Assembly: GCA_002104905.1 (NCBI GenBank)
Contig: MCFE01000452.1
Coordinates: 8,930 to 72,929 of the forward strand
Direction: 5' to 3'
DNA: 64,000 nucleotides
Source: Basidiobolus meristosporus CBS 931.73
Taxonomy: Eukaryota > Fungi > Basidiobolomycota
How positions within the stretch are numbered: position 1 is the first letter of the stretch; each line of letters begins with the position of its first letter. The position numbers were made by a program, and so were the translations under genes. Shown here piece by piece: positions 1 to 64,000 of the stretch. A model generated the notes under the pieces. It saw only the letters and a list, made by a program, of their open reading frames with translations, ran no database searches and had not been told where the DNA came from.

Positions 1-3000
1 GAAATGTGTATCCTGTGGTGGATCTTCTGTCTTCCAAATATTGTCCCCAATCAGCATCAGAGTATCCCACAAGATCCTGTTCTGAATCCTTATAAGTGTA
101 TCTTAAGCAGATATCAGCAGTTCCTTTTAGGTATCTAAAAATCTGCCTAACTGCTGCAATATGATCAGATCCATAGTTCTGATTATGCTGGCTGACAACT
201 CCCACTGAATATGAGATATCTGGATGTGTTCCAAGCATGATATACATCAGACTGCTGACCATAGATTGATAAGGAAAGTCAGGGCTTTCAGATTGCACCA
301 AGCTCTCTTGATTTGGTTGTGTTTTGATCAAGTTAAGGTTTGTATCCATTGGGGTAGCTGCTGGTTTACAGTCTTCCATTTGGTACTTCTTTAGTATATC
401 TTGAATATACTTGGATTGGCTTAGGGTGATAGTCTGGGTACTTATGTCTATGGAGAACTTAATCCCTAAGTAGTAACTAAGTTCTCCTAGATTGGACATC
501 TTGAACTCCTTAGATAGGCTGGATTTAGTCTCTTCCAATGTTTCTAGGTTATTGGCATCTATAATAAGATCATCCACATATAGAGCTAATAGAACTGGAT
601 TTGCTCTATCTGGCTTATAGTATATACTATAGTCAGCATTACTTCTTTTGAAACTCAAAGATTTCAAATAAGAATCTATCTTGCAATTCCAGGCTCTTAG
701 TGATTGTTTGAGACAATAAAGTGACTGTTTAAGCTTGCAGACCAAATGGGGGTTATCTTGGTCAACAAACCCATCAGGCTGGTTCATATACATGTCCTCA
801 TCAAGTTCTCCATTCAAAAAATGCAGTTTTTACATCCATTTGATAAATAAAAAACTTATATTTGGCTGCAATAGCCTATATTAATCTGATGGAATCAAAG
901 TTGGCTACCAGTGCAAAGGTCTCAGTATAGTCAAGTCCTTTTGTTGGAGAGTATCCTTTGGCTACAAGTCTTGCGTTGTATCTTTCAATTGTACCATCAG
1001 CCTTGTATTTTCTCTTGAAGACCCATCCGCATCCAATTGATTTTTGGTTGATTGGTTATTTGACCAAGTTCCACGTTTGATTTTCCATTAGGGCCTGATA
1101 ATCCTCAGTCATTGCAGATCTCCAAAACTTCTGCTGAGGGCTATTTAGGGCCCCTTTTACAGTCTGGGGTTCATCAATATGGACTGAATAGGCATAGGCT
1201 AAGTTTGTACCCTCATTGATATAGTAATTTGGGCTATTTCTTGTCTGATTGGATCTCTGGGCATTTGATACTGGAATGATCACTTCTGGGATACTCCTGG
1301 GCACTGATTCTGGCTGAACCACAGTTGTAGAGTCCTCTGGAGTGAAAAAGATTTCATTGTTTTGCTCTGATTCAATCCTGACAATTGGTGGATTTGAGAT
1401 CAAATATTCTTCATCATCTGATGTCATTTTTTGAGAATATTTTGAATTTTCATCAAACAACACATCCCTGGACTTGATCAGCTTCTTTACTTTGGTATTA
1501 TGGAGTCTGTATGCCTTACTCTCATTGCAGTAGCCCAAAAATATGCATTTTAAACTTTTTGGCTCAAATTTTGACTGATTTCCGGCCAGTTTTTTGGCAT
1601 ATGCTGTACACCCAAATATTCTTAGATGTTCTGCACTTGGTCTGTATCCATATCATGCCTCAAATGGGGTAGATTCACAAAGTATTCTGTTATAACTCCT
1701 ATTTTTATGGTATACAGCAGTGGCAACTGATTCTGCCCAAAAATTATAGGATAATTTTTGATCATGGATCATAGATCTTGCCATATCAATTATTGATCTA
1801 TTAGCACATTCTGCTACTCCATTTTGCTGTGGGGAGTATGGTACAGTAGTCTCTTGCTTTATCCCATGAATTTTGCAGAAGTGGATGAAGAGTTTTGAGG
1901 TATATTCTCCACCATTGTCAGAGCGTATTTTCTTGATTTTTTCACCTATTTCTCTCTTCACCATTGCTTTAAGCTCCCTGAACTTAGACAGAGCTTCTTC
2001 CTTTCTCTCCATGACGTAGACCCATGTGTATCTTGTATAATCATCAATAAAGGTGATTAAATACTGCATCCCGCATAAGGATAAATTTTGAATAGGTCCA
2101 CACAGATCTGAGTGAATTAGATCTAATTTTTTCTTAGTTTTGATTAACCCTCAGCTTTTGAATGGTTGTTGGGCTTGCTTCCCATATATGCAGGCTTCAC
2201 AGTGCTCCAAATTAGCTGGGGGATCCATTTTCACTCCAGATATTAGCTGATCTTTGATCATTTTACGCAAATAATCAAAATTGATGTGTCCAAATCTACC
2301 GTGCTAAAGCATTGGTGTTTCTTCATTTAAGTTACTTATATTGGCTTCCAGATATGATGGAATATAAGTCAACTTGTATAGATTTTGATCTCTGATGCCC
2401 AAAGCAATATGGCCACCATTTTGATCAGTGATCCTGCATCCAGAATTGTCAAAACTGAAACTGAGTCCTTCTGCTGTGGCCTTGCTTACAGAGAGTAGGT
2501 TCTTGGCAATCTCTGGTACATAGAGTACTTCTTTAAAGGTCAGTGTATGGCTTCCATCACTGCTTCCAAGGTTTACTTGGATAGTTTCTTCTCCCACTGC
2601 ATTAAGTGTTCTATTGTCACCCATGAAAACCTTCCTAATTGGAATTTTTTGATGTTGCATAAAAAGTTCTTTTTGGTGTGTAAAGTGTTGAGACGCTCCC
2701 AAGTCAATATACCACATCTGAGAGTCCTTGTTTGCAGTCATATTTAGTGCAGATATGAATAGTCTATCTTCAGTTGCTGCAGCATTTCCATATGGAGGCT
2801 TATTTTTCTGATTATCTTTCTTTTTGAGACACTGGTCTGATGTGTGTCCTTTCCTTTTGCAGTAGTTGCAAAATAGGTTGCTGTTGCCTTTGTAGGGTCT
2901 TGGGTACCTCCTTTGTTGGTTATCATTGCTTATTAAAGCATTTTCTTCCTTCTTATTGGCGCTGGATTTTCTTAATTCTTCATCCAGGAGCCTTCCATAT

Positions 3001-3542
3001 ATGTAATTTAAGGTCAAATCTTCAGTTCTGGACTCTAAGGCTGATACAAGGCCCTGAAACATGTCTGTCAGGCTATTCAAGATGGTAACTATCACATTCT
3101 CATTAGAAGTTGGTACACCCACATATTCCATCTCATCTACCAGCAGGGTAATTCTGTTAATTAGATTTTTCATTTCTTCTCCTGGCAGCATCTTTGCAGT
3201 GAAGAATTTTTGTCTCAGATACATTTTCTTAGCAGCTGAACATGACTGGTAGGTGTCTTCTAATGCCTTCCAGGTATTCTTTGCCATTTTTGCTCTTGAG
3301 CATTGAATTAGCAATTTGTCTTTAACATTAAGGCAAATGCAGTTAAAGGCACTTTGTTCTTTCTTCTAGTACATTAAGGCCTCCTCTCCCACATTTTTAG
3401 GAGGGCATTCTTCTCCCATGACAATAGCCAAAAGGCCTCTTTCTTGTAGCAGCATCTTCATTTTCACCTTCCACACTTGGTAGTTAGATCCATCCAACTT
3501 TTCAGCAGAGGGAGATATTCCAGTAATAGCAGTAGTAGACAT
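1..3542 (-). pseudogene. copia gag-pol polyprotein, broken by stops and frameshifts
   Basis: ORF pieces 3366-3542, 2304-3314, 1653-2069 and 1056-1538 carry successive gag, PR, IN and RT motifs; ATG (MSTTAITG) at 3542. Confidence 0.9.
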
Positions 3543-3561
3543 TGCAGAGAGTGACAGCTTG

Positions 3562-3573
3562 GGGCTCATAGCC
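3562..3573 (-). promoter_or_regulatory. primer-binding site GGCTATGAGCCC (tRNAi-Met half type)
   Basis: Directly abuts the LTR end; 11/12 match to the complement of the initiator tRNA-Met anticodon arm. Confidence 0.85.
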
Positions 3574-3922
3574 TGTTGTAAGAGTCTTGGAGATATTGGA
3601 AGTGATTTGGAGAACAAGTAGATTATGTGGTTTTCACTTAATGACTTATTGAATGTAAAAGTAGTATTTATACTTTTACATGATCTTGGCATAACAGCCA
3701 CGTAGAATAGGTTAAGGAAGGTCCCAAAAACATGTGTGCAAAGTTTGGGGCTGTTTGGACAACTTTGAGAATTTTCATGTTCTGGGTACCTGGTATTTTG
3801 GTGAAAATATTCTGAGTAGATCCCAATAAGGAATTTGGTCAGTATTCTCTAGGATTTGAGGGTAATGATCTAAGTGACTAAGTCAGGTGAATATTTGGGT
3901 GGAATTACAAATTTTTACAACA
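3574..3922 (-). repeat. 5' LTR of copia family 1 (349 bp, TG...CA)
   Basis: TGTTGTAAG...TTACAACA; homologous to 10688-11035. Confidence 0.9.
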
Positions 3923-5366
3923 GCAAGAACTGCAGTTTTTTTTGTATGCCTCCCTGTCTCAGGCTTAGGTAGACATTTTTCCCTTTACCTTTTCCTTTAT
4001 CACTGCCAGGTCTTTCACTGCTACTTTGTCTGAGTGCTTCTTGTAAAGAACTACATTTTCTCCTGAATATATTCTGCTCTGATACATCTATTTTGGCCCG
4101 CTTGTTCCTTGCTAGTACTCTTCTGCCAACCTGACATTTCTTTTCAGCTTGTTTTGAACTCTCAACTGTAGTTGTTATGGGCTCCTGTAAAAGCAGCTAG
4201 TTTTTATCACTGCCAGGTCCTTCACTACTACTATGAATGGGTGCTTCTTGAGTGGTACTGCGCTTTTTCCTTGATAAATGTTGTGCTGATTCATCCATGT
4301 CTGCTTGCTTGTCCTTAATTGGCACTCTTCCAGCTGCCTGACATCTCTTTGACGCTTATCTGGAGCTTTTAGCCCTGCTTGAAATGGGCTCTTGAGGAAG
4401 CCGCTGGTTCTTAGCCATGGCACCCTTGTTCTTCTGCCTTTGATAGTTTCTGCCATTCTTAAGATACTTTCTTAGCATACCAATGCTGGCCCAAAATCTG
4501 TTTGCCTGTTTGAATCCAGGATAATGCTCATGGAACAGCTCAAGTGCATTCTGCTTTGCCTTGAGTTCCTGATGGTCCCATGGTATGCCAGCCTTAAGGT
4601 GATAGTGTGCTAGACTTCTGATGGCCTGTTGTATATTAGCCTACTCTTCATCATTGCACTCATCAGCTTTACAGATCATCAATGTCTTTTGATTTTTAGG
4701 CTTTGGTATAAACACCACATTGTCTCCCTCTCACGCTGTGATAGGTTTTTCTGTGGGCTTTATCTTTGGGCACTGTTGTTGTGCTTCAAAGACTATATGG
4801 TGTTCCTCTGCTGTTGTATTGGGAAATGGCTCAATTCTTGGCTGTGATATTGAGCTACATGAGTTCCTTCTTTGCAGCAAAGATACTGCTTTCTCTACCT
4901 GGGATATTGATTGCTCTACACATATTATCTGCTCATCCTATTTCTGGACTACTTCCTGACTTCTCTGGGCCATTGCATCTATCCTATCAGCCTCTGCACC
5001 TAATTGCTTCATTAATGCTTTGGTATGAGCTGACAACATACTTGCTGATATGGGTGGTGGTGATATTATCATGGCCACTTGCTGATCTTCAACTGAGGGT
5101 ACTGTGTTTGCTACATACTCATCTGCCTGAGCATAACAGTCAGCTTGTGGCTCTGCAGAGGTTCTCAATTGCCTACTTGACTGAGAGCCTGAGGAGTCCG
5201 CATTATTACCTTCAATGGGCACACTGTCCACAGGGCCTTTTTTGGATGTAGCCCTGCTCATTGCACTGAATATCAAAGCAAGCTGTTGTCCAACTGTTCT
5301 TCTGTTGCCATCAGTGGTGGGGTTTGGTTGAGAACCGGACAACTTTGCTTTATTTTTTGGCGGCAT
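3923..5366 (-). pseudogene. accessory ORF2 of the CACTA-type element (MPPKNKAKLSGSQPNP...), unknown function, decayed
   Basis: ATG ORF 4938-5366 continues through broken frames; homologous to 19084-21019 of copy B. Confidence 0.6.
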
Positions 5367-5588
5367 ATATATGGAAGTGAGTCAAACCAAAGGGGAAATA
5401 GTGTTACATATACATGTGTATGTGGTGCCACAACTTTATTTATAATGCTAACTATGGCAGGTTATCATTGAATCTTACATTCATGTAGGCGCAATGTCTC
5501 AAATATAAGACTGTCTTAAGTCTACATGAGAATTGACCTAAAAGTGATATAATAGCATTATGTTGTTGAAGGTCAAACTGTTTGCCCC

Positions 5589-8394
5589 ATGGACAAGACT
5601 ACTTTGACTCAACACTGTAAGAGAAGAGAAAAAAGACCATGTGGCTATTTTCACAAGCCTCTCAGCCATAATGCATGCAGACAGCATAGGAAGTATTACA
5701 AGGATCATGGCCAGTGTTTTGCCACCCAAGTCATATTTGACCATTCATTGGTCACTATTGTACCAACATTATCTTGCCGGCCAGTTAATACTTCAATATT
5801 GGCACCTGGCCATCTTTGTCACCTTGTGCAAATTGAGTCAGGTGAGCTTGTGATGCCTTTAGGCTCACCTCAGCCTTCTGAATATGGCATGCAGAGTGAT
5901 AGCTCTGACAAAGAAGGTTCACCAATGGATTTTTGAGCCTATCTCCCCTAACAACAGTACCATGTATGAGCCCAGTTAAATCCCTATATGCAATGAGACA
6001 AAACCCATTGAAACAAATGGCAAGGATATTTTATGGAGCCAAGTGAGCCCAGTAATCCATTTACTGGTGAATGATGTAATGTTGTTGCTAGAAAAGTGGT
6101 GTGTTTCCACTGGTATCAGTAATGGGGGCTTTGAGGATTTATTACTACTTCTTGCCAAAATCATACCAGGATGCAACTTACCATATACATGGTACAAGTG
6201 GACAACCATCAAGCAGCTGGCTACATATGATCCAGAGACTGTCCTGATTGCAGCAAGTGTTAACAGTTGCATGGCATTCACATCCAAAAGTGCTACCATT
6301 GCAACATGTCCAAATTGTCAGGAATCCACCTCCATTGAGGGAAAACATTGTTCACACTATGTATATATTCCGGTCATACCCCATCTGAGGAAGCTGATGC
6401 AGTCCAACAAATATTGCAAAGCTGTACAGTACTGCACTCAGTATAAAGTAAGCGCAAACATATCCAATATATTTGATGGCAAACATTACAAACAGCTAAG
6501 AAGCAAGGGCTACTTTGAAGGTATGTATGACCATGCCTTTGCTTTAGTACTTGATGGATTCTCATTAAACAAGTACTCTACCAGCAAATCCTGCAGGCCA
6601 CTGATTCTCATCTATCTGAATTGGCCGCCCGTCTTACGGTATCAGAACAATAATCTGATGGTAGTCTCACTGGTATCTGGGCCTAGATCACTGTCCAACC
6701 TGGATAGCTATCTGTATCCATTGCTGGATAAATTTTGAATGCTTTCCAGCAGGATATTGGTAAATGGCCATCATGTAGAAGCACATATTATCATCTGCAT
6801 TAGAGATACCCCAGCCATCAGCAAGATGGCAGGTTTTTCTGGGCACAATGGATGGTATTGCTGTCAAATGTGTGAGATCCAGGGTATTTACTCCATAACT
6901 CACACACATTATTATTACCCAGACACCGGCACTAAGAACATCATCTTTCCACAGGGAGAACATACAGAAGTAAGCAATCAATTGCAGCAAAGTTGGCAAG
7001 CTATAAGCCATTGGCTGGAATATGGAATCAATTGAAAACCGGAGATACTTAAGATAGACGGTATCTGTTGGAGCAAAAACTTTCCACTGGGAGCAATCCA
7101 TTTGCTTTTCAACAATATCCCTATACTGATGACCAAGTTGTATATGGGGCATTTCAAGCTAAATGAGCCCTTCAAGATACCGGAGAAATTTGAAAGAATT
7201 GGCAAGATATTACAGAGTATCCGCTACCCTAAGTACTTCTCACAGGCTCCAATCAACATTCATATGCATATGCAACAATGCAAATGCAAAGACTGGATGA
7301 ACTGATATGTATTTATTCAAGTGGTGTTCTGAAGCCATTCCTACCAAGAGTACATTGAAAGCATTGGGAGTCATATGTGAAGAATGTAGGAATATTTATC
7401 CCAAAGCGGACCACCAATGCCAATTTGACGCATCTACAGCTGTTGTGTGAGGAGTTTGTGACAGGATTTGAGCGGCAATACTACAAACATAAAGCTGAAT
7501 GTGTAGATCTCTGCCACTACTGTATCCATTCTCTACTCCATCTTGCACAGCGTGTGGAGAGTATTGGGCCTTGCTTCACCTTTTGGGAGTTTTTTATGGA
7601 GGAGGTGTGTGGGAAGATAGGAAGACAAGTCAAGTTGCAGGTACTACCATATCCCAATCTCATCAAGAATAATACCTTCAAGTCTGTCATGGATGTGATG
7701 AGTTGGCACATGGAGTACAGCCTGAAAGAGTTGGAAAATACTGAAGACAAATGTGCATGCGGAGAGACCTATGCCTATAGCATTAAGAAGCTAAGCAGCC
7801 CCAATGCATGGGTAATCAGTTAAGTAATGCAAAGTTGGGTTGGGTGCAACAAGCCACTAATTTTTATCAGGAAAACTCCACCAAGATATGCTGGATTTCT
7901 TGTGGTCACAAGCCAACTTCTACACCATTCAATACATGATTCACACAAACAAAAGCCAGAGCACACCTATAAGGGGGACTAGAAGCCAGCAGGGAGAAGG
8001 AATATATTGGCTAAATACTACAAAGTTCTTTGTCAATATTCAGGAGGTATTCATGGCAGAAGTGGCAACAACCAAGCATATGTTTGCAAGATGTATATGC
8101 TACCTGCAGTACAAGGTATATGGCAACTTTGCAAGTATCACACTGAAAGCCACAAAGTTGAGGTAATAGAAGTATGTCAATTGAGGCAGGTGTGCACGTT
8201 TGTAGAGGTTACTAAGCAGGGGGCCATAGTCTTTTTTGATTCAAACTATATGTGGAATACCCAAGGTAGCAGTGGGTAAGCAAATAAAGAGGGGTGATTC
8301 TACAGTGGAATATATGAGTTGCACAAGGGGAGGTAGAATAAGGAAATGCCATTTGGTAAATTGGTACGGTAGCATTATACAGAACCAGCGGTAG
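5589..8394 (+). pseudogene. CACTA/EnSpm (Tnp2/Transposase_21-like) transposase, decayed
   Basis: N-terminal Cys/His motif (PCGYFHKPLSHNACRQH), CPNCQE, LVLDGF...RPLILIYLNWPP..R....LMVVSLVSGP, GHNGWYCCQMC, HLLFNNIP and FWEFFMEEVCGKI match the motif order of fungal CACTA transposases; many stops. Confidence 0.8.
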
Positions 8395-8757
8395 GCCATC
8401 ATACAGCCAAAAAAATGACATCAAAGTGTTGCTGTGAGGCTGTCAAAATACTGTCAAGCTTCTTGCCATATAAGGCAATTAGAAGTCCTGACCAACTGGA
8501 TCCACTTAAAATAGTAATAGAGTGCTGAAAGACCGCAACAATACCATATGAATATTGTCACAGCACCAATCCAAAATCATCAAGTTTTATCCCTTTATTT
8601 GGCTGTAAAACTTGAAAAACACCGTCATGATCTTGTTATAAGATTGTCAGGAGGGTCACTAATTCCAAGCTGCTGTTATTATGACAGTCTCTAAACAGAC
8701 TCTTGACAGATGATATGGATTGGATCCACCTGTGGGACCAAGTTATTTTTCATAAGG

Positions 8758-9250
8758 AGCACTTCACTGCTACTGCAACCAAGTGCTTCTTGCATTGTAC
8801 TTTGCTTTCTACTTGAAGAATGCTGAGCTGGTGAATCCTTTTTTGCCTGCTTGTCCCTTGCCAGCACTCTGTTAGCAACCAGACATTTCTTTGCTGCTTG
8901 TATGAAACTTTCAGCCCTCCTTCTGATGGGCTCCTGAGAAAGTTATAGGCTTTTATAACTGTCAAGTCCTTTACTGCTAAAATGTCTGAAAGCTACCTGT
9001 ATTGAAATATGTTTTCTCCTTCACAAATGCTGCACTGATGCATCTGTTTCTGCCTGCCTGTGCATAACTGCACTCCTATGGCAACATGACAGTTCTATGC
9101 CACTTTTTGGAACTTTCAGTGCTGCTTGTGATGAGCTCCTGAGGAAGACACTGTTTTTTAGCCATGGCACCCTTGTTCTTCTACTGCAAGACCTCTTTTA
9201 TGCACATTGCATTCTCCAGATACTTTTGCATTTCAACTCTCACAAATAAC
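8758..9250 (+). mobile_element. older fragment of the same CACTA-type family (ORF2 repeat region)
   Basis: Diverged copy of ~4010-4470 in the same orientation. Confidence 0.55.
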
Positions 9251-9344
9251 AGCGCCTTCATTTTACAAGGTAAACTGTGTCAGGATTATTTGAATTCAAG
9301 CTGGTTTGGACTAGTGTTGGATAGTGGCACCCACCTTTGATAAG

Positions 9345-9426
9345 GACAATATGGCCAAGTGGTTAAGGCATATGACTAGAACTCATATGGGCTCTGCCCG
9401 CGCAGGTTCATATACTGCTTTTGTTG
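9345..9426 (+). tRNA. tRNA-Ser(AGA), probably a pseudogene
   Basis: 82-nt cloverleaf with long variable arm, anticodon loop CT-AGA-AC; T-loop degraded (GGTTCATATAC); CG-to-TG/CA changes relative to canonical tRNA-Ser. Confidence 0.85.
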
Positions 9427-9431
9427 AATTT

Positions 9432-9505
9432 GCTTGCATAGCTCAGTTGGTTAGAGCATGGTGCTAATAATGCCAAGGTTGCAGGTTCAACCCCTGCTGT
9501 GAGCA
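9432..9505 (+). tRNA. tRNA-Ile(AAT), CpG-decayed
   Basis: TAGCTCAGTTGGTTAGAGC A-box, GGTTCAACCCC B-box, anticodon loop CT-AAT-AA; begins 5 nt after tRNA-Ser. Confidence 0.9.
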
Positions 9506-9508
9506 TTA

Positions 9509-9514
9509 TTTTTT
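9509..9514 (+). terminator. RNA polymerase III terminator (T6) after the Ser-Ile pair
   Basis: T6 run 4 nt after tRNA-Ile; no T4+ run in the Ser-Ile spacer. Confidence 0.55.
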
Positions 9515-9827
9515 ATCCAGGCTGGCAGTCTTCATACTTCTACAAGAAAATGGTAGCAATTACATGCATTGCAAAGGGTGCACTGCATCCACCTTCCCCC
9601 TAATCAATGTTATAGTCAGTTCACACACCTACCTTATTTTGATGTTCTACAGGCGCATCTGATTTTGAATTTATGCTTTGCTGGTATTGTGCACTACCTA
9701 TATTTTTTAACAGAATGAGTTGGCTACCTTGAACTCACAGTGTGGAGATGGGAATGATATGTAAGTCTGAACAATAACAGAAGACTGCATTGTATCTAAA
9801 ATTGAATTCTACAAGTATAATGTATCA

Positions 9828-9899
9828 TCTCAGATAGTATAGTGGTAAGTATCCCCACCTGTTGTGCAGGAGACCTGGGTTCAATTCCCGGTCTGAGAG
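9828..9899 (+). tRNA. tRNA-Asp pseudogene (Asp body; anticodon now GTT instead of GTC)
   Basis: TAGTATAGTGGTAAGTATCCCC...GAGACC.GGGTTCAATTCCC matches the eukaryotic tRNA-Asp body; G73; two mismatches in the anticodon stem. Confidence 0.85.
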
Positions 9900-10135
9900 T
9901 TTTGTTTTAAGTGTCTGGGGTACATCAAAATTATGCTTTGACTGTTCTTGAGTTTGTGTACTCAACAGTACGCACTAAATATGACATGATGCTAAGATAA
10001 AAAAAACTCTTACAAAATGGACCGTAGCTTGTATCTATACAGGTTGTTATTTTTATAGAACTACTAGTGTGGTTGATTGATATGGATGTAAAGAGCTACT
10101 TTGATTAAACCAGTACTGGTTTTTCTAGCAACAAC

Positions 10136-10208
10136 GTGCATATGGCCAAATGGATAAGGTGCCTGACTACAGATCAGGAGATTCCAGGTTCAATCCCTGG
10201 CGTGCTTG
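10136..10208 (+). tRNA. tRNA-Arg pseudogene (Arg-ACG body; anticodon now ACA)
   Basis: CTGACTAC(A)GATCAG.AGATTCCAGGTTC is the Arg-ACG signature; acceptor stem has mismatches. Confidence 0.85.
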
Positions 10209-10422
10209 AAGTTATCTTTTGTCATCAGCGTGTACAGATAAATGCTAAGCATATTTACCTCTTCCTAAGCAATTCAATAAATCCTATGGATTGATGATTT
10301 TTCTGCCCAAGAATAGTATGTAGTACAAATATATTCTTCCATATATTGTCCAATTTATTTTCTACAACATTACTTGCTCAGCAATGTAATCATAATCTAA
10401 GCCTTGGTTTTACAGACGTAAA

Positions 10423-10493
10423 GCATACTTGGTTTAGTGGTATAATTACCACCTGCCACGCGGTAGACCAGGGTTTGATTCCCCAAGTATGCA
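10423..10493 (+). tRNA. tRNA-Gly(GCC), CpG-decayed
   Basis: Acceptor GCATACT/AGTATGC, loop CT-GCC-AC; T-loop GGTTTGATT, from GGTTCGATT. Confidence 0.9.
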
Positions 10494-10687
10494 GTTTATA
10501 CTTTTCCACTATGGTACCTTTTTGCATAACTGTATTCCTCAAATGGTTTGTTTTCCAGAACTTAATAGCTTACCAATATGCATGTCCACTATACATTATG
10601 TTGGGTCACTACACTATTGGAAAAATGGAAAGATGGATAGTCCCATAGCATGCAATACTTACAATGATGCTGTGCTACACTTCCAAG

Positions 10688-12250
10688 TGTTGTAAGAGTC
10701 TTGGAGATATTGGAAGTGATTTGGAGGATAAGTAGATTATGTGGTTTTCCCTTAATGATGTATTAAATGTAAAAGTAATGTTTATACTTTTACATAGTCT
10801 TGGCCTTACAAGCACATAGAACAGATTAAGAAAGGTCCCAAGAACATGTGTGCAAAATTTGGGGCTGTTTGGAAAACTTTGAAAATTCTCATGTTCTTGG
10901 TACCTGGTATTTAGGTGAAAATATTCTAAGTAAATCCCAACAAGGAATTTGGTCAGTATTCTCTAGGATATGCAGGTAATGATTTAAGTGACTAAGTTAG
11001 GTGAATATCAAGGTGGAAATACAAATCTTACAACACTCCCACCAGCTAAATGCTCATACTGACTAGTCCTAATTTTGACCTAAGATGTTCCAACTTGTCT
11101 CTAGCTAATGGTATGTTAAATATGTTAGCAATCATTTCATCTGCAGGACAGTAAACTAAGCTTACTAAGTTATTCTCTATAGCTTTACATATGAAATGAT
11201 GTTGAATATCTATGTGCATAGTTCCAGCATGAAAAGTGGGACTTCTACTTAGTTGTATACTTCCTTGATTATCTTGAAATAAAGTAATAGGCGCTTTTTA
11301 CATAGGCCTAAATCTCTAAAAAGCTTTCTTAGCCATATTGCTTTGTTTGTAGTTTCACAGGCTGCCATATACTTGGGCTCTGTGGTAAAAAGTGCTACGG
11401 TTTGTTGCTCCCCTGAATTCCATGAGATTGCTCCATACAGTAAAGAAAGGTGCATCCTGTGGTGGATCTTCTATCTTCCAGATTTTGTCCACAATCAGCA
11501 TCAGAGTATCCCACAAGATCCTGTTCTGAATCCTGATAAGTGTATCTTAAGCAGATATCAGCAGTTCCTTTTAGGTATCAAAAAATCCGCTTAACTGCTG
11601 CAATATGAACAGATCCATAGTTCTATTATGTTGGCTGACAACTCCCAATGAATATGAAATTTCTGAATGTGTTCCAAGCATAATATACATCAAGCTGCCA
11701 ACCATGGATTGATAAAGAAAGTCAGGGCTTTCAGATGGCACCAAGCTATCTTGATTTGGTTGAGTTTTGACCAAATTAAGGTTGTCTCCATTGGGGTAGC
11801 TGCCGGTTAACAGTCTTCCATTTGGTGCTTCTTTAGTATATCCTGAATACACTTGGATTAGCTTAGGGTAATAGTCTGGGCACTTCTGTCTGTGGAGAAC
11901 TCAATCCCTAAGTAGTAACTGAGTTCTCCTTGATCAGACATCTTGAACTCCTTAGATAGGCTGGATTAAGTCTCTTCCAATGTTTCTAAGTTATTGGTAA
12001 CTATAATAAGATCATCCACATACAGAGCTAATAGAGCTGGATTTGCTCTATCTGGCTTATAGTATATACTATAGTCAGCATTACTCCTTTGAAACTCAAA
12101 GATTCCAAGTAAGAATCTATCTTGCAGTTGCAGGCTCTTGGTGATTGTTTGAGACCATGTGGTGACTTTTTAAGCTTGCAGACCAAATAGGGGCTATCTT
12201 GGCCAACAAACCCATGAGGCTGGTCCATATACATATCCTCATCAAGTTCT
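10688..12250 (-). mobile_element. copia family 1 fragment: 3' LTR (10688-11035), PPT and decayed RT/RNase H
   Basis: LTR homologous to 3574-3922, followed by CTCCC (PPT on minus strand); 11445-12250 is homologous to 1-820. Confidence 0.9.
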
Positions 12251-12326
12251 TCACAGCGGTAGTTCAGCCTGAAGCAGTGCCCAGGAATATCCCAGAAGTG
12301 GTCATTCCGGCATTAAAATGTACTGT

Positions 12327-14621
12327 AGAGTGTTCCTCTGCTGTTACATTGCAAAATGGCTCAATACTTGGCTATGGCATGGAGCTACATAAGCTCCTTT
12401 TTTGCAGCAAAGATACTGCACTCTCTCCCTGGGATACTGCTTGCTCTACACCTTTTATCTGCTAATCCTGTATCTGGCCTATTTTCTGATTTCTCTAGGC
12501 CATTGATTCTATCCTATTGGCCACTATACCTAATTGCCTCATTAATGCTTTGGTATGAGCTGACCACATACTTACTAATCCAGGTGGTGGTGATTTATGG
12601 CAGCTGCTTGCTGGTCCTCAGCCAAGGGTACTGCGCTTGCTACATTCTCATCTGCCTGAGAATTATAGTTATTTTGTGGCTCCTCAAAGATTCTCATTTA
12701 CCTACTTGACTGGAAGCCAAAGGAGTCTGCATTATTACCTTAAATGGGCCCACCAACAACATGGTCTTTTTTGGATGTAGCTCTGCTTGTTGGACTGAAT
12801 GCCAAAGCAAGCTGTTGCTTAGCCATTATTCTACTGCTAACAATGGTGGAGTTTAGTTGGGAACCAGAAAACTTTGCATTAATTTTGGGTAGCATATGTA
12901 TGGAGGCAAGTTAAATCAAAGGGGAAACAGTGTTACTTATACATGTGTGTGTGGCATCACAACTTTATATATAATGCTTTCTATGGCAGGTCATCATTCA
13001 ATATTACATTCATATAGGTTCAATGTCTCCAATAAAAGACTGTGTTGGACTCACATGACAATTGACAAAGAAAGGTATGGATGTATTATAAGGATCCCAG
13101 ACAGTGTTTTGCCACACATATCATATTTGACCATTCATTAGTCACTATTGTGCCAACAAATCTTGTCAGCCACTTGATACTTCTATACAGGTACCAACCC
13201 ATGATTGTCACCTTGTGCAAACTGAGTCAGGTGATTTTGTGGCATATTTAGACTCACCTGAGCCTTCTGAATAAGGCATGCAGAGTGGTAGCTCTGAAGA
13301 AGAAGGCTCACTGATAGATTGTGGGCCTATATCCTCTAACCACAATACCCTGCATGAGCCCCTCCATATCCTAGTATGCAATGAGATATTACCCATAGAA
13401 AATAATGCCAAGGATACTTTGCAGTGCCAAGTGAGTGCAGCAATCCATCTACTGGTGAATGATGTGATTATGTGGTTAGAGAAGTGGAGTGTTTCCTCAA
13501 ATATTGATAACTGGGGTTTTGAGGATTCACTATTACTTCCTGCAAAAATCATTCTGGGATGCAGCTTACTTTGTGCATGGTACAGATGGTCAACCATCAT
13601 GTAGCTGGCAACATATGATGCAGAGTCTGTCCTGATGCTGGCATGTGTTAGCAGCTGCATGGAATTCACATCCAAAAATGCTACCATTGCAATGTGTCCA
13701 AATTGTCAGGAACACACCACAATTGTAGGAAAGCATTGTTCACATTCAGGATATATTCCAATAGTACACTGTCTAAATATGCTCAAGCAGTCTGGCAAAT
13801 ATTGTGAAGCCATAAAGTACCATACTCAGTATCAATCACACACAAACATTTTCAATTTACTTAATGGCAAACATTACAAACAGCTATGAAGCCAGGGCTA
13901 CTTTGATGGTGTATATAACCTTACCTTTGCCTTGATACTTCATACATTACCATTAAACAAGTACTCTACTGGCAAACCCTGCTGGCTACTGACTTTTGTC
14001 AACCCTAATCCACCACCTATTTTATGGTATAAGAGCAGAGATCTCATGGTAGTCTCACAAGTATCTGGGCCTAGCTAACCATCCAACTTAGACAGCTCCC
14101 TGTACTCATTGCTGTATGATTTTTATAAGCTTTCCAGCAGGATACTACTAAATAGTCATTATATCAAAGCACATATTATTATCTGCATTTCAGATACCCT
14201 AGCCATCAGTAGGTTAGCTGGCTTTTCTGGGTACAAGGGATGATTCTGCTGTCAATTGTGTGAGATCCAGGGGACTTACTTTGTATGTCACACACATTAT
14301 TATTATCCAAACTCCAATACTAAAGACATCATCTTCCCACAAAAGGAATGTACAAAAGTCAGCTTGCAATTGCAGCAAAGCTGATAAGCTATAGGATATT
14401 GGCCAGGATATGGAATTAATGGAAACTGGAGATACTTAAGATTAAGGTTATCTGTTGAAGCAAAAGCTTATCACTGGGAGCAATGCATTTGCTTTGTAGC
14501 AATATCCCTATGCTAATAATCAACTTGTACTTTGGGCATTTCAGACTGAATGAGCCCATTCAGTTGGCAGATATATTCAAACAAGTTAGCAAAATATTAC
14601 AGAATATCTGCTATCAAAAGT
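12327..14621 (+). mobile_element. CACTA-type copy C, left segment (host of copy B)
   Basis: Colinear with ~4795-7233 of copy A; breaks at the TSD AGT. Confidence 0.85.
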
Positions 14622-14983
14622 CCCTATGAAAAATAATTAGGTCCAGCAGATGAATCCAATCTGGATCAGCCGTCAAGATCCCATTTAGAGACCACCATAA
14701 TAACAGCAGCTTGGAATTAGCAACCCTCCTAACAATCTTATAATGGGATCATAACGGTGTTTTGCTAATTTGACAACCAATTAAAGGGTTAAACTTGACA
14801 ATATTTCATTGGTGCAGTGACAATATTTTGATGATATTGCTGTGGTCTTTCAGCACTCTATACCTGTTGTATGTGGATCCAGTTGGCTAGGACATCCAAT
14901 TGCCTTATATGGCAAGAAACTTAATGGTATTTTGATGGCCACACAGCAAAACTCTGATGGCTTTATATCAGCAGTATAACGGC

Positions 14984-17900
14984 CTACTGCTGGTTCTGTA
15001 TAATGCTACCATACCAATTTACCAAATTGTATTTCCTTTTTCTACCTCCCCTTGTGCAGTTTATATATTTCACTGTAGAATCACCCCTCTTTATTTGCTT
15101 ACCTACAACTACCTGGGGTATTCCACATAGAGTTGAATCAGAAAAAACTATGGCCTCCTGCTTACTAACCTCTACAAATGCGCACACCTGCCGCAATTGA
15201 CATACTTCTACCACATCAACTTTACAGCTTTTTAGTGTGATACTTGCAAAGTTGCCATATACCTTGTACTGCAGGTAGCATATACATCTTGCAAACATAT
15301 GCTTGGTTGTTGCCACTTCTGCCATGAATACCGCCTGAATTTCTGCAAAGTACTTCTTGGTATTTAGCCAATATATTCCTTCTCCCTGCTGGATTCTAAT
15401 CCCCTGTATAGGTGTTCTCTGGCTTTGTTTTTGTGAATTCCATATTGAAAGGTGTAGAAGTTGGCTTGTGACCATGAGAAATCTGGCATATCTTGGTAGG
15501 GTTTTCCTTATAAAAATTAGTTGCTTGTTGCACCCAACCCAACTTTGCATTACTTAACTGATAACCCATGCATTGGGGCTGCTTAGATTCTTAATGCCAT
15601 AGGCATAACTGTCTCCATGTGCACATTTGTCCTCAGTATTTTCCAACTCTTTCTGTCTGTCCTCCATGTGCTAACTCATCACATCCATGATGGACTTGAA
15701 GGTAATATTCTTGATGAGATTGGGATATGGTAGTACTTGCAACTTGACTTGTCTTCCTATCTTCCCACACACCTCCTCCATAAAAAACTCCCAAAAGGTG
15801 AAGCAAGGCCCAATACTCTCCACACACTGTGCAAGATGGAGTAGAGAATGGATACAGTAGTGGCAGAGATCTACATATTCAGCTTTATGTTTGTAGTATA
15901 GCCGCTCTAATCCTGTCACAAACTCCTCACAGAACAGCTGTAGATGCATCATATTGGCATTGGTCATGCGCTTCTGGATAAATATTCCTACAATGTCCAC
16001 ATATGACTCCCAATGCTTCCAGTGTACTCTTGGTAGGAATGGCTTCAGAACACCACTTGAACAAATAAATATCCAGTTCATCCAGTCTTTGCATTTGAAT
16101 TTTTGCATATGCATATGAATATTGTTTGGAGCCCATGATAAGTACTTAGGGTAGCAGGTACTGGGTAATATATTGCCAATGCATTCAAATTTTCTGGTAT
16201 CTCAAAGGGCTCATTTAGCTTGAAATACCACATGTACAACTTGGTCAACAGTATTGGGATATTGTTGAAAAGCAAATGCTTTGCTCCCAGTGGAAAGCTT
16301 TTGCACCAACAGATACCCTCTATCTTAAGTATCTCTGGTTTCCAATTCATTCTATATTCTGGCCAATGGCTTATAGCTTGCCAACTCTACTGCAAGTGCA
16401 TGCTTACTTCTGTACATTCTCTCTGTGGAAAGATGAGGTTCTTAGTGCTGGTGTTTGGATAATAATAATGGGTGTGAGTTATGGAGTAAATCCCCTGGAT
16501 CTCACACATTCAACAGCAATACTGTCCATTGTGCCCAGAAAAACCTGCTATCTTACTGATGGCTGGGGTATCTCCAATGCAGATAATAATATGTGCATTT
16601 ACATGATGGCCATTGACCGTTATCCTGCTGGAAAGCATACAAAGTTCATCCAGCAATGCATACAGGTAGCTATCCAGGTTGGATGGTGATTTAGGCTCAG
16701 ATACTGGTAAGACTACCATCAGATTATAGCTCTGATACTGTAAGATGGGCTGCAGATTCAGATAAATGAGAATCAGTGGCCTGCAGGATTTGCTGGTAGA
16801 GTACTTGTTTAATGAGAATCCATCAAGTGCTAAGGCAAAGGCATGGTCTTACATACCTTCAAAGTAGCCCTTGCTTCTTAGGTGTTTGTAATGTTTGCAA
16901 TGAATATATTGGTTACATTTGCGCTTGCTTGATACTGAGTGTGGTACTGTATAGCTTTGCAGTATTTGTTGGACTGCATCAGCTTCCTCAGATGGGGTAT
17001 GACCGGAATATATACATAGTGTGAACAATGTTTTCCCTCAATGGTGGTGGATTCCTGACAATTTGGACACATTGCAATGGTAGCATTTTTGGATGTGAAT
17101 GCCATGCAACTGTTAACACATGCTGGAATCAGGACAGTCTCTGGATCATATGTTGCAAGCTGCATGACAGTTGTCCACTTGTACCATGTACATGGTAAGT
17201 TGCATCCTGGTATGATTTTGGCAAGAAGTAGTATCAAATCCTCAAAGCCCCCATTGCGGTGTGGTGGTGTATAGGTCCAAGGGAGAGATACATCCAACAC
17301 TTCTCAAGTGTTTTGTGTGTGGGGTGTTCACTGGGTGCGATAACCTCTGGCAAAAGCTTGCTAGGAATACTTGGGTTCTGTTTCTAATCTAATATGAAGG
17401 GGAATAAAGCCACAAGCTTGTCAAGGGAAAACTATTGAGCTACAATCCCCAACTTAATTAGCGTCTTAACAAAAGTATGTGCTGGGTTCAGCGTCCTTTG
17501 AGATGACAATGTACTAAAGCTTCCAAAGTCAAAACAACTGTAAACTCCTCCAGCAGGGACTTGATAAGAATGCAGCTGTGGTCAATAGTTACAAAGACAG
17601 AAAAGTATCTTTGCCTGTAGAAGAACAAACTTGGGAAAGAATCAAATATGATAAAAGATACCTACTCTGAGTATTCCTTGCAAGTAGTGCCTCCAAGGTC
17701 AGTTGGCTGTCAGCACGGTTTCCTGGGAGTGTCCTATGGTCTGGGGTTGGAAGTTCAGGTAGCAGCAGGTAGCAGTGATCACACTAATCAACAAGTTGGT
17801 ATATTGATAAAAGGGATGATGATTTATTGTTGAGGGATAGCCTCCCTTATATACTTTTCTTACCGGCTAAGTGATTACTAATCATGGTGTTCCAGAAGGT

Positions 17901-18860
17901 TCCAGATATCAATAGAAATCTTAATGACATCAGAATGACCTAAGAATGCTCTAAGTATGTGCCGGAAGGTTCTAAGAGGCACAGCACATCCAACCAATCA
18001 GGAATCAGTATTCTGAAACCTGTGTAACATGGGGATACCATATATGGTATGGCAATGTTAGGGATGGTGACACGGGTTGATCATGTGTCACAGGTACTGG
18101 CACGGGTACTTGCCTAACATAGAAGTACTTATAGCTAGTAATCTTACATAAAGTGAGGGGTAACTTATGCAATAAGGTAAGCAGGTGTGATAGTCAACCG
18201 GCTTATGGGATAGTACTGATTGGGTAAGACAAATGGGATAAAACTAAAATAAGTGTAGTAGAGATATAGGCAAGTAGAAAATAAGGGTATGAGCACATCT
18301 GTCAGTGGGTGTCACTGTCACCCCATTACAGTGGATGTTAGTGGAAACGTGCCACTTTTCTAGCCACAAAATTACATCATTCACCAGTAAATGGATTACT
18401 AGGCTTACTTGTCTCCATAGAGTATCCTTGGCATTTGTTTTAACAAGTGTTGTCTCATTGCACATAGGGATTTGACCAGCTCATATGTGGTACTTTTGTT
18501 AGGGGAGGTAGGCTCAAAATCAATCAGTAAACCTTCTTTGTCAGAGCTATCACTCTGCATGCCATATTCAGAAGGCTGAGGTGAGACTAAAGGTGTCACA
18601 AACTCAACTGACTCAGTTTGCGCAAGGTGACCAAGATGGCCAGGTGATGATATAGAAGTATCAACCGGCTGGCAAGATAATGTTGGCACAGTAGAGACCA
18701 ATGAATGATCATATATGACTTGGGTGGCAAAACACTGGCTGTGATCCTTGTAACACTTCCTATACTGTCTGCATGCATTATGGCTGAGAGGCTTGCCACA
18801 ATAGACACATGCACTTTTTTCTCTTCTTTTAAAGCATTGGGTCAAAGTAGTCCTGTCCAT
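14984..18860 (-). pseudogene. transposase of copy B, decayed and interrupted by a solo LTR
   Basis: ORF pieces 18405-18860, 16878-17259, 15671-16114 and 14984-15550 are homologous to 5589-8394. Confidence 0.8.
17260..18330. mobile_element. solo LTR of an otherwise unrepresented retrotransposon family (1071 bp)
   Basis: TGTGGTGG...CCCCATTACA termini; 4-bp TSD GCGG/GTGG; precisely interrupts the transposase. Confidence 0.75.
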
Positions 18861-19083
18861 GAGGCAAACAGTTTGACCTTCAACAACATAATGCTATTAT
18901 ATTACCTTTTGGTCAATACTCATGTGAGTTTAAAACAGTCTTGTATTTGAGACATTGCATCTACATGAATGTAAGATTCAATGATGACCTGCCATAGAAA
19001 GCATTATAAATAAAGTTGTGGCGCCACATACACACATATATGTAACACTATTTCCCCTTTGGTTTGACTCACTTCCATATATA

Positions 19084-21019
19084 TACTGCCACAAAATAAA
19101 GCAAAGCTGTCTGGTTCTCAACCAAACCCCACTGATGATGGCAACAGTAGAACAGTTGAACAACAGCTTGCTTTGACACTCAGTGCAACAAGCAGGGCTA
19201 TATCCAAAAAAGGTCCTGTGGACAGTGTGCCCATTGAAGTTAATAATGCGGACTGCTCAGGCTCTCTGTCAAGTAGGCAATTGAGAACCTCTGCAGACCC
19301 ACCAGCTGACTGTTATGCTTAGGTAGATGAGAATGTGGCAAATGCAGTACCCTCAATTGAAGATCAGCAAGTGGCCATGGTAACATCACCACCACCCATA
19401 TTAGCAAGTATGTTGTCAGCTCATACCAAAGCATTAATGAGGCAATTTGGTGCAGTGGCTTATAGGATAGATTCAATGGCCCAGAGAAATCAGGAAATAG
19501 TCCGGAAACAGAATGAGTAGATAATACATATAGAGAAATCAGTATCCAGGTAGAGAATACAGTATCTTTGCTGCAAAGAACAAACTCAAGTTGCTCAATG
19601 TCACAGCCAAGAATTGAGCCATTTCCCAATGTAACAGCAGAGGAACACCATACAGTCTTTGAAGCACAACATCAGTGCGCAAAGATAAAGCCCACAGAAG
19701 AACCTGTCACAGCTAGGGAGGGAGTCAATGTAGTGTTTATACCAAAGCCTAAAAATCAAAAGAACTTGAAGATCTGTGAAGCTGTTGAGTGCAATAATGA
19801 AGAGTGGACTAATATACAAGAGGTCATCAGAAGCCTAGCACACCATCACCTTAAGGCCAGCATACCATGGGATCATCAGGAACTTGAGGCTAAGCAGAAA
19901 GCACTTGATTTGTTCCATGAGCATTGTCCTAAATTCTAGCGGGCAAACAGATTTAGAGCCAGCATTGGTATGCTAAGAAAGTATCTTAAGAATAGTAGAA
20001 ACTATCAAACGCAGAAGAACAAGGGTGCCATGGCTAAAAACCAGCAGCTTCCTCAAGAGCCCATTACAAGCAGGGCCAAACACTCCAGATGAGCATCAAA
20101 GAGATGTCAGGTAGCTGGAAGAGTGCCAACTAGGAACAAGCAGGCAGACACAGATGCACCAGCACAACATTTATCAAGGAAAAAGTATAGTACCACTCAA
20201 GAAGCACACAGTCAAAGTAGCAGTGAAGGACATGGCATTGATAAAAACCAGCCGCTTTTACCGGAGCCTGTCACAAATACAATTGAGAGCTCAAACCAAG
20301 TGGAAAAGAAACGTCAGGTGGTCAGAAGAGTTCCAGCAAGGGACAAGCAGGCCAAAACAGATGTGTCAGAGCAGAATTTATTCAGGAGAAAACATAGTTT
20401 TTTACAAGAAGCACTCAGACAAAGTAGTAGTCAAAGACCTGGCAGTGATAAAGGAAAAGGTAAAGGGAAAAATTTCTACCTTAGCCTGAGACAGGGAGGC
20501 ATGCAAAAAAAACTGCAGTTCTTGCCAATTAATGCTGCAAGCCAGGAACAGACTGAATGCCATCACAGCCAAGAATAATTACCAACAAGAAAACAGCTGT
20601 TTTCAGAAGAGTTGGAATTGCAGCCAGTTGAACTACACTCCAGCAAGGTAGATGAGTTTGCTGAAAAAGGCGGTTCATCTACCACAGCCTCCATTATTGA
20701 CAGAATGAAGGTCCCACTGACAGACAAGGCTACCACATCAACAGCTTGAAAGACTATCACAATGCCTTCAGTGGAGTTTTAGAACATTAATAGGCACACC
20801 AAGAGGTTGCAACATTTCTTCAAGAGCAGTGCTCAAGAAAAAGCACTGGAATATTGCAAGGATTTATTGCAAAGCCTGGCAGATGCGGAGCTAGACCTTG
20901 CAGTGCCAGATGAAGACCAGGATGTGTGGGAACCAGTGAATGAACAGTGGTGTAAAGCCATTGGGTTCCTGCCAAAGTTGTGGAATCAGTGCATTTCAGC
21001 AGAAATACTTATTGAGTAG
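19084..21019 (+). pseudogene. accessory ORF2 of copy B, divergent from the transposase
   Basis: ORF pieces 19568-19939, 20123-20578 and 20807-21019 are colinear with the copy A minus-strand ORF2; contains an internal ~205-bp tandem duplication. Confidence 0.6.
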
Positions 21020-21473
21020 TGGATTTGAATGGAGTTACTTGTTGAGTGTGGGGTTGGGCTTAATGTTAGTGTAGGGTATGGAGCCTTGTGTAGGTCAATA
21101 CAATTGGCAGATGAGGTACAACTGAAGTTTTTATGGAAATAAATCAATTTGTATGTGTGAAAAGTAAGAGAAACAGTTGAGTCAGGAAATAAGGAGTGTA
21201 AAAGAGAGGCAATAGCCAATCAATTCACACAAATGTAAGAGGCAATAGAGTGTCTGGGATCAGAAAGTAAGCAAATTGGCAGTGAGCCAATCAAAAATCA
21301 CTTATACATTTTGGTGATGAAAAATTTTGCCCAAGTTTTTTGTGAAATCTAGGGTGCAATTATTTTTTAACGGCCTATGGACAGTGTCCCAACAAGATCA
21401 GTACCTTTTAGTCACAGGACTTTAACTTTGTGATGGCCTTTTGAAGGGATCATCTCAATAATTTTTTGTAGGG

Positions 21474-23366
21474 AGTACTTCTTATGGGCTCCAATTCATA
21501 TTCATACCCATATGCAATAGTGCAAATACAAGAACTGGATGAACTCTATGTATATTAATTCAAATGACCCTCTGAAACCACTTCTACCAAAAGTACATTG
21601 GAAGCATTGGAAGTCATATGTTGGCATAGTTGGAAAATTTATCCAGAGTTGGACTTCCACTACCAAACTGACACTTCAGCAGCCTTTATATAAGAAGTTT
21701 GTAATGGGATTTGAGCAGCTATACTATGGGTGTAAAGCTCAATGCATGGATTGCTACCATCACTGTATCCATTCCCTACTCCATCTTGCTTAGTGTATGG
21801 TAAATATTGGGCCTTGCTTTTGTTACAAGTCTTGGTATAAGAGTTGTAGAGGAATAGGGAGTTTAGCTAGTATTGTATTCACTAAAACTTGAACTGATTT
21901 TTATTGAGGTTCCAGCAGCTCCTTATATACATTTTGCCAGATCAATTGCTGACTAATTGTATTTCCTAATGTAGGTTGTGGCTGATGACTCATTTGATTG
22001 CATCATCATCACCCAATAAGATCCTACTTAATATATCTATTTCTGTCTGATAAGGATCTGCTGATTCATTTGCTGACTAATGCTACTGATTTCATAGATA
22101 ATACTGATATACTGATAACCTAAACATATACTAATTGATTTGACTAAATACTGATCAAATTTACACATTCAAGCAGCAGATCATAACACTTAGCCTTCTG
22201 AGGTTTCCTATTGAGCAGATATATGGCAAGATAGGAAGACAAGTCAAGTTGCGGGTACTACTCTAACGCAATTTAATCAAGATTATTACCTTCAAGTCTG
22301 TCCTAAATGCGATGAGTTAGCACATGGTGGACAGGCAGCAGGAGTTGTAAATTACCAAGGATAGGTCTTCACAATGAAACACTTACACCTTTGGCAGTTA
22401 AAAGCTACACAGCCCCAATGTGTGGGTAACTAGTTAATTAATACAAAGTTGGTTTGGGCTCAACAAGCAACCAATTTTTACTAAGACCACTTTACCAATC
22501 TATGCCAGGTATCTCCTGGTTACAAGTTAATTTCCACACCACTCAATAAAGAACTCACATGAACAAGAGCCAGAGTGCACCTATAAGGGGGACTAAAGTT
22601 CAGCAGGGAGGAGTAATATATTGATTAAATACAAAGAGGTTTATGGTGGATATTCAGGAGGTATTTATGGCAAAAGTGGCAGCAACCCAGTATAAGCTTG
22701 CAATATGTATATATTACCAGCAATACAAGGTATGTTGCAACTTTGCAAGTATCACACTAAAAACCCCAAAGTTGAAGTGAATGAAGTGTGTCAATTGGGG
22801 CAGGTGTGCAGGTATGGAGAGGGTAGTAAGCCAAAGGCCGTAGTTCTTTTTGATTCAACCTATAGGTGGACCACCTAAGGTGATAGTGGGTAAGCAATTA
22901 AAGAGGGGTGATTCTACAGTGGAATATGTGAGCATTGCAGGTGGAGGTAGAAAAAGAAAACACCGTTTGGTAAATTGGTATTGTAGCAGTATACAGAGCT
23001 ATCTGTAGGCCACTGTACTGCTACTTAATGCCAGCAGAGATTTGCAATGTGGCCGTCAGAATACTATGAAGTTTCTTGCCATAAATAGCAATTGGATGTA
23101 TTGGCCAGCTAGGTCTGCTGAAATAAGTTAAGAGAGCATTAATACTGTTGGAATGCCAGGTAGTACTTGTCAAAGGACAACAAAAACACTCTCAAGTTTT
23201 TACTTATTTGGCAATATAATCTGCAAGATGCCAACTCATTCCTACCGTATGATTATATGGAGGGTCATTAATTTCAAGCTGCCAACATTGTGACAGACTA
23301 CTTGCAGGATCATGATGGCTGGTCTGGAATTGATCCACCTGGGGGATAAAAGCATTTTTCATAGAG
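21474..23366 (+). mobile_element. CACTA-type copy C, right segment
   Basis: Resumes the transposase after the TSD; ends ATTTTTCATAGAG, a decayed terminus. Confidence 0.85.
21821..22188 (-). mobile_element. solo LTR of the gypsy family (368 bp)
   Basis: Reverse complement of the 42514-42881 LTR; imperfect 4-bp TSD CTTT/CTTA. Confidence 0.9.
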
Positions 23367-23479
23367 ACAGCCAGTATTGATCCAGAAGAATTAAACTTGG
23401 CTGCCAGAGCAACATTCCTGGTATAGTTAAGTCCTTTAACTTGAGAACTTTCTTTAGCCACTAGTCTATATATATATAA

Positions 23480-26400
23480 ATGTAGAGCAATCAACATCAT
23501 AGGTAGAGAGTGGAGTATCTTTGCTGCAATGAAGGAACTCAAGTAGTTGAGTGTCACAGCTCAGAATAAAGATACTTCCCAATGTAACAGCAGAGACACA
23601 CCATAGAGCCTTTGAATTACAGCAATGGTGCCCAAAGCATAGGCTAATACTCTAGAGGCCATTAGAAGTCAAGCATGGTATCATCTGAAGGCCATAATAC
23701 ACAAAGCTTACCCATGCTAGATATATTCAACCAAAATAAAAAATATGTGGTTCACACCAATTAACATCTTAAGTTCAGAACAGGCTGATTCCCTTCATAG
23801 CCACAAAGAATCTGCTAAAACAAAAGCTGCTGTCTCAAGAGTTGAAAGTGTAGCCAGTTGATGCGCACTCCAGTGAGATAGATGAGCTTGCAGAGAATGG
23901 CAATTTGTCTATCACAATCTCCACACCCTCCATTGTAGACAGAGTGCAGATCACACTGATAGACCAATCAACAATGTCAAGAGCTTGAAAGACTATTGCA
24001 ATGTCTACTGTCAGCTTGGAGGCAATAATAGGCTCAGCAAAAGGTTGCAGCACTTCTTCACAAGCAGTTCTTGAAAAAATGCACTCCAATAGAGCAAGAA
24101 TACATTGCAAAAACTGGCAGATGAGGTGCCAGATCTTGCAGTGCCAGATGAAGACCACAACTTATGGAAACCAGTGAAAGGATAATGGCACAAAGCCATG
24201 TGGTTCTTGCTAAAGTCATGGAATAAGTGCATTTTGGCTGATATACTTATTGAATGGTAGACCATGATGGAGTTGCTTGCTAAGCATGAAGCTGGGCCTA
24301 GTAATAGTGCTGGGTAGAATGATTTGTATAGGTCTGTACAACCTGAAAGCAAGCTCTAGCCAAAGATTGAACAAAGATAAACCAGTTTATGCATGAAAAG
24401 TAATAGCATTGTTTCAATTACAGAGTAAGTATTGTGCAAAAGAAGCAATGTTCTACTAATGTAGACAAATGTAGGAGGTGATTGAATGTCTTGGATCCAT
24501 AGTGAGACAATTGTCAGAATGCTAATCAACAGCCACTTGGGTATTGCTATGATAAAAAATCTGATCAAGTTTTTATCAAGTCTGAAATGTAATTTTTTCT
24601 CCATGGTCTTTGCATAGTGTCCAAATAGCATCAATACCCCTCACTCACTGGATTTAAGATTTGTGACAGACTTTTAACTGGATTATCACATTTATTCTTC
24701 ATTGGGGCTGCTGCAATATGACCAGATTCATAAATCTGACTAGACTTGTCCTGATGGATGATGCCATATGGCGGCAGCCAGTTTGTAATACCCAGTCAAG
24801 CTGGCACCTTATGGCATTACTTTGCACAAGATTTTTTACAATGATGCCAGCGGTAGGATTTAGTTATTTGTAATTTTGGTTAATCTGGCTTGGGTTGTTT
24901 GGAAGGGTGCTTTTCTAGCTTTATTTACTCTGCATAATGCTCCAGACACAGGAATAGATAAGGAAGCTGGGTGCAAGCAACTGGATATGAAGCTTGTGCT
25001 GTTCAGATCAGGTGTGTCTGTTGATGTCTCCACTTTGGGAGCAAAGTGCAATTTGAATGAATAAAGGCCTGAAATGACTGTTTTATTTTTCCAGCATCCT
25101 GATACTGTCAATACCTCTTAGTTACAATATTTTAACTTTGTGCTGGTCTTTTGACAGGATACTCATACTTCAATTACATCAGAGTAGTGATTGGTAATCC
25201 TTGGCTAAGGCTTGTGAGACAAAACACTAATAGTAATCCTTGTAATACTTCTTATGCCATCTGCATGTTGCATGAGCAAGAGACTTGTTACATTAGCCAC
25301 ATGATCTCTTTTCTCTACTTGTACGGTGTGGAAGCAAAAAAGTCTTGTCCATGGGGCAGATAGTTTGCCACTTAACAACAAAGCCCCATTTTATGACTTT
25401 TTGAACAATACTCATGTGAATGTGTGACAGTTTTATACCTGATACATTGCACCAGCGTGATTATGAGATTCAATGCTAACCCACCATATATAGCCTTGTA
25501 GTTGAATCTGTGGTACCACCTATATGCATATTTGTACCACTATAACCCTTTAGCTGGACTCACCTCTATACACATGCTACAAAGAATATATCTCAGTTGG
25601 CTAGTTCCCAACCAAACTACACCACACTTAATTGCTAGCTTTGACATTCAGTGCAACAAGTAGGGCTACAACCAATAAAGACCATATTACAACTTTTAAA
25701 GTATTTGAAATGATCCCATCAAAGAGATGTCATGACAGCCTTAGAGTGTTGCCATGCTAGAGATCCTACAGCCTCTTTACATTGGTTCATTTGTGAACAA
25801 AGCACTGAATAGCTTCACTGATCTTTCATGTCTTTTTGATATATGGGCTGGGGTTCAAAGTTCAAGGTCTCACACTCACATGCAGCATTGGGTTTTTTAC
25901 TGCAATCTATCCATGAATATTGCCGTTATGCTTCAAGGACTTTGTGGTATGCTTCTGCTGTTAAAATGGGAAAAAGCTTAATTCTTGGCTGTGACATTGA
26001 GCTACATGAGTTCCTTCTTTGCAGCATAACAGTGAATTATCCACCAGGGATATTCATCACTCTATATTAAGTCTCTGCTCCTCCTATTTCTATACTTTTC
26101 ATGACTTTGCTGAGCCATTTCACCTATCCTATTAGCCACAGCACCCAATTGTCATACTGATGTGTTAGTATAAGCTGAAAATATATTGATAGTGCTGGTG
26201 CTGCAAGGCCATGATTGTAATTTGCTGATCTTACACTGGAGGTATTGCATTTGCCACATTTTCATCTGCATAAGCATCATGGACAACTTCCTGCTTCACA
26301 GAGATTTCAACTGCACACTTGACTAAGAGCCTGAGGAGTCTGCATTGCTACCTGGTGTGGGCACACTATCATAGTAGTCTTCTTTGAATGAGGCTTTGCT

Positions 26401-26777
26401 TATTAAGCTGAATAAACTGACTTTGTCTTACTTTTGGCAGCATTTGAATAGAAGTGAGTCATACATAATGGAATGTAGTGCTACCTAAGTGCATATATAT
26501 GGTGCCACAGAATTAATTATGATGCCCACTTTGACATGTTGTTGCTTAGTCTTATATTCATGCAAGTGCTCTGTCTCAGATACAGTACTGCTATAAGTTC
26601 ACACAAGCATTGACAAAGAGTGATATAATAATGTTATATTGCTAGCAACTTAGCTGTTAGCCCCACGGACATGCTTGCATTGATCAACATCATGACAGAA
26701 GGTCCAAATATTAATGTGGCTATTGCAACAAGCCTGCAGACAGTATAGGAAGTATTATAAGTATTGTAGCCAGTGTT
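23480..26777. mobile_element. rearranged older fragments of the CACTA-type family (minus orientation ~23480-25690, plus ~25690-26777)
   Basis: Diverged matches to copy B 19530-19700, 20570-21330 and 18720-19230, and to copy A 4620-5720. Confidence 0.65.
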
Positions 26778-29690
26778 TGTTGAAATATTGAGCTATTTGG
26801 CATCATTCAATACCTAAAAATTTATCTTGCAACTCTGACTGGTCTTGATCACTGTAGAGCTATTTTTGCAGCCCTAATTTTGCCACTTCCTATTATATTT
26901 TGATTCTGTGTCAATTCCTTCACAGTTAAGATTAAATCAGCACTTTTACCAAACATTATGAACTCACTCTAAAATTGTTAGAGAATGCTCCTGAGTGCAG
27001 AGAAAATATCTTTCTTAGTGTTACAGTTGTATTGCTTCTACTAAGGCACAAATATTGAGCTTCTTTATGAATAAATATCAGCTCAACTATTACCACGACT
27101 TGTAAAGAAGTTTTTTCTACTCAAAACACTTCTTAAATTGCAACAGGTTATGAGCCCTGATTGCCTTAATCTAATTTAAAGATGACATCTACCGGTAAAC
27201 CAAACAATACAAATATCTTCCCTGTAAAGGAGATGTGTGATGGAAGGAACTTCAGACTTTCAACTATCACAATGCATATTGACCTTGGGGAAAGTAAGCT
27301 TTGAATATAGTAACAGAAAAGGAAGTTGAGCCCTCAGGAACAGCAGAAGAAGCTGAAAAGTTTCAAGAGATGGAGAAAAAGTCTTTACTGCCATGTGTAT
27401 CAATGTGCAAGATTTCTTCATTGGATAAATTCACGCTTCATTACTGCCAAAGCAGCATAGGAACTCCTAGAGAAGATCTTTAGAGCAAAGTAAGTATCAA
27501 GCAAGCTTCATTCCACAAGAAAGTTCTTCAACATGAGGAGGAAGCCAGATGATAACATGCTACAACTCATTATCAGAATGGAAACACTTGCAGAAGAGCT
27601 TTACAGCTGGTATATATGACAAAGAAAAGATACTCTGTCTGCTTTGCAGCTTACAAGACAAGTATCAGCTACTCAATCTTTCTTTTGGAAGGCAAGACAA
27701 CAAACTAACATTAGACTACATCAAAGGAGAAATTTTTCATGAAGAGCTCAGACATAATGACCAAGCAGAGAACTTGAAGTGATTGCTTTCTATAGCTCAG
27801 AGAGGCACACAGAAAACATGGGAAAGCAACAGAACCAGAGAAAACCTGGTTGCTCTAACTAATGCAAGAAGCCAGCACACTGGGCAAGCAAATGCAGGGA
27901 GACACAAGCATGTAACAAACAGAAGCTAAAGCAGGCTGAAAATACAATTATAGATGAACAGTTTTTTTTAACTCTACAAGAGAGTGCAAGTAAACACAGC
28001 AATGCATGGTATATAGAGTCTGAAGCATCAAAGGATATTTGCAGTATACAGGAGTAGCTTGGCAACTTCATTACTTTTCCCCTAAGGGAGGTTTATCTGG
28101 GATGCAACTCTGCACTTGAAGTTACTGCCAGTAGGTCCATAATACTAACATCTTTGCCGCCAACCAGACAAGTATGAGCCACTCATACTTTCTTTTAAAA
28201 GCAGAGAAGACAATCTGAGGCTAGACAATGTCAAAGGAAGACTTCTCCATGAAGAGCTCAGATGCCATGATCAAGCACAGAGATTGAAGACAATGCTTTT
28301 TTCAACTCAGAAAGGCACACATAAGAGAAGGGAAGGCCACAAATCCAAGGAAATCCTGGTTGCTCTAACTGCTGTAAAAAGCCAGGACAATGGGCAAGAG
28401 ATTGAAAGTAGAAATAAGCCAGCGAAAACAGAAGCTGTAGTAGGCAAGCCATATAACTACAGATGAACAGTTGATTGTAACTATACAAGAGAGTGCAAGT
28501 AGCCAAAGTAATGAACAGTATAGTGACTCTGGAGCATCACTGCATATTGGTGGTAGACAGGAGTAGTTAAGCAACTTCAATACTTATCCCATAAGTAAGG
28601 TTTATCTGGGAGATAACTCTGAGCTGGAGGCTACTACCTGTGGGTCCATACAACTAAATATGAGTGATATCTCAGGTGCTAATACAGCAAAACTAACTGA
28701 AATACCTTATGTGCCTGTAATAGCCCATAATCTACTCTCAGTAAGTAAAGCAACTACTCAGGGACTGAGTTTGTTTTTACCTGATTGAGCTGCTCAATAT
28801 TGAGTGAAAATGGAGATATGTTATCTTGGAATCAGAGTTCACAGCCCATACAAGTTACAATGCAAGATCATTATACCTTAGTAGGTCAACATTGCTAAAA
28901 CTGATGCAAATAACTGGGAGATGAGGTATAGAAGGATAAGACACATTGGGGAATGGAAAATTTGTCAATTGGTGAAAAATCAACTTCTTTTGGGATTAGG
29001 TTACTGAACTCTAGTAAAGCCAAGTGTCTGTAAGGGATGAATTTGTGGCAAACAATCTAGGCCACTTTGCAGGAGCTCAGTAGGAGCTAACACCCCCAGT
29101 ATACTGGCTATAATACACTCGGACATATGTAGGCCCTTGAGAACATTGTCCTTCAGAGCCAAGAGATACTATATGACATTTATTGAAAACATAACAAGAT
29201 ATATATGGGTATACTTCCTCAACACAGTGGCTTAGGCTTTAGAGGTGCTTAGGCACTTCAAGAACATGGCAGAAGCACAGACCAGATTTAATATGAAGGT
29301 ACTTTGAAGTGATAATGGAGGGGGAAAACACTTGGAGGAGTTCTGAAAGTACCTCTCAACTATTGTTATCCTTCAACAGACCACTGTTCCACATATTGCA
29401 TGGCAAAATGGGTAGCTGAATGTAGAGATTGGAAGATTTGTGATACACAAGAAGAAAATGAAATACAGGTTCTGGGCTGAATCTGCTTCTACTGTGATAA
29501 ACACTGAAAGTAGATTCTCAACATCAGCACTGTGTGATTCTACAACCATAGAAGCATATATAGGCAGAAAACTAGACTTCCAGCACTACAGGATATTTGG
29601 CAGTCATGTTATCTATTACATCCCTAACAAAAAATGCTTAATGTTCTAGCAAAGAAGTCGAAAAGGAATCTTTCTTTGCCATTGTAAAAA
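26778..29690 (+). mobile_element. copia family 2, 5' half (LTR 26778-27145, PBS, gag, PR, IN), heavily decayed and truncated
   Basis: TGTTGAAATATTG...TTGCAACA LTR followed by GGTTATGAGCCCTG; homologous to the reverse complement of 35330-37774. Confidence 0.88.
27146..27159 (+). promoter_or_regulatory. primer-binding site GGTTATGAGCCCTG
   Basis: 14-nt complement of the yeast-type tRNAi-Met sequence CAGGGCUCAUAACC, directly after the LTR. Confidence 0.9.
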
Positions 29691-30935
29691 TACCAAGAGC
29701 TTATTGACCCAAGGTTTGGAAAACTTATTCTTACCAACAGCTGAGTTAAGGGCTGTGTAGTCAATGCGCATCTTAATTGCTCCATCCTCCTTTTCACAAA
29801 CAACACTGGTGCTGCCTAAGGTGGCTTGTAGATCTAGATGTGTCCTAACACCAATGGTTGATCAAGTTGTCTCACCTTCACTTCCAACCCCAAGGAGCAC
29901 ATCCTGTAAGATATTTTGCTTACTGAGGGACTATCTCTTGTGTCAATGGCATGAGCTACATCTTTGACTAAGGGTAGGCTTACAAATTCCTCTGAAAACA
30001 AATCTTAATATATCTTCAGAAGAGTCAGGACTTGTGGGGGAACTGGGGTCTAGTAGGTAACAGCTCATAGGTCTTATTGTCTGCCAGGATCTGAGCAGCA
30101 TGGGGTCTCAATTCAATGGATGGATTACAGGTGTGTAACCATTTTTTCTAAGTATTTGGTTATATTGGCAGCTTCCGCATATGTAGGACTGTATATCTTC
30201 TTCATGGTCATTGATCTTCATTCTTACTTGTGGAGTGACACAGTTGATTATATGGGAGATAGTATCAGCTGTTAAGGCTGAAGTTAACTTGGTAAGTTCC
30301 AAGTAGATTCCAGCTGTCTAGGCAAAATGCTCTGACATGTACTTGTGTGATGTTCCTGAGTCAACCATGCTCTTTGTAGGTACTCCATTGATGACTCCAC
30401 TAATGTACAATAGTTTGCTGAGTTTAAAGTCCTTTGGATAGGTACTCTTATATCATATTGAAGGAGAGTTCTGAGTCTGCTGACAGCTCATCCTCTACTT
30501 CAATATCTTCTTGGGTGTAAATACAGTTGAGAATTTGACAGCTTGAAGGGGGCTCCTTTTTTCTTCAGCAGGAGGATTACCAATTAATGCTGCTACCAAT
30601 GTTACATGTCTTGTTATAAGAGTAGTTGAGGAATAGTGAGTTTAGCTAGTATTGTATTGGCTAAAACATCCACCAATCATTATTATGATTCCAGCAGCTC
30701 CTGATATACTTTTGCCAGATCATTTGGTGTCTAGTTGTATTCCCTAATGTGAGTTATAGCTGATGCTCTTTTGATTGCATCATCATTATTCAACTTGATC
30801 TTACTTAATATATCTATTACTATCTGACAAGGATATGCTGATTCATATGCTGAAATTCTGAGAGACTAAACATAAAGCATATTGAATTGACTAAAAGCTG
30901 ATCTAACTTGGATATATGAGCACTAGATCATGACA
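29690..30935 (-). mobile_element. gypsy family remnant: 5' LTR (30600-30935), PBS, internally deleted gag, PR and RT N-terminus
   Basis: TGGTAGCAGC PBS next to the LTR; minus-strand APVLFVK..DG..RM.IDY.ALNS remnant; homologous to 42514-44730. Confidence 0.8.
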
Positions 30936-30964
30936 ATAAGAAGCATAAATATGTGACTGCCTAT

Positions 30965-31332
30965 TGTTACAAGTCTTGATATAATAGCTATTTGGAAATG
31001 CAAAATTTAGTAAGTATTTTATTTACTAAAGCTTAAACTGATTCTTACTGTGGTTCCAGTAGCTTCTTATATACATCTTGCCAGATAAATTGAAGACTGA
31101 TTGTATTTCCTAATATAGCTTGTGGCTGATGACTCATCTAATGGCATCATCATCACCCATTTAGCTCTCACTTAATACACCTATTTCTCTCTGGTAAAGA
31201 TCTGCTGATTAGCTGCTAACTATAACTACCGATTTCATTGATGATACTTAGATAGTGATTGGCTTAACATAAAGTTGACTGGTTTGACTAAGAGTTGGTC
31301 TAACTGCAACATTCAAGCAGCCTGTAATGACA
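30965..31332 (-). repeat. diverged gypsy-family LTR (368 bp)
   Basis: TGTTACAAGTC...AATGACA; homologous to 21821-22188; no clear TSD. Confidence 0.8.
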
Positions 31333-31649
31333 AGTTAAACCTAACAGCAAATTACATTTGTTTTACCTGAATATACACTGTGATGGATATATTTGACTTT
31401 GACTATTTTGTCACCCAGTATTAAATTAAGAAGAAACAAACTTGAAGATTATAATAATTTTGCTGGTGGCAGTTGCATAAAAAACTGCATTGGTGGCACA
31501 AGCTGAGATAATGAAGAGCAAACTCTTGAAAATTTCCTATTAAGTGGGTTTGCAAAGGCAAGTTTACAACAAGTCTTTTAAAAAAGCATCACACATTATT
31601 AGGTAGCCGAAAGATTTTGCAAATAAGCTACACACAGTATTGATCATAA

Positions 31650-32511
31650 ATAAATGCACCCCAGATTTCACCAAGAAATTGGTCAAAATCTCTTATCACA
31701 ACAATGCAAGAGTGGCTTTAGATTAGACTTGTTGCGCTGTATAGTGCCACATTGAGCCATGAGTGCTAAATGATGCCATAGTGTTCCAGAGAGGCCAAGG
31801 GAGCCTATATTTGGCCACAGAGTGTGAAACATAGATCTGCATATTCATGCAAAGCAGCCCCTGTGTTTCACCTATGATGCAGGAGAAAATCCATTTTTTG
31901 ACGTTTTTTTGCGGATCAATGTTATGTAGGATGTGTAAGTGCATAGAAGAGCTGAAGACATGCATCAGGTACTCAATACCCATGGCACTCTGAATCTAGC
32001 TCCTGTGGCTTTTAACATGCCACAAAAATGCATGGCACTATCTTGGTCCACAACCTTCAGAGTTCTTGACATTGTTTCTTTGTCTGTAAGTGGGATCTCC
32101 ACTCTGTCAACAAAGGAGGGCATGGAGGCAGTGGTAGACAAGTTGCCTTTCTCTGTATACTCAGCTACCTTACTGGAGCTCAGCTCAACTGTCTGTGCAT
32201 CCTTCAATTGTGTAAACAGCTCTTTTCTTGTTAGTAGGTATTCTTGGCAATGATGAGAATCAGTCTGCTCTGGGCTAATGGCACTAACTGGCAAGAACTT
32301 CAGCTTTCCTCATAATCTTCCTAGTCTCTAGCTTGGGTAGACTATTATGCCTTTGACTTTTCCTTTATTAGTGCTAGATCTTTCACTGCTAATTGGTCTG
32401 GGTGCTTCTTGTATTGAGCTATATTTTCTCCTTGATAAATGCTGCTCTGATGCTTCTGTTCGGGCCTGTTTGTCTCTTACTGGCACTCTGCAGATAACCC
32501 AAAGCTTCTTC
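31650..32511 (+). mobile_element. CACTA-type left-end fragment
   Basis: Matches the reverse complement of ~20300-21360 of copy B. Confidence 0.7.
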
Positions 32512-33087
32512 CATTACAATTTAAGAAGTGATATGGATACAAGGAACTTATCCAGAAATAGTGATATTAGTTGACCTGTTGCTTATTCATAAGAAGCAGT
32601 GTTTGTACCTTTGTAGAAGCAATACAGGTGTAACACCAATAAGGAGGGTTTCTTGACAATCAGGAGCATTGGGTAACAGCTTCAGGGTTAGTACATAATG
32701 GTTGATAAAAAGTGTTAATTTGATCATCACTATAGGGGAATAATCATAAGATCACATATGTGAAGAAACTCTCAAAGTTGGGGCTGCATATTAGTCCTAC
32801 AGTCAACACAACTAGCTTAGAGATGTTAAACTTTTATCTGCTGAATGATACCATATAGTCAAATATTTCAACAGATAAAAGGATCTTATCAAGATATAAT
32901 GACAATAGTTGAACAACACCCCCCCTCAGCTAAAGAATTTCTTATTCCTAATTCCTTTCTGAGATTCTCAAATTGTGGTCTAGCCAGTGGTTTTGTCATT
33001 ATATCTGCCACTATTTTGTCAGTTGGACAGTAAACTAAATCTTCTAAGTAATTTTCTACAGCTTCCCTCACAGAGTGGTGTTGAACA

Positions 33088-33456
33088 TGTTGCAATTTAA
33101 GAAGTGATTTGGATATAAGGAACTTATCAAGAAATAGTGATAATAGTTGAACTGTTGTTTATTCATAAAGAAGCTCAGTATTTATACCTTTGTAGAAGTA
33201 ATACAGCTGCAACACTAAGTAGGGAGGGTTTCTCAATACTCAGGAGCATTCTGTAACAGTTTCAGGGTTAGTACACAATGTTTGGTAATAGTGCTAATTT
33301 GATCCTGACTATAGGGGAATAATCATAAGATCATATATCTAGAGAAAGTGGCAAAGTTAAGGCAGTAAATGAGTCCTACAGTGACTAAGACTAGCCTAGA
33401 ATTGTTAAGTAAATTTTCAGCTGCCAAATGATACCAAATAGTCCAATATTTCAACA
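33088..33456 (-). repeat. 3' LTR of the young copia
   Basis: TG...CA; near-identical to 37406-37774. Confidence 0.95.
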
Positions 33457-36400
33457 CTCCCCCTCAACTAAATAATTTCTTAATCCCAATTTCTCTCTAA
33501 GGATCTCAAACTGTGGCCTAGCTAGTGGTTTTGTCAATATGTCTGCCACCATTTTGTCAGTTGGGCAGTAAACCAGCTCTACTAAGTTATTTTCTACAGC
33601 TTCCTTCACAAAGTGATGCTGTATATCAATGTGCTTAGTTCTGGCATGATTAGTAGGATTTCTAGCTAATGAAACACAACTTTGATTATCCTTGTAAATA
33701 CATGTTGGTTCACCTGAATTAAAACCTAAGTCTTTGAATAATTTTCGTAGCCATATAGCCTCCTTAGTTGCTTGACATGCAGCCATATATTCGGCTTCAG
33801 TTGTAGATAGTGCCACAGTTGGTTGTTTCTTGCAATTCCAAGTAATAGCTGCACCAGCATAAAGAAATACATAGCCTGTGGTAGAGCGTCTGTCAATCAA
33901 ATCCCTACCCCAATCTGAATCACTATAACCATCAAATTTTTGCCTATTAGCTGCTCCAGAGTATTCCAGTACCATATTTATTGTACCTTGTAGATATCTG
34001 AAAATCTGCTTAACTGCTGCAATTTGATCTGATCCATAATTCTGCATAAATTGACTGACTATTCCAACTGCTACTGCAATATCTGGACGTGTAGACACCA
34101 TCAAGTACATTAGGCTACCAACCATTGATTGATAGGGAAAGTTTTGGTCCATATTTGAGCCGTTTTCATCTATAACTGGCTGAGATTTGCTTAATCTCAG
34201 GTTATTGTCCATAGGGGTTGCTGCAGGCTTGCAATTTTCCATTTTGAAGCATCTAAGAATGTCCCTGATGTACTTAGACTGATTCAGCACAATTTTCTGC
34301 GTAGGTATGTCAAATTTGACCTGAATTCCAAGAAAATAGCTCAATTTTCCAAGATCTTTCATCTCAAACTTGCTGAAGAGATCTGATTTCGTCTGTTTAA
34401 GTGCCTCTTGATCACTTGTAGCTATAATTAGGTCGTCCACATAAAGAACTAGGATAATCACACCCTTTTTGAGCTGTTTCACATATATACTGTGATCTGC
34501 AGTGCTACGAGAGAACCCAATTTCCTCTAGATATGTGTCAATCTTGTTATACCATGCTCTGGGTGCCTGCTTAAGCCCATACAACAATTTTCTAAGTTTG
34601 CACACCTTATGGGGGCTTTTTGGATCGGTAAAACCTTCTGGTTGCTCCATATATATAGTTTCTTGCAAATCCCCATTTAGAAAGGCTTCTTTGACGTCCA
34701 TTTGGTGTAGATCTAGACTGTGTACAGCTGCCAGGGCTAGAACTGTCCTAATAGAGTTAAACTTGGCAACCGGAGCAAATGTTTCCTTAAAGTCTAGTCC
34801 CTGGATCTGGGAATAGCCTTTAGCTACCAATCTAGCCTTGTACTTATCAACGGCACCATTTGAGGTTATCTTGATCTTGTAGACCCATCTACATCCTATT
34901 GGCTTTCTCCCATTTGGTAAATCTACCAGTTCCCATGTTTTTGCCTTGATCAGTGATTGGTACTCCTCCTGCATGGCTTGTTGCCACTTAGTAGCATCTG
35001 GACCTTGCATTGCCTGTTCCAGATTCTGAGGTTTGGCACATAAGGCAAGATAAGCTTCTTCATGATCATTGGATGTCTGCCACCAGGATCCAGGGGCATT
35101 TCTTATTCTGGTAGATCACCTAACTGGGATAATCTGTTCTGATCTGGAACTGGTAGAAGTATCTTCCATCTCTGGCTGGATTTGGTACGTATCTTCCTCA
35201 TTTGTGTTGATTGCATCATCAGGCAGCTGGCCAATGATTTCTGTGGCTTTCTGATCTGAATTCTCCTCAAATACAACATCCCTGCTCTTGATCAGCTTCT
35301 GAATTTTGCCATCATACACTCTATACCCTTTAGTATCTTCACAATACCCAAGAAAGATCCCTTTTCTACTCTTTGGTTCCAACTTTGAGCGTTTTTTGTC
35401 AGGGATGTGATAAAAAACATCACTGCCAAAGATCCTGAGGTGCTGGAGATCTGGTTTTTTGCCTGTATATGCTTCAAAGGGTGTAGAATCACGTAGTGCT
35501 GTTGTTGGGCATCTGTTCTTGATGTATACAGCGGTAGCAACAGATTCAGCCCAAAACTTGTAGTCCATTCCCTTATCATGTAGCATAGATCTTCCCATCT
35601 CTACTATTGTTCTATTTGCACGTTCTGCTACTCCATTTTGCTGTGGAGTATGAGGAACTGTGGTCTGTTGAAGTATACCAGTAGACAAGCAGTATTTTGC
35701 AAACTCCTTTGAGCAGTATTCTCCTCCATTGTCACTTTGTAGTACCTTCAATTTACACCCAGTTTGTGTTTCTGCCATGTTCTTGAAGTGCTTAAACGTC
35801 TCTAAAGCTTCATCCTTTGTTTTGAGGAAGTACACCCATGTATATCTTGTCTTGTCATCAATAAACGTCATAAAGTATCTCTTGGCTCCAAAGGACAGTG
35901 TTCTCATGGGGCCACATATGTCTGAGTGTACAATAGCCAATATTTTGGTAGTATTGATGCCTTCTGAGCTCTTGAAACGTTGCCTAGCTTGTTTGCCATA
36001 TGAACATCCCTTACAAACATTCAATCTGATCGGAATTGAGTATTTTAGGCCCAAAACAAGCTGATTTTTCACCAATTGGCTCATTTTCTGTTCCCCTATG
36101 TGTCCTAGCCTCCTATGCCACGTCTCCCAGTTGGTTTCATCAGTTTCAGCAATGTTGACATACTCAGGTACAATGATCTTGCATTGTAACTTGTATATAT
36201 TGTGATCTCTGATTCCCAAAGCTAATTTGTGTCCATTTTCACTCAATATTGAGCAGCTCAGCTTAGTAAAAACAAATTTCAGTCCCTGAGTAGTTGCTTT
36301 ACTGACTGAGAGTAGGTTCTTAGCTATTCCAGGTACATAGAGTACGTCAGTCAGTTTTGCTGTTGTTGCCCCTGAGTTATCACTCATATTTAGTTGTATA

Positions 36401-37369
36401 GACCCACTAGCGGTAGCTTCCAATGCAGAGTTATCTCCCAGATAAACCTTTCTTACGGGAATAGTCTTTAAGTTGCTGAACCAATCCTTTATACCACAAA
36501 TATGCTGTGATGCTCCAGAGTCAATATACCATTCATTACTTTGGTTACTTGCACTCTCTTGTACAGTGACAAATAACTGTTCATCAGTAGTTATATGGTT
36601 TGCCTGCTCTAGTTTCTGTTTTTCATCTGCTTGTTTCTTCTTGCATTCTCTTGCCCAGTGTCCTGGCTTCTTACAGTAGTTACAGCAGCCAGGTTTTCTT
36701 CGGTTTTGTTGCTTTCCCTTCTTTTCTGTATGCCTTTCTGAACTGAATAAAGCATTATCTTCAATTTTCTCTGCTTGATCATTACGTCTGAGTTCTTCAT
36801 GGAGAAGTCTTCCTTTGACATAGTCTAAAGTCAAGTTGTCTTCTCTGCTTTCAAAAGAAAGTATGAGTGGCTCATACTCATCTGGTAGGCTGCAAAGCAG
36901 ACAGAGTATCTTTTCTTCATCATCTACACCAGCATTAATACTGTAAAGTTCTTCTGCAAGTGTCTCCATTCTGGTAATGAGTTGTAGCACGTCATCATCT
37001 GGCTTTTTTCTCATGTTGAAGAACATTTCGTTTCAAATAAAGCTTGCTTGATACTGACTTTGCTCTAAAGATCTTCTCTAAGGATTCCCATGCTGCTTTG
37101 GCAGTATTTGAGGCATGGATTTGTCCAATGAAGGAGTCTTGCACATTGATGCATATTGCATTGAAGGCCTTTCTCTCCTTCTCTTGAAACTTCTCCACAT
37201 CTTCTGCTGTTCCTTTGGGCTCAACTTCCTTTCCTGTTACTATGTTCCAAAGCTTTCTTTCCTCAAGGTGGATCTGCATCTTGATTCTCCAAAGTCTGTA
37301 GTTCTTCCCATCAAACCTCTCCTTTACAGGGAAGATGTTGGTATTGCTTTGTTTGCTGGTAGAAGTCAT
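33451..37369 (-). pseudogene. copia gag-pol (gag, CCHC knuckle, PR, GAG-pre-integrase, IN, RT, RNase H) with one frameshift and one nonsense codon
   Basis: [69 protein letters not shown]; +1 frameshift near 37026, in-frame TGA at 35116-35118; final stop lies inside the 3' LTR. Confidence 0.95.
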
Positions 37370-37405
37370 CTTTAGAATAGATTAAGGCAATCGGGGCTCA
37401 TAACC

Positions 37406-37774
37406 TGTTGCAATTTAAGAAGTGATTTGGATATAAGGAACTTATCAAGAAATAGTGATAATAGTTGAACTGTTGTTTATTCATAAAGAAGCTCAGTATT
37501 TATACCTTTGTAGAAGTAATACAGCTGCAACACTAAGTAGGGAGGGTTTCTCAATATTCAGGAGCATTCTGTAACAGTTTCAGGGTTAGTACATAATGTT
37601 TGGTAATAGTGCTAATTTGATCCTGACTATAGGGGAATAATCATAAGATCATATATCTAGAGAAAGTGGCAAAGTTAAGGCAGTAAATGAGTCCTACAGT
37701 GACTAAGACTAGCCTAGAATTGTTAAGTAAATTTTTAGCTGCTGAATGATACCAAATAGTCCAATATTTCAACA
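37406..37774 (-). repeat. 5' LTR of the young copia
   Basis: TG...CA, adjacent to the PBS. Confidence 0.95.
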
Positions 37775-40700
37775 GAACATCTATGTGCTTAGTTCTGGCA
37801 TGATTAGTAGAACTACTGCTAATGAAAAACAATACTGATTATCTTTGTAAATACATGCTGGTTTATCTGAGTCAAAGCCTGAGTCTTGGAACAATTTCCA
37901 TATCCATATAGCCTCCTTAGTTGCTTGGAAAGCATCCATATATTCAGCTTCAGTTGTAGATAGGGCCACAGTTGGTTGTTTGTTGCAATTCCAGGTAATA
38001 GCTGCACCAGCATAAAGAAATACATACCCATTGGTAGAGTATCTGTCAGTTAGATCTCTACCCAATCTTCATCACTATAACCATCATATTCTTGCCTTTT
38101 AGCTGCTCCAGAGTATTCTAGTACCATTCTTATGGTACCTTGTAGATTTCTGAAAATCTGCTTAACTGCTAAAATTTGATCTGATCCATAATTCTGCATG
38201 TATTGAATGACTTTTCCAACTGCCACTGCAATATCAGGACTTGTAGACACCATGAAGTACATCAGGTTACCAACTATTGATTGATAGAGAAAGTTTTGGT
38301 TCATAATTGAGCTGTTTTCACCTAAAACTGGCTGAGATTTGCTCAATTGTAGATTATTTTCCATGGGGGGAGCTACAGGCTTGCAATTTTCCATTTTGAA
38401 GCATCTAACAATGTCACTGATGTACTAAGACTGATTCAGCACAATTCTTTATGTAAGTATGTCAAAATTCACTTCAATTCCAAGAAAATAGTCCAATTTT
38501 CTAAGATCTTTCATCTCAAACTTGCTTGAGAGATCTGATATTGTCTGTTTAAGTGCCTTCTGGTCACTAATAGCTAATATTAGGTTGTTCACATAAAGAT
38601 CTAGAATGTTCACGCCCTTTTTGAGCTCTTTCACATATTTACTGTGATCTGCGGTGCTACAAATGAGCCCAATCTCCACAAAGTTTGTGTCAATCTTGTT
38701 ATACAATACTCTAGGTGCCTGTGTAAGCCCAAATAGCAGTTACCTGAGTCTGCACACCTTATGGGGACCTTTTGGATAGATAAAGCCTTTTCATTGCGCT
38801 GTATACATTGTTTCTTGCAAATCCCCATTTAGAAAGGCTGTTTTGATGTCCACTTGGTGTAGATCTGGACTGTGTACAGCTGCTAGGGCAAGAACTGTCC
38901 TAATGGAGTAAAACTTGGCAACCAGAGCAAATGTTTCCTTCAAGTCTAGTCCCTGGATCTGGGAATAGCCTTTAGCCACCAGTCTAGCCTTGTATTATTG
39001 ACAGTATCATTGGAGGTTATCTTGATCTTGTAGACCCATCTACATCCTACTAGCTTTTTCCCATTTGGTAAGTTTATAAGTTCCCAAGTTTCTGCTGTGA
39101 TCAGTGATTGGTACCCCTCCTGCATGGCTTGTTGCCACACGGTAGCATCTTGACTTTGCATTGCCTGTTCCTGACTCTGAGGTTTGGCACAAAAGGCAAG
39201 ATAAGCTTCTTCATAATCATTGGATGGCTGCCACCAGGATCCAGGGGCATTTCTTATTCTGGTAGATCTCCTAACTGGCAAAATCAGCTCTGGCCTGGAG
39301 CTGGGAAATTTTCTTATCTATCTGACTGAATTTGGTATATATCTTTTTCATTAGTGTTGATTGCATCACCAGGCAGCTGACCAATGATTTTTGCGGTTTT
39401 CTGGTCTGAATTCTCCTCAAATGCAACATCCCTGCTCTTGATTAGCTTCTGAACTCCGCTATCATACACTCTATACCCATTAGTGTTGTCACAATTTCCA
39501 AGAAATATCTCTTTTCTACTCTTTGGCTCTAGCTTTGAGCAGTTTTTGTCATGAATATGATAAATGACACCACTGCCAAAGATCCTGAGGTGCTGGAGGT
39601 CTGCTTTTTGCCTGTATATGCTTCAAAGGGTGTAATGTCATGTAGTGCTGTTGTTGGGCATCTATTCTTGATGTATACTGTGGTTGCAATAGATTCAGCC
39701 TGAAACTTGTAGCCATTTCCTTGTTATGTAGCATAGATCTTCCCATCTCTACTATTGTTCTATTGGCATGTTCTGCTACCCCATTTTGCTGTGGAGTATG
39801 TGGAACAATGGTCTGTTGAAGTTTACCAGTAGATGAGCAGTATTTTGCAAACCCTTTTGAACAGGTTTCCCCCCCATCTTTGCTTCAGAGTATATTCAAT
39901 TGATACCCAGTTTGTGTTTTGGCCATGTTCTTGAGGTGTTTGATTGTCTCTAAAGACTCATTCATTGTTTTGAGGAAGTATACCCATGTATATCTTGTCT
40001 GGTCATTAATAAAGTCATAAAGTTTCTCTTGGCTTCAAAGACCAGTGTACTCATGGGCCTGCAAATGTCTGAGTGTACAATAGCCTATATTTTGGTGTTG
40101 TTGATGTCTCCTGATCTCCTGAAATGTTACCTAGCTTGTTTGCCATGTGAAAATCCCTTACAGACACTGAATATGATTGGAGTTGAGTAATTTAGGACTA
40201 AAACAAGCTGATTTTTCCCCAATTGGCTCACTTTCTGCTCCCCACTGTGTCCTAGCCTCCTATGTCATGTCCCCCCTTGGTTTCATCAGTTTCAGCAATG
40301 TTGGCATATTCAGGTACAATGATCTTGCATTGCAACTTGTATACACTGTGATCTCTGATTCCCAAAGCTAATTTTTGTCCATTTTAACTCAATATTGAGC
40401 AGTACAGCTTAGTAAGAATAAATATCAGTCCCTGAGCCGTTGCTCTACTGACTTAAAGTAGGTTCTTAGCTATTCCAGGTATGTAGAGTATGTCAGTTGG
40501 TTTTGCTGCAGTAGCTCCTGAGATATCACCCAAATGTAGCAGTATAGACCCACTAGTTGTAGCTTCCAGTTTAGAGTTGTCACTCAAATAAACCTTTTGT
40601 ACACAAATAGTCTTTGAGTTGCTGAACCACTCTATTATACCACCAATATGCTGTGATGCTCCAGAGTCAATATACCATTCACTACTTTGGTTACTTGTAC

Positions 40701-42513
40701 TCTGTTGTACAGTTACAAATATCTGTTCATCAGTAGTCATGTGGTTTGCCTGCTCCAGTTTCTGTTTTTTGTCTGCTTGTTTCTTCTTGCATTTTCTTGC
40801 CCAGTGCCATGGCTCCTTACAGTAGTTACAGCAACCAGGTTTTGTTTGGTTTTGTTGCTTTCCCTTCTTTTCTGTGTGCCTTTCTGTGTTGTATAGAGCA
40901 TTGTCTTCAGTTTTCACTGCTTGATTATCACATCTGAGTTCTTCATGGAGAAGTCTTCCTTTGAAATAGTCTAAAGTCAAATTGTTGTCTGTGCTCTCAA
41001 TAGAAAGTATGAGTGGCTCATACCTGTCTGGTAGGCTGCAAAGCAGACAGACCATCTTTTCTTATCCTCTACACCAGCATTAATACTGTAATGCTCTATG
41101 CAAGTGTCTCCACTCTGGTAATGAGTTGTAGCATGTCATCATCTAGCTTCTTTCTCATGTTGAAGAGCTTTTGTTTTCAATTAAGCTTACTTGATACTGA
41201 CTTTGCTTCAAAGATCTTCTCCAAGGACTCCCATGCTGCTTTAGCATTATTTGAAGCATGGCTTTGACCAATGAAGGAATCTTAGACATTAATATATATA
41301 GCATAAAAGGCCTTTCTTTCCTTCTCTTGAAGCTTTGCCACTTCATCTGCTGTTTCTTTGGGCTCAACTTCTTTCCTGTTACTGTATTTCAAAGCTTTCT
41401 TTCCTCCAGTTGGATCAGCATCTTTATCCTCCAAAGTCCGTAGTTCTTCCCATCAAACCTCTCCTTTACAGGGAATATGTTTGTATTGTTCTGTTTGCTG
41501 GTAGAAGTTATCTTTAAAGTAGGTTAAGGCAGTCAAGGCTCATAGCCTGTTGCAACTTAAAAAGTGATTGTGATCCAAGGAACTTATCAAGACATAGTGA
41601 TGATGGTTGAGCTTTTGTTTATTCATAAAGAGAATCAGTGTTTACACCTTTATAGAAGCAATACAACTATAACACTCAGTAAGGAGGGTTTTGTAACATT
41701 CAGGAGCTTTCTGTAACAGTTGCAGGGTGGTATATAATGGTTGATAAAAAGTGTTATTCTGATCATCACTATAGAGGAATAATTATAGGATCATAAATGT
41801 GAAGAAACTGACAAAGCTGGGGCCACATACTAGTCCTAGAGTGAACAAGACTAGTCCAGAATTGTTAAATAAATTTTTATCTGCTGAATGATGCTAAATA
41901 GTCCAATATTTCAACAGATAAAAGGATCTTATCAAGATATAGTGACAGTAGTTGAACTGTTGTTATTCATAAAGAACCTCAATATTTGTACCTTTGTAGA
42001 AGTAATATAAATGTTACACTCATTAGAGAGAGCTTCTCAACACTGAGGAGCTTTCTGTGACAGCTTCTGGGTTAGTAAATAGTGCTTTGTAAAAGTGCCA
42101 ATTTGATCATGGCTATAGGGGAATATTCAAAGGATCATAAATCTGAAGAAAGTGGTAAAGTCAGGGCTGTAAGTTAGTTCTACAGTCACCAAGACTAAAG
42201 CTGGCTGCTATTAACTCAGTCTCAGTTTATTGTGCATGGGGATAGCTGCAGGCTTGCAATTTTCTGTCTTGAAGCATCTAAGAGTGTCCCTGATGTCCCT
42301 GGACTGATTCAGCACAATTTTACACATTGGTATGTCAAATTTGACTGTAATTCCAAGAAAATAGCTCTGTTTTCCAAGATCTTTCTTCTGAAACTTGCTG
42401 AAGAGATCTGATTTTGTGTGTTTAAGTGCCTCCTGGTCACTTGTAGCTATTATTAGGTCATCCACTTAAAGAACCTAGATCATGACACCCTTATTGGGCT
42501 GTTTTGGATATAT

Positions 42514-45500
42514 TGTTATGATCTGCCGCTTGAATGTTTAAGTTAGATCAGTTTTTAGTCAAATCAGTTAGTATATGTTTAGGTTATCAATATATCAGTA
42601 TTATTTATGAAATCAGCAGCATTAGTCAGCAAATGAATCAGCAGATCCTTTTCAGACAGAAATAGATATACTAAGTAAGATCTTATTGGGTGATGATGAT
42701 GCAATCAAATGAGTCATCAGCCACAACCTACACTAGGAAATACAATTAGTCAGCAATTGATCTGGCAAAATGTATATAAGGAGCTGCTGGAACCTCAATA
42801 AAAATCAGTTCAAGTTTTAGTGAATACAATACTAGCTAAACTCCCTATTCCTCTACAACTCTTATACCAAGACTTGTAACATTGGTAGCAGCAATAACCA
42901 GAAACATCCCTGCTGAAGAAAGAAGAAACCACCCTCAAGATGTTGGACAATCAAGAATGGAAGAATGCCATGCAGTAAATCCTGGCCCAACAGCAACAGT
43001 TACTCCAGATCCTCAGCCAACAGCAACAAGGAATGACAACCATGGCTCAGAGCCAGCAAAGCCCTGTCAAGAGCAACTTTGGTGTGAAGGTCAACCGGTA
43101 CCATGGCAGAGTCAATGAAAACCTGGGAACTTGGCTCTTTCAGATTGAAGAAGCTTTTAAAGCTAAAGGAATTGCTCCAGAGAGCAAGTTGCATTATGCA
43201 GCTTCTTACCTGGCAGATGCAGCCTTACAGTGGTACCACAACAAGATCAGGTCAGCCACTATGATGGGATGCTCTACAATCTCTACCTGGGATGAGTTTG
43301 TGTCGGAAATTCAGGGTGCTTTTGAACCTCCACACCAGCAGACACTACTAAGAAGGAAGTTAATGACACTCAGACGGAAAGGAATGGTTCAAGAATACAT
43401 CTATGAGTACAGATGTCTACTTGGACAAGTTGAAAGAATGGACCCCTTGGATCAAGTTGAGTACTTTATTGATGAGTTGAAAGAAAGTACTTGCAAGGAA
43501 GTGAATTACCAAAGACCTCAGACTATTGAAGAAGCCATCAAGATTGCCATTGACTATGACTCAGCTATGTTTGGAGTTGGGAAGCCTACAGTGACTAATC
43601 AGAAAGGCTACAATCATTATGAAAGAAGACAGTCAGAAGCAGTACCAATGGAAATAGACGCTATGCAGAAAAATCCTACCTCAGAAGAATGTAACAAGAA
43701 AGGACTTTGCTTCAATTGCCACCAGCAGGTACATATTGCAAAGTACTGCCCTCAGAGAAGAAATGGACACCAGCCAACAAGAACCTTCAACAATATTGAG
43801 TCCTATGAACACAGTAATGTGTAAGATGAGCTTGAAGAAGACTCAGAACTCACCTTCCACATGACACAAGAATACCTATCCCAGATGACCTCAAACTCAG
43901 GAAAGCTATTATACTTGAATGGAGTAATCAATGGAGTACCTGCCAAGATCATGATTGACTCCAGAGCATCACATGAGTACATGTCAGAGCAATTTGCTTT
44001 GAAAGCTGGGATCAACTTGGAACCTACCAAATCAACTTCAGTCTCCACAGCTGATGGGAACTCTCACATAATCAACAGTATTACCCAGCCAGTAGGAATG
44101 AAGATCAATGACTATGAAGAAGACCTACAGGCTTTTATATTTGGGAACTGCAAGTTTGACCTTGTACTTGGAAAAACCTGGCTATTTTGTTGTAATCCAT
44201 CAATCAACTGGAGAACCCATGCTACTCAGATCCAAAAAGACAACAAGACCAATGAGCTATTACCTGCTAGGCTGGATTTCAACTTGGTCAATTCTAGTGT
44301 GTGTGAGACAAGTGAACTTAGCAAGACCCGGTTCTGTAGAGCACTTAGAAAAGGTACTCAGATGTTCCTCATGGTGGTTTTACAGGAGGATTCCTCTACC
44401 CCAGCACACCAGCAGGTCCAGACTCTCTTGAAGAAATATTCAGACGTGTTTCCAGATGAGCTTGTAAGCCTACCACCAGTCAGAGATGTGGATCATGCCA
44501 TTGACACAGGAGATAGCCCCCCAGTGAGCAAGACACCTTACAGAATGAGTCCATTGGAATTGGAGGAAATGAAGAGACAAATTGATCAGCTATTGGAGCA
44601 AGGATACATCAGGCGCAGCAAGTCACCCTGGGGAGCACCAGTGCTTTTTGTCAAAAAGAAGGATGGAACACTTAGGATGTGCATTGACTACAGAGCCCTG
44701 AACTCAGTTACCATCAAGAATAAGTACCCCATACCTCAGATTGATGAGCTTTTGGACCAACTTAATGGAGCCACTATTTTCAGCAAGATTGACCTCATGT
44801 CAGGATACAACCAAATTAGGGTGAAACCAGAAGATATTCCTAAGACAGCATTTAGGACCAGATATGGACATTACAAGTACTTAGTCATGAGTTTTGGCCT
44901 CACTAATGCCCCTGCAACATTCATGACGCTGATGCAGACTGTCTTTCAGGAGTACTTAGACAAGTTTGTGGTGATCTACCTGGATGACATATTGATATAC
45001 AGCAAGACAGAAGAGGATCACGTAGTGCACATTGAAAAGGTCTTGGAGAAACTAAGAGAGAACAAGCTATAAGGCAAGCTAGCCAAGTGTGAATTCTTCA
45101 AGGAGCACGTTGAATACCTGGGACACATAGTGACTAGCACAGGAGTGACCTTAGACCCTAAGAAGGTTGAAGTTATGAAGAATTTGAAGCAGCCCAATAG
45201 CATATCAGAACTCAGATCCTTCCTTGGAATGGTTTCCTATTATCAGAGATTTGTCAAGTCTTTTGCAAGTATTGCAGCTCCTTTAACTGATATCCTCAAG
45301 AAAGACAATGCCTACAAGTGGGACATAGCTTGTGAGACTGCCTTCCAGATGCTCAAGAATGAACTTGCTAAGCTGCCAAGCTTAAGAATACCAGACTTCA
45401 GAAAAGAGTTCACTCCGTGCACAGATGCTTCAGATTATGGAATTGGTGGAGTGCTGAGGCAAGAACACAAGGGAAAGGACTACCCTGTTGCCTTTGAGTC

Positions 45501-47451
45501 TAAGAAACTGAACTCAGCAGAACAAAACTATCCAGTCCATGAGAAGGAGATGCTTGCTATTATACACTGTTTGAAGACATGGAGATGCTATAATGAAGGA
45601 GTCAAATGCACTGTGAAGACTGATCATGCCTCCCTCCAGTATGTATTTACTCAGAAGGTACTCTCTAGAAGAATGACAAGATGGAGTGAATACATTCAGC
45701 AATTTGACCTGGAGATTGTCTACTGCCCTGGAAAAAACAACACGGTCGCTGATGCCTTATCAAGATTAGATCAAGTTGCACAACTCAACTTGGTGCATGA
45801 ATCAGATTGGCCAAGCCTATTACCAAAGTACTTGGAGGACCAAGCCATTCCTAATGAGGTGGATGAAGAGATAAAGAAGATAATCCGGGTTGAAGCTAGC
45901 AAATTTGTTGTACAGGATGAAACACTCTACCAAATTGTTGATGGAAGCCCTATTGCCTATTGTCCTTATGTTGCTTGCCTGGATTTAATACATAAGCTAC
46001 ACAATGGATATGGACATCTTGGGATTGAAGGAACCTATAGCCTTGTGAAAGCCAGAGCATGGTGGCCCAGAATGAAACAAAATATTGAGAAGCTAGTGAA
46101 AACATGCCCAAACTGCCAAATCAATCAAGGCCAACCACAAAGAATTGCCAAACTCTTCCCTTTGGAGCCTGTAAGACCATTTGAGAGATGGGGAATTGAC
46201 TTTATTGGAAGACTGCCAACTACCAGGAAATGCAACCTTTGGATCCTAGTAGCAATTTACCATGCCACTAAATGGCCAGTTGCTAAAGCTGTACCAATAG
46301 CCAGTGAACAAGAAGTTGCAAGTTTCATTTACTATGTGATCCTGATGAATTTTGGATGCCCTGTGGAGATCTTATCTGATAGAGGAGCAAACTTTCTGGC
46401 AAAGACATTAGAGGCTTACCTGGAAATGCAGCAGATCAGACACCTGAAAACCTTGGTATATCACCCCAGAACTAATGAAGTCACTGAGTGGTTTAATGGA
46501 TTATCTGGAAAAATGCTGACCAAGTATGCAAATGGAGTTGTCAGTAGATGGGATGAGTATATAGACCAAGCACTCTTTGCATGCAGAGTCAGAGTACACA
46601 ACACCACCCAGCAATCACCATTTTACTTAGTATATGGATGAGAACCAAGGATTCCAGGAGATCTCACACAACCAAAGCTTACAGACACCTTTGAAGATGA
46701 ACTCAGTCAGCCAAGTAGACACCAGCAACTGGAACAAAGACGTCAAGAGGCACAGACCAAAGTATCTCAAAGTGCAGAAAAGATGAAGCAGAGCTTTGAT
46801 AAGACTATAGTACCAGAAGCATTGATAGTTGGGAACTTTGTATTGCTAAGAAACAACACTTGGAAGAAGTTTGAGCCACAATGGACAGGACCATTTAAGA
46901 TCATCAGAGAATGTCCATTTGCAACTTACCAACTGGTGGACAAACAAGATAATATCTGGGAAGACTTAGTGCATAGGGACAGACTCAAGCTTGCAAGACT
47001 TGTTGATAATACTGAACCATCAAGATATTGGTATCACAAGAAAAGAGATTCAGGAGAACCCTCTCAATGTTAGTGGGGGAGAATGTTATGATCTGCAGCT
47101 TGAATGTTTAAGTTAGATCAGTTTTTAGTCAAATCAATTAGTATATTTTTAGGTTATCAGTATATCAGTATTATCTATGGAATCAGTAGCATTAGTCAGC
47201 AAATGAATCAGCAGATCCTTATCAGACAGAAATAGATATTTTAAGTAAGATCTTATTGGGTGATGATGATGCAATCAAATGAGTCATCAGCCACAACCTA
47301 CACTAGGAAATACAATTAGTCAGAAATTGATCTGGCAAAATGTATATAAGGATCTGTTGGAACCTCAATAAAAATCAGTTCAAGTTTTAGTGAATACAAT
47401 ACTAGCTAAACTCCCTATTCCTCTACAACTCTTATACCAAGACTTGTAACA
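42514..47451 (+). mobile_element. full-length Ty3/gypsy element (4938 bp), 4-bp TSD ATAT
   Basis: 368-bp LTRs (42514-42881, 47084-47451) with about 13 differences; PBS TGGTAGCAGC at 42883-42892; PPT AGTGGGGGAGAA at 47072-47083; ATAT at 42510-42513 and 47452-47455. Confidence 0.97.
43033..47073 (+). pseudogene. gypsy gag-pol, single frame with three in-frame stops (gag, CCHC, PR, RT, RNase H, IN, GPF module; no chromodomain seen)
   Basis: CFNCHQQVHIAKYC, IMIDS(R)[46 protein letters not shown]; ORF pieces starting at 43033, 43861, 45130 and 46783 are all in one frame. Confidence 0.95.
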
Positions 47452-47989
47452 ATATACTGTGATCTGCAGTGCAACAACTGAACCCAATCTCCCCCAAATA
47501 TATGTTAATCTTATTATAACATGCTCTGGTGCTTGCTTAAGCCCATTCAATAACTTCTCAAGTGTGCACACCTTATTGGAGCCTTTTGAATCAGTAAAAC
47601 CCTCTGGTTGCTTCTTGTATATAGTTTGTTGCAAGTCCCCATTTAGAAAGGCTGTTCTGATATCCATTTGGTGTGGATCTAGACTGAGTAAAGCTGCTAG
47701 GGCTAGAACTGTCTTGATGGAGTTGAACTTGGCAGCCAGAGCAGATGTTTCCTTAAGGCCAAGTCCCTGGATCTGGAAATAGCCTTTAGCCACAAATCTA
47801 GCCTTGTACTTATTGATGGTACCATTTGAGGTTATCTTGATCTGGTAGACCCCTCTACATCCTATTGGCTTTCTGCCATTTGATAAATCTACCAGTTCCC
47901 ACATTTTGCCCTGATCAGTGATTGGTACTCCTCCTGAATGGCTTGTTGCCACATAGTAACATCTGAACTTTACATTGTCTGTTTCAGAA

Positions 47990-48285
47990 CCCTAAGAAAA
48001 AAATCAAGGAAAGGTCAGTAGAATACTATCATAAAATTGGCTGAAAACTATCATTATCTCATTTTTTAGCAGTTGGGCAGACAAGCAGATATATTTTCAA
48101 ACAGGAAACTAGGCTAGGCAGGACTCACACCAAATTTGGTAATTAGCCGGCCACTACTTCCATCAATAATTGCAACTGAATATTTGTACAAAAACACCAT
48201 TTGAATACCAGCTAAATGCCATCAGAATACAAGCAGAGGCTGGCTGAAAATCAGATGAATTACAGGTTTGAGATTTTTCATAGGG
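47990..48285. mobile_element. 296-bp non-autonomous element (MITE) with CCCTA termini
   Basis: CCCTAAGAAAAAAATC...GATTTTTCATAGGG; interrupts copia sequence with an apparent 3-bp duplication (GAA/GTT; host GAT). Confidence 0.75.
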
Positions 48286-48783
48286 GTTTCTGAGGTTTGC
48301 CACATAAGGCAAGATAAGCTTCTTCAGAATCATTAGATATCTACCACCAGGATCCAGGGGCATTTCTGATTCTGGTAGATCTCCTAACTGGGATAATATG
48401 CTCTGATCTGAAGCTGGTAGAGTTATCTTTCATATCTGACTGAATAAGATATATATCTTCTTCATCAGTGTTGATTGCATCATTAGGCAGCAGGCCATTG
48501 ATTTCAGTGGCTTTCTGATCTGAATTCTCCTCAGATACAATGTCCCTTCTCTTGATAAGCTTCTGAATTTTGCCATTATACACTCCATACCCTTTAGTAT
48601 CCTCTCAAAACCCAAGAATGACCTCTTTTCTACTCTTTGGTTCCAACTTTGAGTGTTTTTTGTCAGTAATGTGATAAAAAACATTACTGCCAAATATCCT
48701 GAAATACTGGAGGTATAGTTTTTTGCATGTATATGCTTCAAGGAGTGTAGAATCATGTAGTGCTGTTATTAGACATCCATTCT

Positions 48784-49500
48784 ACAAGGCTCATGACTAA
48801 GCACATGAGTTATTCTGCCAATTGCACAATGCAACAAGTCTATCAGTATATATATAAGAGGCATGGCAAAATATATGCTTTCAGATGCATTGATGCCAAG
48901 AGATATTGGCTAAAACTGATGGGGTTCTGGGGCAAAACATTGATAGTGTGCCTAGATTACAATATATTATGGAACAAACTAGAATACCACATGGGGATAT
49001 GGAAGAGATCAGGTGAGCATACTGCATGGGGAGAATAGGTTATGCTTTCAAGCTGACCTCACCCTTCTAAATTTGGCCCATATAATAACAGTACTGCAGA
49101 AGAAGACTCCTTAATGGATTGCAAGCCATAATTCCATCAAAAAAGTGCCCTGCTTGAGTCTAGTAAAGTCTCACTGCTAGACAAGACAGCATCTAAGGAT
49201 AAAATCAATGCTTAGAGTTTGCTGAATAACTGAGCCCAGTGTTCAATTCACTATTCAGTTATGCACAGCATTGGGTAGAAAAGGCTTACATTTAACAGCA
49301 GGTATACCAAGCTGCATGCAACCCTTTGAAAAACTGGAGATATTTGAAATAAATGGCAAGATATTGCAGAGCTTGGGGACATTATACTGCAGTAATTTTA
49401 CCAGTCTTTACAGGTATATTTGGGCAATATTTTGACACACTACTTGGAAAATATCCCTACTGTGCAAATGCCACTCTGGCATGGAGTCTTGAGCATGTGC
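48784..49500 (+). pseudogene. possible remnant of a more distant CACTA-type transposase
   Basis: Weak by-eye similarity to copy A: AAACTGGAGATATTTGAAATAAATGG versus AAACCGGAGATACTTAAGATAGACGG, and an H.LENIP....LW.G-like segment. Confidence 0.35.
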
Positions 49501-50064
49501 TGGCCTTCTGACAGGATAACCTGAAATATTATTAAATTGCAGAATGACCATGAGTACAATCAGTAACTTTAGTTAGCACATGTAGTGTTTGTGGTATGCG
49601 AATCTTACAAAGCAATACATCAAGACATAACTAATTAATGTCCATTTGACAAGACATTGCATTCTTTCCCTAAAGCCAAATTCTGATTTGGGTACATGAT
49701 TTGTAAAAATGTATCAGTCAGTACTTGATATCTATTGACTACAAATAGCATATCACAACCTTCAGTATAGTGTCAGCCAGAAGAAGGAAGAAAGTGAGCC
49801 CAGATATGAAGCAAGAATTCAAAGAGTGATATTTATTGGTTATATTACACATATTGATTGCCAAGGTTATTTTTTGGTCTTTTGTATGGATGACATCTCA
49901 CCAAGATATTTAATCCAAGTAATTCACATATTTATTCTGGTTGCATGGCATTTTATCCTAATCTGAAAGGGTCGAGTAGACATTCACGTTTTCTGTACCT
50001 AGTCTGTCAGAAAGGTTCCTATCTTTGATGGAGTTAATATCACTTCCATGATGGCTTTAATGGA

Positions 50065-50355
50065 TCAGCAGTAGACATCGTTAGGGTTTCTCTTCAACCT
50101 GTCCAACAGTCTTCGTAGTCTTCTCCAGTCTTTGTCCACAATGTAGGCGGGAGCATCCGCTGGGCATTGCAGTTGTGTCTCGCATATAAAGATCACTTGT
50201 CCACGATTACAGAATGCAAGAATCCCATGTTGTCTGAAGATGATTCCTGGATAGTTTCTCGGTGTAAACGGATGACGGCGTGAGGAATTCTCCTGCGCCC
50301 CCACGACAAAGAGCATGGCGATACAAGCAAGTAGTAATGTCAAGATATACTTCAT
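50065..50355 (-). CDS. small secreted Cys-containing protein, subfamily A, copy A1 (96 aa)
   Basis: ATG at 50355 (the track start at 50454 is non-ATG); signal-peptide-like MKYILTLLLACIAMLFVVGA; 4 Cys in the mature part; protein identical to the first 96 aa of A2. Confidence 0.85.
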   Translation of the reverse strand: MKYILTLLLACIAMLFVVGAQENSSRRHPFTPRNYPGIIFRQHGILAFCNRGQVIFICETQLQCPADAPAYIVDKDWRRLRRLLDRLKRNPNDVYC

Positions 50356-50463
50356 TTCAGAATAGAAATTGATGGTTTTTGGAGCTCTTCTCAACGCGAG
50401 AGTATTTAAGGTTTTATGGTGAATCAGCTCCAGCGAATTGAGTATCCCAGCCACCGAGGAAAT

Positions 50464-50474
50464 GAAACATGGCG
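50464..50474. promoter_or_regulatory. conserved upstream motif GAAACATGGCG (also at 57368-57378 and 63979-63989)
   Basis: Exact 11-mer upstream of all three A genes amid diverged flanks. Confidence 0.4.
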
Positions 50475-51798
50475 TTCGTCTAACTCATTCACAAAAGGAC
50501 GCCATGGGTCTTCTATCAAATCAGAAATGGTAGGGTGTGGTGTTCAAAAACCTTTGCAAGTTTAGACAGGTGGCGCACAGTAGAAGCATTAGCAGTCCAC
50601 CACTGGCCCAAAATAATCGCTTATTTTCGTTGTAAAGAAGACAACCGGGATCTCCTGATCCTTCAATATTATATTTAATAATCAGACAGTCGATTTTTGT
50701 CGAATAAGCGGCTTACCGTACTCTGATTGGACCCTTAAGAAAGAAGGCTTGCAAAATGCTAGGTCACCCATGCACCAGCACTGAGCATGAACGAATGTGT
50801 AGATTGTGGCATCTTCTTGACTGTAGAAAAGAGGTTTAAAACAGGCCTGTAGACGAAGTCCTACCTATTTTGAACCTAAAATCCATTCCTAACTAGGTTA
50901 CAATGGGAAGTTGCTGTGAGGTGGAATGAACCATGAGAGATATAAGCTTAAGTCGCGTTTCACTGAATCATCCATGTATGATTCGCGCTGGAAGTTACCA
51001 CCATCAATATACTTAACAAATGTATCAGATTCTAGTTATCGAGCCTCTTCAGGGGCGACAATTTGTAACCATTTTGATAGAATATTTCCGGTCAAGTCAT
51101 AGTATCCACAAATTTCGTTGTCTTACCTGGCTGCGCCGATATGAGCACATCGTCGATCACCGTTAGCAATGTCATCAATATGATTAGTTCAAGGCGTATT
51201 CGACTGCACTGAGCCTGGTAGGGTGAACTCCGTTCAAGTACGTGATTCTATGTTGCGCCATATATATGTATGCTATTGGGGTTGATTTGGAATCATGATC
51301 TGTCAACAGCTGGTGTGGCCATGAGCGATGGCCACTAATTAGAGGTGCACACTTTGTTACTATAGAGCGCATCATTTTTTACATCAGGATCAAACCGTGA
51401 CTTACCCGTAGCAGAGAACTTTTGGTTTGTTGTGAAAGCACTGAAATAACCCGTCCTACCAAGCAGGAAATATTTGTAGGTACTGACAGGATTTTTGGTT
51501 ATTTAGAAGTTTGACTGATAAGCCGCGTAAGCGAATGCACGGTCACGGAAAACAGCCACGTATTTGGAGCGAAAAAACCATTGAGGCCCGATACTGAATC
51601 CATTGATGGTATGACCTTAATGAATCTCTATTGGATTCAATAGGTTTATGGTGGTGAACTCCTACTTTATTTCTGTTGTGTTAAACATCATCCTTCAAAT
51701 ATGTTTCTTACATATTGGTATAACATAATAATATTGCTAAACACTCTGGTTAACCCTTCGTTTCCGCCATTCTCGCCTAACTTCTTATATCGGTCCAC

Positions 51799-52110
51799 TC
51801 AGCGTCTACATTTCCCCAGCTGCGGATTCTTCTTTATTTCGGCAAGTAGCTCCTCGATCTTGCTCCTGTCATTCTCAAGGGTATAGCACCCTGCATCAGC
51901 TAGGCATTGGGCCGATGTCTCAACCAGGAAGATGATGTACCCGTTGTAACAGAGGGCATTTTTCCCGACCTCGTTGAAGATGATTCCCGGGTAGTTTTGC
52001 GGAGTAAACGGATTGCTGGAAGAGTCAGGGCACTTTGTAGAGTATGACTTAGCCTCTCCTACTGTAACTATAGCAGCACAAGCAGCGATAAACGTCAGGA
52101 TATACTTCAT
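51799..52110 (-). CDS. small secreted Cys-containing protein, subfamily B, copy B1 (103 aa)
   Basis: Signal-peptide-like N-terminus; family core NPFTPQNYPGIIF; paralogues at 54989 and 61190. Confidence 0.85.
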   Translation of the reverse strand: MKYILTFIAACAAIVTVGEAKSYSTKCPDSSSNPFTPQNYPGIIFNEVGKNALCYNGYIIFLVETSAQCLADAGCYTLENDRSKIEELLAEIKKNPQLGKCRR

Positions 52111-52719
52111 TTTACAAAGTAATAGGACAGCGCTCTGCTCCTTTTATCGAACTTTTATGGTTTCCCCTTATTATAGAGATTATTTACTACGACATAGCAT
52201 CAAGTGGCTTCTCATTGAAAGTTGTAATGCACACCTCCCTGATACGAACCCCCGACTATTCGAGCGGTGAATAAATTTCCCATGGCACTTTTCTCTCACC
52301 ATTTATGCGGCATGTGCCCTTTTCCTGTCACTACGGGGATACCCCACCATGTACAATCTGTTTTGGCACTATATACAACAGGTTTATTTAAGCCAACTCC
52401 TTCGACCTTATGGCTAGATTAATATATTAATAGATTCATATTATCCAGCCTATTCAATGTGCATGTCACATTTCCGTAGTTTCTCTTGTTTCAACAACCA
52501 TATATAGATCAGCGGTGCTGCATTATTATTATTATAAACCGGACACAACGGAGAAATATTTGAATCGTTCAATTACAACTACTCTTTGTTTATTTTGATT
52601 AATATTTGGCCATTGTTTATTGAGATGATCTTTGTACAATTACCATATTTAGTCGAATTGCACCGAAACTTTATTTCTTGCGCCAATAAGGTTCTACCTT
52701 TAAAGATCACCCTTGGGTT

Positions 52720-52953
52720 TTCTCTCTGCACCACACCTGTTTGGAGTTTCACTTTAAACACATACCCACCAAGTCTTGCATATTTAGATGAACTCTCACA
52801 ATTGCAGAACACATTGAAGCCATTCATCCAAAAGATAATTACCGGGTAGACTCTGGAGTGGGCGGATTACCTTCTGGATGATTAGCTCTCACGCTTTGAC
52901 CAATGGACATCCCGGAAACCAACCTAGGGGCTAAATCGACGCCACCTAAAGCG
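52720..52953 (-). pseudogene. relic of a subfamily C-like gene (D1)
   Basis: Minus strand reads LAPRLVSGMSIGQSVRANHPEGNPPTPE/YPVIIF/MNGFNVFCN...PNRCG with frameshifts and a deletion; CCAAACAGGTGTGGTGCAGA matches the C1 3' end. Confidence 0.65.
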
Positions 52954-53721
52954 ATATGCTCTTACTTATCCTTGTACATTGAATATCAGAATGTATGCGA
53001 GTTAGTTGACAAAATTGGGGATCCTACAATGTCGCGCTTGATTTTCCATGGAATCTGAAGTACACCATTACTACCCACGCTGTACCCCAAGCATACGCAA
53101 AACTTCAATTGCGGTCGTAAAGATGGGGCTGGCTTCTTCACGATAAAAATCTCCGGTCTAAAAATCCTTCACATCCACTGAATGAACTATTTCGAAACAC
53201 CTAGTCTATATATTCAGATGTATTTTGACTATTATGTGGAAGATTCCATGCTTTCGAAAGCACTAACCTCCGACAACGTGAGCATTCCTTTGCTGGGGCG
53301 AAGGAATGGATTTGATGGTTGATCACTGATCTCCAATGCTGTATATACTAGATTCTTAGAACCCCAAGGAATTAAAACGGCGTTAGCCTTATAGATAATT
53401 AACTTTCACATTATAAGGAGAATTGGTAATTGATGGTCCCCTAGGTGGAAACCCAAAATAAGGCAGGAACCTACACCGCATAACTCGGTACTATTAGGTA
53501 ATAGCACATTATCAGTAATCACAACGTTGGTTTCCCCCTTCCAGATTATCATAATTAGCTGGCAAACATATCTTCGAGGACCAACTTCAATACACCGTTA
53601 CATACTTCAGTGAGGTAAATACATGATCATTACTCAGTTTCCATCTTTGGTTGAACTTCGTCAGAACTTTATTTCAGGAGGCAATAATATTTCTCCTACA
53701 TAGGTCACTCGCGCATTTCCT

Positions 53722-54021
53722 CTACTTTCTGCACCACACCTGCTTGGGGTGTCGCTTCAACCTGGCCAACGCCCGTTCAAGATCCTTCCTGTTGAAGTCC
53801 AGAGTGTAGCTTGGGGCATCCGCGAGACACCTCAATGAAGTCTCGCATATGTAGGTGAGCACACCTCGATCGCAGAATACGTTGAAGCCATCCTTCCTGA
53901 AGATAATCCCTGGGTAGTTCTTTGGGGTGAATGGATTTCTGCGTGGAGAATCCGCTTTCGCCCCTTGGCCAAGGCACAGTACGGATATAAAGATAAGCGC
54001 TAGAGCGGAGATGTTCCTCAT
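53722..54021 (-). CDS. small secreted Cys-containing protein, subfamily C, copy C1 (99 aa)
   Basis: Signal-peptide-like MRNISALALIFISVLCLGQGAKA; family core; 4 mature Cys; 2 aa different from C2. Confidence 0.85.
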   Translation of the reverse strand: MRNISALALIFISVLCLGQGAKADSPRRNPFTPKNYPGIIFRKDGFNVFCDRGVLTYICETSLRCLADAPSYTLDFNRKDLERALARLKRHPKQVWCRK

Positions 54022-54988
54022 ACTGGAAGGTGGAATGTTTGTCGAATGCTCGAAAGGCTGACCTTCTTTCTATATTTATGTGATTCTCAATAGCCTCATG
54101 GTGATGTGTTGGCTGATCTATTTGCTGGTCAAGCATACATCGCCAAGGCAAATGAGAAGGGATTCGAGAGCTGAACTGGAAGGGTATAGCCTACAATTTA
54201 ACGCCATCGTGAAGCGCTTAGTAATACCCGCTGAAAGACCTAGTCGTTAGTCATGCGCAGTTTAAGTTTTGGTGGATCCAATCAAAGAGCCTTTTAAGTG
54301 TGCCATCATCAGTGGGTGTAACTCAAACCCGATAATCATTTAAAACGGCGCACTAAGTCACATATTCTGACCAATATAGTACACCTACTCCTACAGACCA
54401 ACAGTTTCAAACCATTTCGCTTGCCATGTACTCATGTGGCGCCTGGGTTCCAATTAGGTAGCAAAGGTGTACGCCTCCTTGGAAATTCAAGACCCATCAT
54501 ATGATGGGAAATCGAGGATCAGTAGAAATAGTGTATAGTTGTTGGCAATATCTCCACAAGTATTGCTACTCTTCGGGTCCAATGGAATAGATCCTACGAG
54601 TGGGAAATCGAAATTCTCGCTGCTTTGTCATTATTTTGCTTTATCTACCTCGGTTAGCCAATAGGTACTCAACTGGGAGAACTTTCTGGCATCTGAACAA
54701 GCAGATGGGTTGTAAGGTCAGTCATGGACCCCTACCACTGTACGTATCATACTCCGGTGCGCACTATTCTAGAAAGCAGAAATGCCATTGGTCTATTCAG
54801 CATCTGTAGGTACGATCTATAGCCGATTTTATGAAATGTTGGAAATCCATCGAATGTGTTCTGTGGCTTTATTTTTGACATTGTGAACAGCATTCGCAGG
54901 TATTGATTGCACATTGGTATTGTATAATAGTATTGCTACATGATCCTGTCAATCATTCATCTTCACCATTCTCATCTGCCTTGCTATA

Positions 54989-55309
54989 TCAGTCCACTGA
55001 GTGTCTACATTTTCCCAGCTGCGGATTCTTCTTTATTTCGGCAAGTAGCTCCTCGATCTTGCTCCTGTCATTCTCAAGGGTATAGCACCCTGCATCAGCT
55101 AGGCATTGGGCCGATGTCTCAACCAGGAAGATGATGTATCCGTTGTAACAGACGGCACTTTTCCCGGCCTCGTTGAAGATGATTCCCGGGTAGTTTTGCG
55201 GAGTAAACGGATTGCTGGAAAAGTCGGAGCACTTTGTAGAGTACGAATTGGCCTCTCCGATTCTAACGATAGCAGCGCAAGCAGAGGCGAATGTCAAGAG
55301 ATATTTCAT
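54989..55309 (-). CDS. small secreted Cys-containing protein, subfamily B, copy B2 (106 aa)
   Basis: Paralogue of B1; residues 54-102 identical. Confidence 0.85.
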   Translation of the reverse strand: MKYLLTFASACAAIVRIGEANSYSTKCSDFSSNPFTPQNYPGIIFNEAGKSAVCYNGYIIFLVETSAQCLADAGCYTLENDRSKIEELLAEIKKNPQLGKCRHSVD

Positions 55310-56889
55310 TTTTTGATGCTGTCATGGCAACGATCTATTCCTTTTATCATGTTCATCAAGCTGTCATAGAGGATAGAGGTAGATGTACACCAGATGTTGT
55401 GATACGGAACTCCCTAATTCTGATATCCGGTTATTTGAGCGGAAAATTTTTTCTTCCGGCTGCTTTAATATACGGACCCATGAGGTGATATGCGGTTTTC
55501 ATTTCCCACTATTCTGTTCACATCACTGGCTTTGAGCGATGTACTTGGGCTTAGCTTAGTAGAAGACTCAAATTTTACCCACACTTGTACCACCAGCTTA
55601 ATAGGGGCCCGGCAGAAATGAAGACTAGTCGTTGCTCTAACCAGTTTAAAGTGATTGTTCCTATTTCATCAATGATGTATGCATCTAAATCTTTATCCTG
55701 GTGTAACATAATCGAGTTTAATGGTATAAAGCTACATCTCCTCAGGCTGGTGAGTATATTTGGGCTACACAAAACTGAGCCCTGGTTCTTCATCCCCATT
55801 GAGATACCAATCAAGGCTATAGTATCCACTGTCTTGGGAATAGGATATGGTTTACCATAAAGAGGTCAGATTTACTCGTCAACTCTTTATCGATTATGGT
55901 TGCCTGTTTCAGTCAGAATCATCATGATTAGTAGGTTGGTATATCCTGTTCTCTATGTACTCTAGTACTATTAAATCTTGACCAAATTTCTGATTTAGGT
56001 TATTCAGAACACCGATGATTTCTAGATTAGCATTCTGAGTTGAAATTTGCCAGCTGGTAAGAGGTGAATTTAGAACCTAATGGAAACAGAATGCCAACCT
56101 TATGACAGAGTAATTTACAATCATTCTCACAGCTTGGTACGATTCAGGGCAAAATAAAGTTTGAGACACTGCACCAATGAATCAACTGAGATATTGCAGG
56201 CTATTTTAAGATTATAAATACATGTATAGGATCTCGAAAAGTTGACTATACATGTATATACATTGGTGAGTTATTTCTGATCCAATAGATTTCTCGTCCA
56301 TCCCACTACGTTCTTTGTCACTAACCATATTTGGTACGTAGGCGCACGCTCAGTTAACAGTAGCAGTGTCAATGTTTATTGAAATCTTGGGATCTATGTG
56401 GGCTGTGTTTCAAAAGTGAGACCTCTGATCACCAGTTCCAGGAATCTATCTGAGTGGCCAGGATTGGAGTACTAAACAGTCGCTTTATTGCAGACATTAC
56501 TTATCGATATTTGTTACACAAGCTTATTGTATCGGTTCACTCAGTGTTCACATTTCCCCAATCAACCCTAACCCAACAGATATATTACCATATATCGTCA
56601 TTTCCCCCTCCCTCCCCCCCCAAAAAAAATACCTACAACTGGACACCACTCCTGCTTTAACGTTGAAAGTCAGGCAAAATTTATTCACCTTCCAGCGTAT
56701 TATTGATCAGGGAGCTTTTCATATTCCACTACCCTGGAACTTCATAAATTTTCATCGGTTTCAGCCATCCGATGAATACCTTACAGGCAAAGCTCTTCCA
56801 TAGATAAACAGATTTATTCTGGTTAAATAATTTTAGAGCTCTCTTCAATATGGCTGAACAGAAATTTTCAATAACTTTAGACTAGTTCG

Positions 56890-57258
56890 TCAAGGCGATA
56901 CCTCACTTTGCGAATCTGACGTTGCGTCGCCTGGTCTGGATGGAGGCCATATTACCTGATTCGAGGACCTGCAGTAAACATCGTTAGGGTTTCTCTTCAA
57001 CCTGTCCAACAGTCTTCGTAGTCTTCTCCAGTCTTTGTCCACAATGTAGGCGGGAGCATCCGCTGGGCATTGCAGTTGTGTCTCGCATATAAAGATCACT
57101 TGTCCACGATTACAGAATGCAAGAATCCCATGCTGTCTGAAGATGATTCCTGGATAGTTTCTCGGTGTAAACGGATGACGGCGTGAGGAATTCTCCTGCG
57201 CCCCCACGACAAAGAGCATGGCGATACAAGCAAGTAGCAATGTCAAGATATACTTCAT
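56890..57258 (-). CDS. small secreted Cys-containing protein, subfamily A, copy A2 (122 aa; 26-aa C-terminal extension)
   Basis: Identical to A1 over 96 aa, then reads on through RSSNQVIWPPSRPGDATSDSQSEVSP. Confidence 0.85.
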   Translation of the reverse strand: MKYILTLLLACIAMLFVVGAQENSSRRHPFTPRNYPGIIFRQHGILAFCNRGQVIFICETQLQCPADAPAYIVDKDWRRLRRLLDRLKRNPNDVYCRSSNQVIWPPSRPGDATSDSQSEVSP

Positions 57259-59916
57259 TTTAGAAGTTTAGGTGATGGTCAGTGAGAACGCTTCTGAAAG
57301 CGGCTCTTTTAAGGCTTTTGCGGTAAGCTAGCTCTGGAAAAAGCAGTGTTCGAGCCCTAAAGGTCATGAAACATGGCGCTGTGAGTTCGTGACTTGTTAT
57401 TCAACCCATTCGCACAACGACGCCAGGAATTTTTCACCAAATCAGAAAGGATACTGGATGTGGTGCTCAGAAACTCTTGTGATTTTAGACTGCTGACACA
57501 CGATAGAAACATCAGTAGTCCATTACTGGCTCAGCTCAGGCGCTCATTTTCCTTGTAAGGACAATTTCTAGAGTCTCTTCATCTAACGATAATATATTTA
57601 GTAGCCAGTGTTAACTTTCATGGAGTGAGTAAGCTGTAATACTCCAATTGGGTCCTTGACAATGAGGCTTGCGACATGCTAGGTCATCAACAAGCAAGCA
57701 CCCTGATCACAAACGAGGATGCTGAATTGGACATGCACTGGACTAGGGAAGAGGGACTCCGAGCAGATCTGTAGACCGAAGCGTATCTTAAACTCTAATC
57801 GACCCAAATATGGTGCACCTCACAAAATTACCAAGGGACTAGATGCCTAGGAGAAGCTGAATGCCCCATGGTAATTGTGCTCAAGAACCTAAAGAAATAT
57901 AAGCTTAAATTGGGTTTTACCGCCTTGCGCCCACATCTGATTCATACTTGATGGTGCTACCACCGACACAGAATGTCTCAGTTTCAGATACTCGCTACCG
58001 AATCTCTTCAGGGGCGACAATTTGTAACCATTTTGATAGAATATTTCCGGTCAAGTCATAACATTCACGTATTTCATTGTCTTACATGGCTGCGCCAATA
58101 TGAGCACATCGTCGATCACCGTTAGCAATGTCATCAATATGATTAGTTAGCAGCCATGCTCAAGGCGTATCCGATTGCACTGCACTTGGTAGGGTGAACT
58201 CCGTTCAAGTATGTGATTCTATGTTGCGCCATATATATGTATGCTATTGGGGCTGATTTGGAATCATGATCTGTCAACAGCTAGCGTGGCGATGAAAGAA
58301 TTCGATTCATTAGAGGTGCACATTTTGGCTCTAATGCTATGAAAACTGATTTACGATCATCTTCAGTTAATGGATGGTGTAGTACACATCAATACATTAA
58401 AGACGCGTTGCTCAGACACTATAGTACATATCAACATTTCCACTAGCAGCAGGTCTCGACTCTCATATAGCAGTATGATCCTCATATTTCATGAAAACAC
58501 CTTGTCAAACAGTCTTACCAGATCAGTAAGATACCACTTAGCTTGGATTGCGGTATTGAATCCTAGTAGTACTAAGCAGAACTATTAAATCTCATAGTAT
58601 CATCTGTTGTATTAGAAAAACATTGGCTAATTTATTTGAGACTTTTCAGGAATGGGTATCCTGCTGACGTACAGTAGATGCACTGTTCGTTTGCTGCCCA
58701 GTGGACGTAAGTGAGCCTGAAGAATTTCTGTTTTCAAGTGTCATCCATGGTCTCTCGTCGAATAGGTAGACTGCAGCGGAATAATTGGATGTTTGCATAT
58801 CGCTCCACTTCGTCCAAGGATGACCATATCTCCTTTGGAAACGTTAAGAATAGTTTGAACCTTGCAACCCAAGTGCATGGTATACTGAGTAGGCCACTAG
58901 GTATGTTGAGCTTACATCTAGTGACTCATGCATTCTGGCTCCTAATTTTGCCAACCCACTCCCATCCATTCAAATGCTCAATGGATTGATACCATATAGT
59001 ACAGTGACTAAACCGCCTCAATCATATCAACCGGCGCAACCATTGGTCACTCCATTGATATACCTTCTGAAGCAACCTTCCCCCCTACCTTGAGTTTGAC
59101 TTACTAACGGATAATTTGTGTTTTATAACGGAATTCTCGGTCCAGAAATTATCAGTTAGCTGAGGTTGGAAACAGCGTTGCTAAGATGTTGAATAAACTG
59201 TTTTGCACCACATAGGACATGTATCTAGGAGTATACTCACTGTGAGATGGGAGATTCTACGCTCAAAGAAGCATTATCCTCTTCCCCCCCCAACAACAAC
59301 AACAACCAATGGAGCCCGGGTTTTTGGTAAGCACTCCTAAGCGAGAATGAACGAATGAATTACCAATGCTGTATGTTTCATACATTGGTCTACTAGAATT
59401 CCGTAGAATGGAAATAGCGTAAGCCCAACAGATATCTGACTTACATGACACCAGAAGCCTATTTCCCCGCTTACCAAGAAAGTTCTTGAGCAATCAGAGG
59501 GTGGTGTGTATACAGCCATTAATATAAATATAGCAGGATTGTTTTCCCAGTCTTCAATTACATTTGGTATAGTCAGATTGATATTTTCGGGCTAGGTAAA
59601 GCGGTACTACACACCTTGCTTCATCATGAATAGTTCCTGACCAACCACGTGGTTGGTTGTGGATAGGAAAACAGCATTACACTGATTTCTCTGCCGCATA
59701 ATTAATAATGTAACATCAGCCATAATAACAATGGCATCGACTGCTATGATTAGATGACGAGTGCGTCTGTGGCGAACACTTTTAGTCCACCATTACATAC
59801 TTCAGCGAGGTAAATACATGATCATTACTCAGTTTCCATCTTTGGTTGAACTTCGTCAGAACTTTATTTCAGGAGGCAATAGCCTTTCTCCTACAAAGAT
59901 CACTCGCGCATCTCCT

Positions 59917-60216
59917 CTACTTTCTGCACCACACCTGCTTTGGGTGTCGCTTCAACCTGGCCAACGCCCGTTCAAGATCCTTCCTGTTGAAGTCCAGAGT
60001 ATAGCTTGGGGTATCCGCGAGACACCTCAATGAAGTCTCGCATATGTAGGTGAGCACACCTCGATCGCAGAATACGTTGAAGCCATCCTTCCTGAAGATA
60101 ATCCCTGGGTAGTTCTTTGGGGTGAATGGATTTCTGCGTGGAGAATCCGCTTTCGCCCCTTGGCCAAGGCACAGTACGGATATAAAGATAAGCGCTAGAG
60201 CGAAGATGTTCCTCAT
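59917..60216 (-). CDS. small secreted Cys-containing protein, subfamily C, copy C2 (99 aa)
   Basis: Paralogue of C1 (S5F, A69T). Confidence 0.85.
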   Translation of the reverse strand: MRNIFALALIFISVLCLGQGAKADSPRRNPFTPKNYPGIIFRKDGFNVFCDRGVLTYICETSLRCLADTPSYTLDFNRKDLERALARLKRHPKQVWCRK

Positions 60217-61189
60217 ACTGGAAGGTAGAATGGTTTTCGAATGCTCGAAAGGCTGATCTTCTTTCTATATTTATGTGGTTCTCAATAGCCTCATGGTGAT
60301 GTGTTGGCTGATCTATTTGCTGCTCAAGCATACATCGCCAAGGCAAATGAGAAGGGATTCGAGAGCTGAACTGGAAGGGTATAGCCTACGATTTAACGTC
60401 AAAGTATAGTGGAGCACCTAGGAGCACTCTCTATAAGACTTGGGGATTGATCACACATACTTCAAGCACTGGTATATCCAATAGAAAGGCCTCACATTGG
60501 TGTCATCGTAAGTGGGGCGTAATACAAAAATAACCTCCATACTAAGGATCACATAAGGTTTTCTATTGTGACCGATTGGAGACTTCTAATTCTACGACCC
60601 AACAGTTTCAAACCATTTCGCTTGCCATGTACTCATGTGGCGCCTGGGTTCCAATTAGATAGCAAGGGTGTATGCCTCCTTAGAAATTCAAGACCCATCA
60701 TATGATGGGAAATCGAGGATCAGTAGAAACAGAATAAAGTTGTTGGTAATATCTCCACAAGTATTGCTACTCTTCGGGTCCAATGGAATAGATCCTACGA
60801 GTGGGAAATCGAAATTCTCGCTGCTTTGTCACTATTTTGCTTTATCTACCTCGGTTAGCCAATGGTTACTCAACTGGGAGAACATTCTGGCATCTGAACA
60901 AGCAGATGGGTTGTAAGGTCAGTCATGGACCCCTACCACTGTACGTATCATACTCCGGTGCGCACTATTCTAGAAAGCAGAAATGCCAGTGGTCTATTCA
61001 GCATCTGTAGATACGGTCTATAGCCGATTTTATGAAATGTTAGAAATCCATCGAATGTATTCTGTGGCTTTATTTCTGACATTGTGAACAGCACTCGCAG
61101 GTATTGATTGCGCATTGGTATAGTATAATAGTATTGCTACACGACCCTGTCAATCACTCATCTCCACCATTCTCATCTGCCTTGCTATA

Positions 61190-61510
61190 TCAGTTCACTG
61201 AGTGTCTACATTTTCCCAGCTGCGGATTCTTCTTTATTTCGGCAAGTAGCTCTTCGATCTTGCCCCTGTCATTCTCAAGTGTATAGCACCCTGCATCAGC
61301 TAGGCATTGGGCCGATGCCTCAACCAGGAAGATGATGTATCCGTTGTAACCGACGGCATTTTTCCCGGCCTCGTTGAAGATGATTCCCGGGTAGTTTTGC
61401 GGAGTAAACAGACTGCTAGAAGAGTCAGGGCACTTGGTAGATTACAGCTTGACTTCTCCAACTGTAGTAAGGATAGTACAAGCAGCGATGAATGTCAAGG
61501 AAAATTTCAT
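61190..61510 (-). pseudogene. subfamily B copy B3, nonsense codon just after the signal peptide
   Basis: MKFSLTFIAACTILTTVGEVKL*STKCPDSSSSLFTPQNYPGIIF...GKCRHSVN*; same length as B2; Cys54 replaced by Gly. Confidence 0.85.
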
Positions 61511-63624
61511 TTTCTGATGCTGACATGATGTCGATTTGTTCCTTTTATTGGGTCTTCCTGGTGGTCCCAGAGATACATGCACACTAAATGCTTCAACACA
61601 GAACCCCCTGATTCGAATTCCCAGTGGTAGATGATTTTCTTCAGTTGTACTAATATGCGGATACTTCTATAAGAGGGGTGGGTTTGGAGTGTGACGTTTG
61701 TTTACCCGATATTCTGTTCTCACCACTAGCTTCTAAGTAAATTTACTGGCAGCTGTACTATCGACGCAATAGGAGCTTGGCAGAAATGAACATTATTCAG
61801 TATACCAACCGGTTTAGTATCATTACACCTCCTTTACCATATGCTCCTAGACTCTATGGAGGGTTCAATGATCAGGCCCATGCCCCCGTCATTCAATAGA
61901 GCTAGAAGACCTCGTCACTTGACGTTGTGTGTGGTTAGACCATATGAATCATCAGCAGTATGCTTAGTAGGGGTAAAATATTCGCTGTCTTGGGAACATG
62001 GATATGATTCAGCTTCTATTTGATGCGATCAGATATACTCATTCACCATTCATGATGAGAATTTCCAACCTGGAATCTTTGCTGGGATAAAATCATGTGC
62101 TGCCAATTTTGTTAGAAAGACAGCGTTTTGACATCATAACTGGTGAATGAAATTTTGCATGGGGACCTAAATGAAGGGACATAATTGAATACAGTTCCTA
62201 ACCTTGTAAATTTTATTCAGGTTGGACTTTTGCTGATATTGATATGGTACTCTGATTTAGTATAGTGACTACCTTATATTGATAGTACAACTTTTGTTAC
62301 ACAGGTACCAATCCAAGAAGTGAGCGGAACTTGGAATCTGGTTGAAATTAGATTCTGGTGACAGAAGGCAATTGGTAATTAGCTATTACATCTCCAGTCT
62401 AGTACACATTCAGAATGGAATAAGTTTTGAGGCTGGATAGCACTGGGCCTGCTAGGGCAATACAGACCACAAATGATATTTAGAGCTTTCTGTAGGCATG
62501 TGTTGCTGGGTATCTAATTTTCTAACAGCAATTTTTCATGAAAATTGGTAGGGCATATATCTTTTGACATGGGTGATCATACTTGGGACATGGATATTTT
62601 TAGGTACATGAATGTGTCGACTATCCGTATTTCAAGTTGCTCCAAGCGCACTCTTCCCAGTATAAGTGAACTGCTGAAACCTACCTATTTCAGAATACCC
62701 ACTTTAACTCTATTCATATCTGGTATAAAGATGCACACAGTTACCACAATAGTGTTGAGACCATGATCCTTGGATAGTTTGGCTGATTAAACGAATGGCT
62801 GCAAGGTTCAGTGATGAATGTCAGGAGAGGCTTCCTTTTCGGATGTCGACTATCCAAAGCAGAATTTGTGAAACATCTCCCTCAATGCATAAGTGTTCCG
62901 TGCTGATTTTACAGCGGCATTAATATGAGGGCACTTCCAACTATTACCTGGTTCTTTTCTAGACATATCAATAGACCTTTATTCATGCGCTATTTGATTC
63001 GGGCCCTCTTCTATAAGCACGCTGATCGCCAAGAACTTTCCAGTTGAATGTTCGTGTAGGGCTTGAAGTGTAATGGGCAATAGACTGACACATCAAGCTA
63101 TATGATATATCACTTTCATTGGCTTTACCTTTACCTTTCTTCCAGCGTGATCGATACTTGGCCACATGGTTTGCAACCGATTCTTATCCAATGACTACAA
63201 TGAATAAGAAACCATACCCCCCACTCGCCTCCTCCAAGATAGCCATAACAGGATTGATTTGACATTCAAACATTAATAATCAGTCAGGATATTGTCCTTA
63301 CGGCGCATTAAAGCCCAATGACGTCCTTGTATACTATATTTTTATCATTCATTGGAAAGGCCTGCTACACTGGAACGTTGGGAACTTCAATCTACTTTGT
63401 ATGTCCCGTTTCCGCCGGAAACAACCTCCAAGTAACCCAATGAAAGATATTTTCAAGCAATAGATGTATTTATTCTGGTTACATTATTTACTATCCCATC
63501 ACAGAATAGCCGAATAGAGATAGCATACATACTTTGACTGGTTTGACAGGATGAGAATCTGACGCAAACGCAATCTCACCTACCTAGATGGAGGCTAGGT
63601 TACCTCCTTGGTGGACTCGACTCC

Positions 63625-63916
63625 TTAACAGTAGGCATCGTTAGGGCTTCTCTTCAACCAGCCCAACAGTCTTTGAAGTGACCTCCGGTCTGTACCCACG
63701 ATGTAGGTGAGAGCATCAGCTTGGGCATCGCAACGACGTCTCACATATAAAGATGACCTGTCCACGATAACAGAAGGCAATAATCCCATTCTGTTTGAAG
63801 ATAATTCTTGGGTAGTTTCTCGGTGTGAACGGATGGCAACGTGAGGAATTTTCCTGCGCCCCTACGACAAAAAGCATGGTGGTACATCCAAGAAGCAGTG
63901 TTGGGATATACTTCAT
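63625..63916 (-). pseudogene. subfamily A copy A3, +1 frameshift after CP
   Basis: One extra A (TGC CCA A GCT GAT); the shifted frame continues ADALTYIVGTDRRSLQRLLGWLKRSPNDAYC*. Confidence 0.85.
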
Positions 63917-64000
63917 TTCAGGATTTTAACTGATAGTCGGTGGGAACTGGGGCATAGTGCTCTAAGCATTTGGGTCGTGAAACATGGCGTTGTGAGTCCG

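Follow-up and report, generated by a model that had tools for sequence, protein, structure and literature searches.

The closest described systems are the fungal arrays of lineage-specific small secreted cysteine-rich proteins and candidate effectors, which share with the family described here a small size, a signal peptide and disulfides (the last two predicted here), the lack of a Pfam domain, expansion in tandem, evolution by birth and death, and nearby transposons. The classic effector arrays belong to plant pathogens and evolve under diversifying selection, whereas the present array combines purifying selection with gene conversion in an animal-gut associate. The Hce2/Ecp2 domain (PF14856), which belongs to a secreted fungal protein of small size (about 100 residues, four cysteines), offers a second comparison, but the family did not match its HMM at the thresholds tried (E <= 10 for the long forms and E <= 1 for the short forms defined below).

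Basidiobolus inhabits the guts of amphibians and reptiles and can be pathogenic to humans and animals, and to our knowledge almost nothing is known of the molecules that it exports. Uncharacterised small-secreted-protein (SSP) orthogroups have been catalogued in zygomycetes (PMC9391592), and the family studied here remains one of many such families. Searching the literature for its accessions or for the family itself returned nothing.

The array and its surroundings

We have analysed a window of 64,000 nucleotides from contig MCFE01000452.1 of Basidiobolus meristosporus CBS 931.73. When the six intact members were compared with the whole window by tblastn, nine minus-strand copies were found at 50065-63916, the same nine and in the same order as in the original prediction, with no further copy within 1-50000. 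The contig ends 84 bp beyond the last one (A3). The features are as follows:

33451..47952, no strand assigned: transposon island (Pfam hits, E 1e-83 to 1e-10)
33451-37026, 40453-41055 and 47380-47952, no strand assigned: copia-type gag/integrase/RT ORFs (Pfam)
43033-46641, no strand assigned: Ty3/gypsy element (Pfam)
50065..50355, minus strand: A1, intact short form, 96 aa from the inner ATG, basic, 4 mature Cys
51799..52110, minus strand: B1, intact short form, 103 aa, 5 mature Cys, near-neutral, publicly annotated as P0002
about 52722..52934, minus strand: D1, decayed C-like relic (tblastn E about 1e-4 to C1/C2)
53593..55347, no strand assigned: C1-B2 duplication block, 90% identical to 59788-61548 (C2-B3)
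53722..54021, minus strand: C1, intact short form, 99 aa, very basic (about +9)
54989..55309, minus strand: B2, intact short form, 106 aa, identical with P0011
56890..57258, minus strand: A2, intact, 122 aa, identical with P0001
59917..60216, minus strand: C2, intact, 99 aa, 2 aa different from C1
61190..61510, minus strand: B3, pseudogene with one in-frame stop near codon 24
63625..63916, minus strand: A3, frameshift just past SLRCP, two overlapping ORF pieces

The genes had been called intronless, and every copy is indeed a single ORF. Six of the nine are intact (A1, B1, C1, B2, A2 and C2) and three are broken, again as anticipated. Three-frame translations of D1 revealed stops, an internal deletion and pieces spread over two reading frames. 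B3 carries a Gly in place of an invariant Cys, and its in-frame stop recurs in the scaffold-9 copy, while the scaffold-9 counterpart of A3 is an intact 96-aa ORF. The listed 129-aa ORF of A1 begins at a GTG upstream of the inner ATG, and its stop codon lies immediately 3' of the C-terminal Cys. A2 is identical to A1 over residues 1-96 and continues with a 26-aa extension. A1, C1 and C2 are missing from all the public gene and protein sets checked.

The common core motif of the original prediction was borne out by 27 invariant columns in the alignment of the six intact proteins. In A and C, an RR stands immediately before the invariant motif. The proposed P-x4-C ending held for A and C and failed for B, which ends in P-QLGK-C. 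Identity is about 37-52% between subfamilies and far higher within them (A1/A2 100% over 96 aa, C1/C2 98%, B1/B2 88%), in line with the divergence described before. With 96-122 aa, 4-5 mature Cys and no Pfam domain, the window proteins have the size, the cysteines and the domain content of the small secreted Cys-rich class. The N-termini also resemble signal peptides on a simple reading of hydropathy and of the -3/-1 positions: a short charged n-region is followed by a hydrophobic core (11-residue Kyte-Doolittle mean of 2.1-3.2), and small residues occupy -3/-1 of the putative cleavage site (VGA|Q, GEA|K, GQG|A). The neighbouring transposon island was likewise recovered, the 1-48000 region holding pol and gag ORFs of copia and Ty3/gypsy type together with a fragment of tnp2 (Pfam). 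The interpretation offered in the original prediction was partly borne out, its effector or toxin role being putative.

A longer form of the family in Basidiobolus

We have searched 1.84 billion representative proteins with a profile of the family (hmmsearch) and obtained 7 hits at E <= 1e-10, all from Basidiobolus; another profile search yielded 12, again all from this genus. In this exhaustive HMMER search, the relatives came solely from B. meristosporus and B. ranarum. Among them are long forms (P0003-P0007 and P0013-P0018, including ORX99119.1, ORX99116.1, KAK9702300.1 and KAK9761318.1), all annotated as hypothetical, which match the short-form profile at E 2.7e-23 to 2.5e-12. The long forms share the homologous core with the window copies: the F/T/P/N/Y/P/G residues of FTPxNYPG, two Cys, a Gly and an Asp are invariant across the 18-sequence alignment. 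They resemble the window copies also in their signal-like N-termini, their single exon and their tandem arrangement.

The two groups differ at the C-terminus. The long forms have about 130 aa and keep a 37-residue tail (NGNEVWP...FPHRVDP...KDWPGKG..ATC) that ends in a fourth Cys. In the alignments this tail is missing from the short forms, A2 alone keeping a weakly alignable relic of it in its extension, and tblastn found no tail-coding DNA or hidden second exon downstream of the short-form genes in the window. Since the window copies lack the tail, they are a truncated subfamily of the PFTPxNYPG family. In the tree, the short forms group together, set apart by a branch whose support is 91/88, and among the annotated proteins searched they were found in B. 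meristosporus only. The long-form genes, unlike the window copies, occupy a PhoD-COG4 housekeeping neighbourhood that is conserved and syntenic in both species. This derivation of the window genes from a longer, Basidiobolus-restricted family had been missed by the original prediction.

Gene conversion and purifying selection in the array

The coding sequences (CDS) of A1 and A2 are 99% identical and show 3 synonymous differences and none that is nonsynonymous, whereas their 5' flanks are about 60% identical and their 3' flanks cannot be aligned. Likewise, identity is 98.7% between the C1 and C2 CDS and 87.5% in the spacer. In contrast, the B2/B3 CDS identity (88.1%) equals that of the spacer (87.5%). 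Such near-identity confined to the CDS within A and C is a signature of gene conversion, and the coding-limited homogenisation of A1 and A2 provides a clean example of it in a young gene array.

None of the six ORFs is broken in either assembly copy (contig 452 or scaffold 9). The differences pooled over these two copies comprised 11 synonymous and 7 nonsynonymous changes, where 77% would be expected to be nonsynonymous (p = 5e-4), and the B1/B2 comparison gave an omega of 0.28 (p = 0.004). Nonsynonymous change is thus in significant deficit, and the array is under purifying selection. The original prediction had noted the near-identical copies and had overlooked that, in A and C, the near-identity stops at the limits of the coding sequence.

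Predicted fold and possible roles

The AlphaFold model of a long form reached a pLDDT of 80.8 and a pTM of 0.72 (tail pLDDT 79-85) and displayed a three-strand beta-meander, a short strand and one helix. The short-form A1 model was poor (pLDDT 49.6, with 6 sequences in the alignment). Because the short form folded poorly alone, its structure is extrapolated from the long form. The view that the family could not be assigned withstood all searches by sequence or by fold. Pfam-A hmmscan gave no family at E <= 10 for five long forms; with the six short forms, at E <= 1, it yielded only two sub-threshold matches, both unrelated. With the long-form model, Foldseek against the PDB returned no hit at E <= 0.001, VIA-align wide reached a best Z of 2.5, VIA re-ranking left none at Z >= 2, and the ESM Atlas searched by shape gave a best TM of 0.38. 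The ESM Atlas searched by features with P0003 gave a best score of 0.76, below a meaningful level.

Based on these data, we consider it probable that the array is functional and selectively maintained, and that it encodes small, exported, disulfide-stabilised proteins exclusive to Basidiobolus that form a truncated derived branch, with an extracellular binding role as the favoured function. The ancestral form would have about 110 mature residues, arranged as a three-stranded beta-meander, a Cys loop and an amphipathic helix, with the 37-residue tail folding back onto the core and ending in Cys; its genes reside in the conserved PhoD-COG4 neighbourhood. The window branch has lost the tail, each member carrying a new Cys 6 residues past the helix, and in A, C and E a further new Cys in strand 3 takes the place of the old loop Cys. 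The branch has multiplied by tandem duplication beside the transposon island, coding-limited gene conversion and gene death have shaped it, and its subfamilies are now strongly unlike in net charge. The invariant N-terminal FTPxNYPG segment, together with the invariant Cys/Asp loop, could form the conserved functional surface of what would be extracellular binding proteins aimed at other organisms, whether microbes of the gut or the animal host. A bolder version, which we put forward tentatively and would sooner bet against, is that of a new fold confined to one early-diverging genus, in which the window array would reflect a recent remodelling of the structure, the loss of a C-terminal clasp being compensated by rewired disulfides and yielding new extracellular agents (basic A and C, neutral B, acidic E) for use on microbes of the gut or on the vertebrate host.

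The proteins could instead be extracellular structural or developmental material for the fungus itself, such as parts of the wall, the spore surface or the adhesive of the sticky capilliconidia. The syntenic long-form locus among housekeeping genes would suit such a use, as would selection that is purifying and not diversifying; however, the proteins are compact, folded and neither low-complexity nor repetitive, have a specific invariant motif, lack any GPI signal, wall-anchor signal or repeat, and differ widely in charge among subfamilies, so that we regard this reading as unlikely. Charge is also central to the idea that the basic A and C members are cationic antimicrobial or killer proteins that act on gut competitors through an arginine-rich amphipathic helix. 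The mature A and C proteins have a net charge of +5 to +9 and a pI of 9.4-9.9, their helices (DKDWRRLRRLLDRLKR in A and RKDLERALARLKRH in C) are arginine-rich, and the habitat of Basidiobolus is gut-associated (PMC9391592). Yet a neutral or acidic charge (-9 to +1) is found in B, in E and in several of the long forms, and therefore charge is not a property of the family; the unconserved net charge, spread from -4 to +9 among subfamilies, speaks against explaining the whole family by a simple cationic antimicrobial mechanism. Moreover, the N-terminal motif and not the helix is the most conserved part, and the structure searches revealed no likeness to known antimicrobial folds, which makes this explanation quite improbable.

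Automatic annotation points elsewhere, the UniRef names of P0003 and P0005 being "Ecp2 effector protein domain-containing protein" and [quoted passage not shown], respectively. That the family consists of Hce2/Ecp2 necrosis-inducing effectors or of RlpA-like double-psi beta-barrel proteins is nevertheless hardly credible: the two names conflict although the proteins are 49% identical, neither was reproduced by the Pfam-A searches of long and short forms, and the confident model is a beta-meander with one helix and no six-stranded barrel, with no barwin, expansin, cerato-platanin or RlpA chain at Z >= 2 among 48,161 representative chains. We likewise give very little credence to the idea that the ORFs are nonfunctional and belong to a decaying repeat that travels with the transposon island. 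Three of the nine copies are broken and several are unannotated, as such decay would have it, but the intact ORFs in both assembly copies, the deficit of nonsynonymous change and the homologues that two species have conserved at a syntenic locus outside transposons speak against it, and so does the evolution of the dead B3 at the spacer rate, which C1/C2 do not follow.

The favoured reading, that of selectively maintained extracellular binding proteins, concerns a family without recognisable relatives in sequence or predicted fold. Its evolutionary history is clear: the ancestral long form has kept a stable locus, and a truncated, Cys-altered form is expanding beside transposons. The lack of relatives, the selection and the clear history make it a tractable starting point for studying how early-diverging fungi invent secreted proteins.

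Some distant candidates were also considered and rejected. P0008, a distant HMMER hit, is a mammalian 93-aa-repeat protein in which the six-residue TPENYP motif recurs 31 times, and P0009, another such hit, had an hhalign probability of 0.4%. The profile sequence search of the PDB gave a borderline TATA-box-binding protein (TBP) hit and de novo designed proteins, which we judged to be chance: a single archaeal TBP (1mp9) appeared, at E = 0.044, among the many TBPs of the PDB, no TBP-fold chain was found at Z >= 2, and the family has no equivalent, preceding the motif, of S1-H1 in the S1-H1-S2-S3-S4-S5-H2 repeat of the TBP-like fold. TBP is also unlike the family proteins, which are predicted to be secreted and disulfide-bonded. 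The likeness to the 1mp9 repeat consists of a local PxxFPGLIfR motif followed by a similarly spaced beta-meander, and it extends to both TBP repeats.

Two copies of the array and the forces acting on them

We have located the family copies by ORF listing and by searching the whole window with tblastn, the six intact members serving as queries. Together these gave nine minus-strand copies, the same nine and in the same order as in the original prediction of a co-oriented array; tblastn with these queries found no family copy in window 1-50000.

Family copies in the window
50065-50355, minus strand: A1, intact
51799-52110, minus strand: B1, intact
about 52722-52934, minus strand: D1, relic
53722-54021, minus strand: C1, intact
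54989-55309, minus strand: B2, intact
56890-57258, minus strand: A2, intact
59917-60216, minus strand: C2, intact
61190-61510, minus strand: B3, in-frame stop
63625-63916, minus strand: A3, frameshift

When the six intact proteins, of 96-122 aa, are aligned, 27 columns are invariant; PFTPxNYPGIIF, three Cys, ET and AD are among them, and this bears out the predicted core motif. The three copies described as pseudogenes or relic were indeed broken: B3 is interrupted in frame by a stop near codon 24 and has Gly in place of an invariant Cys, A3 is frameshifted immediately downstream of SLRCP, and D1 has been reduced to fragments in two reading frames that contain stops and have lost an internal segment. 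The A2 frame runs past the usual family end into AATCAG/GTAATA (window about 56949-56960, minus strand), a sequence that looks like a 5' splice donor and through which the annotated 122-aa model reads straight.

Window 49381-62112 was 98.3% identical to L001:1-12730, a stretch of scaffold 9 (MCFE01000009.1) of the same assembly, the whole array region being present twice. The second copy represents either the other haplotype, on an alternate contig, or a segmental duplication of very recent date. Public entries that match window proteins exactly are those of B. meristosporus CBS 931.73. The window forms the final 64 kb of the 72,929-bp contig MCFE01000452.1, so that the array reaches the end of the contig, which lies 84 bp past A3. 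On scaffold 9 it extends by three further copies.

Further copies on scaffold 9 (stretch L004)
L004:736-1026: E, intact acidic 96-aa member, about 58% identical to A
L004:2172-2459: A-like copy, broken
L004:3332-3622: A3 counterpart, intact, 96 aa

The B3 stop is common to the window and scaffold 9, and the A3 frameshift is found in the window copy only. The exact products of C1, C2, A1, scaffold-9 A3 and E had no match in a collection of 15 billion proteins, so these genes are apparently unannotated in the public genome.

Comparison of A1, B1, C1 and C2 with their scaffold-9 counterparts gave, when pooled, 11 synonymous versus 7 nonsynonymous differences, with 77% nonsynonymous expected (p = 5e-4), and B1 versus B2 gave an omega of 0.28 (p = 0.004). 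Between the coding sequences of A1 and A2 there are three synonymous and no nonsynonymous changes, whereas identity is only about 60% in the 5' flanks, the 3' flanks are unalignable, and the jump in identity falls exactly at the CDS borders. C and B were duplicated as a block, in which the C1/C2 coding sequences are 98.7% identical versus 87.5% for the spacer, and B2 and the dead B3 have diverged about as much as the spacer (88.1% identity). Together, the selection tests and the comparisons of coding sequences with flanks and spacer show live genes under purifying selection, shaped by coding-sequence-limited gene conversion in A (and probably in C), by block duplication of C-B and by gene death. 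An array without function is thus highly improbable.

Relatives, tail loss and the cysteine pattern

A HMMER profile built from six window proteins and searched against 1.84 billion representative proteins retrieved seven at E <= 1e-10, all of them B. meristosporus or B. ranarum proteins. Searching with a second, wider profile returned 12 matches, again from Basidiobolus only. Two distant matches were rejected as spurious: a mammalian protein whose 93-aa repeats each contain TPENYP, and another with an hhalign probability of 0.4%. The family, unrecognised in the original prediction, was thus not found outside Basidiobolus in these searches.

The relatives are long forms of about 130 aa with a 37-residue tail on the C-terminal side of the helix (NGNEVWP...FPHRVDP...KDWPGKG..ATC). 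The window copies terminate six residues beyond the helix, and a weakly alignable tail remnant is present in A2 only. A tblastn search of the whole window found no DNA coding for the tail, and hence no second exon was missed. Long-form genes are single-exon and lie in tandem adjoining PhoD and COG4 in both species (two to four paralogues in the Basidiobolus stretches L002:1-12456 and L003:1-12633), which marks a stable ancestral locus. Extra copies resembling the long form P0005 occur in L002 at 2033-2422 and at its start, and are missing from the called genes.

In the maximum-likelihood tree, the nine short forms fell on one side of a branch with support 91/88, with B branching first, C next, and then E and A. 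Because of this shared position, the short forms, so far seen in B. meristosporus only, are consistent with a single truncation event.

Numbered on the mature long form P0003, Cys29 and Cys44 are invariant across the alignment and presumably form a pair. The long forms have two more: Cys50, which lies in the loop, and one near the tail end. B keeps Cys50, with a new Cys at the truncated C-terminus and a fifth near the N-terminus; in A, C and E, Cys50 has been lost, and one Cys in strand 3 (position 38) and another at the C-terminus are new. Inferred from the alignment, the second pair differs by group, which reads as a putative disulfide rewired after tail loss.

Fold and putative function

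In Pfam, the long forms had no match at E <= 10; the short forms had just two at E <= 1, both unrelated and sub-threshold. UniRef names two long forms, 49% identical, as Ecp2-domain-containing and RlpA-like double-psi beta-barrel, respectively; neither name was reproducible. The A1 model from six sequences was unusable (pLDDT 49.6). The mature P0003 model, from an 18-sequence alignment, reached pLDDT 80.8 and pTM 0.72.

Elements of the P0003 model
residues 19-22, 25-30 and 33-40: three antiparallel strands
Cys loop: lower confidence
short strand
residues 57-70: helix
tail: mostly irregular, pLDDT 79-85

Foldseek found no PDB match for this model at E <= 0.001, and none at Z >= 2 when its list was re-ranked. 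Neither VIA-align against 48,161 representative chains (best Z 2.5) nor the ESM Atlas searched by shape (best TM 0.38) gave a counterpart. The family may have a new fold, and Hce2 or DPBB membership, suggested by the UniRef names, is very improbable. A PDB sequence search matched the PxxYPGLIxK segment at borderline (E 0.044) to both repeats of one archaeal TBP; this was attributed to chance, with no other PDB TBP at E <= 10 and no TBP-fold chain in the structure searches.

On a heuristic reading, every N-terminus resembles the predicted signal peptide: a hydrophobic core follows a short charged stretch, and the residues at -3/-1 are small. The RR pair immediately N-terminal to the invariant motif in A and C could be a putative dibasic processing site. 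The alignment revealed no enzyme-typical residues conserved between long and short forms, the His of C-x-H-G, present in all long forms, being Arg or Asn in the short forms. We favour, with some confidence, a putative extracellular binding protein acting on other organisms, since the N-terminal FTPxNYPG segment and the Cys/Asp loop are the most conserved surface elements; any particular target would be much less certain. A structural or adhesive role directed at the fungus itself appears unlikely. A cationic antimicrobial role would suit A and C only, whose mature proteins are strongly basic (+5 to +9), and is more doubtful still: with B near neutral, E acidic and long-form charges anywhere between -9 and +10, charge is not a family trait.

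Genomic setting and upstream elements

The family is undescribed, with no mention of it or its accessions in the literature searched, and the kind of locus is familiar: a lineage-specific small-secreted-protein array beside transposons. The claimed neighbouring transposon island was confirmed as a dense one in the upstream 48 kb (window 1-48000), which contains gag and pol ORFs of copia and Ty3/gypsy type as well as a tnp2 fragment.

Transposon features in the window
2304-3314, 33451-37026, 40453-41055 and 47380-47952: copia-type ORFs
6043-6738: tnp2 transposase fragment
43033-46641: Ty3/gypsy element

Upstream of A1 and A2, 650-1000 bp from the ATG, lie two copies of a 344-bp element (window 51013-51356 and 57981-58327) that are 87% identical, with no further occurrence in the window. 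The sequence between this element and the genes is about 60% identical only. It could have a conserved regulatory role or be some small feature not yet recognised. The exact motif GCCATGTTTCA is shared by A1, A2 and A3 only, at about 60-120 bp on the upstream side of the ATG.

Occurrences of GCCATGTTTCA in the window
50463-50473, minus strand
57367-57377, minus strand
63978-63988, minus strand

B and C have instead the TATA-like ATAAAAGGA and CATAAATATAG, nearer the ATG.
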